Assembly (NCBI GenBank): GCA_963666515.2
Contig: OY762897.2
Location: 4,480,001 to 4,544,000 of the forward strand
Direction of reading: 5' to 3'
DNA length: 64,000 bases
From: Candidatus Binatia bacterium
Lineage (GTDB): Bacteria; Desulfobacterota; Binatia; UBA9968; JAJDTQ01
The translations under genes were made by a program, and so were the position numbers. Shown here piece by piece: positions 1 through 64,000 of this stretch. Under the pieces are notes generated by a model. It was given only the letters and a program-made list of their open reading frames with translations. It had not been told where the DNA came from and searched no databases. The first letter of the stretch is position 1, and each line of letters starts with the position of its first letter.

Positions 1-1403
1 ATGTCCGCCTCCCGGGTGAGGTCGAACCGGAACGAGGGCGGGGACGCCACGAGGTCGCGCTCGGAAGAGCGCTTCACCTCGAGCCCGAGGGATTCGATGA
101 TGCCGCGAATGCGCTCCCGCGGCAGCTCCACCCCCAGGGCGCGCTTGACGCTGGCGTGCCGCAGCGTGATGTCGGGCGGTTTGCGGGCGCCGGGATAGGC
201 GTCGGCGAACCCCGGCGCCACCCGGGCCTCGCCCATTTCCTCCCACAGCGCCGCCGCCCGGTCCATGGCGTAACGCGTCCCTTCGGGGTCGACGCCCCGC
301 TCGAACCGGTGGGAGGCCTCGGTATGCATGCCCATGCGCTTGGCCGTCCGCCGGATGGTCAGCGGGTCGAAGTGGGCGCTCTCCAGCAGCACGGATTCCG
401 TTTCCCCGGTCACCTCCGAGCCCGCGCCGCCCATGACGCCGGCCAGGGCCGCCGGGGTGTCGCCGTCGCAGATCAGCAGGTCGTCGGGATGGAGCGCCCG
501 TTCCGATCCGTCGAGGGTGGTCAGCGTGCTCGACTCCCCGGCGGTGCGGACCACGATGCGCCGGCTGGTGATCTGTCCCGCGTCGAAGGCGTGCAGGGGC
601 TGGCCGGTCTCCAGCATGACGTAGTTGGTGACGTCCACGATGTGGTTGATGGAGCGGATGCCGCAGGCTTCGAGCCGGAAGCGGAGCCACGGCGGCGACG
701 GCGCCGGGCGGAGCCCGTGAATGAGCCGAGCCGAGTAGCGCGGGCACAGCGCCGGGTCCGCGACCTCCACCGACACCGGTATCGTCGGCGGGTGTTGGCG
801 GAGGTGGTCGGGGATGGCGGGGACCCGGAGCCTGCCTCCGGTCAGCGCGGCGATCTCCCGGGCCAGGCCCAGGACGCTGAGGCAGTCGCCGCGGTTGGGC
901 GTGACGCTCACCTCCAGCATCCAGTCGTCCAGGCCCAAGTACTCGTGCAGCGGCGCGCCCGCGGGGGCGTCGCCGGGCAACTCCATGACGCCCCGGTGAT
1001 CGTCGGAAAGCCCCAGCTCCTTCTCGGAGCAGAGCATGCCCTCCGAGGGGACTCCCCGGATGGGGCGCCGCTCGATGGCCTGCCCGGACGGCAGCACGGA
1101 GCCTACCCGCAGGAACGCGGTCTTCAGGCCCGGCCGGACGTTGGGCGCGCCGCATACGATGCGCAACGGTTCGCCGCGGTCGTGGACTTCGCATACCGAC
1201 AGCCGGTCGGCATCGGGATGGGGCCGGACGTCGGTCACCTCGACGACCACCGCGCCGGCGTCGTCCGACAGCGGCTTGACCGCCTCCACCTCCAGGCCCG
1301 CGTGGGTCAGCCGCTCGGCCAGCTCGTCCGGTCCGAAGGATCCGCCGCCGGCTGCGCCGGGGACCTCCACCCACTCCATCAGCCAGTTGAAAGTCAGCTT
1401 CAT
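1..1403 (-). CDS. pheT: Phenylalanine--tRNA ligase beta subunit (5' part; runs off the window start)
   Basis: Not in the ORF track. Reverse complement from the ATG at 1403 reads MKLTFNWLMEWVEV...; contains HPDADRL, GMLCSEKELG, TPNRGDCLS and VVDVTNYVMLETGQPLHAFD motifs; lies directly after pheS. Confidence 0.95.
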   Translation of the reverse strand, partial: MKLTFNWLMEWVEVPGAAGGGSFGPDELAERLTHAGLEVEAVKPLSDDAGAVVVEVTDVRPHPDADRLSVCEVHDRGEPLRIVCGAPNVRPGLKTAFLRVGSVLPSGQAIERRPIRGVPSEGMLCSEKELGLSDDHRGVMELPGDAPAGAPLHEYLGLDDWMLEVSVTPNRGDCLSVLGLAREIAALTGGRLRVPAIPDHLRQHPPTIPVSVEVADPALCPRYSARLIHGLRPAPSPPWLRFRLEACGIRSINHIVDVTNYVMLETGQPLHAFDAGQITSRRIVVRTAGESSTLTTLDGSERALHPDDLLICDGDTPAALAGVMGGAGSEVTGETESVLLESAHFDPLTIRRTAKRMGMHTEASHRFERGVDPEGTRYAMDRAAALWEEMGEARVAPGFADAYPGARKPPDITLRHASVKRALGVELPRERIRGIIESLGLEVKRSSERDLVASPPSFRFDLTREAD

Positions 1404-1425
1404 GGTCGATTCGCGAGGCAGGACG

Positions 1426-2487
1426 CTAGGGCGGGAACTGTCTCAGGAAGCGGATGTCGTTCTGGAAGAACATCCGGATGTCGTCCATGCCGTACTTCAG
1501 CATGGCGATGCGCTCCACCCCCATGCCGAACGCGAAGCCCGAGAAGGTCTCGGTATCGTACCCCACGAAGCCGAACACGTTGGGGTCGATCATCCCCGAG
1601 CCGAGGATCTCCAGCCAGCCTGACCCCCGGCACACGCGGCAGTGGCCGGCGTCCTCGCTCTGCGGACCTTCGGTCCGCATGCTACCGCGGCACAGGATGC
1701 AGCCGATGTCCACCTCGGCGCTGGGCTCGGTGAACGGGAAGAAGCTCGGGCGGAAGCGCACGCGCACCTCGTCCTGGAATATCCGTTCGAGGAAGTGGGT
1801 CAGCACCCCCTTGAGGTCCCCGAAGGTGATGTCGTGGTCCACCATGAAGCCCTCCACCTGGTGGAACACGGGCGAGTGGGTGGCGTCGTCGTCGTGGCGG
1901 TAGACCGCGCCGGGCGCGATGATCTGGAGCGGCGGCCGGCGTTGCTCCATCACGCGGATCTGAACCGGTGAGGTGTGGGTGCGGAGCACGTGGTCGTCCG
2001 ACACGAAGAAGGTGTCCTGCATGTCCCGGGCTGGATGATCCCTGGGAATGTTGAGCGCCTCGAAGTTGTGGTAGTCGTCCTCCACGTCCGGCCCGCGGGC
2101 GATCTCGAACCCCATGCCGGTGAAGACGTCGATGATCTCGTCCGTGACCCGGGTGAGGGGATGCACGCGGCCCCGCTCCAGGCGGTTGCCGGGCAGCGTC
2201 ACGTCGAGCCGGGGGCCGCCGTCGAGCAGGCTCTCCCGGCTTTCCCGGAGATCCTTGAGGCGTGAGTCGAGAAGCCCTTCCAGTTCCGCCCGCCGCCGGT
2301 TCAGCTCCTGGCCGGCGCGCGGCCGCTCCTCGGCCGGCAGCTCCCCGAGCCCGCGCAGCAGCGCGGTGAGCCGCCCGCCCTTGCGGCCCAGGTAGTCGAT
2401 GCGGACCTGCTCCAGCTCCTGCTCCGAGGCGCACCGCTCGAGGCGGCCGACGACTTCCTCATGGAGCTTCTCGAGGGCTTCGATCAT
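1426..2487 (-). CDS. pheS: Phenylalanine--tRNA ligase alpha subunit
   Basis: HPARDMQDTF, LRTHTSPVQ, FPFTEPSAEVD and GFAFGMGVERIAML motifs. Confidence 0.98.
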   Translation of the reverse strand: MIEALEKLHEEVVGRLERCASEQELEQVRIDYLGRKGGRLTALLRGLGELPAEERPRAGQELNRRRAELEGLLDSRLKDLRESRESLLDGGPRLDVTLPGNRLERGRVHPLTRVTDEIIDVFTGMGFEIARGPDVEDDYHNFEALNIPRDHPARDMQDTFFVSDDHVLRTHTSPVQIRVMEQRRPPLQIIAPGAVYRHDDDATHSPVFHQVEGFMVDHDITFGDLKGVLTHFLERIFQDEVRVRFRPSFFPFTEPSAEVDIGCILCRGSMRTEGPQSEDAGHCRVCRGSGWLEILGSGMIDPNVFGFVGYDTETFSGFAFGMGVERIAMLKYGMDDIRMFFQNDIRFLRQFPP

Positions 2488-2503
2488 GGGTCGAGGCGGG
2501 GTC

Positions 2504-2935
2504 TCAGGGGTTGGACGGTTCCGCCGGATCGGGGTCCGGAGCGGCTGCCGGCTCGACGTCGGCGGCGCCTCCGCCGTCGGCGTCGAGGGCCTGCCTGGCG
2601 CACCGGGCGAGCTGGTCGAACACCGCGGCGTCGGTGGCCGCGAGATCGGCCAGGATCTTGCGGTCCAGCGCCACCCCGGCCTTCTTCAAGCCGTGGATGA
2701 GCCTGCTGTAGGACAGTCCGTTGACCCGCGCGCCGGCGCTGATGCGGACGTTCCACAAGCCCCGGAACGTTCGCTTGCGCACGCGCCGGTCCCGGTAGGC
2801 GTAGGCCAGTCCGCGCTCGACGGTCTCTCTGGCGACGCGGTACAGCCGGCGTCGGCCGCCGACGTACCCCTTGGCCAGTTTCATGATCTTTCTTCGGCGC
2901 CGGCGGGAAGCCGGTCCGCCTTTGACTCTGGGCAT
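2504..2935 (-). CDS. rplT: 50S ribosomal protein L20 with acidic Pro/Ala-rich C-terminal extension
   Basis: MPRVKGG...AKGY...[17 protein letters not shown]; start placed at ATG 2935 after SD AAGGAG. Confidence 0.97.
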
Positions 2936-3069
2936 GGCGTGTGCTCCTTGAACGAATATCAACGGGACGCTGCCGTAGAGGGCGCGCCCGAGCGCTTCGT
3001 CTGAACGGGTGTTGATGCGGAGGGTCCGCGCGGCTGTCCGCGGGACGTGAGTCGCTGCCCGGCCTCTCC

Positions 3070-3267
3070 CTACGCGTAGGGTATGAGACGCCGCATGGTC
3101 TTCGCTTCGTAGCTCGATACCGACTCGGCCTGTCTCAGGCGGCGTTTCCGCTTGCGGCTCTTGGTGGAAAGGATATGGCTCTTGAAACCGCGCCGTCTCA
3201 TGACCTTTCCGGTCTTGCTGACCTTGAACCTCTTGGCCGCTCCCCTCTTGGTCTTTATCTTGGGCAT
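3070..3267 (-). CDS. rpmI: 50S ribosomal protein L35
   Basis: [15 protein letters not shown]...HIL; sits between infC and rplT. Confidence 0.97.
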
Positions 3268-3310
3268 CCTCTGTTCCTTGTCCCGTCTGTGGATTCGTTG
3301 TCCGTGTCCG

Positions 3311-3826
3311 TCAGGCGCTGGCCTTCGGCGTCAGAAGCATGGCCATGCTGCGCCCCTCCAGCTTCGGCGACACGTCCAGCTTCGCCAGGTCCTGGACCTC
3401 GTCGAAGACCCCGTTCAGCATGGCCCTGCCGAGTTCCGGGTGGGTGATCTCCCGGCCCCGGAAGAAGACCGACACCTTGACGCGCTGTCCCCGTTCGAGG
3501 AAACGCCGGATGTTCCGCACCTTGAACTCCCGGTCGTGCTGGTTGGTCCGGGCTCCCATCTTGACTTCCTTGACCGCGACGAAGGTGGCGTTGCGTTTCG
3601 CCTCCTGCGTCTTCTTCTTCTGCAGGTAGCGGAACTTTCCGTAGTCCAGCAGCCGGCACACCGGAGGCTGCGCGTCCGGAGCCACCTCCACCAGGTCGAG
3701 TTCCTGCTGCTCCGCGATTCCCAGCGCCTCATGCAACGGCATGACTCCGAGCTGCGCGCTGTCGGCGTCGATGACGCGGACCTCGCGCGCCCGGATCTGC
3801 TGGTTGATTCTCGTCGGCCGCGCTAT
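3311..3826 (-). CDS. infC: Translation initiation factor IF-3 (non-canonical ATA start)
   Basis: Frame extends 28 codons upstream of the track ORF ([20 protein letters not shown]) to an ATA preceded by SD GGAGGTG; [14 protein letters not shown] and FRGRE motifs. Confidence 0.93.
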
Positions 3827-3869
3827 AAAGCACCTCCTGCTGGATTGCGCGCATGACGCGCGCTCGGCG

Positions 3870-5648
3870 TCACTGGGCCGGCTCCGTTTCCTGCCGCACG
3901 TCCTCCCGGAGCCTGTCGAGGAACGAGTCTACCGGCGTGGCCGGGAGGTTCTCGCCGCCGCGTTTCCTCGCCGACAGAGTCCCACTCTGCACTTCCTTGT
4001 CGCCGACCACCAGCGCGTACGGTATCTTGGCCAGTTGGGCTTCCCGTATCTTGAAACCCAGCTTCTCGTTGCGGTCGTCCAGCTCCACCCGCCATCCGTC
4101 CGCCAGCAGCCTGTCGCGCACGGCCGCGGCGTAGGGCTTCTGCTGATCCGTGACCGTCACGATGCGCGACTGCACGGGGGCCAGCCACAGGGGGAAAGCC
4201 CCCCCGGTATGCTCGATCAGCAGGGCCATGAAGCGTTCGATGGAGCCCAGTATCGCCCTGTGGATCATCACCGGCCGTTCGACCGCTCCGGTGGGTGAGA
4301 TGTAGCCAAGGTCGAACCGTTCGGGCATGGAGAAGTCGAGCTGGACCGTGCCGAGCTGCCAGCCTCGTTTCATCGCGTCCTTGACGACGAAATCGATTTT
4401 CGGGCCATAGAAGGCGCCGTCGCCTTCGCTGATCTCATAGGCTACGTTCCGTTTCTCCAGCGATGCGGCCAGTGCGGCCTCCGCCCGTTCCCAGGTCTCC
4501 AGAGCCCCCAGGTACTGGTCCGGCCTGGTGGAGAGGTAGACTTCCAGATCCTCGAAGTTGAACCTATGATACACCTCGCGAAGCATGTCAAGCAGCGAAG
4601 CGATCTCCTCCTCGATCTGCGATGGAGCGCAGAAGATGTGGGCGTCGTCCTGCGAGAAGCTCCGCACGCGCGTGAGCCCGGCGGTGACGCCGGATTTCTC
4701 GTAGCGGTGCAGCCGGCCGAAATCCGCCAGCCTGAGCGGCAGGTCCCGGTAGGAACGCTTCTTCGAGGCGTAGATGAACGTGTGGCTCGGGCAGTTCATG
4801 GGCTTCACCCCGAACTCGCGCTCGTCGACGTGGGTGAAGTACATGTCGTCCTTGTAGTGATCGTAGTGCCCCGAGCGGCGCCACAGGCCGGCGTCGAAGA
4901 TCTGCGGCGTGATCACTTCCTCGTAGCCGTAACGCACGTAGAGGCTTCGCATGTACTCCACCAGCGTGTTGTAGACGAAGGCTCCCTTGGGGTGGAAGAA
5001 CGGGCTCGCCGGCGCCGCGGGATGGAAGCTGAAGAGGTCCAGCTCCTTGCCGAGCTTGCGGTGGTCCCGCTTGCGCGCCTCCTCCAGGAGCGCCAGGTGT
5101 TCCTTCAACTGCTTCCGGGACGGGAACGCGGTGCCGTAGATGCGTTGGAGCATCTCGTTCCGCTCGTCGCCGCGCCAGTAGGCGCCGGCCACCGACGTGA
5201 GCTTGAATGCCTGGATCAGCCCGGTGCTGGGCAGGTGCGGGCCGCGGCAGAGGTCCACCCAGTCTCCCTGGCGGTAGAGCGACACGGTCTCGTCGGGAAT
5301 CCCGGAGAGGATCTCGACCTTGTAGTCCTCCCCCATGCCGCGGAACAGCTCGACGGCTTGGGCCTTCGGCACCTCCTCGCGCACGATGGACAAGTCCTGC
5401 CCCGCCAGCTCGCGCATCCGTTCCTCGATCTGCTCGATCTCCTCGGAAGAAAACGGCTTGTCGCGCTTGAAGTCGTAGTAGAAGCCGTCACGGGTGGTGG
5501 GGCCGATGGTGACCTGGGTCCCCGGGAACAGGCCCTGGACCGCCTGGGCCATGAGGTGGGCGGTGGAGTGGCGCAGGACGTCGATGCCCTCGGGGCTGTC
5601 GAGGGGGATGGTCTCGCCCCCGGCTACGGTTACGCGAATCTTGCTCAT
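3870..5648 (-). CDS. thrS: Threonine--tRNA ligase
   Basis: RHSTAHL, DLCRGPH, RDHRKLG, KPMNCP, GAFYGPKID and HRAILGS motifs. Start set at ATG 5648 because the track's extension overlaps the tRNA. Confidence 0.97.
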   Translation of the reverse strand: MSKIRVTVAGGETIPLDSPEGIDVLRHSTAHLMAQAVQGLFPGTQVTIGPTTRDGFYYDFKRDKPFSSEEIEQIEERMRELAGQDLSIVREEVPKAQAVELFRGMGEDYKVEILSGIPDETVSLYRQGDWVDLCRGPHLPSTGLIQAFKLTSVAGAYWRGDERNEMLQRIYGTAFPSRKQLKEHLALLEEARKRDHRKLGKELDLFSFHPAAPASPFFHPKGAFVYNTLVEYMRSLYVRYGYEEVITPQIFDAGLWRRSGHYDHYKDDMYFTHVDEREFGVKPMNCPSHTFIYASKKRSYRDLPLRLADFGRLHRYEKSGVTAGLTRVRSFSQDDAHIFCAPSQIEEEIASLLDMLREVYHRFNFEDLEVYLSTRPDQYLGALETWERAEAALAASLEKRNVAYEISEGDGAFYGPKIDFVVKDAMKRGWQLGTVQLDFSMPERFDLGYISPTGAVERPVMIHRAILGSIERFMALLIEHTGGAFPLWLAPVQSRIVTVTDQQKPYAAAVRDRLLADGWRVELDDRNEKLGFKIREAQLAKIPYALVVGDKEVQSGTLSARKRGGENLPATPVDSFLDRLREDVRQETEPAQ

Positions 5649-5708
5649 CCTATTCCTGTTATAGTCGGCAAAGAGCGACGGTTCTTTAGGGCAGGCAACC
5701 GCGGGGAA

Positions 5709-5783
5709 TGGTAGGCACGGGCGGGATTGAACCGCCGACCTCTTCCGCGTCAAGGAAGCGCTCTCCCACTGAGCTACGTGCCT
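5709..5783 (-). tRNA. tRNA-Val(GAC), CCA encoded
   Basis: AGGCACGTAGCTCAGTGGGAGAGCGCTTCCTTGACGCGGAAGAGGTCGGCGGTTCAATCCCGCCCGTGCCTACCA folds as a cloverleaf; anticodon arm CTTCC-TTGACGC-GGAAG. Confidence 0.96.
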
Positions 5784-5809
5784 CGATGCACCTTTGCAAA
5801 GGTCTGATT

Positions 5810-5838
5810 TTACTACCAAACGGAGGGGTCTCTGTCAA
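5810..5838 (-). promoter_or_regulatory. Probable sigma70 promoter for the tRNA-Val-thrS operon
   Basis: TTGACA-17 nt-TAGTAA on the minus strand, overlapping the hflX stop codon. Confidence 0.55.
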
Positions 5839-7163
5839 TGGCGGGGCGGCCTGCGGGAGGCCGGGACGGCGGCGTCGAGCGAGGCGGCGGCGAGTTTCCT
5901 GAGCTGCCCCGAGACCTTGGCCGTCACCAGCGCGGTGATGCGCACGTCGTCCGCGCCGTATTCTTCGTGGAGCACCTGCCCCCGGGCGCGCAGGAACGGC
6001 ACGATGACGGTCTCGGACTGCGGCAGCGTCAGGTGGATCCTCTGCTTCCCCCGGTCCAGCAGTCCGGCGATGGTTTCCAGCAGGCGCTCGACGCCCGCCC
6101 CGGTGCGGGCGGAGATGGGACAGAGGCCCTCGTGGCCGCTCTGCGGGTAGAGAGGCAGGCCCTCGGCGGCGTCGATCTTGTTGGGCACGATGAGCCGGGG
6201 GATCTCGGCCGCTCCGATGTCGTCCAGCACCGACTCGACGATGGCGAGTTGCCGTTCGGCCAGCGGGCTCGTGGGGTCCATCACGCAGAGCAGCAGGTCC
6301 GCCTCGTGGATTTCCTCCAGGGTGGCCTTGAAGGCGTCCATGAGGGTGTGGGGGATCTTGTTGATGAAGCCCACGGTGTCTACCAGCATGACCCGTTCGC
6401 CGTTGGGGAGGCGCAACGCACGGGTGCGCGGGTCGAGGGTGGCGAAGAGCTTGTCCTCCACCAGCGCCCCCGCCCGGGTGAGGCGGTTCATCAGGGTGGA
6501 CTTGCCGGCGTTGGTGTAGCCCACCAGCGCCACCGTGGGATAGGGGACGGACTCCCGTTCCTTGCGCTGAAGCCGCCGGGTCTTGGCGACGCCGTCGAGC
6601 CGCCGCTTGAGGCGGCCGATGCGCTCCCGGATGCGCCGGCGGTCCACCTCTAGCTGGGTCTCGCCCGGACCGCGCGTGCCGATGCCCCCGCCCAGCCGGG
6701 ACAGGTGCGCCCACAGCCGGGTCAGCCGGGGAAGCAGGTATTCGAGTTGGGCCAGCTCCACCTGGAGCTTGCCTTCGCGGCTCTGGGCGCGCTGAGCGAA
6801 GATGTCCAGGATGAGCTGCGTGCGGTCCACCACCCGGAGGTCCAGCGCCGACTCCAGGTTCCGTTGCTGGGCCGGGGTGAGGTCGTTGTCGAAGATGACC
6901 AGGTCGGGTTTGTGTTCCTCGGCGAAGGCGCGGACCTCGGCGACCTTGCCCGAGCCTACCAGCGTGGCGGTATGGAACCGGGCCGAATTCTGGCTGAACA
7001 CGCCGATGACCCGGGCGCCGGCGCTGGCGGCGAGTCCCCGGAGTTCCTCCAGGCTGTCCTCCAGCGGCACGCCGTCGCCGGAGGCCGGCGTGTCGGCGCC
7101 TACCAGCACGGCGCGCTCGGTTTGTCCGCCCAAAGGGTCCCGTTCGCCATTCCTGAACGTCAT
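5835..7163 (-). CDS. hflX: GTPase HflX
   Basis: [39 protein letters not shown] and NKID motifs. Start trimmed to MTFRNGE; the longer track ORF overlaps dnaE. Confidence 0.95.
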
Positions 7164-7228
7164 GGGGAAAGCCGGCCTCTTCTCGACCTGTCGCTGCTGC
7201 AACGCTTCCGATCCGGCCGGGGCATCGG

Positions 7229-10200
7229 TCAGTGCGTCCTGTGCGAAATCCGTGCGCCGAACTTCCGGTGCACGGTGTCCAGCAGCCTTCTCGATGGGTT
7301 TATGCGGAAGTCGGCGGGTCCGACGACCTTGGTTTCCCGGGCGGCGGTGGTCATGTGCAGATAGACCGAGGCCGGCCCCTGCTCCCGGGCGATGAGGTCG
7401 TGGAACACATGCAGTTCTTCCCGTGTCACCCCGGTCAGGAAAAAGTGAACTTCCCGGGGAACCTTGCTCGCAGGGGCGGCGATGGCCTGCGCGCACGCTT
7501 CCTCCAGCGGAAGGATGTCGTTGGCGATCAGCGTGACGCGCTCCTCGCCCACGTCGAGCCTGCCCTTGACCCGGATGGGGTCGTCGCGTCCGATGCTGTC
7601 CGCGGTCTCCCGGTAGGTGTCGGGCCACGCGATGGTGTCCACGAACCCGGTCTTGTCCTCCAGGTTGAAGTTGGCGTAACGCTCCCCCTTCTTGGTGTTC
7701 TTGAGCTTCAGCGCCGTCACCACCCCCACCATGGTCACCTCGCCGTTGTTGCCGTGTCCCCGCACCCGGTTCGCCGGCAACACCCGCAGGCGCTTGAGAG
7801 ACTCCTCGAACCGGTCCAGCGGATGGCCCGTGATGTAGAAACCCAGGGTCTCCTTCTCGAAGGCCAGGAGCTGTCCGCCGCTCCATTCCTCGACGGACTC
7901 GTAGGCGTCCATGGGGTCGCTGGCCGGCCCCTCCAGCAGGTCGAACATGCCGAACTGGGAGCTGTCCCGGTCCCGCTGGGACGACTGCCCCGCCTTCAGG
8001 GCGTCGTCCAGCGCCGCCATGAGGCGGGCGCGGTACACGCCGGTGGAATCGAAGGCGCCGCACTTGACGAGGCTTTCGGCCACGCGCCGGTTGACCACCT
8101 TGAGGTCCACGCGCCGGCAGAAGTCCACCAGCGACTCGAACGGACCGGTCCGTTCGCGGGTCTCCTGGATCACCTCCACGGCCTTTTCGCCGACGTTCTT
8201 GACCGCGGAGAGGCCGAAGCGGATACGGTCGCCCACCACGGTGAACCGGGGGCCGCCCTCGTTGACGTCCGGCGGCAGCACCTCCACGCCCTGCTCGCGG
8301 CACTCCGCGAGGTTCTTGATCACCTTGTCCGTGTCGCCCATCTCCGAACTCATCAAGGCCGCCATGAACTCCACCGGGTAGTGCGCCTTGAGCCAGGCCG
8401 TGTGGTAGGAGACCAGCGCATAGGCGGCGGAATGGGACTTGTTGAAGCCGTAGCGCGCGAAGGTCTCCATCTGGTCGAATATCTCGGTGGCCTGGTCTTC
8501 CCGTATACCGTTGGCCTGGGCGCCTTCGATGAACCGCTGCCGCTGGCTGGCCATCTCCTCGGGGTCCTTCTTGCCCATGGCGCGGCGCAGGATGTCGGCG
8601 TCGCCGAGGCCGTAGTTGGCCAGGGTCTGGGCGATCTGCATGACCTGCTCCTGGTACACGATGACGCCGTAGGTGTCCTTCAGGATGGGCGCCAAGTCGG
8701 GATGCAGGTAGGAAACCTTCTCCTTGCCGCTCTTGCGCTTGATGTATTCTTCCGCCATCCCGCTGTCGAGCGGCCCCGGGCGGTAAAGCGCGAGGATGGC
8801 CACGAGGTCCTCGAAGCAGTTGGGCTTGATGCGCACGCTCATGTCGCGGATGCCCGTGCTTTCAAGCTGGAAGATTCCGGTGGTGTTGCCGCTGCCTACC
8901 AGGCGGTAGGCTTCCTCGTCGTCCAGGGCCAGCTTCTGGAGATCGGGCGCGGCGCCGCGGCTTTCCCGGACCAGGTCCAGGCAGTCGTGGATCAGCGTCA
9001 GCGTCTTGAGCCCCAGAAAGTCGAACTTGATGAGCCCGATCTTCTCCACGCTGGACATGTCGTACTGGGTGACGATGTTGCCGTCCCGGTCCTGGTACAG
9101 GGGCAGGCGGTCCACCAGCGGAAGGTTGGAGATCACCACCCCCGCAGCGTGGGTGGACGAGTGCCGGGTGAGGCCCTCCAGGCGTAGCGCGTGGTTGATG
9201 AGGCTGGCCACGCGCGGGTCCTCGTCCGCGAGCTGGTTCAAGCGAGGCTCCTGCTTGAGGGCTTCGGTGAGCGGGCAGTCGAACCCCTGCCGGGAAGCGG
9301 GCACCAGCTTGGCGATGGCGTCGGTCTCCCCGAACGAGAGCCCCAGGGCGCGTCCCACGTCGCGGATGGCGGCCTTGGCCTTGAGGGTCCCGAAGGTGGT
9401 GATCTGGGCCACCTTGTCGGCGCCGTACTTGTCCTTGACGTACTGGATCACCTGGTCGCGGCCGCGGATGCAGAAGTCCACGTCGATGTCCGGCATGGAG
9501 CGCCGTTCCGGGTTCAGGAAGCGCTCGAACAGCAGGTTGTGCCGGATCGGGTCGAGGTCGGTGATGCGCAGGGCGTAGGCCACCAGGCTGCCGGCCGCGG
9601 AGCCGCGTCCCGGCCCCACCGGGATGCCCTCGTCCTTGGCGTAGTTGATGAAGTCCGCGACGATGAGGAAGTAGCCCGGGAACTGCATGTCCTTGATCAC
9701 GCCAAGTTCGTAGTCGAGCCTGTCGCCATAGGCGTCGCGGTCGACGTCGCCGGCGTCCTTGAGCCGCTCGTCCAGTCCCTTGCGGGCGCACGCATCAAGG
9801 TAGTCGTCGAGACTCTCCGAGTTCGGCGCCTCGTATTGCGGGAAGTGGTACTTGCCGAACTCGATCTCCACGTCGCACCGTTCCGCGATGGCGACGCTCT
9901 GGGCCACGGCGTCCGGCACGTGCGCGAACCCCTCCAGCATCTGGCCGGTGGACTTGAGGAACAGCTCATCGGTGTCCATCTTCATCCGGTTGGGGTCGTT
10001 GTGTCCCTTGCCGGTCTGGATGCACAGCAGGATGTCGTGGGCCTGGGCGTCCTCGGGGTCCAGGTAGTGGCAGTCGTTGGTGGCGACGATGGGCAGCGAG
10101 AGGTCCTTGCCCAGCTCCAGGATGCCGGCGTTGACCTTCTCCTGGAGCGGCAGCTTGTTGTCCTGGGCCTCCAGGTAGTAGCGGTCGTCGAAGATGGCCC

Positions 10201-10702
10201 GGTAGTCCTCCGCCACCTTCCTGGCCTGGTCCATGGAGCCCAGGGTCAGGGCCTTGGCCATCTCGCCGCTCAGGCAGCCGCTCAGGGCGATGATGCCGGC
10301 GTTGAATTCCCGCAGAAGCTCCTTGTCGATGCGCGGCTTGTAGTAGAAGCCCTCGGTGAAGCCGTGCGTGACCAGCCGGCAGAGGTTCTGGTAGCCCTCG
10401 TTGTTCATGGCCAGCAGGATCAGGTGGTGGTTGTATTCCTTGTTGCCGCGGTCGACCCCCTGACGCTCGTAGCGGCTGCCCGGCGCGACGTAGACCTCGC
10501 AGCCCAGGACCGGCTTGATGCCGGCCTCCACCGCCTTCCGGTAGAACTCCACCGCGCCGAACATGTTGCCGTGGTCGGTCATGGCGATGGCCGGCTGCCC
10601 CAGGGCCTTGGCCCGCTCGATGAGCGGATCGATCTTGTTGGCGCCGTCGAGCAGGCTGTACTGGGTGTGGCAATGAAGGTGTACGAAGCTGTGGTCGCTC
10701 AT
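7229..10702 (-). CDS. dnaE: DNA polymerase III alpha subunit
   Basis: PHP domain [13 protein letters not shown]; [25 protein letters not shown] and YGFNKSH motifs. Confidence 0.98.
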
Positions 10703-10763
10703 GAGCCTGTGTCCCGGGCGGACCGAAGGGTCGCGCCGTTCATCCTGTTTCTCTATCGTCGCG

Positions 10764-12292
10764 TCATTCCCATTCGATGGTGGCCGGGGGCTTGGACGAG
10801 ACGTCGTAGACCACCCGGTTGATGCCGCGCACCTCGTTGATGATGCGGTTGGAGATGCGGCCGAGCAGGTCCGGGGGCAGCGGGACCCAGTCCGCGGTCA
10901 TGCCGTCCTGGCTTTCCACGGCCCTCACCGCCGCCACGTTCTCGTAGGTCCGCTCGTCGCCCATGACGCCCACGGTGCGGATGGGCAGGAGGACGGCGAA
11001 GGACTGCCAGATGCGTTCGTACAGCCCGGCGTTGCGCACCTCCTCCACCACGATGGCGTCCGCCGCCCGCAGGATCCCTAACCGCTCCTCGGTGACGTCG
11101 CCGAGGATGCGGATGGCGAGGCCCGGCCCCGGGAACGGCTGGCGGTGGATCCACTTGTCCGGCAGGCCCAGCTCCCGGCCCAGTTCGCGGACCTCGTCCT
11201 TGAACAACTCCCGCAGGGGTTCCACCAGCTCGAACTTCATGCTCTTGGGAAGCCCGCCGACGTTGTGGTGGCTCTTGATGAGCGCGGACGGGCCGGCATG
11301 GGGCACCGACTCGATGACGTCGGGATAGAGGGTCCCCTGGCACAGGAACGGGAAGTCGCCGAGCTTGCGGGTCTCGTCCTCGAACACGCGGATGAAGAGG
11401 TTGCCGATGCGCTTGCGCTTCTCCTCCGGGTCCTCCACTCCCTCCAGCACGTCCAGGAACCGCGGGGACGCGTCCACGTATCGGAAGCCTTCACCGAAGC
11501 GTTGCCCCATGACCTGGGACACCGCTTCCGCCTCCCCCTGCCGCAGCAGCCCGTTGTTGACGAAGACGCATACCAGCCGGTCGCCGACGGCGCGGTGCAC
11601 CAGGGTGGCGGCCACCGACGAGTCGACGCCGCCGCTCAGCCCGCACAGCACGCGCGCGTCGCCCACCTTCCGGCGGATCTTCTCCACCGCGGCCGTGGCG
11701 AAATGCTCCATGTCCCAGTCCGCGGCGCACCGGCAGACGCGGAACAGGAAGTTCTCCAGGATGGTCCGTCCGTTCCGGGTGTGCACCACCTCGGGATGGA
11801 ACTGGAGGCCGTAGAACCGCCGCCGCCCGTCGGTGAAGGCGGCGATGGGGGAGTTGCCCGTATGGGCGATCACCGACCAGCCGTCGGGCAGGGACGTCAT
11901 CCGGTCGCCGTGGCTCATCCACACGCCCTGGCCGCCGTCCGGATCGAGCCCGGCGAACAGGTCCGTGGCGTCGTCGATGGTGAGGTCGGCGAGCCCGTAT
12001 TCCCGCTCGGCGGCCTCGGCCACGCCGCCCCCCATGGCCTGGTTGATGATGCCCATGCCGTAGCAGATGCCCAGGAAGGGCGCGGGCAGGCGGAACAGCT
12101 CCGGGCCCACAGTGGGCGCGCCGCGGCTGTAGACGCTGGCCGGGCCGCCGGACAGGATGACGCCGGCGGGCTCCAGCCGCGCCAGCCGTTCCACGGGGGT
12201 GTCGAAGGGGTGTATCTCGCAGTAGACGCGCGCTTCGCGGACGCGGCGCGCGATGAGCTGGGTGTACTGCGATCCGAAGTCCAGGATGACGA

Positions 12293-12296
<4 letters not shown>
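10764..12296 (-). CDS. guaA: GMP synthase (glutamine-hydrolysing)
   Basis: DFGSQY, GICYG, QFHPEV, SGGVDS motifs; C-terminal KPPATIEWE. Confidence 0.98.
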
Positions 12297-13759
<1,463 letters not shown>

Positions 13760-13780
13760 CCTTCACCTCGAAGCGAACGG

Positions 13781-13839
13781 CGCTGAAACGGCACAAAAAA
13801 AGCCCAGACTTCCGCCTGGGCTTCCCGGTCATTTCAGCG
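13781..13839 (-). terminator. Intrinsic-terminator-like hairpin in the guaB 5' leader (candidate attenuator)
   Basis: Minus strand GCCCAGGC-GGAA-GTCTGGGC followed by T7, nested inside an outer CGCTGAAA/TTTCAGCG stem, about 35 nt upstream of the guaB ATG. Confidence 0.6.
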
Positions 13840-14019
13840 TCAACATGTTGTGCATGACACGTCCTAGCAAGATTTCCCGGTGCTTACAAGCCGGTTTCCG
13901 CCGGTCCTGATCCGGCCGAAGAACCCGGTACCTGGAGGTCAATGATTTCAGGTGCTTGCCGTTCTCGTGTCCGGGGCGGGCTTAAGTTCCGGGCCGACCC
14001 GCCGATAAAACAATAGAGC

Positions 14020-15546
14020 ATGCTTGCGAGAATCTACGGGGCGTCGCTTCACGGCATCGACGCGCTCAAGGTGACGGTGGAGGTCGACATCGCGTCGGGC
14101 CTCCCGGAACTGGCCATGGTGGGCCTGCCAGAGGGCGCCGTGCGCGAGAGCAAGGTGCGCGTAAGGGCGGCGTTGAGGAACTGCGGCTACCCGTTCCCGC
14201 CGCAGCGGATCACCATCAACCTCGCACCCGCGGACGTCAAGAAGGAAGGGTCGGGCTACGACCTGCCCATGGCAGTGGGGATCGTAGCCGCCCAGGGCGT
14301 CGTGCAGCCGTCGCGCCTCACCGACTACCTGCTGGTGGGGGAGCTTTCCCTGGACGGCGCGGTCAAGCCCGTGCGCGGCGCGCTGCCCATCGCCGCGGCC
14401 GCGAGGCGGGAGGGGTTGAAGGGCCTGATCCTGCCCCGGGCCAACAGCGCCGAGGCCGCGGTGATCCGGGATATCGACGTGTTCGGCGTGGAGAGCCTCG
14501 CCGAGGTCGTGGAGTTTCTAAATGGCGACCGGGAGATCGAGCTGACCCGGGTCGACCTCGACCGCCTGTTCCGCCGGCACGCCGTCCATGACGCCGATTT
14601 CAGCGACGTCCGCGGGCAGCCGCACGTGAAACGCGCGCTGGAGGTGGCGGCCGCGGGCGGGCACAACGTCCTGCTGATGGGGCCTCCGGGCTCCGGGAAG
14701 ACCATGCTGGCCAAGCGCCTTCCCACCATCCTGCCTGCCCTCACCCTGGCGGAGGCCCTCGAGACCACCAAGATCCACAGCGTGACGGGCGTGCTGGATG
14801 GCCGGGCGCTGGTGGCGGTCAGGCCGTTCCGGGCGCCGCACCATACCATCTCCGACGCCGGGTTGGTGGGCGGCGGCACGGTGCCCAAGCCGGGAGAGGT
14901 GTCCCTGGCCCACAACGGCGTGCTGTTCCTCGACGAGGCGCCGGAGTTCCGCCGCAACGTCCTGGAAGTCCTCCGCCAGCCCCTGGAGGACGGCCGCATC
15001 ACCATCGCCCGGGCCGCCGGCGCCATCGACTACCCGGCTGCGTTCATGCTGGTGGCCGCCCTGAACCCCTGTCCCTGCGGGTTCTTCGCGGACCCGCACA
15101 AGGAATGCCGTTGCACCCCGATGCAGGTCACCCGCTACCGCTCCCGTGTGTCCGGGCCGCTGCTCGACCGCATCGACATCCAGGTGGAAGTGCCTGCGGT
15201 GGCCTACGAGGCGCTGGCGTCCCGGGCGCCGGGCGAGCCCTCCGAGGCCGTCCGGGAGCGGGTCAACCAAGCGAGAAGGGTGCAAGTCGCGCGCTTCGGC
15301 GCGACGGGGATCCACGCCAACGCGCGCATGAGCGCGCGCGACGTCCGGCGCTACTGCGGGGTGGACGCAGCCGGGGAACAACTCCTGGAGACCGCCATCA
15401 ACAGGCTCGGACTGAGCGCCCGCGCCTACGTGCGGATCCTCAAGGTCAGCCGCACCATCGCCGACCTCGCCGGCGCCGACGAGATCCGTCCGCCGCACAT
15501 CGCCGAGGCCATCCAGTACCGCAGCCTCGACCGGCCGCCAGTATAG
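14020..15546 (+). CDS. comM: YifB/ComM family Mg-chelatase-like AAA ATPase
   Basis: ITINLAPAD, GPPGSGKT, PFRAPHH, LAHNGVLFLDE, NPCPCG and SGPLLDRID motifs. Confidence 0.93.
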   Translation: MLARIYGASLHGIDALKVTVEVDIASGLPELAMVGLPEGAVRESKVRVRAALRNCGYPFPPQRITINLAPADVKKEGSGYDLPMAVGIVAAQGVVQPSRLTDYLLVGELSLDGAVKPVRGALPIAAAARREGLKGLILPRANSAEAAVIRDIDVFGVESLAEVVEFLNGDREIELTRVDLDRLFRRHAVHDADFSDVRGQPHVKRALEVAAAGGHNVLLMGPPGSGKTMLAKRLPTILPALTLAEALETTKIHSVTGVLDGRALVAVRPFRAPHHTISDAGLVGGGTVPKPGEVSLAHNGVLFLDEAPEFRRNVLEVLRQPLEDGRITIARAAGAIDYPAAFMLVAALNPCPCGFFADPHKECRCTPMQVTRYRSRVSGPLLDRIDIQVEVPAVAYEALASRAPGEPSEAVRERVNQARRVQVARFGATGIHANARMSARDVRRYCGVDAAGEQLLETAINRLGLSARAYVRILKVSRTIADLAGADEIRPPHIAEAIQYRSLDRPPV

Positions 15547-15595
15547 CCAAAATCTGTCAGAATCTGATATTATTGGATATACGGAGGATGGGTAA

Positions 15596-15850
15596 ATGCC
15601 GAACGTTCACCTTACGGCACCGATGGAAGCCTACGTCAAGGGACAGATCGAATCCGGCGCCTATGCCAACCTGAGCGAGGTGGTGAGGGCGGGGCTCCGG
15701 CTGCTGATGGAACGGGACGGCGCGCGCCAGTTCTACGCGCTGAAGGCTGAGCTTGAGCACGCCGTGCGCGAAGCGGAGGCGGGGGCATTCGACGACTTCG
15801 ATCCTGACGGCTTCGATCCGGAAGCCTACCGCTGGCGTTCCAGGGCATGA
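15596..15850 (+). CDS. parD: Type II TA antitoxin, ParD/CC2985 ribbon-helix-helix family
   Basis: SGAYANLSEVVRAGLRLL signature; overlaps the downstream toxin start. Confidence 0.85.
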   Translation: MPNVHLTAPMEAYVKGQIESGAYANLSEVVRAGLRLLMERDGARQFYALKAELEHAVREAEAGAFDDFDPDGFDPEAYRWRSRA

Positions 15851-16164
15851 CCATCCGGCTATCCCGCTTGGCGCGACAGGATATGGAGGAAATCCGCCGG
15901 TACACGCTGGACACTTGGGGCCGCGAACAGTGGGCGAAATACTATCGGGGATTGGTCCGCGCATTCGAGGACATCATGGCCAATCCGGATCGCGGGCGCG
16001 ACCGAAGCCTGTTCGGGGCGGGCATGCGCTCAGTCAACTACGGAAGGCACGTCATCTTCTTTGCACGAATCAAGGCGGCTGGTAACGACCCGGTCATCCT
16101 GCGGATCGTCCATCAGCGCCGCAATATGCCCGCCCTGGTCTACTTCGAGGATCTGGACGGCTGA
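15847..16164 (+). CDS. parE: Type II TA toxin, RelE/ParE family
   Basis: RLSRLARQDMEEI..YT...WG..Q...Y, HVIFF and ILRIVHQRRN motifs. Confidence 0.87.
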   Translation: MTIRLSRLARQDMEEIRRYTLDTWGREQWAKYYRGLVRAFEDIMANPDRGRDRSLFGAGMRSVNYGRHVIFFARIKAAGNDPVILRIVHQRRNMPALVYFEDLDG

Positions 16165-16242
16165 GTCCCCCCGTTGGGGGAGGCGATCTCCGACACGTGG
16201 CGTACTCCGTGCCGGAAGGAAGCGGGGAACGACGGCTACGGA

Positions 16243-16470
16243 TCAGCCCGCTTCATCCAGTGCCTGCTGCGGCAATACCGTTTGGGATCCGACAATGACG
16301 GGCTGTTGCACCGCGTTCGGGCCAAAGTCGATCCTGCAACCGGCGAGATCGCCGTCCAGCCTGACCTTGCCGCTGTTGACGAGGTGGATGACGACCGCCT
16401 TCAATTCGTCCGGGGTCGCCGCATGTTCGCCTACCGCGTTGATGACGTCCAGGAGCGTGAGTGACTTCAT
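16243..16470 (-). CDS. Small hypothetical protein (75 aa)
   Basis: MKSLTLLDVINAVGEHAATPDELKAVVIHLVNSGKVRLDG...; SD GAGGA and a sigma54 promoter upstream. Confidence 0.65.
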   Translation of the reverse strand: MKSLTLLDVINAVGEHAATPDELKAVVIHLVNSGKVRLDGDLAGCRIDFGPNAVQQPVIVGSQTVLPQQALDEAG

Positions 16471-16513
16471 CGTTGGTTCCTCATTCCAGGGAGATGTTTC
16501 TTCGTCCTTGAGA

Positions 16514-16529
16514 CGCAAACAACGTGCCA
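16514..16529 (-). promoter_or_regulatory. Sigma54 (-24/-12) promoter
   Basis: TGGCACGTTGTTTGCG matches TGGCACG-N4-TTGC with exact GG-N10-GC spacing, about 44 nt upstream of the 16470 ATG. Confidence 0.75.
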
Positions 16530-16689
16530 CTCCCTCCGCCACGCCAAGTTGTTGAAATGACGTGTTTTCCAGGACTCTCCGGCCGTCATGATCGACGGTA
16601 TCGTCGATTCGTGACGTTCTCGTCGACGGTTTCGTGTCGTCCGGTGAGGCGAGCAACGAGCGACGTCGTATTCGGAAGAGCGCGGATGC

Positions 16690-16731
16690 AAAAAACCCCT
16701 CGGTGGCCGGTTACGGCTCGATCCCGAGGGG
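16690..16731 (-). terminator. Intrinsic terminator after etfA
   Basis: CCCCTCGG/CCGAGGGG inverted repeat followed by T6 on the minus strand. Confidence 0.6.
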
Positions 16732-16797
16732 GATTGGCTGATGCGTCAGCAGAACAGCCCAAAACTACTACGGATCGGGACTCGATGTCAACAGGTT

Positions 16798-17760
16798 TTA
16801 CTTGCGCGCCTTGATCTCTTCGATCAACTGGGGGACGACCTTGAAGACGTCGCCCACGATGCCGAGGTCGCACATCTGGAAGATGGGGGCGTCGGCGTCC
16901 TTGTTGACGGCGACGATCATCTTGGAGTCCTTCATGCCCGCCAGGTGCTGCACCGCGCCGGAGATGCCGCAGGCGATGTAGAGGTCGGGCTTGACGGTCT
17001 TGCCGGTCTGGCCGATCTGCAAGGAATAGGGCACCCAGCCCGAGTCCACCACGGCCCGGGTGGCTCCCACGGCCCCGCCCAGAAGGTCCGCCAGCTCCCG
17101 CAGCATGTCGAAGTTTTCTTCCGCGGCCAGCCCGCGTCCGCCGGCGACGATGACGTTGGCGCTGTCGAGTTGTGGACCCTCGGCCTTGGCGGTGACCTTC
17201 TCCTTGAGCCGGACCTTGCGGAGTTCCGCGTCCTCCGGGGGCGCGACCTCCTCCACCACCGGGGTTTTGGGATTCGGCGCGGGCTCGAAGGCCTTGGGCC
17301 GAACCAGCAGCAGCTTGACGTCGTCGTGCACCAGCGTGGCGGTGTTCCAGTAGCTGGCTCCCAAGGCGGGGATCTTCGCCTCGACGGTCCCGTTGGTCAG
17401 GGTGAAGTCGGCCACGTCGGTGATGGCGCCGCAGTCGAGGCTGGCGCTCAGGGCCGCGGCCACGTCCCGGCCGCCGTAGCTCGACGCCAGCAGCACCGCC
17501 GCGGGCTTGTGCTGCCGGATGAGGGACTCCACCACCGCCGCCGCCGGCAGCGTCAGGTAGTCGCGGAAGACCGGGTCCGCCGACCGGTAGACCTTGCCGG
17601 CGCCGTGCCGGCCCAGCAACTCCACCGCGTCGTCGGGAGCCGGACCGAGCAGGATCGCCTCCGCGGCGCCCACCGCGGCGGCCTTCGTCACCATCTCCAG
17701 CGTCGTGGAGGTGACGGCGTCATCCACCACCTCGCCATAGACCCAAATGATATCCGACAT
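16798..17760 (-). CDS. etfA: Electron transfer flavoprotein alpha subunit
   Basis: [27 protein letters not shown] and [11 protein letters not shown] motifs. Confidence 0.95.
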
Positions 17761-18540
17761 CTAAATGACCTTGGCCTCGGCCAGAAAGTCGGCGATGCGC
17801 TTGCCGCCCTCGCCGTCGTCCTCCACCACCTCGCCGACCTCGCGCTTCGGCGGCCTGCCGACCTCCAGCACCTTCTCCCGGGCGCCCTGCTCGCCCACTT
17901 CGTCCGCCGCAAGCCCGAGGTCCTCGACGGACATTTGCAGGATCTCTTTCCGCTTGGCCGCCATGATGCCCTTGAGCTGCGGGTAGCGGGGCTCGTTGAT
18001 GCCGCTGGTGACGGTCACCAGCGCCGGAAGCTCCGCCTCCACCACGTCGTAGCCGGTCTCGCTCTGGCGCTTGATGGACAGGGTCGAGCCCTCCACGGTC
18101 ATCTCGTTGGCGAAGGTCACCGGCGGCACCCCCAGCAGCCGCGCGAGCTGGCCGGGCACGATGCCGGAATAGCTGTCGCTGCTCTCGGTGCCGCAGATGA
18201 TGAGGTCGAAGGGTTTCTTGCGGATGGCCGCGGCCAGCGCCTTGGCGGTCGCCAGGGCGTCCGACCCCGCCAGCGCGTCGTCGAAGATATGCACCGCGGA
18301 GGTGGCCCCCATGGCCAGGGCGGTGCGGATGCCGATGGTGATCTCGTTGAACCCCATGGTCACGAGCGTGACCGTGCCGCCTGCCTTTTCCATCAGCCGC
18401 AGGGCCTCTTCCACGGCGCTGGCCGCGGCCGGGTCCAGCTCGTGGGCGACGCCCTTGCGGATCATCCGCTTGGTGGCGGGATCGATCTCGACGGTGACGG
18501 TGCTGGCAGGGATGATCTTGCCACAGACCACGATGTCCAA
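17761..18540 (-). CDS. etfB: Electron transfer flavoprotein beta subunit
   Basis: AVEEALRL, ALAMGA, LAGSDALAT and INEPRYP motifs; TTG start. Confidence 0.93.
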   Translation of the reverse strand: MDIVVCGKIIPASTVTVEIDPATKRMIRKGVAHELDPAAASAVEEALRLMEKAGGTVTLVTMGFNEITIGIRTALAMGATSAVHIFDDALAGSDALATAKALAAAIRKKPFDLIICGTESSDSYSGIVPGQLARLLGVPPVTFANEMTVEGSTLSIKRQSETGYDVVEAELPALVTVTSGINEPRYPQLKGIMAAKRKEILQMSVEDLGLAADEVGEQGAREKVLEVGRPPKREVGEVVEDDGEGGKRIADFLAEAKVI

Positions 18541-18635
18541 GGGAGGAACCTCCGGTAAGGGTAGTGGGGCCGGCAGCGCCGGTTATGACGTGGGTTCGAA
18601 GAAGACGGCGGGAGCGGGTCGGGGTTCTGGCGCGG

Positions 18636-18824
18636 TCACTCCAGCCACTCGGAAACCTTCCCCTCCATCACCAGGTCCAGGACCTCCCGGCAGTCCTGGA
18701 GGGCCTGGTCCACGATCTTGTCGTCCTTGATGTTGGGTATTGCCAGATTGACGGCGCCGTGGACCGCGGTGATGCAGTCCTTCAGGTGCTCGTCCAGTTC
18801 GACGGTATTGGGTGCCTGTGTCAT
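18636..18824 (-). CDS. Small acidic helical hypothetical protein (62 aa)
   Basis: Native codon usage; 13 nt after the diiron gene and co-oriented with etfBA. Confidence 0.65.
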   Translation of the reverse strand: MTQAPNTVELDEHLKDCITAVHGAVNLAIPNIKDDKIVDQALQDCREVLDLVMEGKVSEWLE

Positions 18825-18837
18825 TTCCTGTACAGCC

Positions 18838-19560
18838 TCAGGTGTAGAGCCGTCCCTCGTTGGGGTCGGGGATCTCGAGTCCCATGTCCGTGATGAGAGC
18901 GTTGATCTCGGCGGTGTACTCCTCCCGCTGCTGGCGGTTGGTGCGCCTCTTGAGCCCCCAGTAGCGGTAGCGCTCGGAGCGTTTCGAGTCGGACTTCCCG
19001 AACATGTCCAGACCCTTGACGTACCAATAGTTGACGGATTTCTGGACGCGTTCCTTGGACTCGTCTCCTTTTTCAGCCATCTCCCGGGTCAGGTTGGTGC
19101 CGAAGGCGATGTGGGCCGACTCCTCCAGCTCCATGGTGGGAAGGATCTCCGCGAGAGGGGTGTAGCTGCAGTCCTCGAACTCCTCGAGCTGGAAGCGGCC
19201 CACCCGGTCGATCAGGAAGCCGAAGACCGCGAAGTCTTCCCAGGTGGTGATCTTGCCGCGGAAGGCCTCCACGTAACGCTTCTGGTTGGGCCAGTTCAGC
19301 ACGTACGACACGTCCTCGCCGATGTCCCCTGCCAGACGAGCCATCTTCCGGTAGTGGTCCACCTCCTCGGCCGCGGTCCGCGCCACCACGAGCTGGTACA
19401 GTTTCGTCGGCGCGTTGGGGAGCATGTCCTCGATGTAGAGATGCGGCCCCCCGATCTCGCAGTCGCACTGGATCGCGAGAACCCGCTTCAGCAGATCCTG
19501 GTACTCCGGATCCATCTTTTCGAAATCTTTCAACTCGACCTTGTCGGTGAACATGGGCAT
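18838..19560 (-). CDS. PaaA/BoxB-like ferritin-fold diiron protein (aromatic acyl-CoA epoxidase family)
   Basis: Ligand pattern DCE, EEVDH, GFLIDRVG, EESAH; LDMFG and WGLKRRTNRQQR typical of PaaA; SD AAGGAG. Confidence 0.8.
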   Translation of the reverse strand: MPMFTDKVELKDFEKMDPEYQDLLKRVLAIQCDCEIGGPHLYIEDMLPNAPTKLYQLVVARTAAEEVDHYRKMARLAGDIGEDVSYVLNWPNQKRYVEAFRGKITTWEDFAVFGFLIDRVGRFQLEEFEDCSYTPLAEILPTMELEESAHIAFGTNLTREMAEKGDESKERVQKSVNYWYVKGLDMFGKSDSKRSERYRYWGLKRRTNRQQREEYTAEINALITDMGLEIPDPNEGRLYT

Positions 19561-19702
19561 GTCTCCTTGGTGAAATACCAACTGAATTCCGGTTAGCATG
19601 GGGCTACGCCGAACGCAAGCGGAAGTGGGGAGAAGGCTTTACTCGCGGATGGCCGCGTCATAAACTGACCTCTGTACACGGTACCAGGGGTATAGGGGAG
19701 AG

Positions 19703-20356
19703 ATGTCGGACAACGTGCTCAGCAGTGTGACGGTGCCGAAGAACTCCGGCCGCGCCTTCACGGTGAGAACTGGCCAGTGCATCCGGGTGGCAGGCCGGTC
19801 GATTGTGGATTTGGTCGCCTTCAACCTGCATGACCTGACCGAGCGGTTCGATCAGGCCAGGACCAAGACCAACCAGTGCAAGATCTTCATCAGCACCGGC
19901 GATCAGCTCCTGTCGAAGGACAACAATCCGATGCTGACCATTGTGGCGGACACGTTCGAGGAAGGGCGGCACGACCTGCAGAAGGGCATGTGCAGCCGCA
20001 AGCGGTTCGAGCTGGTGGCCGCGGGACTGTCCCGGCGGATATTCATCGAGGGGGTGGACCCCAACCCGAAGAAGCCGGAGGACCTTCCCACACACGGGTG
20101 CTATGAGAACCTGTCCGAGGCCGTCCGTCCGTGGGACATCGCCCCGGTGGACGTCCCCAGCCCGTTCAACATCTTTCAGACCATGCGCATCGATCCTGAC
20201 ACGGGCGCCCTGCTCGACACCTTCATCCGCCCGAAGGATGAGGCCCACGTGGACTTTCGCGCGGAAATGGACTGTCTGGTGGCGGTCAGCGCCTGTCCGG
20301 AGTCCGGGCGGGGGCAGGCGATTCGTGTGGAGATATTCGAACCGGAGGGCGGATGA
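19703..20356 (+). CDS. DUF1989 (urea carboxylase-associated / CgdAB-like) protein
   Basis: HDLQKGMCS, HGCYENL, PSPFNIF and VAVSACP motifs. Confidence 0.85.
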   Translation: MSDNVLSSVTVPKNSGRAFTVRTGQCIRVAGRSIVDLVAFNLHDLTERFDQARTKTNQCKIFISTGDQLLSKDNNPMLTIVADTFEEGRHDLQKGMCSRKRFELVAAGLSRRIFIEGVDPNPKKPEDLPTHGCYENLSEAVRPWDIAPVDVPSPFNIFQTMRIDPDTGALLDTFIRPKDEAHVDFRAEMDCLVAVSACPESGRGQAIRVEIFEPEGG

Positions 20357-21555
20357 CCATGGATGTGCGCGAAGCCTTCCACGTGGCCGATGAGCACGTC
20401 GATAATGCCGAGCTGGACGCGCTGTTCACCGAATTGCTGCGGGTCCCGTCGGAGCACACGGAGCGCATGGAGTCCGATCCGGCGGTGACGGCGTTCATCG
20501 CCGACGTAGTGGCGCCGAGGCTCCAAGCCCTCACCGGCGTGGCGCCGCGGACCGACGGCATGGGCAACCTGCGCTGGGAGCACGGCGGCGCAACGTCGGA
20601 TCCGGCGGAGGGACTGCTCTTCATGGGCTATGCCATGACCTACCCGGCGAGCACCATGCCGGAGCCGTTCTCGGGAAAGGTCGTGACCGGGGAGCCCCAC
20701 GGGCTCGAGGGACCGTGCGTGTGGGGCCGGGGCGGTTGCGAGCAGAAGGCCGCGCTGGCAGCCATGCTGGCGGCCGCGGCCGCGATAACGCGGTCGGGCC
20801 GGGAGTTGACGCGGCCGCTTTCGCTCGCCGTGAGCACGGCTGGCGAGACCGGGCGGCACGACGCAGCCCGGCACATGCTGGAGCAGGACGGGCTGGCGGC
20901 CCGTTACGGCATCGTCGGGCTGGGCACTACAAACCGGGTCTGTCTCGGCAACAAGGGCCGCATCGATGTGGAGGTGGTGGTGCACGGCAAGTCCTGCCAC
21001 AGCAGCACGCCGTGGGCCGGGGTCAACGCGGTGGACGGCGCCCGCGCGGTGCTGGAGCGCCTGGACGGTCTGGTGGACGGCCTCTCCCACCCGGAGTTAG
21101 GGGAGGCGAGCCTGGTGGCCACCCACATCGAGAGCGGCCCCGACATCCTGCACACCATCCAGGACCGCTGCCGACTGACGCTGGATCGGCGTCTACTGCC
21201 GGGCGATGACCCCGGTGAAGCGCTGGCCGCGATCACCAGGGCCCTAGCCGACCTTGAGCCCTGGGAGGTGGAGGTCACTCAGGGCAACTTCATGTATCCC
21301 GCGGAGGTTTCGGAAGAAAGCGCGGTGGCGGCGGCTCTGGAGGCGGCGCGCGGGCAGGCAAGGGAGACCGGTCCGCCGCTCTGGTTCCCCGCGGCGCTGG
21401 ACGCGGGCTACCTGAACGAGAAGGGCATCGAGACCGTCATGTTCGGCCCGGGAGACCTGGCCTTCGCTCATACCGACGCCGAGGTGGTGCCGCTGGAGCA
21501 GGTGCGCCGGGCGGCCCGGGTGTACGCCGCCGCGGCGCTGCAACTGCTTGCGTGA
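20353..21555 (+). CDS. M20/ArgE-DapE family protein with degenerate metal ligands
   Basis: WGRG, GKSCHSSTPWAGVNA, LDRRLLPG and FGPGDLAFAHT motifs. Confidence 0.8.
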   Translation: MTMDVREAFHVADEHVDNAELDALFTELLRVPSEHTERMESDPAVTAFIADVVAPRLQALTGVAPRTDGMGNLRWEHGGATSDPAEGLLFMGYAMTYPASTMPEPFSGKVVTGEPHGLEGPCVWGRGGCEQKAALAAMLAAAAAITRSGRELTRPLSLAVSTAGETGRHDAARHMLEQDGLAARYGIVGLGTTNRVCLGNKGRIDVEVVVHGKSCHSSTPWAGVNAVDGARAVLERLDGLVDGLSHPELGEASLVATHIESGPDILHTIQDRCRLTLDRRLLPGDDPGEALAAITRALADLEPWEVEVTQGNFMYPAEVSEESAVAAALEAARGQARETGPPLWFPAALDAGYLNEKGIETVMFGPGDLAFAHTDAEVVPLEQVRRAARVYAAAALQLLA

Positions 21556-21597
21556 AAGGGACCCTCCCGATGTCCCGCGACATCGAGAGGGTCCCTT
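21556..21597. terminator. Hairpin between convergent genes (probable terminator)
   Basis: AAGGGACCCTC-CCGATGTC-CCGC-GACATCGA-GAGGGTCCCTT inverted repeat. Confidence 0.65.
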
Positions 21598-21641
21598 CCT
21601 CGCATTTGGTGACGGCGCGAGCCGTCGATCCTGCTTCTATC

Positions 21642-22661
21642 CTACTTCTTCCACCCCTGGTTGTTATACCAGGCCAGGGCCTTGTCGTAGAACTCCTGGA
21701 ACATGATGTCCTTCATCGGCGGGATCTTGGTGTCCTTGGCGATGGACTTGGTCCAGAAAGCCGAATCGATGTACGCCTTGATGCCCCCTGCGGTCGCCTG
21801 ACAGCGGTCGGGGATGGATTTCGCTTCCACCACCTCGATCTCGTACATCTTCTTGGCGATGTGCGGCTTGTTGCGCATCACGTTCTGGTAGACGTTCAGC
21901 ACCTCTTCGGCGTTCTTGGGGTCGTTAACGAAGGCGCATCCGCGAATGAGCGTGCCGAACAGGGCGACGGACTTGTCGGGGTTGTCCTTGATGAAGTTCT
22001 TGTTCATGGCGAGCTGCAGGAACGCATATTCCTTGACGAACTGTTCCGCGGCGCCGAGAACGGTCAACCCCGCATCGCGTGCCGCCAGCATCTTGCCGAA
22101 GGTGAGCGAGCCCACGTCGATCTTGCCGGCCTTGACGCCTGCCAACCGCGCGGACGATCCGCCGACCTTGACCAGACGCACGTCCTTCTCCGGGATGCCC
22201 GCGTTCTGCAGCAGCTTGAGGGAGACGTAGACGTTGCCGGACGTGGGAGAGCTGATGCCCACCTTCACCGGCCGCGGCAGGTCCTTGTAGGACTTGACGT
22301 GCTTCCCGCCTACGAGCCAGTAGGGCAGGGTGTTCAACTCGGTGCCGACGATGCGGATGTTGCTGCCCGGCCGAATGGCCAGCGCGATGTTGTCGTCCGA
22401 GCCGAAGAAGGGGAGCTGACCCCGTTCCAGAGCGAGGACCGCGGCATTCTCACCACCTGATACCGAGTAGACCCTGGCGTCGTAGCCGATGTCCTTGAAG
22501 AAACCCTTGTGGATGCCCACCTGCTCCACCAGCGACGTGGTGGAGTTGGTCTGCGCCACCGGAATGCGGAGCTTCTCCAACGCGAGCGCCTGACCGCCCC
22601 AGAGCAGTAGCGCGCCCAACAGGGCGGCGACGACCCCCTTGACGATGCACTTCTCCCTCAT
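21642..22661 (-). CDS. ABC substrate-binding protein, NMT1/SsuA/THI5-like (copy 3)
   Basis: Signal peptide; GFFKDIG, VGISSPTSG and GGSSARLAG motifs; paralogous to its neighbours. Confidence 0.85.
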   Translation of the reverse strand: MREKCIVKGVVAALLGALLLWGGQALALEKLRIPVAQTNSTTSLVEQVGIHKGFFKDIGYDARVYSVSGGENAAVLALERGQLPFFGSDDNIALAIRPGSNIRIVGTELNTLPYWLVGGKHVKSYKDLPRPVKVGISSPTSGNVYVSLKLLQNAGIPEKDVRLVKVGGSSARLAGVKAGKIDVGSLTFGKMLAARDAGLTVLGAAEQFVKEYAFLQLAMNKNFIKDNPDKSVALFGTLIRGCAFVNDPKNAEEVLNVYQNVMRNKPHIAKKMYEIEVVEAKSIPDRCQATAGGIKAYIDSAFWTKSIAKDTKIPPMKDIMFQEFYDKALAWYNNQGWKK

Positions 22662-22700
22662 GCGTTTCCTCCTTGGTTAAGCGCTGCGGCGCAGCGCATG

Positions 22701-22740
22701 AAAAAAGGCCGCCTCCGGCACCGTGGCGCCGGAGGCGGCC
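22701..22740 (-). terminator. Intrinsic terminator between binding-protein copies 2 and 3
   Basis: GGCCGCCTCCGGC...GCCGGAGGCGGCC followed by T6 on the minus strand. Confidence 0.75.
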
Positions 22741-22749
22741 CGTACTCCG

Positions 22750-23769
22750 TTACTTCTTCGTCCAGCCCTTGTTCTTGTACCAGGCCAGGGCGCGGTCGTA
22801 GAACTCGGGGAACATGATCTGACTGGCCGGCGGTATCTTGGTGTCCGCCGAGATGGACTTGCTCCAGACGGCAGACTCGATGTACGCCTTGATAGCCGAC
22901 TCCGTGATCTGGCACCGGCTGGGTATGGACCCTCCGGCCACCTCGATGTTGTACATCTCTGCGCCGATGTCATCAGGGTTGCGCATGACCTTCGTGATCA
23001 CGTGCATCACCTCTTCCTTGTTTGCGGGGTCGTTCACGAAGGCACACCCGCGGATCAGGGTGCCGAACATGGCCTCGGCCTTGTCCGGGTTGTCCTTGAT
23101 GTAGTTCTTGTTCATGGCGAGCTGCAGGAATGCGTATTCCTTGACGAACTGGTTCGCCGCGCCGAGGATCGACAGGTCCGCCTTCTTGGCGCGCAGCATC
23201 ATGCCGAAGGTCAGCGAGCCCACGTCGATCTTGCCGCCCTTGACGCCCGCCAGCCGCGCCGACGATCCGCCGACCTTGACCAGCCGGGTGTCCTTTTGGG
23301 GGATGCCGGCCGCCTCGAGCAGCTTGAGGGACACGTAGACGTTACCCGAGGTGGGAGAGCTGATCCCGACCTTCACCGGCCGCGGCAGGTCCTTGTATGC
23401 CTTGACGTGTTTCCCGGCCACGAGCCAGTACGGCAGCACGTTCATCTCGCTGCCAATGACCCGGATGTTGCTGCCCGGCCGAATGGCGAGGGGGATGTTG
23501 TCGTCCGAGCCGAAGAAGGGGAGCTGGCCCCGTTCCAGGGCGAGGACGGCGGCGTTCTCACCACCCGATACCGAGTAGACCCTGGCGTTATAGCCGATTT
23601 CCTTGAAGAAGCCCTTGTAGATGGCGGTCTGCTCCACCAGCGCCGTGGTGGTGCTGGTCATCGCGACCGGGATGCGGAGATCCTCCATCGCGAGCGCTTG
23701 GCCACCGAATAGCAGACCGGCTCCCAGAAAGGCTGCGGCGATTGTTTTCCAAATGCGCTTGGATTTCAT
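22750..23769 (-). CDS. ABC substrate-binding protein, NMT1/SsuA-like (copy 2)
   Basis: Same motifs as copy 3; shares long identical blocks such as YSVSGGENAAVLALERGQLPFF. Confidence 0.85.
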   Translation of the reverse strand: MKSKRIWKTIAAAFLGAGLLFGGQALAMEDLRIPVAMTSTTTALVEQTAIYKGFFKEIGYNARVYSVSGGENAAVLALERGQLPFFGSDDNIPLAIRPGSNIRVIGSEMNVLPYWLVAGKHVKAYKDLPRPVKVGISSPTSGNVYVSLKLLEAAGIPQKDTRLVKVGGSSARLAGVKGGKIDVGSLTFGMMLRAKKADLSILGAANQFVKEYAFLQLAMNKNYIKDNPDKAEAMFGTLIRGCAFVNDPANKEEVMHVITKVMRNPDDIGAEMYNIEVAGGSIPSRCQITESAIKAYIESAVWSKSISADTKIPPASQIMFPEFYDRALAWYKNKGWTKK

Positions 23770-23785
23770 GAGTAGTCCTCCTTTG

Positions 23786-24808
23786 CTACTTTTTCATCCA
23801 GCCCTTGTTGTTGTACCAGGCAAGGCCCTTGGCGTAGAACTCGGGAAACAGGATCTGGTCGATGGGCGGAACCTTGGTGTCCGCCGGGATGGACTTGGTC
23901 CAGAAGGCCGAATCGAGGAAGGCCTTGATGCCCGCCTCGGTGCCCTGGCAGCGGTCCGGGATGTGCTTGCTCTCGATCACCTCGATCTCGTACATCTCCT
24001 TGGCCAGGCTCGGCTTGTTGCGCATGACCTTCGTGAGGACGTGCATCACCTCTTCCCTGTTCTTCGGGTCGTTGACGTACGCACACCCGCGGACGAGGGT
24101 GCCGAACATGGCCGTGGCCTTGTCCGGATTGTCCTTGATGTAGTTCCTGTTCATGCCGAGTTGCGTAAAGGCGTACTCCTTCACGAACTGGTTGGCGGCG
24201 CCGAGGATCGTCAGTTCCGCTTCCCTGGCGCGCAGCATGTTGCCGAAGGTGAGCGACCCCACGTCGATCTTGCCCGCCTTGACGCCCGCCAAGCGCGCCG
24301 ACGACCCGCCGACCTTCACCAGGCGCACGTCCTTTCTGTGGATGCCGGCGGTCTCGAGCAGCTTGAGGGACACGTAGACATTGCCCGAGGTGGGAGAGCT
24401 GATACCTACTTTCACGGGCCTTGGCAGGTCCTTGTACGACTTGACGTGTTTGCCGCCCACCAGCCAGTAGGGCAGCGTGTTCATCAAGGTGCCGACGACC
24501 CGGATGTTGCTGCCGGGACGAATGGCCAGGGGAACGACGTCGTCCGAGCTGAAGAAGGGGAGTTGACCCCGTTCCAGGGCCAGCACGGCGGCGTTCTCGC
24601 CGCCCGACACCGAGTAGACCGCGGCGTCGTAGCCGATCTCCTTGAACCAGCCCTTGTATATGCCCATCTGCTGCACCAGCGCGGTGCTCGAGTTGGGGGA
24701 CGCCACCGGGATACGCAGCTTCTCCAGGGCCAGCGCGTGGCCGGCGAATAACAGGCTTGCTCCCAACAGGGCTGCGGCGACTCTTCCTGCGACAAGTTCA
24801 GTTTTCAT
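23786..24808 (-). CDS. ABC substrate-binding protein, NMT1/SsuA-like (copy 1)
   Basis: Same motifs and shared blocks as copies 2 and 3. Confidence 0.85.
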   Translation of the reverse strand: MKTELVAGRVAAALLGASLLFAGHALALEKLRIPVASPNSSTALVQQMGIYKGWFKEIGYDAAVYSVSGGENAAVLALERGQLPFFSSDDVVPLAIRPGSNIRVVGTLMNTLPYWLVGGKHVKSYKDLPRPVKVGISSPTSGNVYVSLKLLETAGIHRKDVRLVKVGGSSARLAGVKAGKIDVGSLTFGNMLRAREAELTILGAANQFVKEYAFTQLGMNRNYIKDNPDKATAMFGTLVRGCAYVNDPKNREEVMHVLTKVMRNKPSLAKEMYEIEVIESKHIPDRCQGTEAGIKAFLDSAFWTKSIPADTKVPPIDQILFPEFYAKGLAWYNNKGWMKK

Positions 24809-24896
24809 CGGCTTCCCTCCTTGTTTGTGAGACTCAGCCCAGAACTTCGCGTCATTGCCGGTGCATAGGAATGGCGCTCGCCTGGCGAACTGCAGA

Positions 24897-25688
24897 CTAT
24901 TCCTCCATGGCCTTGCGGGCTTCGTCCGCCAGCAGCTCCCAAATGTCGTGCTTGATCTGCAGGAACTCGGGTTCTTCCTTGACTCGTAGTGTGCGGGGGG
25001 TGGGGAACGGGACCTTGATCTCCTTCATGATGGTGCCGGGCCGGAAGCTGAAGCAGAACACGATATCGGAAAGGAAGACGGCTTCCTCGATATCGTGGGT
25101 GACGAAAATCACGATCTTGCCGGAGTTCTTCCAGTCCACCATGCGCTGGAGCTCTTCCTGCATGAGCAGGCGCGTCTGTGCGTCCAGCGATGCGAAGGGC
25201 TCGTCCATCAGAAGGATTTCGGGATTCACGGCCAGTGCCCGGGCGAGGTTCACCCTCTGCTGCATGCCGCCGGACAGTTCATGGGGGTAGTGGCTCTCGA
25301 AGCCGCGCAGGCCGACGATCTGCGTGTACTTGTCGCAGATTTCCATCTTCTCCGTGGCGCTCTTGGTGCGGTCGTTCTCGATACCGAACTTGATGTTGTC
25401 GGTCACGTTGCGCCAAGGCAGCAGCAGGGCCTGCTGGAACACCACGGCCTTGTTGGGCGTCGGGCCGACCACCTCGTCCCCGTCCAGAAGGATGCGGCCC
25501 CGGGTGGGCGGAAGCAGTCCGTGGATCATGTGCAGCATGGTCGTCTTGCCGCATCCGCTGGGACCGACGAACGAATAGAACGTCCCCGGCCGGAGATCCA
25601 TGTCGATCCCGCCCACGGCGTGGACCGTCTCTCCGGTGGGTTTCATGAATGTTTTGTGGACCTGTTCTACCTGAATCGATGACGACAC
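24897..25688 (-). CDS. ABC transporter ATP-binding protein (TauB/SsuB type)
   Basis: GPSGCGKT, LSGGMQQR, LLMDEPF and VTHD motifs. Confidence 0.93.
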   Translation of the reverse strand: MSSSIQVEQVHKTFMKPTGETVHAVGGIDMDLRPGTFYSFVGPSGCGKTTMLHMIHGLLPPTRGRILLDGDEVVGPTPNKAVVFQQALLLPWRNVTDNIKFGIENDRTKSATEKMEICDKYTQIVGLRGFESHYPHELSGGMQQRVNLARALAVNPEILLMDEPFASLDAQTRLLMQEELQRMVDWKNSGKIVIFVTHDIEEAVFLSDIVFCFSFRPGTIMKEIKVPFPTPRTLRVKEEPEFLQIKHDIWELLADEARKAMEE

Positions 25689-25691
25689 GGA

Positions 25692-26477
25692 CTACTCCTG
25701 TAGTTGGGTATCACGCCAGGGCGCCATGCGGCGCTCGATCATGAGGATGACCTGGTTGAAGATCACGCCGGTGCCGGCGAGCATGGCCGCGCACGACATC
25801 ATGAGCGGCATGTTGAAGGTGTCGAGCCCCTTGAAAAGCTGATAGCCGAGGCCCGCATAGGCGCCGAAATATTCTCCCACGACGACGCCGACGATCCCGC
25901 GGGAGATGCCCAGGCGCAGCCCCGTGACGATGTACGGGAGCGAACCCGGAATCAGGATCTTGTAGAGGATCTGGCGCTGGGGGATGCAGAACGAGTTGGC
26001 CAGGGTCTGGAACTCCTTGCCGACGCTCAGCACCCCCGTGTAGGTGTTCAGGACGATGGGGACCACCGCGGTGATGAGGACGATGACGATCTTGGCGGTG
26101 AGGTCCACGCCGAACCAGATGATGATGAGCGGGGCCAGGGCCACCGACGGGGTGGCGTAGATGGCGCTGAGCCAGGGATCGAAGAACTCCCGGAACACCC
26201 GGCTGATGCCGAACACCATGCCGAAGCCGATGCCCGAGGCCGCGGCCACGGCGTAGCCCCAGAAGAACTCGATGCCGCTGATCTGAAGATCGTCGAGGAT
26301 CTCGCCGCTGGCGAAGAGCTCGTAGGTGTAGGTGACGACCCGCCACGGGCCCACGAAGAACAGCTCGCTGCCCACCTGCCAGTCCGCGAACTGCCAGAAC
26401 GCCGCAACGATGGCGAAACCGAAGAAGGCGTTCAGCCACTTGCGCTGCTGCTGATAAAGGTTTGACAAGGCTTCCAT
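25692..26477 (-). CDS. ABC transporter permease (TauC/SsuC type)
   Basis: Multiple TM helices; P..ALAPL..IWFG and PGSLPYIVTGLRLG motifs. Confidence 0.9.
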   Translation of the reverse strand: MEALSNLYQQQRKWLNAFFGFAIVAAFWQFADWQVGSELFFVGPWRVVTYTYELFASGEILDDLQISGIEFFWGYAVAAASGIGFGMVFGISRVFREFFDPWLSAIYATPSVALAPLIIIWFGVDLTAKIVIVLITAVVPIVLNTYTGVLSVGKEFQTLANSFCIPQRQILYKILIPGSLPYIVTGLRLGISRGIVGVVVGEYFGAYAGLGYQLFKGLDTFNMPLMMSCAAMLAGTGVIFNQVILMIERRMAPWRDTQLQE

Positions 26478-26501
26478 GGTCCTGCTTCCGGCTCTTTCGA
26501 C

Positions 26502-27329
26502 CTACACCAGGGTCTTTCTGTAAGGCGTGGCCCAGCGCTCGACGAACTTCAGCGCCTCGTTGCCGGCGATGCCCATGATGGTCAGCAGCGAGATGCCCAC
26601 CATCATCTCGGCCACGTGGAACGTCTGCGTGGCGTGGTCGATCATGTAGCCGATGCCGGCCTCGGCGCCGAACAGCTCTGCGACCATGATGGTGACCACG
26701 GACCGGGAGTAGCCGAGCCGAAGGCCCGCGATCAGGAACGGCATCGATCCCGGCACGATGATCTTGGTCAGCATGGCCCAGAAGGAAATGTTGAACGCCC
26801 GGCCCAGCATGCGGAACTCGCCCTGGACGTTCTTGATGCCGGCCTGGGTGTTGATGATCACGGGGAAGACCGAGGCCAGGGTGATGACGCCGACCTTGGA
26901 GGCGATGCCCAGCCCCAGCCAGATGATGAACAGCGGTGCGGCCACCGAGCGCGGCGTGGCGTAGAGACCCACCAGGATGGGGGAGAACATCTCGTCCAGG
27001 GTCCGGCTGAAGGCCACCCCTGCGCCGATGACCACCCCGAGAAACGTGGCCAAGGCGAAGCCGTACACGAGTTCGGTGCTGCTGTAGCTCACGTGCTCCC
27101 AGAAGCGGGGCTCGTAGATCAGCACGGTGAACTCGATTGCCACCGCGACGGGGCCGGTGAAGAAGTCGGGGTCGTCGAAGATGAAGTCGATGAACTCCCA
27201 CGTCAACAGGGCCAAGACCACGGACAGGCAGAAGTTGATGCCGATGCGGTGGCGGTTGTAGGCGGCTCTCACCGACGCTGCAAACGAATCGTCGGTGTCT
27301 TCGAGGGGTATCTCTTGTGTCTTGCTCAT
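26502..27329 (-). CDS. ABC transporter permease (TauC/SsuC type)
   Basis: TM helices; IWLGLG, PGSMPFLIAGLRLG and AELFGAEAGIG motifs. Confidence 0.9.
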   Translation of the reverse strand: MSKTQEIPLEDTDDSFAASVRAAYNRHRIGINFCLSVVLALLTWEFIDFIFDDPDFFTGPVAVAIEFTVLIYEPRFWEHVSYSSTELVYGFALATFLGVVIGAGVAFSRTLDEMFSPILVGLYATPRSVAAPLFIIWLGLGIASKVGVITLASVFPVIINTQAGIKNVQGEFRMLGRAFNISFWAMLTKIIVPGSMPFLIAGLRLGYSRSVVTIMVAELFGAEAGIGYMIDHATQTFHVAEMMVGISLLTIMGIAGNEALKFVERWATPYRKTLV

Positions 27330-27490
27330 GGAATTCGATGGGCGCGGGAATGGGGCTCCGATTCGGTCAAGCCCTGCGTCTTACGGGTATTGCGAACATA
27401 TGTCAAGCGGTTTTGGATGCCCGTTTTCGGCAATTTTTCGGGCGAATTGCGCGCTGCTGACTCCGTCTCGACACCCGCCGGACGAAGGGC

Positions 27491-28036
27491 CTACACCACG
27501 ACCACCTCGTCGGCTTCGTCGATTTCCGCGACCCTGACGCGCACGTCGCCGCCCTTCGACACGTCGACCTCCTTGCCCACCAGACGGGCCTCGATGGGCA
27601 GTTCCCGTCCGCCCCGGTCCACCAACACGGCCAGGAAGATGGCCTTGGGCCGGCCCAGGGCCATCAGGTGGTCCACGGCGGCGCGCACGGTGCGGCCCGT
27701 ATGGAGGACATCGTCGAACAGGATCAGGGTCCTGTCGGTGACCTCGAACGGGATGTGGGTAGCGTCGATGCGTCCCTTGGGGAGCAGCGTGTTGAGGTCG
27801 TCGCGGTAGAGGGTGATGTCCAGTTCGCCCACTGGCACCTGCAAGGCGTGCCGTTGCCCGAGGATATCCGCCACCCGCCGGGCCAGGGTCGGGCCCCGGG
27901 TGCGGATGCCGATGAACGCCAGCGAGCCGGAGTCCCGGTAGTCCTCGGAGATGCGTCGGGCAAAGCCCGTGAGGACCCGTTTGATCTGCGCCGCGCTGAG
28001 CACGCGGGTGGTCTTGGCCGGCCTAGATTTCTGCAT
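27491..28036 (-). CDS. pyrR: Bifunctional pyrimidine regulator PyrR / uracil phosphoribosyltransferase
   Basis: GIRTRG, LDITLYRDD, DDVLHTGRTVRAA and VDRGGRELPI motifs. Confidence 0.92.
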   Translation of the reverse strand: MQKSRPAKTTRVLSAAQIKRVLTGFARRISEDYRDSGSLAFIGIRTRGPTLARRVADILGQRHALQVPVGELDITLYRDDLNTLLPKGRIDATHIPFEVTDRTLILFDDVLHTGRTVRAAVDHLMALGRPKAIFLAVLVDRGGRELPIEARLVGKEVDVSKGGDVRVRVAEIDEADEVVVV

Positions 28037-29282
28037 GAGCGGCTCTCAGGATGGCTTCCACAAGGAGCTGGGTTCCGAGGCAGATGTCCTCGGGGTCGGT
28101 CCACTCCGTCGGGTTGTGACTGACGCCGTTGGTGCTGGGAATGAAGATCATGCCGGTGGGCGCGACCCGGGCCATCTGCATGGCGTCGTGCCCAGCCCCC
28201 GACGGCATCACCTCGAAGGGAACGTCGCGTTCCTCGCACATGCCGCGGATGAGCGCGATCACGCCCGGGTGCATGGCCACCGGCTCCTCGTCCCGGATGG
28301 TCACGATCTCGGCCTTCACGCCCCGCTCCCGGGCGATCTGCCGGGCCCGCTTCCGGATCAGCCCGGCCACCTTGCGCTTGGAGGCGGAGGTGATGCTGCG
28401 CACGTCCACCTGCAGTTCCGCCCGGCCGGGTATGGCGTTGATGACCCCCGGCTCCACCTTGACCGCGCCCACCGTGCCCACCACCCGGCCCTTCTCCGTG
28501 GCGGAATGTTCCCGGCAGACCTCGTCGATGTAGGTGATGAGGTATCCCGCGGCCACCAGCGCGTCCTTGCGCATTTCCATGGGGGTGGTGCCGCTGTGGT
28601 CCGCCTGCCCCTTGAAGACCACCCTGAACCGGCTCGGGGCGGCGATGGCCGTGACCACGCCGATCTTCTTCTTCTTCGATTCGAGCACGGGTCCCTGCTC
28701 GATGTGGAGTTCGAGGTAGGCCTTGACCGTGTCGGGATCCCGTTTCAGCGAGTCGAGGTTCTCCCGGTAGATGCCCAGGCTCGACAGCACGTCCTCGAGC
28801 CGGTTGCCGCCCGCGTCCACGGCGTTGGCGAAGTCGTCCATGGTGACGTCGCCCGCCACCAGGCTGCTGCCCAGGGTGGCGAACCCGAAACGGCTGGATT
28901 CCTCGCCGACGAAGCAGACGCTTTCCAGCGGCGCCGGCAGGGAAACGCCGCTCTCCTTGATGGTGCGCACCGCTTCGAGGGCGCCGATGACCCCCACCGG
29001 GCCGTCGTACCGCCCCCCCTGGACCACCGAATCGAGGTGCGACCCGGCCAGCACCGCCGGTCCTTCCCGTGCCGCCGCCAGCCGCCCGAAGATGTTCCCC
29101 GCCGCGTCCACGTGCACGTCCAGGCCGGCCTGGTTCATCAGGTGGACCAGCAGTTGCCGGGATCGCAGCTCGTGCACCGAGAACACCAGCCGCGTGACCG
29201 CGCCGCCCTCGCCCAGGCCGATGCGCGACACCGCGTTGAGGTCGCGCAAGAGCCTGTCTCTATTGATTTCGGGGACTTCCAT
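28023..29282 (-). CDS. Zn-dependent N-carbamoyl amidohydrolase (allantoate amidohydrolase / beta-ureidopropionase family)
   Basis: GSHLDSV, GRYDG, GEESSRF, ELHIEQG, HSGTTPM, SGAGHDA and SHNP motifs. Confidence 0.9.
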   Translation of the reverse strand: MEVPEINRDRLLRDLNAVSRIGLGEGGAVTRLVFSVHELRSRQLLVHLMNQAGLDVHVDAAGNIFGRLAAAREGPAVLAGSHLDSVVQGGRYDGPVGVIGALEAVRTIKESGVSLPAPLESVCFVGEESSRFGFATLGSSLVAGDVTMDDFANAVDAGGNRLEDVLSSLGIYRENLDSLKRDPDTVKAYLELHIEQGPVLESKKKKIGVVTAIAAPSRFRVVFKGQADHSGTTPMEMRKDALVAAGYLITYIDEVCREHSATEKGRVVGTVGAVKVEPGVINAIPGRAELQVDVRSITSASKRKVAGLIRKRARQIARERGVKAEIVTIRDEEPVAMHPGVIALIRGMCEERDVPFEVMPSGAGHDAMQMARVAPTGMIFIPSTNGVSHNPTEWTDPEDICLGTQLLVEAILRAAHAEI

Positions 29283-29383
29283 CCGACGACTCGACCGATC
29301 GGGAGAGGAAGCATGGTAACAGGAAAGGACGGACGTAAACAACGTCTGGCAAAGGCTCATCCGCCGTGATAAGAACCGCATCC

Positions 29384-30052
29384 ATGTCCGAGACCGGAAA
29401 GAGAATCGCCGAGTTGCTGCTGAGCACGCAGTCCATCCAGGTGTACGACGAAAGACCCTTCGTGTTCGTCTCGGGCCGGGTCTCGCCGGTCTACATCGAC
29501 TGCCGCCGTCTGCTGTCCTTCCCGGAGGCCCGGGACGAGATCCTGGAGGCGCTGGCGCAGATCGCGCGCCGCGACATCGGCCTCGACAACATGGACGTGG
29601 TGGCCGGGGGCGAGACCGCGGGCATTCCCTATGCCGCCTTCGTCTCCCACTACCTGCGGAAGCCCATGATCTACATCCGCAAGAACCCCAAGGGCTACGG
29701 GCACACCAACCAGATCGAAGGCGTCCTTGGCGAGGGCCAGCGGGTCACGCTGGTGGAGGACTTGGTGACCGACGGCTTCAGCAAGCTCCGCTTCAACATC
29801 GGGGTCCGCGCCCAGAAGGCGCGCATCACTCACTGCCTCTGTGTCTTCGAGTACAGCTCCGACAATCTGGACATGCACGAGGGAAAGAAGAACCTGGGCG
29901 ACCACGACATCAGCCTGCACACCCTGTCCAACTGGGACGACGTCCTGGACGCCGGCGAAGAGACGCAGTTCTTCTCTCAGGAGAACCGGGACCAGATCGT
30001 CGATTTCCTCAAGGACCCCTCCAACTGGGGCCGCCGCATGGGCTTCGAGTAA
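29384..30052 (+). CDS. pyrE: Orotate phosphoribosyltransferase
   Basis: SGRVSPVYIDCR, AGGETAGIP, YIRK.PKGYG and VEDLVTDG motifs. Confidence 0.9.
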   Translation: MSETGKRIAELLLSTQSIQVYDERPFVFVSGRVSPVYIDCRRLLSFPEARDEILEALAQIARRDIGLDNMDVVAGGETAGIPYAAFVSHYLRKPMIYIRKNPKGYGHTNQIEGVLGEGQRVTLVEDLVTDGFSKLRFNIGVRAQKARITHCLCVFEYSSDNLDMHEGKKNLGDHDISLHTLSNWDDVLDAGEETQFFSQENRDQIVDFLKDPSNWGRRMGFE

Positions 30053-30078
30053 CGGCCGCTGCCGACAATGCCCGAACC

Positions 30079-30106
30079 CGTCATTCCGGCGAAAGCCGGA
30101 ATCCAG
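30079..30106. repeat. REP/RPE-type palindromic element
   Basis: CGTCATTCCGGCGAAAGCCGGAATCCAG hairpin of the GTCATTCC..GAAA..GGAATCCA class, between convergent genes. Confidence 0.7.
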
Positions 30107-30133
30107 GCGGGGCGGGGAGCGGTAGGTCTGCCG

Positions 30134-30766
30134 TCACTCCTCCTCGTAGATCTCCACATCCACCGGCTTTCCCCCCACCGGCATGTCCGGGCACGCGCTG
30201 AAGGCCGCCAGAAGGTCCCGCTCCGCGCGCATGTCCACGTTGGTGGGCGCCGCAGGCCGGATGGCGGTGTGCTGCATCAGCCCGGTCTTGCCGTCGATGA
30301 TCATGTGCTGGAAGAGGTTGAAGGGGCTCGGAATATCCTCCGGCGCGATGTCGTAGGGCGCCAGCGCCCCGGACAGGTTCTCCCAGCAGCCGTGGTCCGG
30401 GATCTCGTCGTCCCGGTAGTCCCGGTGGTAGTACTCCCGCAGCCGCCCCTCCTCCTTGGCCAACTGGAAGCGGCGTCCGCTGCACATTCCCTTCTGCAGG
30501 TCGTGGGTGCCTTCCTCGAAGGTGTCCGCCACGATGGTCATGAAGTGTTGGTTGTCCCGGGACATCAGCTTGTCGCCGGTGCTCAGGAAGATTTTCCCGT
30601 TGTAGACCTTGGTGCGGGCCTGGTCGAACCGCTCCCGCAGGTTGTCCCGGTCCAGCACCAGGAAGTCCACCGTGGACATGGCGATGATGCGGATGATCTG
30701 CCCCTCCTTGAGGTCCCCGGACCAGCCGCTGTTGGCGGCGACGTGCTCGCTGGATATCTTTTTCAT
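30134..30766 (-). CDS. DUF1989 protein (second paralog)
   Basis: ERFDQARTK, HDLQKGMCS, HGCWENL, PSPFNLF and SACP motifs shared with 19703..20356. Confidence 0.85.
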   Translation of the reverse strand: MKKISSEHVAANSGWSGDLKEGQIIRIIAMSTVDFLVLDRDNLRERFDQARTKVYNGKIFLSTGDKLMSRDNQHFMTIVADTFEEGTHDLQKGMCSGRRFQLAKEEGRLREYYHRDYRDDEIPDHGCWENLSGALAPYDIAPEDIPSPFNLFQHMIIDGKTGLMQHTAIRPAAPTNVDMRAERDLLAAFSACPDMPVGGKPVDVEIYEEE

Positions 30767-30819
30767 GTCGGCCTCCTTCGCAGCCGAATGTGGCCCGGCG
30801 CGCGGGGATTTTCAACACC

Positions 30820-31686
30820 TCACCGTATCGCGGTGATCAGCACCACCCCCAGCACGATGAGACCCGCGGCCGCCACCTTCCTCACGGTAATCACCTCCAC
30901 TTCGCGCAGGAACACCGCTGACAGCACCAGGCTGTAGAGCGGGCTCAGGCTCGCCAGCGGGGCGACGATGACGACGTCCGACAGGTGCAGGGACATGAAC
31001 ACGCTGGCGACACCCAGGGTCACCGCGCAGCCGGCGAGGAGGAAATAGCCCAGGGAGCGCCGGTCGAAGCGGACCATGGACCAGTTGCGCGAGACGGTCA
31101 GCGACACGGCGACGGCGACCAGGGAGGTGCCGGTGGTGGTGGCGGCCCCCAGGATCGGCAGGGTGATCTGCGCCAGGCCGATCTTGCGGATGACCTGGGT
31201 GGAGCCGGCCACGAAGGCGCTCAGGAGCGGCAGGGCGACCAGGATGTTCATCCACGCGCCGGTCTTTTCCTCGCGCAGGCTGAGCAGGGTGATGCCGAAG
31301 ACCACCAGCGCCGTTCCCGCGCCCACCGCCGGCGTGAGCTGCTCGCCCAGCACCGCGATGGCCATCAGCGACGAGAACAGCGGCGTCGTGGCCCGGAGCG
31401 GCGCCGTCACCGCCACCCCGACCTTCTCCACGCTCAGGTAGGCCAGGTAGCGGGTGCCGCCGGGCTGGATCAGGCCCACCAGCACGAAGATAAGAAGCTC
31501 CGGACGCAGGATCCGGTCCCACGGCAGCACCGCCAGGACGAAGCTCCAGAACGACACCACGTTGATGGCCAGGGAGATGACGATGGCGGTGACGGGGTTG
31601 CCGTGCGCCAGCCCCTTCTTGAGCAGGATCAGGTTGATGGCGGTGAAGAGCCCGCAGGCGAGGGCGAAGGCTTCGGCCGGGACCAC
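30820..31686 (-). CDS. DMT/EamA family transporter
   Basis: About 10 hydrophobic helices in two EamA-like repeats (LGEQLT and FLRE). Confidence 0.85.
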   Translation of the reverse strand: MVPAEAFALACGLFTAINLILLKKGLAHGNPVTAIVISLAINVVSFWSFVLAVLPWDRILRPELLIFVLVGLIQPGGTRYLAYLSVEKVGVAVTAPLRATTPLFSSLMAIAVLGEQLTPAVGAGTALVVFGITLLSLREEKTGAWMNILVALPLLSAFVAGSTQVIRKIGLAQITLPILGAATTTGTSLVAVAVSLTVSRNWSMVRFDRRSLGYFLLAGCAVTLGVASVFMSLHLSDVVIVAPLASLSPLYSLVLSAVFLREVEVITVRKVAAAGLIVLGVVLITAIR

Positions 31687-31717
31687 GTGGAGGGAGGCGA
31701 TTCCGCGGGAAGGACGG

Positions 31718-32712
<995 letters not shown>

Positions 32713-32716
<4 letters not shown>

Positions 32717-33966
32717 GTCGCCTTCCTGAGCAGGATGCACGCGTTGGTGCCGCCGAATCCGAAGGAGTTGGAAAGGGCGACTCCGACGTCCGCCTGCCGC
32801 GGTTCGTTGGGCACGTAGTCGAGGTCACAGTCGGGGTCCGGCGTCTCGTAGTTGATGGTGGGCGGCAGCATGCCGTGCTGCAGCGCCAGCACGCTGTAGA
32901 TGGCCTCCACGGCGCCGGCCGCGCCCAGCAGGTGGCCGGTCATGGACTTGGTGGAGCTTACCGCGACGGTGCGGGCGTGGTCGCCGAAGACCGTCTTGAT
33001 GGCCGCGGTCTCGTTGGCGTCGTTGTACGGCGTCGAGGTGCCGTGAGCGTTGATGTAGTCCACGGCGCCGGGCGCGACCCCGGCGTCCTCCAGGGTCAGC
33101 GCCATGCAGCGGGCGGCGCCCTCGCCTTCCGGGGCAGGGGAGGTGATGTGATAGGCGTCGCCGTTGGTGCCGTAGCCGATCATCTCGGCATAGATCCTGG
33201 CGCCCCGGCGGACGGCGCGTTCGCGCTCCTCCAGCACCAGCATGCCCGAGCCTTCGGACATGACGAATCCGTCCCGCTCCTTGTCGAACGGCCGGCTGGC
33301 CAGCTCCGGCTCGTCGTTGCGCGTGGATAGCGCTTTCATGGCGGCGAACCCGCCCAGTCCCAGCGGGGTGGTGGCGGATTCGGTGCCGCCGGCGATGACG
33401 GCGTCCTGCCGCCCGTCGCGAATCAGGTGGAAGGCCTCTCCCAAGGCGTTGTTGCCGGACGCGCACGCGGAGGTGGGCGTCCAGTTGACCCCCTTCAGGC
33501 CGTAACGGATGGCGATCTGGCCCGGCGCCAGGTTGGAGATGACCTTGGGAATGAAGAACGGAGAGATCCTGCGCGGACCCTGCTTCATGTACACTTCGTG
33601 GTAGTGCTCGATGGTGGCGATGCCGCAGAAGCCCACGCCCACGATGGATCCGGCCCGGAACGCCTCGTCGCCGTCCACCGAGAAGCCGCTGTCCTCGACC
33701 GCAAGCTGGGCCGCGGCCAGGGCATACTGCATGAACAGGTCCATCTTCTTGACTTCGCGCGCTTCGATGAAGTCCTGGGGATCGAAACCCTTCACCTCGC
33801 CGCCGATGCGGCTGGAGAACGATTCGATGTCCTCGATGCGGGTGATGGGGCCGATACCCGAACGCCCGGCCTGGACCGCCTCCCAGTTGGCCTCCACCCC
33901 GATGCCCAGGGGGGTCAGCATTCCCATGCCGGTAACGACCACTCTGCGTCCGCCGTGATTTCCCAT
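32713..33966 (-). CDS. fabF: Beta-ketoacyl-ACP synthase II
   Basis: [28 protein letters not shown] and NSFGFGGTN motifs. Confidence 0.96.
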
Positions 33967-34011
33967 GGTGTGTGTTCTGGAATGAGCCGGTTGCACCCGT
34001 TTCCAGGGGCT

Positions 34012-35037
34012 CTACCAATACTTCTCGTGGATTTGAAGCACCTCCCGGATGCGCGGGGCGATGCGTTCGCCGCCGGGTTCCAGCGGCGCGGCTTCGGCCG
34101 ACTGCATGCGGTCGAGCACCACGGCCACGGAGTTGCGCAGGGCGGAGAGGTCGTAACCGCCCTCCAGGAGAAAAGCGATCTTGCCGCCGGTGTGCTTGCG
34201 GGCCAGCTCCAACATCGCGCCGGCCATGACGCCGAAGCCCCCTTCGGTGACCCCCATGGCCGCCAGCGGGTCGTCGCGGTGCGAGTCGAAGCCGGCCGAT
34301 ACCAGCAGCCAGTCGGGCTCGTAGCGCTCGATGGCCGGGACGATGATCTCCCGGAACACCGCCAGGTACTCGGCGTCGCCGCAGCCCGCCGGCAGCGGCA
34401 CGTTCACCGTGTACCCCTCTCCCTTGCCGCTGCCCACCTCGTCGGCGGCCCCGGTTCCGGGATAGTAGGGGTACTGGTGCGTGGACAGGAAGAGCACCGA
34501 GGGATCGTCGTAGAAGGCGTCCTGCGAGCCGTTGCCGTGGTGCACGTCCCAGTCCATGACCGCCACCCGGCGCGCGCCGTGGGCCTTCTGGAGATACCGG
34601 GCGCCGATGGCCACCGTGTTGAACAGGCAGAACCCCATGCCCCGGTCTCTCAGCGCGTGATGTCCCGGCGGCCGCACCATGGTGAAGCCGTTGGCGTATT
34701 CGGCCGCCGCCACCGCGTCCAGCAGTTGCAGGAACCCTCCCACCGCCATCAGCGCCACGCCGAAGGAGTCGCGGCAGGTGACGGTATCCCCGTCCAGCGC
34801 GAACCGGTTGTGCCCGGAGGTGGAGCGGACCAGGTCGATGTAGGCCGCGCCGTGGCACAGCTCCAGCTCCTCCTGGACCGCGGTGCGCAACGGCAGAAGC
34901 TCGTAGGCGCCGCCGCTCTCCACGACCTCGCCGGCGAGATCGAGGAGGGTCTTGAGACGTTGCGGGCTCTCGGGATGATACGGGCCGGGCTCGTGCTTCA
35001 GGAACACCGGATCGGTCACAATGGCGGAACGGGGCAT
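34012..35037 (-). CDS. Histone deacetylase-family amidohydrolase
   Basis: [33 protein letters not shown] and LEGGY motifs. Confidence 0.93.
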
Positions 35038-35165
35038 GTTCCGCGCAATGTACCACCGTGCAGGACGCGGAGTCAAAGAACGGCCGTCGCCTCCCGGAGA
35101 CCACACACTTGCATCGGTTCAAGCGAAGAAAGATAATGATTGGAAGGCAACAAGGGGGTCCGAGC

Positions 35166-35591
35166 ATGAAAGTCTTCATCAGCCACGCGCAGACAGATGA
35201 CTCATTGGTCAGGAAGGTCGAAGCAGGCTTGGAAAAGGTCGGCTTGGAGGTGTGGGACGCCAGCCGCGAGATCCTGCCTGGCGACAACTGGGCCGACAAG
35301 ATCGCGGAGGCGTTGAAGGAGTCGGAGGCCATGGTCGTTTTCCTCACCCCGGATGCACTGCGGTCGCCTTGGGTCCGTTGGGAGATTGAGTATGCTTTAG
35401 GCGAACGCCGTTATCGCGAACGCCTTGTCCCGGTTCTTGCAGGGAAACCGGACGGAAACGTCCCCTGGATTCTTCGGCGCCTTCGCATGATCGACATGGA
35501 AGAGTTCACCGAGGAGGAAGGGATCAACCAGATTTCACAGGCACTTCTGAAGACGGCTCAATCCCCGGCTTCGGCAGAGGAGACCCCCTGA
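35166..35591 (+). CDS. Stand-alone TIR domain protein
   Basis: KVFISHA..D, ILPGDNW, and SPWVRWEI containing the catalytic-position Glu. Confidence 0.85.
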
Positions 35592-35595
35592 GGTC

Positions 35596-35694
35596 ATGCT
35601 GCCGAAGGAGATTTTTGTATCCCATTCTGACCGTGACCGACCGTTTGTGGCGGACTTGGTCTCCGTCATGCGGCGCCATGGTCTGCCTGTCTGA
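35596..35694 (+). pseudogene. Truncated second TIR gene (32 codons)
   Basis: MLPKEIFVSHSDRDRPFVADLVSVMRRHGLPV* is a TIR N-terminus ending where Trp is expected. Confidence 0.65.
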
Positions 35695-35753
35695 GTTCTT
35701 TGACTCGCCCCGGCAAATGCCTTAGCCTAGTGTCCTAGCGTCTGGGAGTCGGA

Positions 35754-36029
35754 ATGTTTGGTATCGGAATGCCGGAGCTGCTCTTGATCCTGGCGGTGGC
35801 CCTGATCGTGCTGGGGCCCAAGAAACTGCCGGAGATCGCGCGCGCCCTGGGACGGGGGCTCGCCGAGTTCCGCCGGACGACTGACGACGTGAAGCGGGAG
35901 ATGCAGGCCGCCGCGGACGAGATCGACACCCGTCCCGACAGCGAAGACACCGCCGCTGCCGAGCCGACCGGAGAAGGCGCGCCGGCCAATACCATATCTC
36001 CGGCGGGCGATCCCACCAGGAAAGAGTGA
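35754..36029 (+). CDS. Twin-arginine translocase TatA/TatB subunit
   Basis: MFGIGMPEL...[15 protein letters not shown]. Confidence 0.9.
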
Positions 36030-36817
36030 ACGCGGACGGAGGAGCGAGCGGGGAGGGGGAGCGGCTGGCGGACGACTCCAGCATGCCCCTGACCGCGCAC
36101 CTGGAGGAGCTTCGGTCCCGGCTCATCAAGTCCTCTCTGGCCGTGTTGGCGGCCTTCATCGCCTGTTACCTGACCGCGGACCGCCTCATCACCTTCATGA
36201 CCGCGCCGCTGCTGCGGCTGGAGGCCTCCGGCCTCACGGTCATCGGCACCGGCGTCGCCGAGGCTTTCTTCGCCAAGCTCAAGGTGGCGTTCGTGGCGGC
36301 CATCTTCCTGGCGTTGCCGGTGCTGCTGTGGCACGCGTGGAAGTTCGTGGCGCCTGGCCTCTACAGCCGCGAGCGGCGCTACACCAAGGGTTTCGTCTTC
36401 TTCGGCACTCTGTTCTTCCTGCTGGGAGCCGGCTTCTGCTACGTGGTGATCTTCGACATCGGCTACCGCTTCTTCCTGGAGCAGTACCAGCAGCTCGACA
36501 TCCGCCCGGCGATCCGGGTCAGCGAGTACCTGTCGTTCTCTGCCAAGCTCATGCTGGCCTTCGGAGTCGTCTTCGAGCTGCCGGTGGCGGGGGTGTTCCT
36601 GGCCCGGGTGGGGCTCATCGATCACCGCATGATGATGCGGCAGTTCCCCTACGCGTTTCTGGGGATGGTGGTGCTGGGCGCTGTCCTCACCCCGCCCGAC
36701 GTGATCTCGCAGGTGCTGCTGGCGCTACCGTTGACCGCGCTCTACGGCCTCACCATCGTGCTGGTCTACTTCATGCGGCGGAAGGACGGCGTGAACCGGG
36801 AGGAGGACGGCGGCTAG
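36026..36817 (+). CDS. tatC: Twin-arginine translocase TatC
   Basis: [20 protein letters not shown] and LTPPD motifs. Confidence 0.95.
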
Positions 36818-36864
36818 CGGGATGCACGCGGGGTCCGCCTGCCCGCGGCCCGGCGCCTCCGCGC

Positions 36865-37368
36865 CTATTCCACGATCACGAGCACCTGTCCGGATTCCAC
36901 CGACTCCCCGGCCTTGACGCGGATCTCCTTGACCTCGCCGTTGCCGGGCGCCCGCACCTCGTTCTCCATCTTCATGGCCTCGACGATCACCAGTCCCTGG
37001 CCCTTGGCCACGGCGTCGCCCTCGTTCACCAGCACCGCCACCACCTTGCCGGGCATGGGGATCCTGACCTCCTGCCGGCCGGACACCTCGACCCCGGACT
37101 GCCGTCCGCCGACCCGGACCTGCCGTTCGTCGGACATGCTGATGTGGTAGGTGCGGCCGTCCAGCAGCACCCGGTACTCGTCCTCGGTGGTGTCCACGTC
37201 CACCTCGAAGGAGCGGTTGTCGATCAAGAGCGAGTAGTTGTTGCGGCCGGTCCGCCTCCCGTCCACCATGAACTCGTGGCCGTCCACCACCACCTTGTAC
37301 AGGGACTTGTCGGTCTCGGTGATGCGCACCACCGAGGTCTGGCCGCCGAGTTTGGCGATGAACGCCAT
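36865..37368 (-). CDS. Biotin carboxyl carrier protein
   Basis: PMPGKV and EAMKMEN biotinylation motif. Confidence 0.92.
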   Translation of the reverse strand: MAFIAKLGGQTSVVRITETDKSLYKVVVDGHEFMVDGRRTGRNNYSLLIDNRSFEVDVDTTEDEYRVLLDGRTYHISMSDERQVRVGGRQSGVEVSGRQEVRIPMPGKVVAVLVNEGDAVAKGQGLVIVEAMKMENEVRAPGNGEVKEIRVKAGESVESGQVLVIVE

Positions 37369-37372
37369 GAGG

Positions 37373-38911
37373 CTACCAGCCGCGCCCCGCGCCGGGCGCG
37401 CCCGAGTGGCGTTGCAGCGCCTCGCGCCGGCCGGCGTCGCGCCACTCCGATTGCTCCGCGGCGCCTTTCTCCACCATCCGGAGCGCCCGCTCCTGCTCCC
37501 GGTGGAGCGCCACGATGGCGGCGGACGCCAGCGCCACGTGACGGTCCGGGTAGACCTGCTCCATGGCCATGAACCCCCGCTGCTCGTCCACGAACCCGGT
37601 GTAGACGTCCCCTTCGATGAACTGGGGGTGGCGCAGCATCCACTGGTGGAACGGGATGTTGGTCTTGACGCCCCGGACCTGGTACTCGCGCAGGGCGCGC
37701 TTGAGGCGCCGGATGGCCTCGGCGCGGTCCTCGCCCCAGACGATGAGCTTGGCGATCATGGGGTCGTAGTGGATGGGGATCTCGGCGCCCTCGTAGACGC
37801 CGCAGTCGTTGCGGATGCCGAACCCCTCGGGCAACCGCAGCCCCTCGATCTTTCCCGGACAGGGCATGAAGTCGGTCTCCGGGTCTTCGGCGTAGATGCG
37901 GCATTCGATGGCGTGCCCGGTGGGCCGGATCTGGCGCTGCGACCAGGACAGGGGCGTTCCCGAAGCGACGTGGATCTGCGCCTTCACCAGGTCGATGCCC
38001 ATGACCCGCTCGGTGATGGCGTGCTCCACCTGCAGGCGGGTGTTCATCTCCAGGAAGTAGTAGTTCTTGTGGCGGTCCACCAGGAACTCCATGGTGCCGA
38101 CGCCGGTGTAGCCGAGCGCCTTCGCCCCCTGCGCCGCGGTCTTGCCCATGGCCTTCTGCATGCGGAGGTCGATGGTCGGCGCGGGACATTCCTCGATGAT
38201 CTTCTGGTGGCGGCGCTGGATCGAGCATTCGCGGGTGAACAGGTGCAGCACCCGGCCGTAGATGTCGGCGAGGAGCTGGACCTCGATGTGGCGGCAGCGC
38301 TCCAGGTACTTCTCGACGTAGAGCCGGGAATCGCCGAAGGACGAGGCCGCCTCGGAGCGCGCCGCGCGGTAGGCGGAGCGTATTTCGTCGCTGGACTCCA
38401 CCCGCCGCAGCCCCTTGCCGCCTCCGCCGGCCACGGCCTTGAGGACGCAGGGGTAGCCGATGGCCTCGGCGGTCTCCATCACCTCCTCCTCGGAGCTGAG
38501 GATGTCGTCGGAGCCGGGGATCACCGGCAGCCCCGCCTTCTTCATCAGCGCCCGGGCGTGGACCTTGTCGCCCATCTGCTTGATGACTTCCGGCGACGGT
38601 CCGAGAAAGACGATGCCGGCCTCGTCGCAGGCGCGGGCGAACGCCGGGTTCTCGGCGAGGAACCCGTAGCCGGGGTGAATGGCGTCGGCCCGGCTCTTCC
38701 TGGCCGCGTCGATGACCCGGTCGATGCGGAGGTAGCTCTCCGTGGAGGGGGCTTCCCCCACCGGATAGGAGTAGTCGGCGTACTTGACGTGAAGAGCCTC
38801 GCGGTCGGCCTCGGAGTAGATGGCGACGCTCTGGATGTCCAGCTCGCGGCACGCGCGTATGATGCGGACGGCGATCTCGCCGCGGTTGGCCACCAGGATC
38901 CGTTTGAACAT
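37373..38911 (-). CDS. Biotin carboxylase subunit of an acyl-CoA carboxylase
   Basis: ANRGEIA, HPGYGFLAEN, GGGGKG, CSIQRRHQK and EMNTRLQVEH motifs. Confidence 0.93.
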   Translation of the reverse strand: MFKRILVANRGEIAVRIIRACRELDIQSVAIYSEADREALHVKYADYSYPVGEAPSTESYLRIDRVIDAARKSRADAIHPGYGFLAENPAFARACDEAGIVFLGPSPEVIKQMGDKVHARALMKKAGLPVIPGSDDILSSEEEVMETAEAIGYPCVLKAVAGGGGKGLRRVESSDEIRSAYRAARSEAASSFGDSRLYVEKYLERCRHIEVQLLADIYGRVLHLFTRECSIQRRHQKIIEECPAPTIDLRMQKAMGKTAAQGAKALGYTGVGTMEFLVDRHKNYYFLEMNTRLQVEHAITERVMGIDLVKAQIHVASGTPLSWSQRQIRPTGHAIECRIYAEDPETDFMPCPGKIEGLRLPEGFGIRNDCGVYEGAEIPIHYDPMIAKLIVWGEDRAEAIRRLKRALREYQVRGVKTNIPFHQWMLRHPQFIEGDVYTGFVDEQRGFMAMEQVYPDRHVALASAAIVALHREQERALRMVEKGAAEQSEWRDAGRREALQRHSGAPGAGRGW

Positions 38912-38939
38912 CTCAGGCGATCCCGTTATGCGCCCGCCC

Positions 38940-40490
<1,551 letters not shown>

Positions 40491-40735
40491 CAACGCCCCT
40501 TGCCTGCCGCCTTCCGGTGAGTTACGCCCGGCCTCATGGACGCCCCGGCGCCGGGGCTCGGCGCGCCGGTCCGGTGCACGGCTCCGTCTCTTGACCCGGG
40601 AAGGTCGCCGCGGTTATCAATGTCGGTGGGTTCCAGTGGTTCGTCACACAAGAACAACCCGTGGATCATAGGCCCCGCGGCGCAAAAATTCAAGGATTGC
40701 CCCGGATTCCCGTCCCTTCCTCGAACCGCCGAGCG

Positions 40736-41563
40736 ATGACAGGATCGTCCTCATACCCGTTCTTCTCGGACCCGCCGCCGAGGATCGCCGGACATCGCGG
40801 CGCCGCCGGCACCATGCCGGAGAACACCCTGGCGTCGTTCCGCCGGGCGCTGGAGGAAGGGGCGACCTTCGTCGAGATGGACGTCCACGCGACCCGCGAC
40901 GGCGAGATCGTCATCATCCACGACGACACCCTCCAGCGCACCACCGACGGCGCCGGCGCGTTGCGGGACACGGCCCTTGCGGACCTGAAGCCGCTGGACG
41001 CCGGCTACCGGTTCACGGCCGACGACGGCGCCACCTACCCGTTCCGGGGCCGGGGCATCCGGGTGCCGACCCTGCGCGAGTTCTTCGCCGAGTTTCCCGA
41101 GGCCAGGACGACGGTAGAGATCAAGGAGTTGCCGGCGCCGGCCGTCGGGACGCTGTTCGACCTCATCGAGGAGTTCGGCAACGCGGAGCAGGTGCTGGTG
41201 GCGGCCGAGCACGACGCCACCATGGCCGCGGCGCGCGAAGTCATCCGCGGGCGCGGCCTGTCCGTAGCCACGGGGTTCTCCACGGGTGAGATCCGCGCCT
41301 TCATGGCCGCGCTGACGGCAGGACGGGAGGCGCCGCGGGAGGCGCCCGGCCGGGCGCTCCAGATCCCGCTACGGTACCAGGGCGTGGAACTCGTCACCCC
41401 GGCGTCGGTGGCGGCCGCCCACGGCCTGGGCGTCGAGGTCCACGTCTGGACCGTCAACGAGACGGACGAGATGAAGGAACTGCTGGCGCTCGGCGTCGAC
41501 GGCATCATCACCGACTACCCCGCCCGCCTGCGGGACGTGGTCCGGCAATCCGAAGCGCGTTGA
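40736..41563 (+). CDS. Glycerophosphodiester phosphodiesterase
   Basis: GHRG, PENT, EMDVH, IHD, WTVN and DGIITDYP motifs. Confidence 0.92.
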   Translation: MTGSSSYPFFSDPPPRIAGHRGAAGTMPENTLASFRRALEEGATFVEMDVHATRDGEIVIIHDDTLQRTTDGAGALRDTALADLKPLDAGYRFTADDGATYPFRGRGIRVPTLREFFAEFPEARTTVEIKELPAPAVGTLFDLIEEFGNAEQVLVAAEHDATMAAAREVIRGRGLSVATGFSTGEIRAFMAALTAGREAPREAPGRALQIPLRYQGVELVTPASVAAAHGLGVEVHVWTVNETDEMKELLALGVDGIITDYPARLRDVVRQSEAR

Positions 41564-41626
41564 CGCGGACCTCGGCCTGCCATGCCAAGACGATCCTGCG
41601 CATCGCCCGCGTCTCCGTAGACCCGC

Positions 41627-42235
41627 ATGACGGACACGGCGCCAGACCCGCGCATGGAGCCGCTGCTCGACGCGCTGGAGGAAACCGACAAGGGGGTGGT
41701 CCGTCGCGCGGTGGAGGAGTTGGTGACCCTGGCCGCGGCCGAGCCAAGGGTTGCCGAGGCTCTCGCCCGGCGGCTGCAGGCCGCCCCGCGCTGGCCCGTC
41801 GCCTATGCCCTGGGGCAGATCACCCGCCCGTCCCCGGCCTGCCTGGAAGTGCTCGTCCGGGGCCTCGGCAGCGGCGACCAGGACGTGCGCTGGGCCACCC
41901 AGCTCCTGGTCACCGACCTCGGCAAGCGCTATGCGGAGGTCGGATCACGCCTGGAAGCGCTGCTGGGCGGCGGCTCGGCCACCCAAAGGAGAATGGCCGT
42001 CTACTGCCTGCGGGATATCGGCGCGGCCGGCGCCGGGTTTCCGGCCGCGTTGCTTGAGGCCCTGCGCGACCCCGAGCCGCTGGTGCGGGTGGCGGTGGCG
42101 ACCAGCCTCGCCAAGGCCCCGGCGGCGGGGGCGGACGCGCTGGATGCGCTCAGGAGCGCGGCCGCGGAAGATCCCGACGTCCGGGTGCGGAACGCCGCGG
42201 CCTTCGCCGTCAAGCGTCTCGCTGAGCCCACGTGA
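41627..42235 (+). CDS. HEAT/PBS-lyase repeat protein
   Basis: Repeated D..VR..A motifs in Ala/Leu-rich helices. Confidence 0.75.
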   Translation: MTDTAPDPRMEPLLDALEETDKGVVRRAVEELVTLAAAEPRVAEALARRLQAAPRWPVAYALGQITRPSPACLEVLVRGLGSGDQDVRWATQLLVTDLGKRYAEVGSRLEALLGGGSATQRRMAVYCLRDIGAAGAGFPAALLEALRDPEPLVRVAVATSLAKAPAAGADALDALRSAAAEDPDVRVRNAAAFAVKRLAEPT

Positions 42236-42255
42236 GCGGGTCCGCGCGAAAGAAT

Positions 42256-42284
42256 TTGACAAAGGGAACCGCCTCCCCTAAGAT
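42256..42284 (+). promoter_or_regulatory. Near-consensus sigma70 promoter
   Basis: TTGACA (42256-42261), 17 nt, TAAGAT (42279-42284). Confidence 0.75.
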
Positions 42285-42316
42285 GTCCGCCAGCAGAGAA
42301 AGGAGGTGGTCAAAAT

Positions 42317-42355
42317 ATGAGTGACATATGTAGCTGCGAGGTGACTGAGACCTAG
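42317..42355 (+). CDS. Candidate 12-aa micropeptide MSDICSCEVTET (or part of an sRNA)
   Basis: Strong SD AAAGGAGGT upstream of the ATG; own promoter and terminator. Confidence 0.5.
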   Translation: MSDICSCEVTET

Positions 42356-42409
42356 GCTCTCGAGCCTTTTTCGGAATTGAGGGTCTTGGTCAATTCCGAC
42401 AGTACACCG

Positions 42410-42448
42410 AGCCCTGGCTGGCCGACGCGTCAGCCAGGGCTTTTGTTT
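42410..42448 (+). terminator. Intrinsic terminator of the small transcription unit
   Basis: AGCCCTGGCTG...CAGCCAGGGCT followed by TTTGTTT. Confidence 0.8.
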
Positions 42449-43248
42449 GTTTGCGCCGTGTTTGTTTCCGCCCAGCCGATGAAGCTCGCCTGGCGTCCGG
42501 TGGCGCCGTCGCCGGCCGCGGCCTCCCGGCGGTAGGAAAAGAACTCCGCGGGATGGCACGCGGTGCAGGGGCCCGCCGCGGCGATCCGTTGCGCCGGCAC
42601 CCCCGCCGCGGCCAACAGCGCGGCGTTCAGCCGTCTCAGGTCGAGCCAGGTCCTGCCCTCCCGGCGCTCCAGGGCGGCTTCCGCCTTGTCGCCCCATGCC
42701 CCGATCAGCGGTTCCGAGACGTCGGGACCGATCTCGTAGCAGCAGCCTCCGATGGCCGGACCCACCGCGCACCACAGGTCCCGCGGCGCCGTGCCGTAGC
42801 GGTTCTCGATGTGCCGCACCGTTTTCGCGGCCACGCCGGCCAGGGTGCCGCGCCAGCCCGCGTGGATCACCGCGGCCAGCCTTCGTTCCGGGGTGCGCGC
42901 CCAGCAGAGGACCGGCACGCAGTCCGCGGTCAGGACGCCGAGGTAGACGCCGGGCGCGTCGGTCACCATGGCGTCGCCCTCGCCCGCGTCCTTGCACGGC
43001 CCGGCGACGTCGATGACGTGATCGCCGTGCCGTTGCCGCATGGTCACCAGCCGCGTGCCCGCCATGCCCGCGGCGCCCTTCACGGCGCAGTAGTTGTCCT
43101 TGACGTGCTGAGGGTCGTCGCCCACGTTGAAGGAGACGTTGAGGCCCGCGAACGCGCCCCGGCTGTGGCCGCCGGTTCGGCCCAGAAATCCGTGCCGCAG
43201 TCCGGGCTGCGCTTCCCACCCGGGAACGCGGTAAACCGTCAAGTCCAT
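42430..43248 (-). CDS. pgeF: Peptidoglycan editing factor PgeF/YfiH
   Basis: HGF.GR.GG.S, Q.HG, DAMVT, TADCVP, HAGWRG, GPAI...CYE and FFSYRR motifs. Confidence 0.92.
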   Translation of the reverse strand: MDLTVYRVPGWEAQPGLRHGFLGRTGGHSRGAFAGLNVSFNVGDDPQHVKDNYCAVKGAAGMAGTRLVTMRQRHGDHVIDVAGPCKDAGEGDAMVTDAPGVYLGVLTADCVPVLCWARTPERRLAAVIHAGWRGTLAGVAAKTVRHIENRYGTAPRDLWCAVGPAIGGCCYEIGPDVSEPLIGAWGDKAEAALERREGRTWLDLRRLNAALLAAAGVPAQRIAAAGPCTACHPAEFFSYRREAAAGDGATGRQASFIGWAETNTAQTNKSPG

Positions 43249-43251
43249 CAC

Positions 43252-43304
43252 AACCGTTCGTCCTGAGCGTAGCGGAGTGTCAGCGGAGCGAAGTCGAAGG
43301 ACGC
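43252..43304 (+). repeat. REP-like dispersed repeat, copy 1
   Basis: AACCGTTCGTCCTGAGCGT...CAGCGGAGCGAAGTCGAAGGACGC; nearly identical to 44782..44834. Confidence 0.8.
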
Positions 43305-43323
43305 AAGCTCACGGGACACCACA

Positions 43324-44070
43324 CTAGAACCGCGACAGCAGGCTGCCGAAGCCGTCGAGCCGGTCCGACAGCCCGTTCTGGCGCAACGCGTACCAGTAGA
43401 TGGCCGTGTTGATGGCGATGACCGGCTTGCCGAGCCGGCTTTCCGCTTCGCCCGCCAGCCGCGCCATGACCAGGTTCGTGCCCACCTGCACCACCGCGTC
43501 CACGTCGCCGCCGTCCACCTCCTCGATGGCCGCCTCCAGGGTGTCCGCCTGCACGTGGGCGATCAGCACCGGGCTCTCGCACTTGAGGCCCTTGAGGCGC
43601 GCCACCTCGTAGCCGCAGTCGGTGAAGAACCGCACCACCTGGGCGTCGCCCACGGGCATGTACGGCGTGATCACCCCGATGCGCCGGATGCCGCCGTACG
43701 CCTCCAGCGCCGCCTCGCAGGCGTAGGAGCCCATGGCGACCCGCACCCCCGCGCGCCGCTCCACCGCCTCCAGAAGCCGCCGGCTGCCCTCGGCGCCGTC
43801 CCAGAAGGTCTCCGAGGACATGCCCATGATCAGGTAGTCGGGCCGGCAGGTCATCACGCGGTCGATGGCGTTGTCCACCTCCGCGCGGATGTTCCGCATC
43901 AACTGCTCGAAGTCCGCGTCGTCGTGGATGGGGTCGTCGGGAATCCAGATGCGCGCGAAGTGGTTGGTCACGCCGTCCGGCCTCATGTCGTCGAACTCGG
44001 GCTGCACCGACGTGTTGGTGGAGGGGGCGATGACCGCGAACTTGCGCCGCCAGCCCAGGGCGTCAACCAT
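43324..44070 (-). CDS. Maleate isomerase / arylmalonate decarboxylase (Asp/Glu racemase) family protein
   Basis: PSTNT..QPE, ITPY, GTNL and LGKPV.AIN motifs. Confidence 0.8.
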   Translation of the reverse strand: MVDALGWRRKFAVIAPSTNTSVQPEFDDMRPDGVTNHFARIWIPDDPIHDDADFEQLMRNIRAEVDNAIDRVMTCRPDYLIMGMSSETFWDGAEGSRRLLEAVERRAGVRVAMGSYACEAALEAYGGIRRIGVITPYMPVGDAQVVRFFTDCGYEVARLKGLKCESPVLIAHVQADTLEAAIEEVDGGDVDAVVQVGTNLVMARLAGEAESRLGKPVIAINTAIYWYALRQNGLSDRLDGFGSLLSRF

Positions 44071-44294
44071 TCATCGTCCTCCGGCGGCTTCTCACGCGGG
44101 CGTTCCGCGCCGAGGTGGTTGGACTCGCGTTCATGGCCCAAGGTATAACACCAACGTTCTGCGGTTTACTATTGTCTGCGCCGGCGCTCTTGCCATGGCG
44201 CATCATTGCAGGCGCTGACGATTCCCGGTCTCCGACCCCCGCTTCTCCCGGGAGAGGGCAGGGGCGAGGGCCTCCCGCGGGTGGAAAGGACGAC

Positions 44295-44783
44295 ATGGCG
44301 ATACCGGAACGCTACAACACGGGCTACAACGTCGGCGTGGGCGGAGCGGTGGTGCGGGACGGACGGCTGCTGTTCGTGCGGCGCGCGTCGCGCCGAGGGC
44401 GCGGCAACTGGCAGGTGCCCGGCGGCTTCATCGAGCCGGACGAGACCATCGAGGCGGCCGTGGTCCGGGAAGTGGCCGAGGAAGCCGGCGTGGAGGCGGA
44501 GGTGGAGGGGGTGCTGGGCGTGCGCAGCCGCTACGATGCCGAGTCCGGCAACAGCCTCTACGTGGTGCTGCTGCTCCGGGGCCTCACCGCGGAGCCCACG
44601 CCCGACGGGAGGGAGGTGGACCGGGCGGTCTACCTTTCGCTGGAGGAGATCCGCGCGCTGGACCCGCTGCCGCAGACCAACTGGGAGGTCGCGCAAAGCG
44701 CCTTGGCGCCCGTGCCGCGGCTGCTGACGCCCAAGACGGTGTCGAACCAGCGGGGCCAGGTCTTCAACCTCTTCATCGGATAA
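44295..44783 (+). CDS. NUDIX hydrolase
   Basis: Nudix box PGGFIEPDETIEAAVVREVAEEAG; SD AAAGGA. Confidence 0.9.
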   Translation: MAIPERYNTGYNVGVGGAVVRDGRLLFVRRASRRGRGNWQVPGGFIEPDETIEAAVVREVAEEAGVEAEVEGVLGVRSRYDAESGNSLYVVLLLRGLTAEPTPDGREVDRAVYLSLEEIRALDPLPQTNWEVAQSALAPVPRLLTPKTVSNQRGQVFNLFIG

Positions 44784-44834
44784 CCGTTCGCCCTGAGCGT
44801 GGCTCCGCGCCAGCGGAGCGAAGTCGAAGGGCGC
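44782..44834 (+). repeat. REP-like dispersed repeat, copy 2
   Basis: AACCGTTCGCCCTGAGCGT...CAGCGGAGCGAAGTCGAAGGGCGC. Confidence 0.8.
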
Positions 44835-44911
44835 CGTCCCGCGGAGCCGCATCGTGTCGTCCGCGGCGAAATGTTTGCAAGTCCCCACCCCCCATGTTAC
44901 ACGAAAACCCC

Positions 44912-45937
44912 ATGAACAACGTGGAACCGAGGTACGCGGATCTCGCGGAAAAGTCGCTCGCCGGGGAGCTTCTGTCCCCCGCGGAAATGAAGTCGGTCAT
45001 CCACGGCGCCGACGAGAGGCTGCCGGAATTGCTCGAGGCCGCGTTCCGGGTCCGCCACCACTATTACGGCAAGAAGGTGCAGATCCACGTGCTCATGAAC
45101 GCCAAGAGCGGGCTCTGCCCCGAGGACTGCGGCTATTGCTCGCAGTCGTCGGTATCCGGCGCCGAGATCGACAAGTACCCGTTCCTTGCCAAGGAGGAGC
45201 TGGTGGACGCCGCCATGAGGGCCAGGGAGGCGGGCGCCATGCGCTTCTGCCTGGTCAACAGCGGCCGAGGCCCCACGCTCAAGGAAACCGAGAAGATGGC
45301 CGAGGCCGTGGCCGAGATCAAGAGCAAGGTGCCCATCAACATCTGCGCCTGCATGGGGCTGCTCACCGAGTCCAAGGCGCGCATCCTCAAGGACGCCGGC
45401 GTCGAGCGCATCAACCACAACCTGAACACCAGCAGCCGCTATCACCCGGAGGTCGTCTCCACCCACACCTACGACGACCGGGTGGCGACCCTGGAGAGCG
45501 TCAAGGCCGCGGGCCTGTCCACCTGCTGCGGCGGCATCATCGGCCTGGGCGAGCAGGACGACGACGTCATGGACCTGGCGGTGTCGCTGCGGGAGCTGGA
45601 CGTGGACTCCATCCCGGTCAACTTCCTGCACGCCATCCCCGGGACCCCCATGGAGGGGCGTTCGAACCTGACGCCGCAGTACTGCCTCAAGGTCCTGTGC
45701 CTGTTCCGCTTCGTCAACCCCAGCAAGGAGATCCGCGTGGCCGGCGGCCGGGAGGTCAACCTGCGCTCATTGCAGCCGCTGAGCCTCTACCCGGCCAACT
45801 CCATCTTCGTCAACGGCTACCTGACCACGTCCGGCCAGGCCGCCTCCGACGCCCACCGGATGATCGAGGACCTGGGCTTCGAGATCGAGACCGCAGAGCA
45901 GGAAGAGCTGCCGGAGCGGCAGCAGAGCATCGCTTAG
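44912..45937 (+). CDS. bioB: Biotin synthase
   Basis: Radical SAM motif [11 protein letters not shown]; NHNLNT, SIPVNFL and RVAGGRE motifs. Confidence 0.95.
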
Positions 45938-45972
45938 CCGCCTGCCGAAGGTCACTAAAGGGAGAACGTTCC

Positions 45973-46179
45973 GTGGCACGAATTACCGTCGAAGATTGCC
46001 TCAACGAAGTTACCAACCGCTTCAAGCTGGTGATGCTCGGCTCCCAGCGCACCAAGCAGCTCCTCAAGGGCGCCAAGCCGCTCGTAGACGCCGACAACCG
46101 CGAGATCGTCGTAGCCCTGCGCGAGATCGCCGCGGGGAAGGTGCGGGAGGCACAGCCCGAGGTGCCCGACACCGAGTGA
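45973..46179 (+). CDS. rpoZ: RNA polymerase omega subunit
   Basis: GTG start after SD GGGAG; [10 protein letters not shown]...NRF.LV...VALREIAAG. Confidence 0.95.
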
Positions 46180-46233
46180 TCTTGCCGGCCCAGTGTCGCG
46201 CTTTAGCCGGTTCCCGCGCGCGGGAGACGAGCC

Positions 46234-47451
46234 GTGGCGGTCACCTACTCCGATCGCGAACTCGAAGCCATGCTGGCGGACATGGAGTCCGACTTGGTGG
46301 AGTGCAAGGAGTCGTTGAGAGGAGACAGTCTCGGCCGCATTCGTGAAGCGGTTTGCGCTTTCGCCAACGACCTTCCCGACCACCAACGCGCCGGAGTAGC
46401 GTTCGTAGGGGTGGCCGACAACGGTAGCCCCGTCGGTCTCCCGATCTCGGATGAACTGCTACGCCAACTCGCCGACATCAAGACCGACGGCAACATCGTG
46501 CCGCCGCCAACCCTGACAGTCGAGAAGCGTGTGCTCCGCGGGCAGTCGGTGGCCGTGGTGACCGTCCAGCCTGCCGACGCGCCGCCGGTGCGCTATCGGG
46601 GGCGTATCTGGATTCGCGTCGGATCTCGCCGGGATGTCGCCAGCGCACAGGATGAACGAATACTCAACGAGAAGCGCCGCTATCGCGACCCCCACTACGA
46701 CGCCCGTCCGGTACGTGACGCCACGCTCGCCGACTTGAAGGTCGCGTATTTCGAGCACGAGTACCTTCCGGCAGCGGTCGACGCCGAGGAACTCGCCGCC
46801 AATGATCGGACCACGGAGGAACGCCTGGCTGCCGCGAAGATGATCGTGGCTGTCGAAGATCCCGTGCCGACCGTGGCCGGCATCCTGGTGCTGGGCAAAC
46901 GCCCGCAGGACTTTATTCCCGGCGCCTACGCGCAATTCCTACGAGTCGCGGGGAACGAATGGGGCGACGAGGTCGTTGACGAAGCTCGTAGCGAAGGACC
47001 GATCGGAGACGTCGTCCGGCGCGTGGACGACAAGATCATCGCCCACAACCGCACCGCCGTGGATTTTCTCTCCGGCCCGGTGGAAACGCGCACCTCGACC
47101 TATCCTCTGGGGGCTCTGCAACAACTGGTTCGCAACGCGGTCATGCACCGGACCTACGAGGGCACGAACGCACCCGTGCGCGTCTACTGGTTCGACGACC
47201 GCATCGAGATCATCAGTCCCGGCGGCCCGTATGGCGCGGTCAACGCCGAGAACTTCGGGCAGCCCGGCGCGGTGGACTATCGCAACCCCATCCTTGCGGA
47301 AGCGATGAGGGTTACCGGTCTGGTGCAACGGTACGGGTTCGGCATACCGGCCGCGCGACGGGATTTGCGGAACAACGGGCAAGAGGGACCGGAGTTTCGA
47401 GTGGAACCGACCGCGGTCTTTTGCACGGTCAGGGCCAGGAAGGGACCATGA
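46234..47451 (+). CDS. AlbA_2 (Schlafen-like) domain plus HATPase_c_4 protein
   Basis: ES..VECKE, VCAFAN, GVADNG at the N-terminus; NAVMHR.Y, DRIEI.SPG and RNP.LA at the C-terminus. Confidence 0.8.
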   Translation: MAVTYSDRELEAMLADMESDLVECKESLRGDSLGRIREAVCAFANDLPDHQRAGVAFVGVADNGSPVGLPISDELLRQLADIKTDGNIVPPPTLTVEKRVLRGQSVAVVTVQPADAPPVRYRGRIWIRVGSRRDVASAQDERILNEKRRYRDPHYDARPVRDATLADLKVAYFEHEYLPAAVDAEELAANDRTTEERLAAAKMIVAVEDPVPTVAGILVLGKRPQDFIPGAYAQFLRVAGNEWGDEVVDEARSEGPIGDVVRRVDDKIIAHNRTAVDFLSGPVETRTSTYPLGALQQLVRNAVMHRTYEGTNAPVRVYWFDDRIEIISPGGPYGAVNAENFGQPGAVDYRNPILAEAMRVTGLVQRYGFGIPAARRDLRNNGQEGPEFRVEPTAVFCTVRARKGP

Positions 47452-48053
47452 AGCAGAAAACGGCTCTTCAGTTCAGAATAGAACTCATGGGTATCACGCC
47501 GATGATATGGCGACGTATTGAGGTGCCATCGACCTACAGTTTCTGGGATCTGCATGTCGCCATACAGGACTCGATGGGATGGTTGGACTATCACCTACAC
47601 GAGTTCAGCATCGACCCGCGACGCAACGCGAAGCCGATTTCGATCGGTCTTCCAGAGGGCGAGCTCGACACCGAATTCCTGCCGGGTTGGGATGTGCCGG
47701 TTTCGCGTTACCTTGGCGAGCCCGGTGACGAGTGCCTGTATATGTACGACTTCGGCGACGGCTGGGAGCACCGTGTGGCGTTGGAAGATATCCACCCACA
47801 GCAGCGCGGCGTGAAGTACCCCGTTTGCACCGACGGCGAACGAGCGTGTCCGCCGGAGGATTGCGGCGGAATCGGGGGATACTACAATCTCCTGGAGATA
47901 CTCGCCGACCCCGAGCATGAAGAGTACGAGAGCATGGTTTCCTGGCTGAACGAGCACGCCCGGAACTACTGGCCCCATGACCCGGCGCGTTTCGAGCGCA
48001 GCGAAGTGAAGTTCGACAATCCCAAGAAAAGGCTGAAGTTCGTGACCGGGTGA
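47448..48053 (+). CDS. Plasmid pRiA4b ORF-3 family protein
   Basis: IWRRIEVP, LH.AIQ.SMGW..YHLH.F, YDFGDGWEH and ACPPEDCGG motifs. Confidence 0.88.
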   Translation: MKQKTALQFRIELMGITPMIWRRIEVPSTYSFWDLHVAIQDSMGWLDYHLHEFSIDPRRNAKPISIGLPEGELDTEFLPGWDVPVSRYLGEPGDECLYMYDFGDGWEHRVALEDIHPQQRGVKYPVCTDGERACPPEDCGGIGGYYNLLEILADPEHEEYESMVSWLNEHARNYWPHDPARFERSEVKFDNPKKRLKFVTG

Positions 48054-48082
48054 TTCTCGGATTTTGCTGGAAATTTGATCTG

Positions 48083-48745
48083 ATGGAAGACGCAACCATC
48101 CTCGAAACGCGACTGGCTGATGTGACGGCAGAGAAGTACCGGAGCAAGGGATACGTTGTGTCCCGCGATGAATTGCTGGACGTCCTGCCCGGTTTCCGCG
48201 CGGACTTGGTCGCCCGGAAAGGCGACGAGGTAAAGGTGATAGAGGTAAAGTGCCGGTCTACGCTGACAGCCAGTCCCCAAGTGAGCGAGGTGGCGCACCT
48301 GCTCAACACAAAACCCGGGTGGAACTTCGAGTTGATTCTGGTAGGTCAACCTGAGGAACTGGAGTCACCTCACGGCGCAAGGTCGATGGAAGGAGACAGC
48401 ATCCTTCAGCAGATCGAACAGGCCGAGAAAGTCCTTGAAACAGGTTTCCCTGCGGCTGCGTTCCTGCTGGCCTGGTCGGCCCTCGAAGCCATGTTGAGAG
48501 CGATGATCGAGGAAGATGGGGTCTCGATCAAACGGGTCACGACGTCAGGTTACGTTCTCACCATGGCAGTCATTCACGGTGCGATCTCGAGGGACGCCTA
48601 TAAGCACTTGGCCGGCATGATGAAATACCGCAACGCGATTGCCCATGGGTTCAGCGTCGACGAGTTCGACGCCGATCTCGTAAGAGACCTGATCAAGACC
48701 ACTAGGCATTTCCTGGTTTCCGATGCTCGCCGGAGATTGAGTTAA
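48083..48745 (+). CDS. Restriction-endonuclease-like (PD-D/ExK) plus HEPN-like domain protein
   Basis: ADLVARKGDEVKVIEVK; AWSALE; RxxxxH motif RNAIAH. Confidence 0.65.
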   Translation: MEDATILETRLADVTAEKYRSKGYVVSRDELLDVLPGFRADLVARKGDEVKVIEVKCRSTLTASPQVSEVAHLLNTKPGWNFELILVGQPEELESPHGARSMEGDSILQQIEQAEKVLETGFPAAAFLLAWSALEAMLRAMIEEDGVSIKRVTTSGYVLTMAVIHGAISRDAYKHLAGMMKYRNAIAHGFSVDEFDADLVRDLIKTTRHFLVSDARRRLS

Positions 48746-48827
48746 CGGGACTCTGGCGGCATGATGATCTTACGTTCGGAATACACCTCATCCGTGCCGC
48801 CTACTTGTCCAACAGACCGGGACCACT

Positions 48828-49085
48828 TCAAGTCGAACCTTCGCTGACGACGTGATGGTTGGTGACGATTTGCCCATCGCGGTTGATGACAAAGCCGGTG
48901 CCGCCAACCAGACCCTTTGCGGTCTCGGTCACCACGCGGACCAGCGCCTCATCCAGCATTTTGACGTCCGGCGCCGGGTGCGCCGGCTGAGGAGCCAACA
49001 GCAGCAGAAGAACGATGCCAAGCTTCAGGCCCCTGACCGAGGAGTGAGGATCGGAACAGGTGATTTCTGGCTGGATTGATTGCAA
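48828..49085 (-). pseudogene. Fragment of a secreted trypsin-like serine protease
   Basis: Signal-like stretch and GTGFVINRDGQIVTNHHVV, then a stop; no catalytic Asp/Ser region. Confidence 0.65.
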
Positions 49086-49130
49086 CGCCTTGCCGGTTCT
49101 CTCGGGAACCGCCGAGTTGCGGCTACCGGG

Positions 49131-50159
49131 TCAGGCCCTCTGCGGCTCGATGATGACCTTCAGCGAATCCCTGGCGTTGGCGACGAGTTGAAAGCCCTTC
49201 CCCGTTTCGGCGAGGGAGAGACGGTGGGTAACGAGTTCGTCCACGCTGACCTTGCCGGTCGCCAGAAGATCCACCGCATCCTTCAGGTCCTGCGGGCTTG
49301 CGCCATAGGAGGTGACGAGGCCGATCTCGTCGCGCCACATCTCGTACAGCGGCATGGGCACCTCGTGCCCTGCGGGAGTGGAGGCGAAGAAGAGGAGCTT
49401 GCCGCCGCGCTCGACGCTCTGGAACGCCTGGCGAATGGCCGAGGCGGCGCCCGTGCACACGATGACGAGGTCCGCCAGCCGTCCGCCGCAGGCTTCGCGC
49501 ATCCGCGCCGGCACGTCCTCGGTGGCGTGGAAGGTGTGGTGTGCGCCCAAGGAGCGCGCCAGGCGCAGGCGTTCGTCGTTGATGTCGGTGGCGACCAGGG
49601 TCCTGGCGCGGCGGCTCCGGGCCACCTGCACGTGCAGCAGGCCGGCGATGCCGGCGCCGATGACCAGCACGTTTTCCTGCATCGGCGCGCGGGCGTGGTC
49701 CTGCGCCCGGACCACGCAACCCAGCGGCTCAACGAAGGAGCCTTGCTCGAAGGAAAGCGTGTCAGGAAGCAAGAAGGTGCCGGCGTCCACGTTGACCTTG
49801 GGCAGCCGCAGGTACTCGGCGAAACCGCCGGGGTCGAAGTGGGTCTCGCGCATGAGCTGACACACCGAGGCGTGGCCAGAGCGGCAGTGGTGGCAGTCGT
49901 TGCAGGGCACGTGGTGGGTGGTGACGATGCGGTCTCCGGGCGTGAAGCCGGTGACGCCGGCGCCCACCTCGGTCACCTCCCCGGTGACCTCGTGGCCGAG
50001 CACCCTGGGTGCCTGTTTGCGCCGATACCATTCCAGCACGTCGGTGCCGCAGATGCCGCTGGCCTGCACCCGCATCAGCAACTCGCCGGGGCCGGCCTTG
50101 GGAACCGGCAGCTCCTCCAACCGGACGTCGTCGTTGCTGTAGTACATCGCGACGCGCAT
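49131..50159 (-). CDS. Zn-dependent MDR dehydrogenase (iditol/sorbitol DH-like)
   Basis: GICGTD, GHE, C..C..C.......C and GAGIAG motifs. Confidence 0.9.
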   Translation of the reverse strand: MRVAMYYSNDDVRLEELPVPKAGPGELLMRVQASGICGTDVLEWYRRKQAPRVLGHEVTGEVTEVGAGVTGFTPGDRIVTTHHVPCNDCHHCRSGHASVCQLMRETHFDPGGFAEYLRLPKVNVDAGTFLLPDTLSFEQGSFVEPLGCVVRAQDHARAPMQENVLVIGAGIAGLLHVQVARSRRARTLVATDINDERLRLARSLGAHHTFHATEDVPARMREACGGRLADLVIVCTGAASAIRQAFQSVERGGKLLFFASTPAGHEVPMPLYEMWRDEIGLVTSYGASPQDLKDAVDLLATGKVSVDELVTHRLSLAETGKGFQLVANARDSLKVIIEPQRA

Positions 50160-50265
50160 GGCTCGTTCCTGAAGGCTGGCGGGATGGAAGGCGCCGGTCG
50201 GGAAGGGTGGCGCAGGCCACGGGCGGTCTGCGCCACTCGAACCGCCGGCAAGGCGCGCGTGCCCG

Positions 50266-51069
50266 CTAACCGGCCGCGCGTTCAGCCGCCGACGGTCTCG
50301 ACGCCTCGTATATCCGGTAGGCTTCCTCGACCGAGGCGCCGCCGTGGACGATGGCCCGCACCGCCTGGATCATCCCCGCGGGGCTGTCCGACTGGAAGAT
50401 GTTCCGGCCCATGTCGACACCCACCGCGCCGTGGTCCACGGCGTTTTTGGTAAGCTCCAGGGCCTCCATCTCCGGGGTCTTCTTGCCGCCGGCCACGATG
50501 ACCGGAATCGGGCAACTGTTGATCAGATTCTCGAAGCCCTCACAATAGTAGGTCTTGACGATATGGGCGCCCAACTCGGCCGCGATGCGGCACGAAAGAC
50601 TCAGATAGCGCTCGTCCCGCGCCATGTTCGTGCCCACCGCGGTGACGGCCAGCACGGGAATGCCGTACCGCTCGCCCTCGTCCACCAGCTTGGCCAAGCT
50701 CACCAGCGTCTCCTTCTCGAACTCCGAGCCCACGAAGATCGACAGCGCCATGGCCGAGACGTTGAGCCGGATGGCGTCCTCGATGGACACGGTGACGTCC
50801 TCGTTGGAAAGCTCTTTCAGGATGCTGGTGCCGCCCGACACGCGCAGCACCACCGGCGCCTGCATGTCGGCGTCCACCGCGTTGCGCAGCACGCCCCGGG
50901 TGAGCATGATGGCGTCCGCATGGGGCAGCAGCGGCTCGATGGTCTCCCGCGGCTGCTCCAGCCCGCTGGTGGGGCCCAGGAAGTAGCCGTGATCCACGGC
51001 CAGCATCACGCAACGCCCGTCATCCGGCTGGATGATGCGCGCCATTCTGTTCTCCATACCCCAGTGCAT
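50266..51069 (-). CDS. lsrF: LsrF-like thiolase / class I aldolase (DhnA family)
   Basis: MHWGMENR, AVDHGYFLGPTSGLE, AELGAHIVKTYY, AGGKK and GVDMGRNIFQ motifs. Confidence 0.8.
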   Translation of the reverse strand: MHWGMENRMARIIQPDDGRCVMLAVDHGYFLGPTSGLEQPRETIEPLLPHADAIMLTRGVLRNAVDADMQAPVVLRVSGGTSILKELSNEDVTVSIEDAIRLNVSAMALSIFVGSEFEKETLVSLAKLVDEGERYGIPVLAVTAVGTNMARDERYLSLSCRIAAELGAHIVKTYYCEGFENLINSCPIPVIVAGGKKTPEMEALELTKNAVDHGAVGVDMGRNIFQSDSPAGMIQAVRAIVHGGASVEEAYRIYEASRPSAAERAAG

Positions 51070-51172
51070 ATGATCCCTCCTGCTTCCAGGCTTCTGGTTT
51101 GGATTCCGTCCGAACTGAGAAACGACCTATCACATACCGCGGCGAGCCGCGAGTCCGTGCCGCTGCGGATGC

Positions 51173-51502
51173 CTATCCGGCAATGCCGAGGAACAGCAGA
51201 ATGGCGCGGTCTATTCGTCGCATATCCGCGGCGGAGAGAGAACCGATGCGTCGGCTCAGGCGTTCCCGGCGGACGGTCGTGATCTTGTCGACCATGACGC
51301 GACAGACCTCGCGCAAGCCGTTCTCGGGGCCGGGCAGGAGATCCGTCCGAAACAGCGGTGCATCGGTCGGATCGCTGGTCAACGTGCAGACGGTCACGGA
51401 ACTCAAGTGTTCGAAATGGTCGTTCTGAAGGATTACGACGGGCCTGGGCTTGCCGGTATAGTCGCCCCCTCCCGCTACCACCCACAACTCACCCCGTTTC
51501 AC
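51173..51502 (-). CDS. mazF: Type II TA toxin, PemK/MazF family
   Basis: RGELW, GKPRPVVILQ, NGL and MVDKITT motifs. Confidence 0.88.
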   Translation of the reverse strand: MKRGELWVVAGGGDYTGKPRPVVILQNDHFEHLSSVTVCTLTSDPTDAPLFRTDLLPGPENGLREVCRVMVDKITTVRRERLSRRIGSLSAADMRRIDRAILLFLGIAG

Positions 51503-51726
51503 CGGGAGTCCATCTCGCTGACGGCATCGATGAAGGCCTGATCGGCCTCGGCGTATTCACTACCGGCCACTGCCAGTGACTGTTTCCACGCCTCCTCCGA
51601 GAAGCCCTGCAAACGGGTGTCGGGCACCCATATCTGCAAGGGCCGGAGGCCCTGCTCGCGCAATCGGCTGCGATGCCGACGAACCTTGTCGTCTACCGTC
51701 TCAGAAGTCTTGGAATATCTTCTCAC
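51499..51726 (-). CDS. MazE-like antitoxin (DUF3018)
   Basis: VRRHR.RLREQGLRPLQIWVPD signature; overlaps the toxin start. Confidence 0.85.
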   Translation of the reverse strand: MRRYSKTSETVDDKVRRHRSRLREQGLRPLQIWVPDTRLQGFSEEAWKQSLAVAGSEYAEADQAFIDAVSEMDSR

Positions 51727-51742
51727 GAGCGATTCCTCCCAT

Positions 51743-51756
51743 GGTTACATGTAACC
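51743..51756. promoter_or_regulatory. Perfect palindrome, probable TA autoregulatory operator
   Basis: GGTTACATGTAACC immediately upstream of the antitoxin SD. Confidence 0.6.
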
Positions 51757-51856
51757 TACGCCTCTTGATTCCGCGACGCAAGACGCCAAGGGGCGTCGGG
51801 TCTGTGCCGTTGCCGTCAAGTTGACAGGTATAGGCCTTTCGGTTACGCAGGGGTCC

Positions 51857-52738
51857 GTGAGTACCCTTCCCGACCTTCCGCCAGGCGTGAGCCGGCACTA
51901 CGTTCAGGTGGGCCAGATCCGCACCCATTACCTCGAAGCGGGCGCCGGCCGCGGTCCCACGGTGGTGCTGATCCACAGCGGCGAGTTCGGCGGCCGGGCC
52001 GAGTTCAGTTGGCGCTACAACATCGCGCAGTTGGGTGAGCATTTCCACGTCTACGCGCCGGACCTTGCCGGCTTCGGACGCACCGATCTCATCTACAGCT
52101 TCAGCGATGCGGTGGGCTTCCGGCTCAAGCACGTCGACGGGTTCCTTCGGACCATGTGCCTCGGTCCGGTGCACCTCATCGGTAATTCCTTTGGCGGCGG
52201 CTTCTGCCTGCAGATGGCGACGGACCCGCGCTTCGACGTGGCCTCGGTGATCGCCGTGAGCGGCGGCGGCAAGGCGCCGGACAACGACGAACGCAAGATA
52301 CTCACCGGCTACACCGGCGAGCGGGAGCAGATGCGCGACATCCTGCGCGTGTGCTTCTACAACGAACGCTGGTGGGCCGACGACGTGGTGGAGGAACGCT
52401 GGCAGGCCAGCCTGGAACCCGGGGTGTGGGAGGCGTGCGCTGCCGCGCGGCTGGCGCCTTCGGGACAGCCTCGCGGCTTCCGGCCGGTGCGGCCCGACTA
52501 CGGCCAGATCCGCTGCCCGGTGCTGATCGTGGCCGGGGCCCAGGATCCGCTGCGGTTCCCGACCTACGCCACCGACCTTCAGGCCGAGATACCGGGATCC
52601 GAGGTGAAGGTGTTCGAAAACTCGCGGCACTGCTCCCACGCGGAGCACCCCGAGGAGTTCAACGCTTTGGCCATCGATTTCATCAAGCGGCACGCGGGCG
52701 ATGCACAGGGTCACGCGGGGGAGGCGCAGGGTTCATGA
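51857..52738 (+). CDS. Alpha/beta hydrolase (C-C hydrolase-like)
   Basis: D.AGFG, nucleophile motif GNSFGG, GAQD and RHCSH.EHP. Confidence 0.85.
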   Translation: MSTLPDLPPGVSRHYVQVGQIRTHYLEAGAGRGPTVVLIHSGEFGGRAEFSWRYNIAQLGEHFHVYAPDLAGFGRTDLIYSFSDAVGFRLKHVDGFLRTMCLGPVHLIGNSFGGGFCLQMATDPRFDVASVIAVSGGGKAPDNDERKILTGYTGEREQMRDILRVCFYNERWWADDVVEERWQASLEPGVWEACAAARLAPSGQPRGFRPVRPDYGQIRCPVLIVAGAQDPLRFPTYATDLQAEIPGSEVKVFENSRHCSHAEHPEEFNALAIDFIKRHAGDAQGHAGEAQGS

Positions 52739-53526
52739 CGTGGGTCTCCGAGACCATGCAGGTCGATGGCGTGAAGCTGGGAGTGCGCCGGCACGGGGAG
52801 GGCGCCCCGGTGGTGATCCTCTACGGCGACCAGCTCGAGACGCCGGCGCCGCCGTTCGACGAGGCGCTGGCCGGGCGTTTCCAGGCCGTGGTGCCGTCCC
52901 TGCCCGGGGTGAACCGGTCGGAGTTGCCCGACTGGATCGACACCATGGAGGACCTCGCCTTCCTGGGGCTCGACCTTGTCGAGGGCCTGGACGCGGGTCC
53001 GGTGGACGTCGTCGCCCACGGTTTCGGCGGCTGGGTGGCGGCGGAGATGGCGGTGCGCGCGCACCAGCAGATCCGGCGCCTGGCGCTGATCGATTCCGTG
53101 GGCATCAAGGTTTCGGCTCCCACCGTGCGCGACGTGCAGGACGTCTATATCTACACGGTCCAGGAAGTCGCCGAGCTGGCATGGCACGACCCCGCGGCTG
53201 CCAAGGCGCTCCGGTGGCCGGGCATGGAGGGCGTGGAGGGCGACGAGCTGCTCACGCTGCTGCGCAACCGCCAGTCGGTGCTCAAGTTCGCCTGGCGTCC
53301 CTTCATGTACAACCCCAAGCTGCTGCGGCGATTGGCCCGGGTGCGAGTCCCGACGCACCTGTTCTGGGGCGAGAGCGACCGGGTGGTGACCCCGGACTAC
53401 GGGCGTGCGCTCCAGGAGGCCATTCCCGGCGCCGGCTTCACGGCGATACCCGCCGCCGGCCACTACCCGCAGTGGGAGCAGCCGGACGCCTTGGCCCGGG
53501 CGGTCACGGAGTTCCTGGAGAGTTAG
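52735..53526 (+). CDS. Alpha/beta hydrolase fold protein lacking the nucleophile Ser
   Basis: AHGFGGW at the nucleophile elbow; WGESD and AGHYP.WEQP. Confidence 0.8.
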   Translation: MTWVSETMQVDGVKLGVRRHGEGAPVVILYGDQLETPAPPFDEALAGRFQAVVPSLPGVNRSELPDWIDTMEDLAFLGLDLVEGLDAGPVDVVAHGFGGWVAAEMAVRAHQQIRRLALIDSVGIKVSAPTVRDVQDVYIYTVQEVAELAWHDPAAAKALRWPGMEGVEGDELLTLLRNRQSVLKFAWRPFMYNPKLLRRLARVRVPTHLFWGESDRVVTPDYGRALQEAIPGAGFTAIPAAGHYPQWEQPDALARAVTEFLES

Positions 53527-53548
53527 AGAGCCAAAGGAGGATCGGGAG

Positions 53549-54670
53549 ATGCTGGCCTATCATTTCACCGAGATGCCCTATCCGTTTCTCCCGGACGATG
53601 CGGAGGAAACGTACGGGGCCATGCGCGTGACCCTGCCCAACCGCTACTGCGACCCCAAGATCGCCCACGACCTCTACAACCGCTACCTCGACGAGTACGA
53701 GTACGCCGACGAGCTGGGCCTGGAGATCATGCTCAACGAGCACCACGCCACCGCCACCTGCATGGCGGCCAACGTCTCCATCACCGCCGGCACCCTGGTG
53801 CGGCGCACCAGGCGCGCCAGGATCCTGGTGCTGGGCTTCCCGCTGGCGCACCGGAGCCCCATCCAGGTGGCCGAGGACGCCGCCATGCTGGACGTCATCT
53901 CGGGCGGCCGCCTCATCGCCGGCTTCGTCCGCGGCGTGGGCACCGAGATCCATCCCGCCAACACCAACCCCTCTGACACCCGCGAACGGATGCAGGAGGC
54001 CCACGACCTCATCATCAAGGCGTGGAAGACCCAGGACGTGTTCAACTGGGAGGGCAAGCACTACCACTACCGCTACGTGAACCCGTGGCCGCGCCCCTAC
54101 CAGCAGCCCCATCCCCCCATCTGGATCACCGGCAGCCAACCCGCGGCCGTGCCCTGGGTGGCCGACCACCACTACACACTGGCCACCGTGCTCACCTCCT
54201 ACGAGCAGACCGAAGCCCTCTTCGGCGCCTACCGCAAGCGTTGCGAGGAGATGAACTACCCCGAGCCGGGCTCCGAAAGGTTCGCCTATTGCGCCCTGAC
54301 CTTCACCGGTGAGACCGACAAGAAAGCCGAGGAGGGCGGCCGCAAGCTTCTCTGGTACCTCAACAAGCGCCGCCCCGTAGGTTTCTTCGCCCCGCCCGGA
54401 TTCGTCCCGCCCCAGGGCCTCACCCGTTTCTTCGACCCCAAGGGCAACGCCCGCTACAACCGTACCTACGAAGACCTCATCAACCAGGGCGTCATCATCG
54501 CCGGCACCCCCAAGAAGGTCATCGAGAAGGTCAAGTACCTCCACGACCGCTGCGGCGTCGGCCACCTGCTCATGATGAACCAGGCAGGGTTCATGACGCA
54601 CGAGGAGACCAAGCGCAGCATGGAGCTGTTTGCGACGGAGGTTTATCCGGAGTTGAAGACGTGGCAGTGA
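53549..54670 (+). CDS. LLM-class (luciferase-like) flavin-dependent monooxygenase
   Basis: NEHH, VAED.AMLD.ISGGR..GF.RG and PRP.QQPHPPIW motifs; SD AAGGAGG. Confidence 0.88.
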   Translation: MLAYHFTEMPYPFLPDDAEETYGAMRVTLPNRYCDPKIAHDLYNRYLDEYEYADELGLEIMLNEHHATATCMAANVSITAGTLVRRTRRARILVLGFPLAHRSPIQVAEDAAMLDVISGGRLIAGFVRGVGTEIHPANTNPSDTRERMQEAHDLIIKAWKTQDVFNWEGKHYHYRYVNPWPRPYQQPHPPIWITGSQPAAVPWVADHHYTLATVLTSYEQTEALFGAYRKRCEEMNYPEPGSERFAYCALTFTGETDKKAEEGGRKLLWYLNKRRPVGFFAPPGFVPPQGLTRFFDPKGNARYNRTYEDLINQGVIIAGTPKKVIEKVKYLHDRCGVGHLLMMNQAGFMTHEETKRSMELFATEVYPELKTWQ

Positions 54671-54723
54671 GGCGGGGTGGAACCGGCTGAGCATCACCGC
54701 CGTTGCCGCCGGAGCCATGACGG

Positions 54724-55845
54724 TTACCGCCAGACGAACTCGTAGCTCGTGCTGCGACCTCGGGCCTCGCCACGGACCAGGATGCCGCGATCAATCAGAT
54801 CGCGGATGTCTCGATTCGCCGTGTCCTGGGAACAGTGGTTCATCGTCGCCCACTTCGACGAGGTGAGTTTTCCTTCGAAACCGTCCAGAAGCCGGTTGAG
54901 GATCTTCACTTGCCGCTCGTTCAGCGAATGGTGGGAATGGGCCTCCCAAAAGCGGGCCTTTGCCAAGACGGCGGCGAGGGTACGCTGCGCGTTCTCGATC
55001 GCCCGCGTGAGGCATTCTAGAAACCAGATCTGCCAATCGGTGATATCCAAGCCGCCCTTCTGAGTTGTTTCCAGGATGTCGTAGTAGGTTTTGCGCTCCA
55101 GGCGGATTTGAGCGGACATGCTGTGGAAACGCTCGGGGCTCTCTTCCGACCGAGCCAGCGCCATGTCTGCGATGGCCCGCGCGATACGTCCGTTGCCGTC
55201 ATCGAAGGGATGAATGGTGACGAACCAGAGATGGGCGATGCCGGCGGCGAGCACGGGTTCCATCGACTGTGTGCCTTCGAACCATTCCAGGAACCTGGAT
55301 ATTTCGTCCGTGAGGCGCTCGGCCGGCGGAGCGGTATAGTGAACGCGCTGGCGGCCGACCGGACCTGAGACAACTGCCATCGGCCCGTCCGCGTCGTCGC
55401 GCCACTGGCCGACGCGAATCCGGCGCATTCCGCTGTGCCCGGTCGGGAAGAGGGCGGCGTGCCACGAAAACAGCCGCTCTTCGGTCAAGGGCGCGGCGTA
55501 GTTCCGGGTGGCGTCGAGCGCCATTTCGACGGCGCCGTCCACGTGTCGATCCACCGCTGGCAGGCCACCGATATCAAGGCCGAGGCGGGTTGCAATCGAC
55601 GAGCGAACCTGTTCGGGGGCGAGGATTTCTCCCTCGATCTCGTTAGTCTTCACGACATCCTCGGTGAGCGTGCGCAACGTGGCTTGGCTGCGCATCTCGA
55701 AGCCCAGGGCCTCCATGCGGCCAAGCAGTTTTCCCTGGATATGGCGTGCGTGCGCGAGGTGCTTGGCGAGCCGGGCCGTATCCTGCTGGAACCGCGGCCA
55801 TTCCGGGCGTTGCCAGATGTACGCAGGAGTTTCTCCGTACAACAT
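54724..55845 (-). CDS. Fic family protein (DUF4172-Fic-HTH)
   Basis: YIWQ...WP, intact HPFDDGNGRIAR motif, C-terminal S.DTA.RDI HTH. Confidence 0.9.
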   Translation of the reverse strand: MLYGETPAYIWQRPEWPRFQQDTARLAKHLAHARHIQGKLLGRMEALGFEMRSQATLRTLTEDVVKTNEIEGEILAPEQVRSSIATRLGLDIGGLPAVDRHVDGAVEMALDATRNYAAPLTEERLFSWHAALFPTGHSGMRRIRVGQWRDDADGPMAVVSGPVGRQRVHYTAPPAERLTDEISRFLEWFEGTQSMEPVLAAGIAHLWFVTIHPFDDGNGRIARAIADMALARSEESPERFHSMSAQIRLERKTYYDILETTQKGGLDITDWQIWFLECLTRAIENAQRTLAAVLAKARFWEAHSHHSLNERQVKILNRLLDGFEGKLTSSKWATMNHCSQDTANRDIRDLIDRGILVRGEARGRSTSYEFVWR

Positions 55846-55928
55846 GCGGAGAATATAGCATCCATTCTCCGCATCGACAAGCTAATCTCCGCTTTACTTG
55901 CGGAGATAAAGGGTTTCATTCTCCGCAT
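55844..55928. promoter_or_regulatory. Array of TCTCCGC/GCGGAGA boxes upstream of fic (probable operator)
   Basis: ATGCGGAGAAT (55844), ATTCTCCGCAT (55864), ATCTCCGC (55885), GCGGAGAT (55900), ATTCTCCGCAT (55918). Confidence 0.6.
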
Positions 55929-56048
55929 GATTACCTCCCCCGACGGAATGGAACACCTGCTGGGGGGCCATGATCTTACGCGTAGGACTGTTGCAATTGG
56001 TCAGTTTTAGCATTATATTTCTGACAACCACGGTTGCTGCGAATCACC

Positions 56049-56645
56049 ATGCCAAGCCTTGCCAGACAAATCACGGAGCACGCCAACCCGCTTCCGGAGG
56101 GCACGCCGATCTGCGCGGGCGCACTGCTTCATCTCGGTAGCCGAGCCGCGATCGATCAGGCTCTCTCGCGCCTCGCGCGTTCCGGGATGTTGATGCGGAT
56201 TTGCCAGGGGATCTACATGCAACCGGTCGAAACCCGGTTCGGGCGTTGCGCGCCGAGCATCGACAGGGGGATTAAGGCACTCGCGGCCCTTTGGGGCGAG
56301 ACCATTGTCCCCTCCGGTGGTGCAGCGGCGCATGTTCTCGGCCTCACGACGCAGATCCCGGTGCGGTCGGTCTATCTCACATCCGGCCCCCATCGGCGTT
56401 TGCGGTTCGGTAGTCTGGAAGTCGAATTGCGGCATGCGCCGCGCTGGCAGCTCGCGGCTTCTTATCGCAGGGCCGGCGACATCATCCGGGCTCTCGCTTG
56501 GCTTGGGCCGACCGAGATCCAAGACGGACTGAAATCTGTTCTTCCGAGCCTCTCTCAGGAGGAGACGGAGGAGCTTGCGAAGGCGCGGGCAACCATGCCG
56601 TATTGGATGGCGGAGCCCGTAAGTGCCTTGATAGCCAATGGCTGA
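56049..56645 (+). CDS. Type IV TA antitoxin, AbiEi-like (DUF6088)
   Basis: SRAAIDQALSRL...G...RI.QGIY and LGLTTQIP...YLTSG; overlaps the AbiEii gene. Confidence 0.82.
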   Translation: MPSLARQITEHANPLPEGTPICAGALLHLGSRAAIDQALSRLARSGMLMRICQGIYMQPVETRFGRCAPSIDRGIKALAALWGETIVPSGGAAAHVLGLTTQIPVRSVYLTSGPHRRLRFGSLEVELRHAPRWQLAASYRRAGDIIRALAWLGPTEIQDGLKSVLPSLSQEETEELAKARATMPYWMAEPVSALIANG

Positions 56646-57654
56646 GCTGTCGTTCCAGTCGTTGGTGCCGCGTGAAAGGCGGGAGGCGCTCAGAGTAGCG
56701 CAAGAAGCGTCCGGACTCCGGGCTTTCCTCCTGGAAAAGGATATCTGGGTCGTCCAGACGTTACGCGTCTTGTTCGACTTGCCGTTCGGTGCCGACGTGG
56801 TGTTCAAAGGCGGTACATCGCTGGCAAAGGCATACCGAGCAATCCGCCGCTTCTCAGAGGACATCGACGTCACCTACGACATTCGCGCGTTCGCACCCGA
56901 CTTGGTGACCGGTGCCGGCGCCGAGGCGCTGCCACGGACGCGAAGCCAAGAGCAACGCTGGAGCAGATCAATCCGCTCGCGTCTCGCCGAATGGGTCCGG
57001 GACGAATGCCTCCCGGCAGTCGGCGAGGCTCTTGGGCGTGCAGGCTTTGCAGCCAAGCTCCACGCCTCGGGAGACCAGTTGCTCGTTCGTTATGAGTCGT
57101 TGTTCGATGAGCCCGGATTCGTCAGGCCCGAGGTCATGGTTGAGTTTGGTGCACGTGGGACCGGCGAGCCGCACCAAAAACGTCCGGTGGCGTGCGACGC
57201 GGCGCCTCATCTCCCTGGTGTCGTTTTCCCAACCGCTTCTCCCTCTGTCATGCTGGCCGAACGTACATTCTGGGAAAAGGCGACGGCCATACACGTGTTC
57301 TGTCGCCAGCAGCGCCGCAGGGGTGAGCGACTGTCCCGACACTGGCATGACGTGGTCCGGTTGGACGTGGCTGGATACGCCAACAACGCGCTTGCCGACC
57401 ACGCGCTTGCACTTTCGGTGGCCCGACACAAGGCGGCCTTCTTCCGCGAGAAGGGTGCTGCCGGTGAGTGGATCGACTACGAGACCGCCGTTTCGGGAGG
57501 GTTGCAGTTGGTCCCGGACGGCTTCGCTCGGGACACGCTCGCCGAGGACTACGACAGGATGGTTTCCGACGGCATGCTGTTGGGCGATGCGGAAGCGTTC
57601 GATGCGCTCATCGAACGCTGCGCCGACATTGAGGCCAGGGCCAATCGGCGCTGA
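56638..57654 (+). CDS. Type IV TA toxin, AbiEii nucleotidyltransferase
   Basis: EKDIWV, FKGGTSL.K, RFSEDID, RTFWEK and SRHWHD motifs. Confidence 0.88.
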   Translation: MAELSFQSLVPRERREALRVAQEASGLRAFLLEKDIWVVQTLRVLFDLPFGADVVFKGGTSLAKAYRAIRRFSEDIDVTYDIRAFAPDLVTGAGAEALPRTRSQEQRWSRSIRSRLAEWVRDECLPAVGEALGRAGFAAKLHASGDQLLVRYESLFDEPGFVRPEVMVEFGARGTGEPHQKRPVACDAAPHLPGVVFPTASPSVMLAERTFWEKATAIHVFCRQQRRRGERLSRHWHDVVRLDVAGYANNALADHALALSVARHKAAFFREKGAAGEWIDYETAVSGGLQLVPDGFARDTLAEDYDRMVSDGMLLGDAEAFDALIERCADIEARANRR

Positions 57655-57858
57655 ACCGGATGCTGTAGCGACGTAGCGTTCACCCCGCAAAGTGAACGCT
57701 GCGGAGATAATCAGCTCTTTCTCTGGTCGTTTTCCGCTTCGTCGTCTTGCCGTAGCGCCTCCCGGTCGTAGTCGGCCGCGATATCTTCCAGAATGCCCCC
57801 TACGCAGCGAGCGCTGCCGGGGTGGACTCGTACTGAAGCGAGGGAGGAGCGGCAAAAG

Positions 57859-58032
57859 ATGAGGGTCGTCATCGACTGCAATGTCAATGACCCCGACGAT
57901 GAAGTCTATCTGGCAACCGCGATGGTTGGCGGCGCTGTTCTCATCACTGGCAACAGGCGCGACTTCACGAAATCGCGGTACGGGCCCGTCGAGGTCATCT
58001 CTCCTCGTGCATTTCTGGATCGAACAGAATGA
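57859..58032 (+). pseudogene. Internally deleted PIN-domain toxin
   Basis: MRVVIDCNV joined directly to DPDD..YL..A...LITGNRRDF; the central part of the PIN fold is missing. Confidence 0.65.
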
Positions 58033-58099
58033 GAAATGGCAATGTGCAACAGGCTGAGAGCCGGCACGGCAGGTCCTGTGAGCAATCAACTCGACTGCG

Positions 58100-58429
58100 T
58101 TACAAGGCTTCCTTGCTACGCTGAGGCGCTCGGCCGCCTTTACGCCTTCCGCCCCGCTCCCTACGAAGCCGGGCGATGTCGGCGATGACGTCTTCCATGA
58201 TCTCGTCCTCGGAGCGCCCGGCGTCCTCGGGCGAGAGCTCAATGCGGGTGAGGATGGATGCAATTTGGTCGGCGGCCGCGTTACGGTCTACCACTTCTTT
58301 GGGACGAAAAAGGATGCCATCTCCAACCACGGTTGCCTCCAAAAGATCGCCTTCATGCAGATCGAGCCCTTTGCGCAGCTTGGCCGGAATGGTGACCTGG
58401 AATTTCGGCTTTACGGTGACCAGAGACAT
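58100..58429 (-). CDS. AbrB/MazE/SpoVT family antitoxin-like protein (orphan)
   Basis: VTVKPKFQVTIPAKLRKGLDLHEGD. Confidence 0.8.
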   Translation of the reverse strand: MSLVTVKPKFQVTIPAKLRKGLDLHEGDLLEATVVGDGILFRPKEVVDRNAAADQIASILTRIELSPEDAGRSEDEIMEDVIADIARLRRERGGRRKGGRAPQRSKEAL

Positions 58430-58534
58430 GGCGAGCCTCGTGTAAGAAAGTAGTAAAGTTGTCCTATCACGGGATGCGTGGATACGCAATATCGGACCAT
58501 CCGACATGTGGTCAGGGCTCGCCCTACGGCTTGG

Positions 58535-59572
58535 CTAGGAGTCCGGCACGAGCACGGGCTTGAGCGCCTCTCCGTCCCGGATGAGTTCAAACCCGCGCGG
58601 CGCTTCGGACAGCGGCAGGACGTGGCTCCGGACCGGGGCGAGGTCGACGGCGCCAGCCGCCAGCAATTCGGTGGCACGTTGCCAGGTCTGCCAGATCTGC
58701 CGGCCGTGGATGTTGTGCATCACCGGGCATTTCAGCAGCCAATAGGTGAAGTCCACGGGGATGGCTGACGGCGGCGCGCCCACCAGCCGGAAGTCGCCGC
58801 CCTTGGCGAGGGAGGTGAAGACGGCGTTGAATCCGGCTTCGGTGCCCGATAGCTCCATCCCCACGTCGGCACCAGCGCCGCCGGTCATGTCGCCCACCAC
58901 GCCCGCCAAGTCCTCGCTGCCGGCATCCACCGCGCGGTCGGCGCCCATGGTCTCGGCGGCGCGGAGACGGAGCGGGTTGATGTCGCAGGCGATGATCCTG
59001 CCGGCGCCCAGGGCGCGCGCCACCGCCACCGCCATGAGCCCGATGGGTCCGCATCCGTTCACCAGCACCGACAGCCCTGAAACGCCGGCGCCCGCGAGGC
59101 AGGCGTGGACGGCAATGCCGAACGGCTCCAGCATGGCCGCGGTCTCGTGCGGAAGGCCGGGCGGATTCACCCAGGCGATGGAGGCGGGGACGGTCAGGTA
59201 CTCGGCGAACGCGCCGTCGATGTCGATGCCCGGGTAGCGGGTGTTCTCGCAAAGGTGGGCGCGTCCGAGCCGGCAGGAGCGGCAATTGCCGCAGAAGATG
59301 TGACTTTCGAGGCTGACCCGGTCGCCCGCCGCAATACCTTCCACCCCCGGACCGGCGGCCTCGACCGTGCCCGAGACCTCGTGACCCAGGACCCGCGGCA
59401 GGACCATCCGGCGCGCCATGCGCGGCGCCCAGTTGTAGATCTGCAAGTCGGTGCCGCAGATCCCGGCGGCGCCCACCCGGATCAATATCTCGCCGGGGCC
59501 GGGTTCGCGCGGCTCCGTCTCGCGGAGCGCGATGCCGCCCGCCTCGGGAGCGATCTTCTGAAGGCTCAGCAA
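58535..59572 (-). CDS. Zn-dependent MDR dehydrogenase (threonine dehydrogenase-like)
   Basis: GICGTD, GHE, ESHIFCGNCRSC and GCGPIG motifs. Confidence 0.88.
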   Translation of the reverse strand: MLSLQKIAPEAGGIALRETEPREPGPGEILIRVGAAGICGTDLQIYNWAPRMARRMVLPRVLGHEVSGTVEAAGPGVEGIAAGDRVSLESHIFCGNCRSCRLGRAHLCENTRYPGIDIDGAFAEYLTVPASIAWVNPPGLPHETAAMLEPFGIAVHACLAGAGVSGLSVLVNGCGPIGLMAVAVARALGAGRIIACDINPLRLRAAETMGADRAVDAGSEDLAGVVGDMTGGAGADVGMELSGTEAGFNAVFTSLAKGGDFRLVGAPPSAIPVDFTYWLLKCPVMHNIHGRQIWQTWQRATELLAAGAVDLAPVRSHVLPLSEAPRGFELIRDGEALKPVLVPDS

Positions 59573-59591
59573 GGGAGCTCTCTACAAGTGG

Positions 59592-60113
59592 CTACAGGTG
59601 GTAGATGTCCACCGGCCCTTCGAGCCGGTCGTCGATGAAGGTGATCTTCTTGCGCGCGATCCTGAGCGCGCCGTCGATGCGCCGGAACGCGAAGTCGTAG
59701 CGGCTGCCGCGGGTCGCCGCCCCCTTCTTGCCGTAGACGTGCACGAGGCAGTTGGCGGTGGCCTCCACCGCGTCTCCCTCCGCGCTCTCCACCAGCACGT
59801 TGCCGATGACGTGCACTGTGCGGTCGAGGGGAAGCGAAGCCCAGGACTGGCGCGACTCGATGCGGAACACCCGGTCTTCGAGCCGGCCGCGGTCCTTGAG
59901 ATAGATCAGGTTGAGCTGGGTCTCGGGATCGGTGGTGGTCTCTTCCTCGCTGGCCCAGGCCGGCGCCCAGTACACGGCATCCTCGGCGTAGAGTTCGAGC
60001 CACTCCTTCCAGCGGCGCCGGTCCAGCAGCATGGCCTCGCGGTTGATCAGCGCCGCCACCTCCCGCTCCAGCCCGGCGTCGATGCCGTTCGTGCTCATCC
60101 CGTCCGTGCTCAT
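59592..60113 (-). CDS. Aromatic ring-hydroxylating dioxygenase beta subunit
   Basis: REA.LLD...W.EWL, LEDRV.RI, RT.H...NV and I.RK motifs; BenB/AntB-like. Confidence 0.88.
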   Translation of the reverse strand: MSTDGMSTNGIDAGLEREVAALINREAMLLDRRRWKEWLELYAEDAVYWAPAWASEEETTTDPETQLNLIYLKDRGRLEDRVFRIESRQSWASLPLDRTVHVIGNVLVESAEGDAVEATANCLVHVYGKKGAATRGSRYDFAFRRIDGALRIARKKITFIDDRLEGPVDIYHL

Positions 60114-61450
60114 CCAGCGCCCGTCCCGTTCTCCAGCCGATCGAGCCAGGCGCGGTAGAAACCGAGGAACATTCCCTCGTGCTCCCAGTCGGGGCAGGAC
60201 GCCGCCGGCTCGAAGCCCAGGTCACGGGCGTCGCGGTCGGGGCCGGCGACCATGTCGGACAGGCCGCGGGTCATGTCGTTCCACTGGCTCGGCGGTCCCG
60301 AAGAGCCGTCCTGGACGGCTTCGAGCGCGGCGGCGTCGTCCGACGTCGCCATCCCGGCGGTCAGGTAGAAGTCCTCGAATTTCCTCAAGCGCGCGGCCCG
60401 CGCCGCCGGACTCTCTCCCCTGGGGGCGATGCAGTAGACCGAGACCTCGGTCAAACCGGGCGAGACGGGCTTCACCAGCCGGATCTGCGTCGACGGGTTG
60501 TCCATCAGCATGACGTTGGGAAAGAGATACAGGTTGCGGCCCCTGTTGAGGATCCAGTCCACCTCCGCCGGCTTGAGGTTCTCTTCGAGCCACCCCCGCG
60601 CCTCGTAGATCGGGCGGACGTGCGGCGTGGTGTGGAGCGCCCACAGCCCCATGTGCCCGTTGCCCATGTCGTAGGTGCCGCTGGGCACCTTGCCCTTGAT
60701 GCGCCCGGACTCGGTCCGCCCCATCCCGGCCGTGCGGTCCCGAGCTTCGCGTTGGGCCGTGGTGGAGGCGAACACGCTGTGGAGGGTGGTCACGTGGTAA
60801 CCGTCAACGCTGTTCTCGGACTGGAGCTTCCAGTTGCCGTGGACCACGTAGGTGGAGCAGCCTGGCACGACTTCCAGCCCGTTCTGCGCCTGGTCGGCCA
60901 GCAGGTCGATCCAGCGCGCCGCGGCCGCCAGGTGGTCCCGGAGCGCGGGCACGTCGCTTCTCAGGCTCCCGAACACGAACCCCTTGTACGAGTCCAGGGC
61001 GCCGATCCGGCGGAGGTCGAAGCGTCCGCCCGAGCGTTCCGTAGCTGCGTAGCCCAATTCCTCGTTCTTGATCCGGGTGCATCGGCCGCCGCGGTCGTAC
61101 ACCCAGCCGTGGAAACGGCAGGTGAGGACATTGACGTTCCCCTGCTTGAGCGGGGTCAGCACCGCGCCCCGGTGGGAGCAGGCGTTGATGAAGCAGCCGA
61201 GCGACCCATCCGTCTGGCGCATCACGTAGACCGGCTGTCTGCCAATTTCCGTCGCCCAATAGTCGCCCGGCTTCGCCACCTGGCTCTCGTGGCAGAGAAA
61301 CACCCACCCACCCTCGAAGATGCGCTCGATCTCCGCCTCGAAGACCGCCCCGTCGGTGTAGACCGCCCGGTCGACACGAAAGACTCCTTCGTCGACCCGG
61401 TCATCCAACAGGTGTCGGAAGCGGCTTGGTTCTGCGGTGCCGTTCATCAC
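60110..61450 (-). CDS. Rieske aromatic ring-hydroxylating dioxygenase alpha subunit (benzoate/anthranilate type)
   Basis: Rieske motif CSHRG...CRFHGW; mononuclear Fe site ENSVDGYH....H and GMATSDD. Confidence 0.9.
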   Translation of the reverse strand: MMNGTAEPSRFRHLLDDRVDEGVFRVDRAVYTDGAVFEAEIERIFEGGWVFLCHESQVAKPGDYWATEIGRQPVYVMRQTDGSLGCFINACSHRGAVLTPLKQGNVNVLTCRFHGWVYDRGGRCTRIKNEELGYAATERSGGRFDLRRIGALDSYKGFVFGSLRSDVPALRDHLAAAARWIDLLADQAQNGLEVVPGCSTYVVHGNWKLQSENSVDGYHVTTLHSVFASTTAQREARDRTAGMGRTESGRIKGKVPSGTYDMGNGHMGLWALHTTPHVRPIYEARGWLEENLKPAEVDWILNRGRNLYLFPNVMLMDNPSTQIRLVKPVSPGLTEVSVYCIAPRGESPAARAARLRKFEDFYLTAGMATSDDAAALEAVQDGSSGPPSQWNDMTRGLSDMVAGPDRDARDLGFEPAASCPDWEHEGMFLGFYRAWLDRLENGTGAG

Positions 61451-61597
61451 ATTCCTCGTTCGACGAAAACTATAGGAGGTCGTCAGCCGAATCAAGGACC
61501 GACTCGATTGACGCCGGTCAGCGTCAGGACGCTCAGCGTTGGCTGGAGAATTATTCTACTTTGATAAGGTGACGGAAAAAGCTACTTTGTTGGAGTC

Positions 61598-62398
61598 ATG
61601 TATGCTTCTACTGCCCCCCGTGCTCGCGACGTAATTGCGGACTTGGCAGCCGGTGGCCGGTATCACTTTACCTTGGCCGAGTTTCGATTGACGCTGGGCG
61701 TCTCCGAAAACGCGGCGCGACAGGCGTTGAGCCGCCTGGCGGCGAGGGGCGAGATCGCAAGCCCGGCGCGCGGGTTCTACGTCATCGTGCCGCCCGAGTA
61801 CAGGCGGCTCCACTGCCTGCCGGCGGATCAGTTCATTCCGGCTCTCATGGAACGCCGGCGGTCGCGGTACTATGTAGGGCTCCTGTCGGCTGCACAATAC
61901 CACGGCGCGGCTCACCAACGTCCGCAAGAATTCCAGGTCATCCTTGAGAAGAACCGGCCGGCAATCACGTGCGGTTCTGTCAGGGTAGCCTTCGTCGCGC
62001 GCCGGAACATGGGTGTCGTGCCGGTGCAGAGCTTCAACAATCCGCGCGGACCGGTTCTTGTCTCGACCGTCGAAGCGACGGCGGTGGACCTTGTCGGATA
62101 CATGCTCCGTGCCGGCGGATTGGATCGGACCGCCGGCGTTCTCTCGGAACTCGGCGAGGACATGGACCCGAAGCGCCTCGTCGACGCATCGAAGACCGCG
62201 TCGATCCTGTGGGCCCAGCGTCTGGGCTACCTCCTCGAACACGTCGGAGCCGGAGACAAAGCCGTTCTGCTCAAGGACCACGTGCAAAAGACCGCGCGGA
62301 ACTTCACGAAACTGCTGCCGGGTGTAAGTGCAGATGGTGCACCGCGGTCGAATGACTGGCGGCTTCACATCAACGCCGATGTCGAGACGGAAGCGTGA
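61598..62398 (+). CDS. Type IV TA antitoxin, AbiEi family
   Basis: GRYHF, RGFYVIVPPEY, YYVGLLSAA..HGAAHQ.PQ and QRLGYLL motifs. Confidence 0.85.
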   Translation: MYASTAPRARDVIADLAAGGRYHFTLAEFRLTLGVSENAARQALSRLAARGEIASPARGFYVIVPPEYRRLHCLPADQFIPALMERRRSRYYVGLLSAAQYHGAAHQRPQEFQVILEKNRPAITCGSVRVAFVARRNMGVVPVQSFNNPRGPVLVSTVEATAVDLVGYMLRAGGLDRTAGVLSELGEDMDPKRLVDASKTASILWAQRLGYLLEHVGAGDKAVLLKDHVQKTARNFTKLLPGVSADGAPRSNDWRLHINADVETEA

Positions 62399-62538
62399 TC
62401 CCGCGAGACTACATCACCGAATGGCGGGGGCGGGCGCCATGGAGCGAGGATTTCCAGGTCGAGCAGGACCTGATCATCAGCCGTGCCTTGGTCGAGATAT
62501 TCTCCGATCCGATCCTGGCCGGAGCACTGGCGCTCCGA
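62395..62538 (+). pseudogene. Truncated AbiEii toxin
   Basis: MIPRDYITEWR..APW....QVEQDLIISRAL...ALR; homology ends just before the expected GGTAL motif. Confidence 0.75.
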
Positions 62539-62569
62539 ACTCCATCTCGCCCGCCGCCGCCACCGCGAC

Positions 62570-62687
62570 CTGACAAATGGACCGCAACCGGTGATGACAT
62601 TCTCGCCAAGAACCAAAGGGCTCGAAACAAGGTGGCCGAAGTTGTGGCCTCATGATAAATTCAACCCATTTGTGACGCTGATATTGG
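62570..62687 (+). mobile_element. Possible IS630-family right-end remnant
   Basis: KWTATGDDILAKNQRAR resembles the IS630 transposase C-terminus (WT.TAD.ILAK..RAR), followed by a TTTGTGACGCT.. end-like sequence. Confidence 0.4.
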
Positions 62688-62752
62688 CATTCGAATGGTA
62701 GAAGCTCGTCCGTCGCTCCAAGGCCGAGCCTTGCCGTGGGACCTCTGACGGA

Positions 62753-64000
62753 ATGGCGGAACTGATCGATCAAGTAGAATTCACCAGCCTTTTTTGTGCG
62801 CGGCCGCAGAACTTTGCTTGGTTCCTGGGCGCAGGAGCGTCGCGATCGGCAGGATTGCCCACAGCTACGGACATTATATGGGATCTGAAGCGTCGTCACT
62901 ATTGCCGGGAGGAAAATCAGGAGATCGCGCGACAGGACATCCAGAATGAGGCGGTTCAGGCACGTATCCAGAGCTTCATGGATGCACGGGGCTTTCCGGC
63001 TCAGTGGGCGGAGGACGAGTACGCGACGTATTTCGAAAAGATTTTCGGTGCCGACAAAGAGCGTCAGCGACGTTACCTGAAAGGTATCCTCTCCGAGGAG
63101 CGAGTTTCTCTTTCAGTCGGCAATAGGGTCCTCGGCGCGCTCATGTCATCAGGGCTAACCCGGGTTGTCTTTACAACCAACTTTGACAGCGTTGTCGAAA
63201 AGTCCGTCGCGGAAGTGGCTGGGATGTCGCTTTCGGCCTTTCATCTTGACGGCTCTTGTGCTGCCAGTCAAGCGTTGAACAACGAAGAATTTCCGGTCTA
63301 TTGCAAACTGCACGGCGATTTTCGATACGACAGTATCAAGAATCTGCCGGTTGATCTCGCCCAGCAGAGCGCCGAACTTGCGGCGTGCATGGTCAACGCG
63401 GGAGGGCGCTTCGGTTTTGTCGTCGCTGGCTATAGCGGACGCGACGCCAGTATCATGAAGCTGCTGCGCAGAGTACTGGACGGTGGCAACGCATTTCCAC
63501 ATGGCCTGTTCTGGACGGGCATCAAGGGTAGCGCGATTCCACATGCTGTTGACCAGCTTCTGCAAGAAGCCGGACAGAAGGGGGTCAACGCACGCTATGT
63601 CGAGATCGAGACATTCGATGCGCTGATGCTCCGTCTATGGCGAAACATCGACCAGAAGCTTCCCGACCTCAACTCGAAGGTGCAGAAAACAGGTTCGACT
63701 TCTGTGAATATCCCGTTGCCAGCAAGTGGTCGAGGCCAGCCACTCTTGCGCTTCAACGCGCTGCCAGTCCGCAGGCTTCCGGGGCGCTGCTTTTCCCTTT
63801 CGTTCAAGAGGCCAAAAGAATGGGCCGATCTGCGGGAAGCGCGCCGCGTGTCCAAGGGGAGGCTAATTCTAACGAAGGCGGACGCCGTCTGGTGCTGGGG
63901 GGAGAGGGAGAAGATCACCGCACAGTTCGGTGACGATCTTGTTTCGATATCGGAAACGGATGTTCCGTCAGATTTCATGACGCCGGGAAACCTGCACATA
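62753..64000 (+). CDS. Sir2-APAZ NADase of a short prokaryotic Argonaute (SPARSA-type) system, 3'-partial
   Basis: Not in the ORF track because it has no stop in the window. 416 open codons: WFLGAGASRSAGLPTATDIIWDLK, VFTTNFD, KLHGDFRY, GYSGRD, NAFPHGLFW, then PLP..G...P.LR.NALPV. Confidence 0.85.
   Translation, partial: MAELIDQVEFTSLFCARPQNFAWFLGAGASRSAGLPTATDIIWDLKRRHYCREENQEIARQDIQNEAVQARIQSFMDARGFPAQWAEDEYATYFEKIFGADKERQRRYLKGILSEERVSLSVGNRVLGALMSSGLTRVVFTTNFDSVVEKSVAEVAGMSLSAFHLDGSCAASQALNNEEFPVYCKLHGDFRYDSIKNLPVDLAQQSAELAACMVNAGGRFGFVVAGYSGRDASIMKLLRRVLDGGNAFPHGLFWTGIKGSAIPHAVDQLLQEAGQKGVNARYVEIETFDALMLRLWRNIDQKLPDLNSKVQKTGSTSVNIPLPASGRGQPLLRFNALPVRRLPGRCFSLSFKRPKEWADLREARRVSKGRLILTKADAVWCWGEREKITAQFGDDLVSISETDVPSDFMTPGNLHI

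Follow-up and report, generated by a model that had tools for sequence, protein, structure and literature searches.

The window, a 64,000-nucleotide stretch of DNA, comes from Candidatus Binatia bacterium, an uncultured soil bacterium with a genome of 4.67 Mb that is 98.35% complete. On the minus strand of the window lie a diiron gene, an ORF for a 62-aa protein, etfB and etfA, all co-oriented and followed by a terminator. The first-pass annotation had described this run, and all four minus-strand genes and the hairpin with its U6 tract are indeed present. The features are as follows.

18838..19554, minus strand: PaaA-type diiron protein of 238 aa, putative catalytic subunit (PF05138, fold and ligands)
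18636..18824, minus strand: helical-hairpin protein of 62 aa, without known family (ORF, AF2 and complex model)
18570..18582, minus strand: short GC hairpin CCGGC-GCU-GCCGG within a 95-nt spacer, about 29 nt before etfB (sequence)
17761..18540, minus strand: etfB, beta subunit of the sole ETF of the genome (PF01012, 138 bits)
16798..17760, minus strand: etfA, FAD-binding alpha subunit (PF00766, 131 bits; PF01012, 85 bits)
16690..16732, minus strand: intrinsic-terminator-like hairpin plus U6 downstream of etfA (sequence and fold)

The longest ORF reading of the diiron gene spans 18838-19599. Translation most likely begins at M16 (19554), since the resulting 238 aa is the length of nearly all of the 120 homologs listed. 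The terminator downstream of etfA, read from sequence and fold, consists of CCCCUCGG...CCGAGGGG followed by U6 (approximately 16690-16732, minus strand). A pattern scanner for terminators listed none after etfA because of its loop limit, and an Rfam search of region 16400-19800 with E up to 1 returned 0 matches.

The diiron protein belongs to the PaaA_PaaC family (PF05138, 85.1 bits against a cut-off of 28.5). Its AF2 model has a pLDDT of 96.5, and the top Foldseek matches are PaaA chains (TMq 0.86-0.89). It was initially described as shorter than PaaA or BoxB, and this is the case, with 238 aa as compared to 309 aa in E. coli PaaA and 470-481 residues in BoxB chains. The iron ligands of PaaA are given as E42, E72, H75, D126, E155, and H158 (PMC4498308). 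Alignment to 3pvr_A places E33, E64, H67, D116, E145, and H148 at the equivalent positions, so the ligand set E, ExxH, D, ExxH is intact as the first-pass annotation had it. Across an alignment of 29 diverse relatives, conservation of E64, H67, E145, and H148 is complete or at least 90%. Lys68 of PaaA, which forms a "lysine bridge" to Glu49, Glu72, and Asp126, aligns to T60 with R59 adjacent, and Glu49 aligns to I41 with E42 adjacent; at this level, placements by the pairwise alignment are uncertain.

Public records carry the automatic names "PaaA" and "PaaI", which would suit a subunit of a canonical phenylacetyl-CoA or benzoyl-CoA epoxidase with partners encoded elsewhere. This is highly improbable, as it is contradicted by the equivalog scores, the missing partners and the tree. 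The diiron protein scores 81.5 bits against the PaaA equivalog TIGR02156, under the cut-off of 280, and 39.1 bits against the BoxB equivalog TIGR03225, under the cut-off of 499. In the tree, E. coli PaaA sits on a branch of 2.2 substitutions, outside the 99%-supported clade of the diiron protein. The partners of the PaaABCE and BoxA systems had been reported missing from the window, and they were not found in searches of the 98.35%-complete genome either. PaaB (PF06243) gave no match across the whole genome, and BoxA (TIGR03224) gave just ferredoxin pieces of at most 26.5 bits. The six-frame genome search for PaaE (TIGR02160) returned a single ferredoxin piece of 19.6 bits, with the control genomes also all below cut-off. 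The sole other PF05138 gene in the genome encodes a 371-aa paralog 380 kb distant, beside a Fer4/CCG protein and an M24 peptidase. This second paralog was considered as a possible PaaC-like partner; it adjoins a diiron paralog at locus L029 only. With its PF05138 match, its six ligands and the outcome of the partner searches, the protein remains a lone, minimal, ligand-complete relative of PaaA. To our knowledge, PaaA and BoxB are the sole characterised CoA-ester diiron epoxidases, and each requires a dedicated NADPH reductase.

The 62-aa protein matches no family in Pfam or NCBIfam. AF2 models it alone as two helices (residues 7-31 and 35-53) with a pLDDT of 75. Its gene is directly 3' of the diiron gene, with a median gap of 13 nt, in 75 of 75 ETF-linked relatives and in 17 of the 24 other copies. 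The complex model of the two proteins gave an ipSAE of 0.91 in three runs, as compared to 0.02 for the best control; among solved complexes, 58 of 80 attain this mark, as against 2 of 110 mismatched pairs. The runs share at least 98% of their contacts, and the pLDDT of the 62-aa partner is at least 89. Complex prediction with the small protein, as the first-pass annotation had proposed, thus yields a high-scoring pair with the diiron protein. The modelled contacts fall on residues 37-46 and 51-87 of the diiron protein, which form helices B and C. In PaaAC, the dimer bundle is described as formed by helices B and C from both subunits (PMC9493321). The 62-aa hairpin is predicted to cover helices B and C of the diiron protein, the surface where PaaC packs on PaaA. 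Searches with hhalign revealed no similarity of the 62-aa protein to E. coli PaaC (probability 0.2%), E. coli PaaB (0.1%) or the 90-aa ORF after the Rhodococcus RHA1 homolog (0.9%), and the top score of an Atlas search, 0.77, was under the lead threshold. The suggestion that it is a PaaB-like adaptor has to be given up, since it lacks both a PF06243 match and any resemblance to PaaB in hhalign, and since the model puts it on the PaaC-covered surface. We conclude that the diiron protein is a real, uncharacterised PaaA-type oxygenase that is predicted to form a two-subunit enzyme with the 62-aa protein.

The etfB and etfA genes encode the only ETF of the 4.67-Mb genome, where tblastn found one match for each subunit. 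The best PDB relatives of EtfB are CarD/5ol2/4kpu (143-114 bits), and human ETF scores 104 bits. In bifurcating ETFs, Gly is described as invariant at position 123 of A. fermentans EtfB (PMC12630350). EtfB has Ser123 in its place, and its local motif DSYSGIVP corresponds to DGDTAQVG in 4kpu_B and DDDCNQTG in human ETF; this ETF thus cannot be clearly assigned to either the bifurcating or the canonical kind. The genome holds at least 10 acyl-CoA dehydrogenase matches that its sole ETF must also serve, and the position of etfBA beside the diiron gene may be a housekeeping one. It is therefore plausible that the genes are neighbours only, with an independent diiron-small pair fed by a ferredoxin or another reductase encoded elsewhere, and with etfBA as a housekeeping beta-oxidation ETF whose adjacency was inherited once in the host's order. 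The failure to find a PaaE- or BoxA-type reductase in the genome speaks against such a separation.

A search of the genome did not find ETF:quinone oxidoreductase (ETF-QO, PF05187). EtfD of M. tuberculosis, a membrane Fe-S protein, has transmembrane helices; the genome encodes four CCG proteins, none of them with a hydrophobic segment in a Kyte-Doolittle scan. These results, and the place of the diiron gene directly upstream of the only ETF, could be explained if the diiron-small complex re-oxidised ETF and reduced O2 to water with no organic substrate. It would then be a soluble sink for electrons from beta-oxidation in a lineage that lacks ETF-QO, by analogy with butyryl-CoA:oxygen oxidoreductase (BOOR) of Fusobacterium nucleatum, which provides a precedent. 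We consider such an oxidase improbable. Of 151 genomes in the host's class, 146 lack ETF-QO, with or without the diiron gene, so its loss does not track that gene and there is no anticorrelation. Moreover, the paralogs are located in substrate-specific catabolic clusters, and the fold is that of PaaA, a substrate-tunnel oxygenase.

The linkage between the diiron gene and etfBA, which the first-pass annotation had put forward as a check, is conserved. The set comprised 117 copies plus the window: 76 are linked to ETF genes, 24 are not, and 17 are cut, which makes 76 linked among 100 decidable copies. The diiron protein is apart from canonical PaaA, as its place in the tree indicates, and this together with the conserved linkage keeps the proposal of an ETF-coupled enzyme standing. 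All 18 sampled genomes from the host's order carry the diiron gene, as against 0 of 132 genomes from the class's 16 other families. Among the sampled genomes, the four-gene block is thus confined to one order. The ETF type (at least 68% identity) was likewise seen in the host's order only, and the best EtfB matches elsewhere are 33-40% identical. In all 7 genomes for which both the diiron and the etf genes could be placed, they lie next to each other. That the ETF type and the diiron pair share this narrow distribution, and that the block is kept while both flanks vary between clades, argues against mere neighbours. On the other side, the linked loci all come from one order and amount to one evolutionary event, and 24 of the decidable copies have no adjacent ETF. 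Those copies are mostly paralogs, several of them in aromatic or acyl-CoA clusters, and two genomes (G001 and G002) each carry a non-ETF copy plus an ETF-linked one. In one genome of the host's order (G157, 97% complete, in 210 contigs), EtfB gave no match and the copy present is of paralog type. Another genome (G038, 90% complete) encodes a 47% homolog of the diiron protein and has no EtfB match, which weakens the case for ETF as the donor and favours independent neighbours. In a metagenome scan with a pattern built from a 9-row alignment, a relative is encoded in 574 of 600 among the pattern-matched stretches listed.

The spacer between the small gene and etfB, with a median of 110 nt in relatives and 95 nt in the window, bears on the same question. 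Sister clades carry AAAGGCGCC...GGCGCCUUUGU at the equivalent position, which is a terminator-like hairpin, and the hairpin of the window's subclade is without a U-run. A scan of 78 spacers (77 relatives and the window) found a hairpin with a T-rich tail in 38, a hairpin without a T-run in 32 (including the window) and no hairpin in 8. When 15 spacers were aligned, the stem showed 8 near-invariant pairs and 3 that covary. This conserved hairpin suggests that etfBA may be a transcription unit of its own; its terminator-like form in most relatives weakens ETF as the donor and agrees with genes that are neighbours only. Against this, three loci have spacers of just 13, 19, and 51 nt, with no hairpin found in any.

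Flanking genes were also used as clues to the substrate. DUF1989 and M20 genes, which had hinted at a nitrogenous substrate, flank 19 of 75 ETF-linked relatives. They are specific to a subclade and hence give no such clue. Nicotinate phosphoribosyltransferase flanks 41 of 75 and was considered as a functional partner, but the only homolog in the window's genome is 39% identical and lies elsewhere, so its recurrence is a matter of synteny. The paralogs lie beside enoyl-CoA hydratase, a class-I benzoyl-CoA-reductase-like set, LigXa-type Rieske oxygenases, and LigB dioxygenase, as well as an HTH plus shikimate-kinase-like regulator that may resemble BzdR/BoxR. These contexts point to CoA thioesters, and the substrate is probably a CoA ester.

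The proposed mechanism is as follows. The 238-aa and 62-aa proteins would form a two-subunit diiron oxygenase of PaaA/BoxB type, in which the large subunit would hold the carboxylate-bridged diiron site and, by homology, would most likely epoxidise or hydroxylate a CoA thioester with O2. The smaller subunit, with its two helices, would sit on helices B and C and replace the structural subunit PaaC. Two electrons would be required per turnover. Acyl-CoA dehydrogenases, or another donor, would reduce ETF-FAD, and ETF-FAD would then reduce the diiron site. Given that the genome searches turned up neither a PaaE- nor a BoxA-type reductase and that a lineage-specific ETF is adjacent, ETF would be the most likely donor, a role that the synteny tentatively suggests. 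As a whole, a two-subunit diiron oxygenase with a CoA-ester substrate and electrons from ETF is our best, still tentative, explanation. Slightly more doubtful, though possible, is the bolder reading that ETF is the physiological reductase of a ferritin-fold oxygenase (bacterial multicomponent monooxygenase-type) cut to a 238-aa protein plus a PaaC-replacing 62-aa hairpin. If it is true, oxygenation of CoA esters would be funded by beta-oxidation electrons and not by NAD(P)H. This would supply diiron oxygenases with electrons by a new route and would couple oxidation of aromatic or alicyclic CoA esters directly to beta-oxidation. A literature search for an ETF-diiron oxygenase in the contexts of PaaA, Binatia and EtfAB found no such system. 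Even without ETF coupling, a minimal diiron version with a new small subunit occurs in a widespread soil lineage, and the predicted 62-aa PaaC substitute is a compact, testable case of subunit replacement that could ease expression of PaaA-type enzymes.

Four known systems are closest. SSO1313 of Sulfolobus solfataricus (4mud) is the top sequence match among solved structures (E 2e-18) and is similar in size (235 aa; TMt 0.89). It is about 23% identical and is a structural-genomics protein without assigned function, on which a literature search found nothing. The 1,2-phenylacetyl-CoA epoxidase PaaABCE of E. coli (3pvr, 3pw8, 4iit) shares the fold, the six iron ligands, the C-terminal WGLKxRxN...PDP region and, in the model, a partner over helices B and C. 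It differs in the length of PaaA (309 aa, approximately 23% identity), whereas here no PaaB, PaaD-linked or PaaE genes were found, a 62-aa hairpin would stand in place of PaaC, and the neighbour is an ETF instead of an FNR/2Fe-2S reductase. The benzoyl-CoA 2,3-epoxidase BoxAB (3per, 3pm5) is alike in diiron enzyme type. BoxB epoxidises a CoA ester at a diiron site and relies on a reductase that binds transiently. The next enzyme in its pathway is of the enoyl-CoA-hydratase family, and such an enzyme is found beside two of the paralogs here. BoxB is larger, however, at about 475 aa (TMq 0.76), and BoxA was not found in the genome. The diiron site of BOOR belongs to a flavodiiron protein that has a metallo-beta-lactamase fold and uses a rubredoxin relay, unlike the ferritin-like PaaA fold here, and BOOR is an oxidase and not an oxygenase. 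BOOR is described as passing electrons from acyl-CoA through an EtfA-like flavin domain and a diiron site to O2, and it is thereby a precedent for the chain of acyl-CoA, ETF-like flavin, diiron site and O2 that we propose (PMC12288474).

A block of genes in the window very probably encodes a real, conserved and uncharacterised two-subunit PaaA-type predicted diiron oxygenase, its 62-aa subunit being new. It comprises five co-oriented features on the minus strand (window 16690-19554), listed here with the spacer that divides them:

18838-19554, minus strand: diiron gene, 238 aa, Pfam/NCBIfam PaaA_PaaC at 85 bits
18636-18824, minus strand: ORF of the 62-aa protein (the small gene), 13 nt beyond the diiron gene
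18541-18635, minus strand: 95-nt spacer between the small gene and etfB
17761-18540, minus strand: etfB, ETF domains by Pfam/NCBIfam
16798-17760, minus strand: etfA, abutting etfB, ETF domains by Pfam/NCBIfam
about 16690-16732, minus strand: hairpin CCCCUCGG...CCGAGGGG followed by U6, after etfA

The run described in the first-pass annotation, from the diiron gene through the small ORF, etfB and etfA to a terminator-like hairpin with U6, is all present. A simple terminator scanner listed no terminator in the block; it missed the hairpin after etfA because the loop is longer than the scanner's limit. A longer diiron ORF starts at 19599. Nearly all of the best 120 homologs are 238 aa long and cover 94% of this longer ORF, and M16 at 19554 was therefore taken as the start. 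The source assembly (G000, 4.67 Mb, 98.35% complete) holds the window at G000:C1:4480001-4544000. A ParD/ParE toxin-antitoxin pair (15596-16164), shared by many close relatives though not by all, lies between the etfA terminator region and a Mg-chelatase-like gene. On the other side, an island at 19703-30766 is confined to the window's subclade. It contains two DUF1989 genes (50% mutual identity), two M20 peptidases, two phosphoribosyltransferase-domain genes, a tandem array of three paralogous NMT1/THI5-type binding proteins (21642-24808) and an ABC importer, and it looks like a set for uptake and breakdown of a nitrogen-containing small molecule.

The AlphaFold2 model of the diiron protein, from an alignment of 29 diverse relatives, has a pLDDT of 96.5. 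The structures it resembles most are PaaA chains from PaaAC/PaaABC complexes (TMq 0.86-0.89), with the uncharacterised SSO1313 (4mud) also among them, and BoxB and PaaC score 0.76-0.79. By sequence, the closest solved chain is 4mud (E 2e-18), followed by PaaA (2.5e-13). The PaaA iron ligands, as named in a passage of PMC4498308, are E42, E72, H75, D126, E155 and H158. E33, E64, H67, D116, E145 and H148 of the diiron protein align with all six, which bears out the earlier statement that the ligands are intact, and both ExxH motifs vary little or not at all across the family alignment. A quick maximum-likelihood tree of 149 rows puts the protein in a clade of 118 rows (SH-aLRT 99). E. coli PaaA falls outside that clade, among distant representatives and at the end of a branch of 2.2 substitutions, so the protein does not group with canonical PaaA. 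This position and sub-cut-off scores (81.5 bits for PaaA, cut-off 280; 39 bits for BoxB, cut-off 499) rule out orthology to PaaA or BoxB. It belongs to a large family of proteins of about 235 aa, with 629 representatives at 50% identity (E up to 1e-3). G000 also carries a second PF05138 gene (G000:C1:4118747-4121213; L046:7802-10214), whose 371-aa product is extended at both the N- and the C-terminus. A Fer4+CCG iron-sulfur protein is encoded convergently to it, and upstream of that protein lies the gene of a 411-aa protein with no Pfam family. At another locus, L029, the orthologue of the second PF05138 gene is directly upstream of a diiron-small paralog.

Linkage to etfBA was followed in 33 loci from species genomes, 80 from metagenomes and the regions where two more genomes carry ETF. 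Among 117 relatives (at least 50% identity, duplicate L041 removed) plus the window, etfB lies within 900 nt downstream of the diiron gene in 76 copies and is absent from at least 1.3 kb of downstream sequence in 24; a contig end cuts the region in 17. The neighbourhood is thus kept in most copies. The small gene is present in 75/75 ETF-linked relatives and in 17 of the 24 non-ETF copies; in the other seven it was not found at E up to 1e-5. The divergent upstream gene of ETF-linked loci is a nicotinate phosphoribosyltransferase (41), DUF1989 followed by M20 (19) or neither detected (15), and the genes downstream of the block also differ. Copies away from ETF fall into three or four supported subclades within the window's clade. 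They are paralogs, since two genomes (G001 and G002) both have an ETF-linked copy in addition. Two diiron copies occur in 6/7 genomes of the order that have a paralog-type copy.

A search of 151 sampled genomes of the class Binatia at E up to 1e-40 placed the diiron gene in 8/8, 8/8 and 2/2 genomes of one order's three families and in none of 132 genomes from the remaining 16 families. Among 61 sampled genomes, an EtfB of this type (68-100% identity) was confined to the order of G000 and present in 7/8 of its genomes, G000 among them. The best matches outside it have 33-40% identity, often in frames of 600-870 aa; such open frames in other orders suggest fused EtfB-EtfA proteins. The diiron gene and etfB are adjacent in all seven genomes where both were located. 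The block is a single lineage-specific unit, consistent with joint function, yet it represents one evolutionary event, not many.

PaaB and the dedicated reductase partners PaaE and BoxA, already reported missing from the window, were not found anywhere in G000 (98.35% complete). A PaaE-like FNR/2Fe-2S reductase was likewise not found there despite many Rieske oxygenase homologs; tblastn returned at least 11 of LigXa type, and about 20 enoyl-CoA hydratase homologs. ETF is tentatively the best single candidate for the reductase, because no dedicated one was found in the genome, because the four-gene block is tightly co-inherited and because BOOR, the butyryl-CoA:oxygen oxidoreductase of Fusobacterium nucleatum, sets a precedent: in the account excerpted from PMC12288474, acyl-CoA electrons reach its diiron site via an ETF-like flavin. 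Almost as likely, etfBA merely adjoins the diiron-small pair without serving it, given a terminator-like element in the spacer, the housekeeping load on the genome's only ETF and the restriction of the block to a single lineage. By tblastn, G000 has only one etfB and one etfA, both in the block, and at least 10 acyl-CoA dehydrogenase matches. ETF-QO was not found in G000, and none of its four CCG proteins has a hydrophobic segment. ETF-QO (PF05187) is missing from 146/151 genomes of the class, with or without the diiron gene, and found in just five; its absence is therefore uninformative on the diiron protein. Among solved structures, EtfB is nearest to bifurcating ETFs (143-114 bits vs 104 for human). 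One glycine is said in a passage of PMC12630350 to be invariant in bifurcating ETFs; EtfB has serine there, in a motif unlike either ETF class.

The spacer between the small gene and etfB speaks against a plain operon. Its median length is 110 nt, with three loci at 13, 19 and 51 nt. In sister-clade loci (L049-L108, e.g. L096:7017-7133), most spacers carry a strongly conserved AAAGGCGCC-loop-GGCGCCUUUGU (loop 3-13 nt) about 45 nt before etfB. A hairpin with at least four T in the next eight bases was seen in 38 of 78 spacers scanned, a hairpin without a T-run in 32 and no hairpin in 8. The window's GC-rich subclade belongs to the second group, with just a short GC hairpin and no U-run. An alignment of 15 spacers shows eight stem pairs that are constant or almost constant, three that covary and a loop of variable length. 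For an operator with fixed spacing, this pattern is a poorer fit than for an RNA hairpin or terminator; the element could act as a terminator or attenuator, or as a 5' hairpin that stabilises the mRNA. Two genomes count against an obligate ETF requirement in the wider family. One is G038, from another class and 90% complete: its 47% diiron homolog has neither the small gene nor ETF in its vicinity, and a genome-wide search for EtfB gave no match. The other is G157 (same order as G000, 97% complete, 210 contigs), where a paralog-type copy is present and EtfB likewise gave no match.

The substrate is, on balance, probably a CoA thioester. A nitrogenous substrate had been suggested from the DUF1989 and M20 genes; these flank the window's subclade only, and the paralog contexts point to thioesters and aromatics. 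At L029, an enoyl-CoA hydratase, a 365-aa PaaA-like protein and the diiron-small pair are followed by cytochrome oxidase and LigXa-type Rieske genes. At L030, two HGD-D subunits with a BcrAD-type ATPase, SDR, amidohydrolase_2 and enoyl-CoA hydratase precede the pair, and Rieske, SDR, hydratase and two acyl-CoA dehydrogenases follow. LigB and cupin dioxygenases accompany the L063 and L070 paralogs. Directly downstream of the diiron copy in L062, L066, L078 and L102 is an HTH plus shikimate-kinase-like regulator, a layout that we take to be that of the benzoyl-CoA sensors BzdR and BoxR. This subclade (e.g. L062:6720-7637) is without the small gene; its HTH_3 plus shikimate-kinase-like gene overlaps stop/start with the diiron copy, which two receiver-domain proteins precede. 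Relatives at about 30% identity likewise show thioester contexts. On plasmids of Alteromonas (pAMDE1, L128) and Burkholderia stagnalis (L129) they belong to a conserved three-gene set with a radical SAM and a hotdog protein (MaoC dehydratase or PaaI thioesterase), and in Rhodococcus RHA1 an overlapping 90-aa ORF follows, with a hydratase nearby. The trio is another uncharacterised PaaA-like system, and the Burkholderia one sits beside NRPS, halogenase and AHL-synthase genes.

The 62-aa protein has no family by Pfam, NCBIfam or further protein search and no profile similarity to PaaB or PaaC. Alone, it models as a helical hairpin (helices 7-31 and 35-53, pLDDT 75). Three runs of its predicted complex with the diiron protein scored 0.91, and three controls reached 0.02 at best. 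The 0.91 mark was attained by 58/80 solved complexes and 2/110 mismatched pairs in a benchmark whose counts apply only roughly to this prediction, run with custom alignments. The runs share at least 98% of contacts, with partner pLDDT of at least 89. Predicted contacts fall on diiron residues 37-46 and 51-87 (helices B and C), that is, the end of the E33-bearing helix and the helix with E64xxH67. In the PaaAC heterodimer, each subunit contributes its helices B and C to an antiparallel four-helix bundle, as a section of PMC9493321 describes. PaaA by itself is insoluble owing to its hydrophobic B/C surface, and helix C also faces the proposed PaaE docking surface (both from portions of PMC4498308); because of the latter, the 62-aa protein may affect reductase access. 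From these models we infer that the hairpin would be a minimal stand-in for PaaC. The PaaB-like adaptor role first proposed for it finds no PaaB profile similarity, and the modelled site is PaaC's contact surface.

As far as these excerpts describe the known systems, PaaC packs on PaaA helices B/C in PaaABCE, whereas here the 62-aa hairpin is predicted at that surface. Crotonase-family enzymes, PaaG for Paa and BoxC for Box, act on the epoxide in these two pathways (PMC4498308, Table 1), and the hydratases beside two paralogs correspond to them.

Follow-up and report, generated by a model that had tools for sequence, protein, structure and literature searches.

A free-standing small RNA gene with a 12-codon mini-ORF in a Candidatus Binatia genome, by sequence a divergent homolog of the Ms_IGR-5 family

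The unit at 42256-42452 on the plus strand of the window (the whole stretch of DNA that was analysed, 64,000 nucleotides) encodes a small RNA of about 160 bases with a 12-codon mini-gene inside it, and it is a genuine gene that stands on its own. Sequence comparison identifies it as a divergent homolog, from outside the actinobacteria, of the Ms_IGR-5 family (RF02471), in which the start, frame and stop position of the ORF are conserved and the peptide sequence is not. We regard it as moderately probable that the unit is a translated, structured small RNA, that is, a miniature mRNA, with a function in ribosome engagement or RNA refolding and not in its peptide. The features of the locus are given below.

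41627-42235, plus strand: HEAT-repeat gene, the upstream neighbour
42256-42261, plus strand: -35 box TTGACA (motif match)
42279-42284, plus strand: -10 box TAAGAT, separated from the -35 box by a 17-nt spacer
42292-42452, plus strand: predicted transcript of about 160 nt with putative start A42292, the position at which the Rfam alignment begins
42297-42311, plus strand: SD1, an extended Shine-Dalgarno (SD) sequence AGAAAGGAGGTGGTC (AGAAAGGAGGUGGUC), complementary to the 16S rRNA 3′ tail
42317-42355, plus strand: 12-codon ORF from ATG to TAG, peptide MSDICSCEVTET, with the stop codon at 42353-42355
42338-42343, plus strand: SD2, in-frame GAGGUG (codons Glu-Val), 9 nt 5′ of the stop codon
42340-42347, plus strand: P1 5′ strand GGUGACUG, pairing with 42400-42408
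42349-42363, plus strand: P2 5′ strand, which holds the last sense codon and the stop TAG (42353-42355), pairing with 42377-42391
42371-42399, plus strand: 10-bp P3 stem UCGGAAUUGA/UCAAUUCCGA, with its 5′ arm in the P2 loop and AAUUCC (42392-42397) in its 3′ arm
42377-42391, plus strand: P2 3′ strand, pairing with 42349-42363
42400-42408, plus strand: P1 3′ strand CAGU(A)CACC, anti-SD-like, pairing with 42340-42347
42409-42452, plus strand: intrinsic terminator, with a stem at 42409-42442 (14 pairs, 9 of them G-C) and a T-run to about 42452
42430-43251, minus strand: Cu-oxidase_4/pgeF gene, downstream and convergent

The TTGACA-17-TAAGAT promoter, the very strong SD, the 12-codon ORF and the intrinsic terminator named in the original prediction were all located at these positions, which supports its description of a self-contained, strongly signalled transcription unit. 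The promoter matches 10 of 12 consensus positions, and the region 38000-47000 contains two promoter-like sites compared with 0.5 ± 0.7 in shuffled sequences. The pattern TTGNNN-N16-18-TANNNT precedes the element at 18/18 unique loci of the own-genus type and at 115 of the 139 other unique loci, with TAGGAT, TAAGAT, TATGAT and TAAAAT as the -10 box variants at own-genus loci. The 5′ ends among homologs read ACAC. or AGCAG. The predicted fold of the 161-nt transcript has an energy of -67.3 kcal/mol (z = -4.34), and none of the shuffled sequences folded as well (0/200). The sequence is AT-richer than its surroundings, as had been stated (GC content 0.49 at 42250-42399 vs 0.68-0.79 on either side), and the predicted antisense overlap with the pgeF 3′ end is also present, the terminator covering the last codons of pgeF. 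The neighbours at the locus are pgeF, the HEAT-repeat gene, GDPD and Amdase, and the 4.67 Mb genome carries one copy of the element. ARAGORN returned no tRNA or tmRNA gene (0 genes) in 42000-42700.

The covariance model of RF02471 (Ms_IGR-5, "Actinobacteria sRNA") matched 42292-42448 on the plus strand over model positions 1-184 of 184 with 36.6 bits (E = 2.8e-6 in a 1.8 kb scan and 1.8e-6 in the whole genome), and this was the sole match in the genome at E ≤ 1. The unit is thus not an orphan. The original prediction had named a match to a described Rfam family as grounds for its refutation, and the full-length, significant match amounts to this in substance, although the score lies below the formal RF02471 gathering score of 45. 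The 1.8 kb scan placed no other Rfam family over the unit at E ≤ 10, and none overlapped the elements in eight loci from other phyla. Among 61 related genomes, 54 had RF02471 matches at E ≤ 0.01; nine of the 61, all from the sister family in the same order, scored above the threshold (46.7-60.1 bits), as did Ignavibacteriales loci (47.5-48.6 bits), and all 27 other genomes of the own genus scored below it. The homology to RF02471 is linked through these threshold-passing intermediates. One RF02471 match in the sample from the own phylum (L183), located within an ABC-ATPase-like coding sequence, was rejected as a false positive. A second covariance model covering all clades, R1, was built with a structure voted from single-sequence folds, and pairs were counted on the R1 alignment. 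R1 matched 100/100 loci, many of which had been used to build it, and scored 31-112 bits on the own, binatial and actinobacterial loci, many of them likewise in its training set. The unit has the architecture common to RF02471, comprising the extended SD, the mini-ORF, GAGGUG followed by three codons and a stop, P1 and P2, AAUYCC, and a terminal hairpin.

RF02471 is listed in Rfam as actinobacterial, and the same unit was found here well outside Actinomycetota, including in Binatia-labelled genomes. In the Actinomycetota sample, RF02471 was found in 50 of 151 genomes (46 of 147 without four unpublished genomes). The element was present in 55 of 151 genomes of an Ignavibacteria-side phylum sample, and in 13, 2 and 12 of 121 genomes each in Acidobacteriota-side, Nitrospirota-side and Spirochaetota-side samples, respectively. 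Beyond the own group, the element thus occurs in at least five others at phylum level among the genomes sampled. Zixibacteria-labelled records also contained it. As the Rfam threshold excludes such members, annotation pipelines miss a conserved gene outside the actinobacteria.

Synteny differs between phyla, with no neighbours conserved across them, and within the same pgeF/HEAT gap the element is inverted between the own genus and the sister family. These arrangements bear on whether the unit serves a neighbouring gene as leader peptide or attenuator, a role that its short ORF, alternative stems and terminator superficially suggest. A leader is extremely improbable, as the downstream pgeF gene is convergent, the terminator is strong, and the neighbours and orientation change as described; the original prediction had likewise held that the unit is not a leader of the downstream gene. 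A CsrA decoy, which that prediction had offered as one option, is equally improbable even though GGA motifs are present, as the RNA contains only two SD-like motifs and no CsrA gene (PF02599) was found in the own 98% complete genome; CsrA was detected in control genomes.

Every homolog has an ORF of 11-16 codons, extending to about 20 codons in the Acidobacteriota-side sample. The start codon is ATG, GTG or TTG, and in some homologs CTG, ATT or ATA; in 47 unique sequences the starts were ATG in 18, GTG in 12, TTG in 10, CTG in 6 and ATA in 1, and the stops were TAG in 37, TGA in 7 and TAA in 3. GAGGTG followed by exactly three codons and a stop was present at 60/60 loci detected by the covariance models. 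The same rule held at 26 further loci from three other phyla, at 25 by script and at the 26th by eye. The ORF is very probably translated, and PMC4974804 reports ribosome-profiling reads on the MS_IGR-5 homologs of Mycobacterium abscessus and M. smegmatis. A purely non-coding small RNA, with an ORF of no consequence and with target mRNAs bound through the C-rich 3′ segment or through the SD-like motifs, would agree with the Rfam entry, which lists RF02471 as a small RNA, with the structured nature of the RNA, and with its conserved AAUYCC, predicted to be unpaired at a mean probability of 0.80. It is nevertheless very unlikely, considering the fixed codon position of the stop at the 60 loci, the use of all three stop codons, the interchangeable starts, and those ribosome footprints.

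The original prediction had put forward a Cys micropeptide, for metal or redox binding or as a RiPP-like precursor. According to this reading, the 12-residue CxC peptide would be the product and the RNA structure would merely stabilise its mRNA. The conserved ORF and its very strong translation signals are compatible with such a product, and within the own order two Cys residues (CxC or CxxC) are kept with synonymous TGT/TGC changes, so a clade-specific role of the peptide is conceivable. Comparison of the homologs, however, shows the Cys residues to be kept only within the own clade and the peptide sequence to be little conserved in the family as a whole. A single Cys is present in each of the same-class relatives L182 and L184, and the residue preceding Glu-Val differs between family members (C, R, S, G, L, P or E). 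In 52 mycobacterial-type ORFs, codons 2-4 are variable at all three codon positions and most variable at the second. Only Glu-Val is invariant family-wide, and its codons fall on an invariant nucleotide motif, which resembles an SD and forms a strand of P1; synonymous GAA or GTN variants at Glu-Val were not seen in the model-detected sets. No modification enzymes or conserved maturation genes lie nearby. The micropeptide claim was therefore not upheld, and a functional peptide as the product is quite unlikely. As GAG-GUG encodes the invariant Glu-Val, an effect of the nascent peptide is not fully separable from an effect at the RNA level.

The preferred reading of the unit as a translated and structured RNA draws on the helices that enclose the end of the ORF. 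In the P1 consensus, GGUGRCUG pairs with the anti-SD-like CAG.CACC strand, and the P1 duplex was predicted in 151/151 unique elements, with compensatory changes. For P2, mean duplex energies were -17.6 kcal/mol for cognate and -11.3 kcal/mol for non-cognate strands. P1 and P2 are connected by the conserved single-stranded AAUYCC, which in many members base-pairs with the P2 loop to form P3. P2 and P3 together have the topology of an H-type pseudoknot, in which P3 competes with P2 at its edges. At the own locus, the predicted P3 energy was -9.2 kcal/mol compared with -3.5 kcal/mol in shuffled sequences (p = 0.0), but P3 reached p ≤ 0.05 at only 41 of 118 family loci. Two structures described earlier can be placed within this fold. 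The AGGCT-CTCG-AGCCT hairpin exists as sequence at 42354-42367, but both the minimum-energy fold and the relatives have the conserved helix P2 in its place. The 10-bp stem is present (42371-42380 with 42390-42399) but is really the local form of the pseudoknot arm P3.

Covariation was scored on the structure-fitted alignment A2, in which both sides change in 15 of 20 pairs (9 of the 10 modelled pairs in P2); as A2 was fitted to the structure, these pair counts lean toward it. In A2, pairing was found for 76.3% of cells, compared with 64.5% in shuffled alignments. The A2 covariation score was 0.340, compared with 0.167 for shuffled alignments (0/500 reached 0.340) and 0.05-0.11 for slid controls. 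RNAalifold on the plain MAFFT alignment A1 recovered only six P1 pairs, as A1 sets the 3′ motif one column out of register between clades.

The claim that AGGAGG engages ribosomes fits the data. The complementarity of SD1 to the 16S rRNA tail extends over 13-15 nt. The 16S 3′ end in the own genome reads GGATCACCTCCTTT, followed by CTA, and the duplex of SD1 with this tail has a calculated energy of -21.8 kcal/mol. The 13-mer AAAGGAGGTG[AG]T[CT] occurs at two sites in the 4.67 Mb genome, namely SD1 and the reverse complement of the 16S 3′ end, and SD1 is the longest match to the 16S tail in the genome. SD1 is near-invariant in all homologs, across phyla. Its mean unpaired probability in thermodynamic folding was 0.35, so no special accessibility was predicted. 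A feedback in which the freed P1 3′ strand sequesters SD1 was considered and rejected (pairing energy -10.5 kcal/mol vs -11.0 kcal/mol for shuffled sequences). The uniqueness and near-invariance of SD1 and the strong promoter would suit a decoy in which SD1 sequesters the 30S subunit or the anti-SD tail, the mini-ORF only lets ribosomes run off, and the 3′ domain has no role. We consider such a decoy unlikely, as it leaves unexplained both the invariant geometry of GAGGUG, three codons and stop, and the covarying P1 and P2 with the conserved AAUYCC.

Three translation signals are kept everywhere while the peptide drifts: an SD longer than any other in the genome, another SD placed in frame exactly three codons ahead of the stop, and a stop enclosed by covarying helices. 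This very unusual signature points to a ribosome-coupled RNA mechanism. In the mechanism that we propose for the translated, structured RNA, SD1 would load 30S subunits very efficiently, and the ribosome would translate the 12 codons, for which P1, P2 and P3 would have to melt before the stop is reached. When the stop occupies the A site, GAGGUG would precede the P-site codon by 6 nt, so that its spacing to the anti-SD resembles that at initiation, and the terminating ribosome would therefore be held at the stop. The held ribosome would keep the 3′ strands (AAUYCC and CAG.CACC) unpaired, so that the RNA may alternate between a closed form without translation and an open form with the ribosome bound. 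What is selected as the "product" may then be ribosome engagement or refolding itself, for example to sense or titrate free ribosomes or to expose the C-rich 3′ segment to a partner. We infer the retention at the stop, the switch and a partner of the 3′ strand solely from geometry.

A broader proposal is that Ms_IGR-5-type RNAs are widespread housekeeping "ribosome-engaging" mini-mRNAs, with carriers in at least six phylum-level groups among the genomes sampled, for which the act of translation is the function. The super-SD would capture 30S subunits, and the ribosome would open the pseudoknotted domain and be parked at the stop by the second in-frame SD, which has the spacing typical of initiation. 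This proposal is tentative and somewhat doubtful. If it is true, the RNA could report or buffer the free-ribosome pool, hold idle ribosomes in place, or make an anti-SD-like C-rich strand accessible only during translation, and would represent a new kind of ribosome-coupled riboregulator.

Several known systems share part of this design. Dual-function small RNAs with a small ORF (SgrS/SgrT, RNAIII/hld, SR1/SR1P and rnTrpL/peTrpL) are likewise small structured transcripts with conserved RNA structure and a translated ORF. These RNAs have a functional, conserved peptide and use a separate region for base pairing, whereas in the unit described here the peptide is weakly constrained and the end of the ORF is built into conserved helices. 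Leader peptides and attenuators resemble it in having a short ORF whose translation remodels downstream RNA structure. The programmed-frameshift sites of prfB and dnaX use an internal SD-like sequence, and resemble the unit in the constant spacing between this element and a critical codon. Unlike these systems, the unit has no downstream gene, no slippery site, and no conserved terminator/antiterminator logic. The 6C RNA (RF01066) is also a conserved, well-expressed actinobacterial small RNA, whose unpaired, C-rich motifs could bind to SD regions rich in G, but it has neither ORF nor SD and gives no sequence or model match to the unit.

Homologs of Ms_IGR-5 have been recorded as transcripts in several actinobacteria. 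A homolog was validated by RNA-seq in Streptomyces lividans (PMC8079986), and another is a small-RNA transcription unit in S. avermitilis, where only two such units matched Rfam, 6C and Ms_IGR-5 (PMC8780764). IGR-5 of M. smegmatis is NAD-capped with a +1A start, and in the same NAD captureSeq preprint it was left off the expression plot because it had no annotation among the RNA-seq transcripts (bioRxiv 10.1101/2021.12.14.472595). For the Binatia organism itself, the sequencing runs listed were four of unstated kind from a single study, none of them given as RNA. In the main texts of the literature searched, no published function, alternative name or described ORF was found for Ms_IGR-5, and a term search of Shell et al. 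2015 (PMC4633059) gave nothing relevant. The unit shares with Ms_IGR-5 (M. smegmatis IGR-5, ncMSMEG15794c) the same architecture, including the 5′ A-start and the terminal hairpin, and both are free-standing and usually single-copy. The unit differs in its non-actinobacterial host lineage, in its peptide (MSDICSCEVTET vs the mycobacterial L-I-D-L-W-T-C-E-V-A-A-R), and in its neighbours, pgeF and the HEAT-repeat gene instead of the mycobacterial pabC-like and nitrobindin-like genes. It also differs in the extension of P3 to a 10-bp stem and in a terminator with a U-tract.

The element is a real, conserved gene and a divergent variant of a known RNA family, found outside the phylum in that family's name. 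The promoter, Shine-Dalgarno sequence, ORF, stems and terminator of the original prediction were all present on the + strand and are listed here with the flanking genes and the two helices (P1 and P2) of the minimum-energy fold.

Features of the element and its surroundings (window positions)
40661-41563 (+): glycerophosphodiester phosphodiesterase (GDPD) gene, next gene outward
41627-42235 (+): HEAT-repeat gene, flanking
42256-42261 (+): -35 box TTGACA, read in sequence
42279-42284 (+): -10 box TAAGAT, spacer 17 nt, read in sequence
42297-42311 (+): extended Shine-Dalgarno (SD1), AGAAAGGAGGTGGTC, read in sequence
42317-42355 (+): ORF ATG..TAG, peptide MSDICSCEVTET, read in sequence
42340-42347 with 42400-42408 (+): P1, minimum-energy fold
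42349-42363 with 42377-42391 (+): P2, minimum-energy fold
42354-42367 (+): small hairpin AGGCT/AGCCT, read in sequence
42371-42380 with 42390-42399 (+): 10-bp stem, read in sequence
42409-42442 (+): terminator stem (14 pairs, 9 G-C), then T-run to about 42452
42430-43251 (-): Cu-oxidase_4/pgeF gene, flanking
43324-44070 (-): arylmalonate decarboxylase-family (Amdase) gene, next gene outward

The promoter matched 10 of the 12 consensus positions, and two promoter-like sites were counted in 9 kb vs 0.5 +/- 0.7 expected. As predicted, the element lies in AT-richer sequence (GC 0.49 vs 0.68-0.79 in the flanks) and its 3' end is antisense to that of pgeF, since the positions of terminator and gene place the terminator over the last pgeF codons. 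The GDPD and Amdase genes had no evident link to the element RNA.

In a permissive Rfam scan of 41500-43300, RF02471 Ms_IGR-5 ("Actinobacteria sRNA") gave the one meaningful match, at 42292-42448 (+), covering model positions 1-184 of 184. The unit had been taken for an unannotated one, to be checked against Rfam; a described family did match it over its full length (36.6 bits, E 2.8e-6), but the score was below the gathering score of 45, the operational cut-off of Rfam. This was the sole RF02471 match in the 4.67 Mb of the window's own genome (G000). Among 61 related genomes, 54 had one match at E <= 0.01 (own genus 27/27, not counting G000; second family 5/5; third, sister family 21/28), and the nine that exceeded the gathering score were all from the third family. 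The element is linked to RF02471 through significant full-length alignment, intermediates above the cut-off and shared architecture. The Ms_IGR-5 family itself is not new, being already in Rfam.

When one genome per species was scanned for exact matches, at least 120 records contained the element pattern. Many of the matches listed carried Actinomycetota labels (Mycobacterium, Mycolicibacterium, Nocardia, Saccharopolyspora, Streptosporangiaceae, Actinomadura, Streptomyces, Nakamurella, Propionibacteriales, Frankiales); others were Candidatus Binatia, which carries the window's element type, Ignavibacteriales, Zixibacteria, Blastocatellia, Nitrospiria and Leptospira weilii, and a few of the labels listed look like binning or labelling errors. 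In phylum samples, where a genome without a match does not equal absence, RF02471 matched 50/151 Actinomycetota genomes (46/147 without four unpublished genomes, whose sequences were not used) and 4/151 genomes of the window's own phylum, the latter including G000 and one match judged false. R1, a covariance model built in this analysis from all clades, matched 55/151, 13/121, 2/121 and 12/121 genomes in the phyla of the Ignavibacteriales, Blastocatellia, Nitrospiria and Leptospira loci, respectively. The false match (L183, E 0.002) lay inside a coding region resembling an ABC-transporter ATPase (..GPSGSGKST..) and, judging from this sequence, was picked up spuriously by the Rfam model close to its E-value limit. 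The element is nearly always single-copy; second, usually weaker model matches in four genomes (G006, G026, G086, G426) may be extra or partial copies. Locus L064, in a record labelled Gammaproteobacteria MAG, had a mycobacterial-type element LVDLWTCEVAAS and mycobacterial neighbour clusters (Aminotran_4-like, GCV_T-like), and its contig is probably mis-binned or mislabelled; the same probably applies to records labelled Syntrophobacter(ales), Deltaproteobacteria, Proteobacteria or Acidiferrales with Binatia-type elements.

The neighbours of the element differ between phyla. In Binatia-type genomes the two genes on either side, pgeF and a HEAT-repeat gene, converge on it; in mycobacteria it lies between an Aminotran_4 gene (Rv0812/MSMEG_5795 type) and a THAP4 heme-binding-domain gene, and elsewhere beside unrelated genes. 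As no neighbours are shared between phyla, the element is a free-standing gene and not a leader, in agreement with the original prediction. An attenuator or a CsrA decoy, the latter having been proposed for the AGGAGG motif, is extremely improbable, as the surroundings of the gene speak against it and no CsrA was found in G000. The order is HEAT, element, pgeF (other strand) in the window's genus, and pgeF, element, HEAT (other strand) in the sister family; these opposite orientations in one gap (window 42236-42429; L002-L012 and L030 in the sister family) suggest that the small gene was inverted in place.

The ORF followed a strict rule. At 60 of 60 loci detected by the covariance model and not by sequence pattern, in the searches of the related genomes and of the Actinomycetota and own-phylum samples (two loci from unpublished genomes excluded), exactly three codons separated GAGGTG from an in-frame stop. 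The 47 unique sequences used TAG (37), TGA (7) or TAA (3) as the stop and ATG (18), GTG (12), TTG (10), CTG (6) or ATA (1) as the start. Three other phyla supplied 26 more loci, of which a script recovered the rule at 25, and the remaining locus (L201) conformed by eye, using the GAGGTG adjoining P1. A frame whose stop varies in identity but never in codon position, and whose starts are interchangeable, has the pattern of a translated one, and the ORF is very likely translated. A purely non-coding small RNA, contradicted by this pattern and by the ribosome footprints reported for homologs (see below), is very unlikely. CTG, ATT or ATA was the sole in-frame start at the right SD distance in some actinobacterial and some Ignavibacteriales- or Zixibacteria-labelled members (L163, L165-L167, L170-L173, L175, L176, L056 and L142), which from sequence suggests that the very long SD1 drives initiation at non-canonical codons.

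The peptide itself was poorly kept. Glu-Val (GAG GUG) were the only invariant residues; the residue before them was C, R, S, G, L, P or E, and in 52 mycobacterial-type ORFs codons 2-4 varied at all three positions, the second most. Two Cys were kept in the window's order only, in a CxC or CxxC arrangement whose codons switch between TGT and TGC, and same-class relatives had one. The original reading as a Cys micropeptide is therefore mostly wrong, and a functional Cys micropeptide or RiPP precursor, whose only remaining support is this clade-specific Cys conservation, is quite unlikely because amino acids beyond Glu-Val are not kept across the family. Neither GAA nor GTN synonyms of GAG GUG occurred in any model-detected set, so these codons are constrained as nucleotides. 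Glu-Val may instead act as a nascent arrest peptide, but the lack of synonymous variation argues for constraint at the RNA level.

The inferred 161-nt transcript folded at -67.3 kcal/mol (z = -4.34). The 5' strand of P1, GGUGRCUG(NN), comprises the Glu-Val codons and the next one to two codons, and its 3' strand, CAG(N1-3)(C)ACC, lies just upstream of the terminator; the duplex was predicted in 151/151 unique elements. Inner pairs showed compensation (CUG-AG/CU-CAG, -CG/CG-, -GG/CC-, -UC/GG or GA-), and whole strands changed in divergent members (GGUGGUGAC/GUCACCACC, GGUGGCG/CGCCACC, GGUGACCGG/CCGGUUCACC). In P2, the segment immediately 5' of a conserved AAUYCC is paired with the end of the ORF (last sense codon and stop) and the bases that come after it, cognate duplexes averaging -17.6 kcal/mol vs -11.3 for non-cognate ones (117 unique pairs). 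The small hairpin read originally is an alternative to P2. AAUYCC, on the 3' side between P2 and P1, was predicted to be unpaired (mean probability 0.80), as was AAUUCCGA (42392-42399) in the window's minimum-energy fold, which also includes the terminator. In many members AAUYCC is predicted to pair with a G-rich patch of the P2 loop (P3), forming an H-type pseudoknot; this pairing exceeded shuffles at p <= 0.05 in 41/118 elements and at p <= 0.2 in 69/118, and was strongest in the window's genus, where it is the perfect 10-bp stem.

P1 plus P2 were scored in a model-fitted alignment of 100 loci (95 distinct), which leans towards the tested structure: 76.3% of cells were in a standard pair (64.5% shuffled, 30-50% in slid controls), the covariation score was 0.340 (0.167 shuffled, reached by 0/500; 0.05-0.11 slid), and 15/20 pairs were altered on both sides (11.1 shuffled, 7-10 slid). 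RNAalifold on a plain MAFFT alignment recovered only six P1 pairs. The P2 loop tolerates large insertions, as it measured 116 nt in L099 (Mycobacterium MAG), with an apparent tandem duplication of a ~35-nt segment (GCCGCTGAACGTCAGTGAAGCGGTCGAT.. twice), and in Streptosporangiaceae-type members 130-160 nt were inserted at this position.

SD1, ~5 nt from the inferred 5' end, is predicted to pair with 13-15 nt of the 16S tail (G000 3' end ...GGATCACCTCCTTT|CTA) at -21.8 kcal/mol with one G-U pair, and its 13-mer occurs in G000 only in the element and the rRNA gene itself. The suggestion that AGGAGG engages ribosomes is probably right. A pure 30S or anti-SD decoy would leave the 3' domain unexplained and is unlikely. 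We consider it likely that the selected feature is the RNA plus the act of translation, not the peptide. The signals with their conservation, the fixed geometry between the in-frame GAGGUG (SD2) and the stop, and the helices enclosing them are what the sequence analysis shows. SD1 would recruit 30S subunits to the 5' end with high efficiency, and the ribosome would have to unwind P1, P2 and P3 to reach the stop. Once the stop occupies the A site, the end of GAGGUG would be 6 nt before the P-site codon; as this spacing is that of an initiation complex, the anti-SD could re-pair with GAGGUG and keep the terminating ribosome in place. During that time both AAUYCC and the anti-SD-like CAG.CACC strand would be unpaired, and the RNA would switch back and forth between a closed form and one opened by the ribosome. 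The open state could titrate, sense or park ribosomes, or expose the C-rich strand to a partner or RNase; the specific parked-ribosome switch is offered tentatively. Sequestration of SD1 by the 3' strand was also considered, and failed its pairing test.

In the available portions of published sources, RF02471 is given as RNA-seq-validated in S. lividans (PMC8079986) and is among two small-RNA transcription units with an Rfam match in S. avermitilis (PMC8780764), and the homologs of M. abscessus and M. smegmatis carry ribosome-profiling reads (PMC4974804). M. smegmatis IGR-5, between MSMEG_5794 and MSMEG_5795, is described there as NAD-capped with a +1A start and as 'validated but yet uncharacterized' (bioRxiv 10.1101/2021.12.14.472595), and ncMSMEG15794c is the IGR-5 entry of a cold-stress study (PMC10454040). 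Our literature search, covering the main text of papers, found none that gave Ms_IGR-5 a function, described its conserved ORF geometry or reported it outside Actinobacteria. Its breadth and its peculiar design, with two SDs and a stop inside a helix, make the family a worthwhile target for experiments. Outside the window, the spacer directly after the 16S 3' end (G000:C1:593541-593606), CTAAGGAGATCC, can fold back onto the anti-SD tail GGATCACCTCCTT, which may be a feature of the pre-rRNA processing stem.
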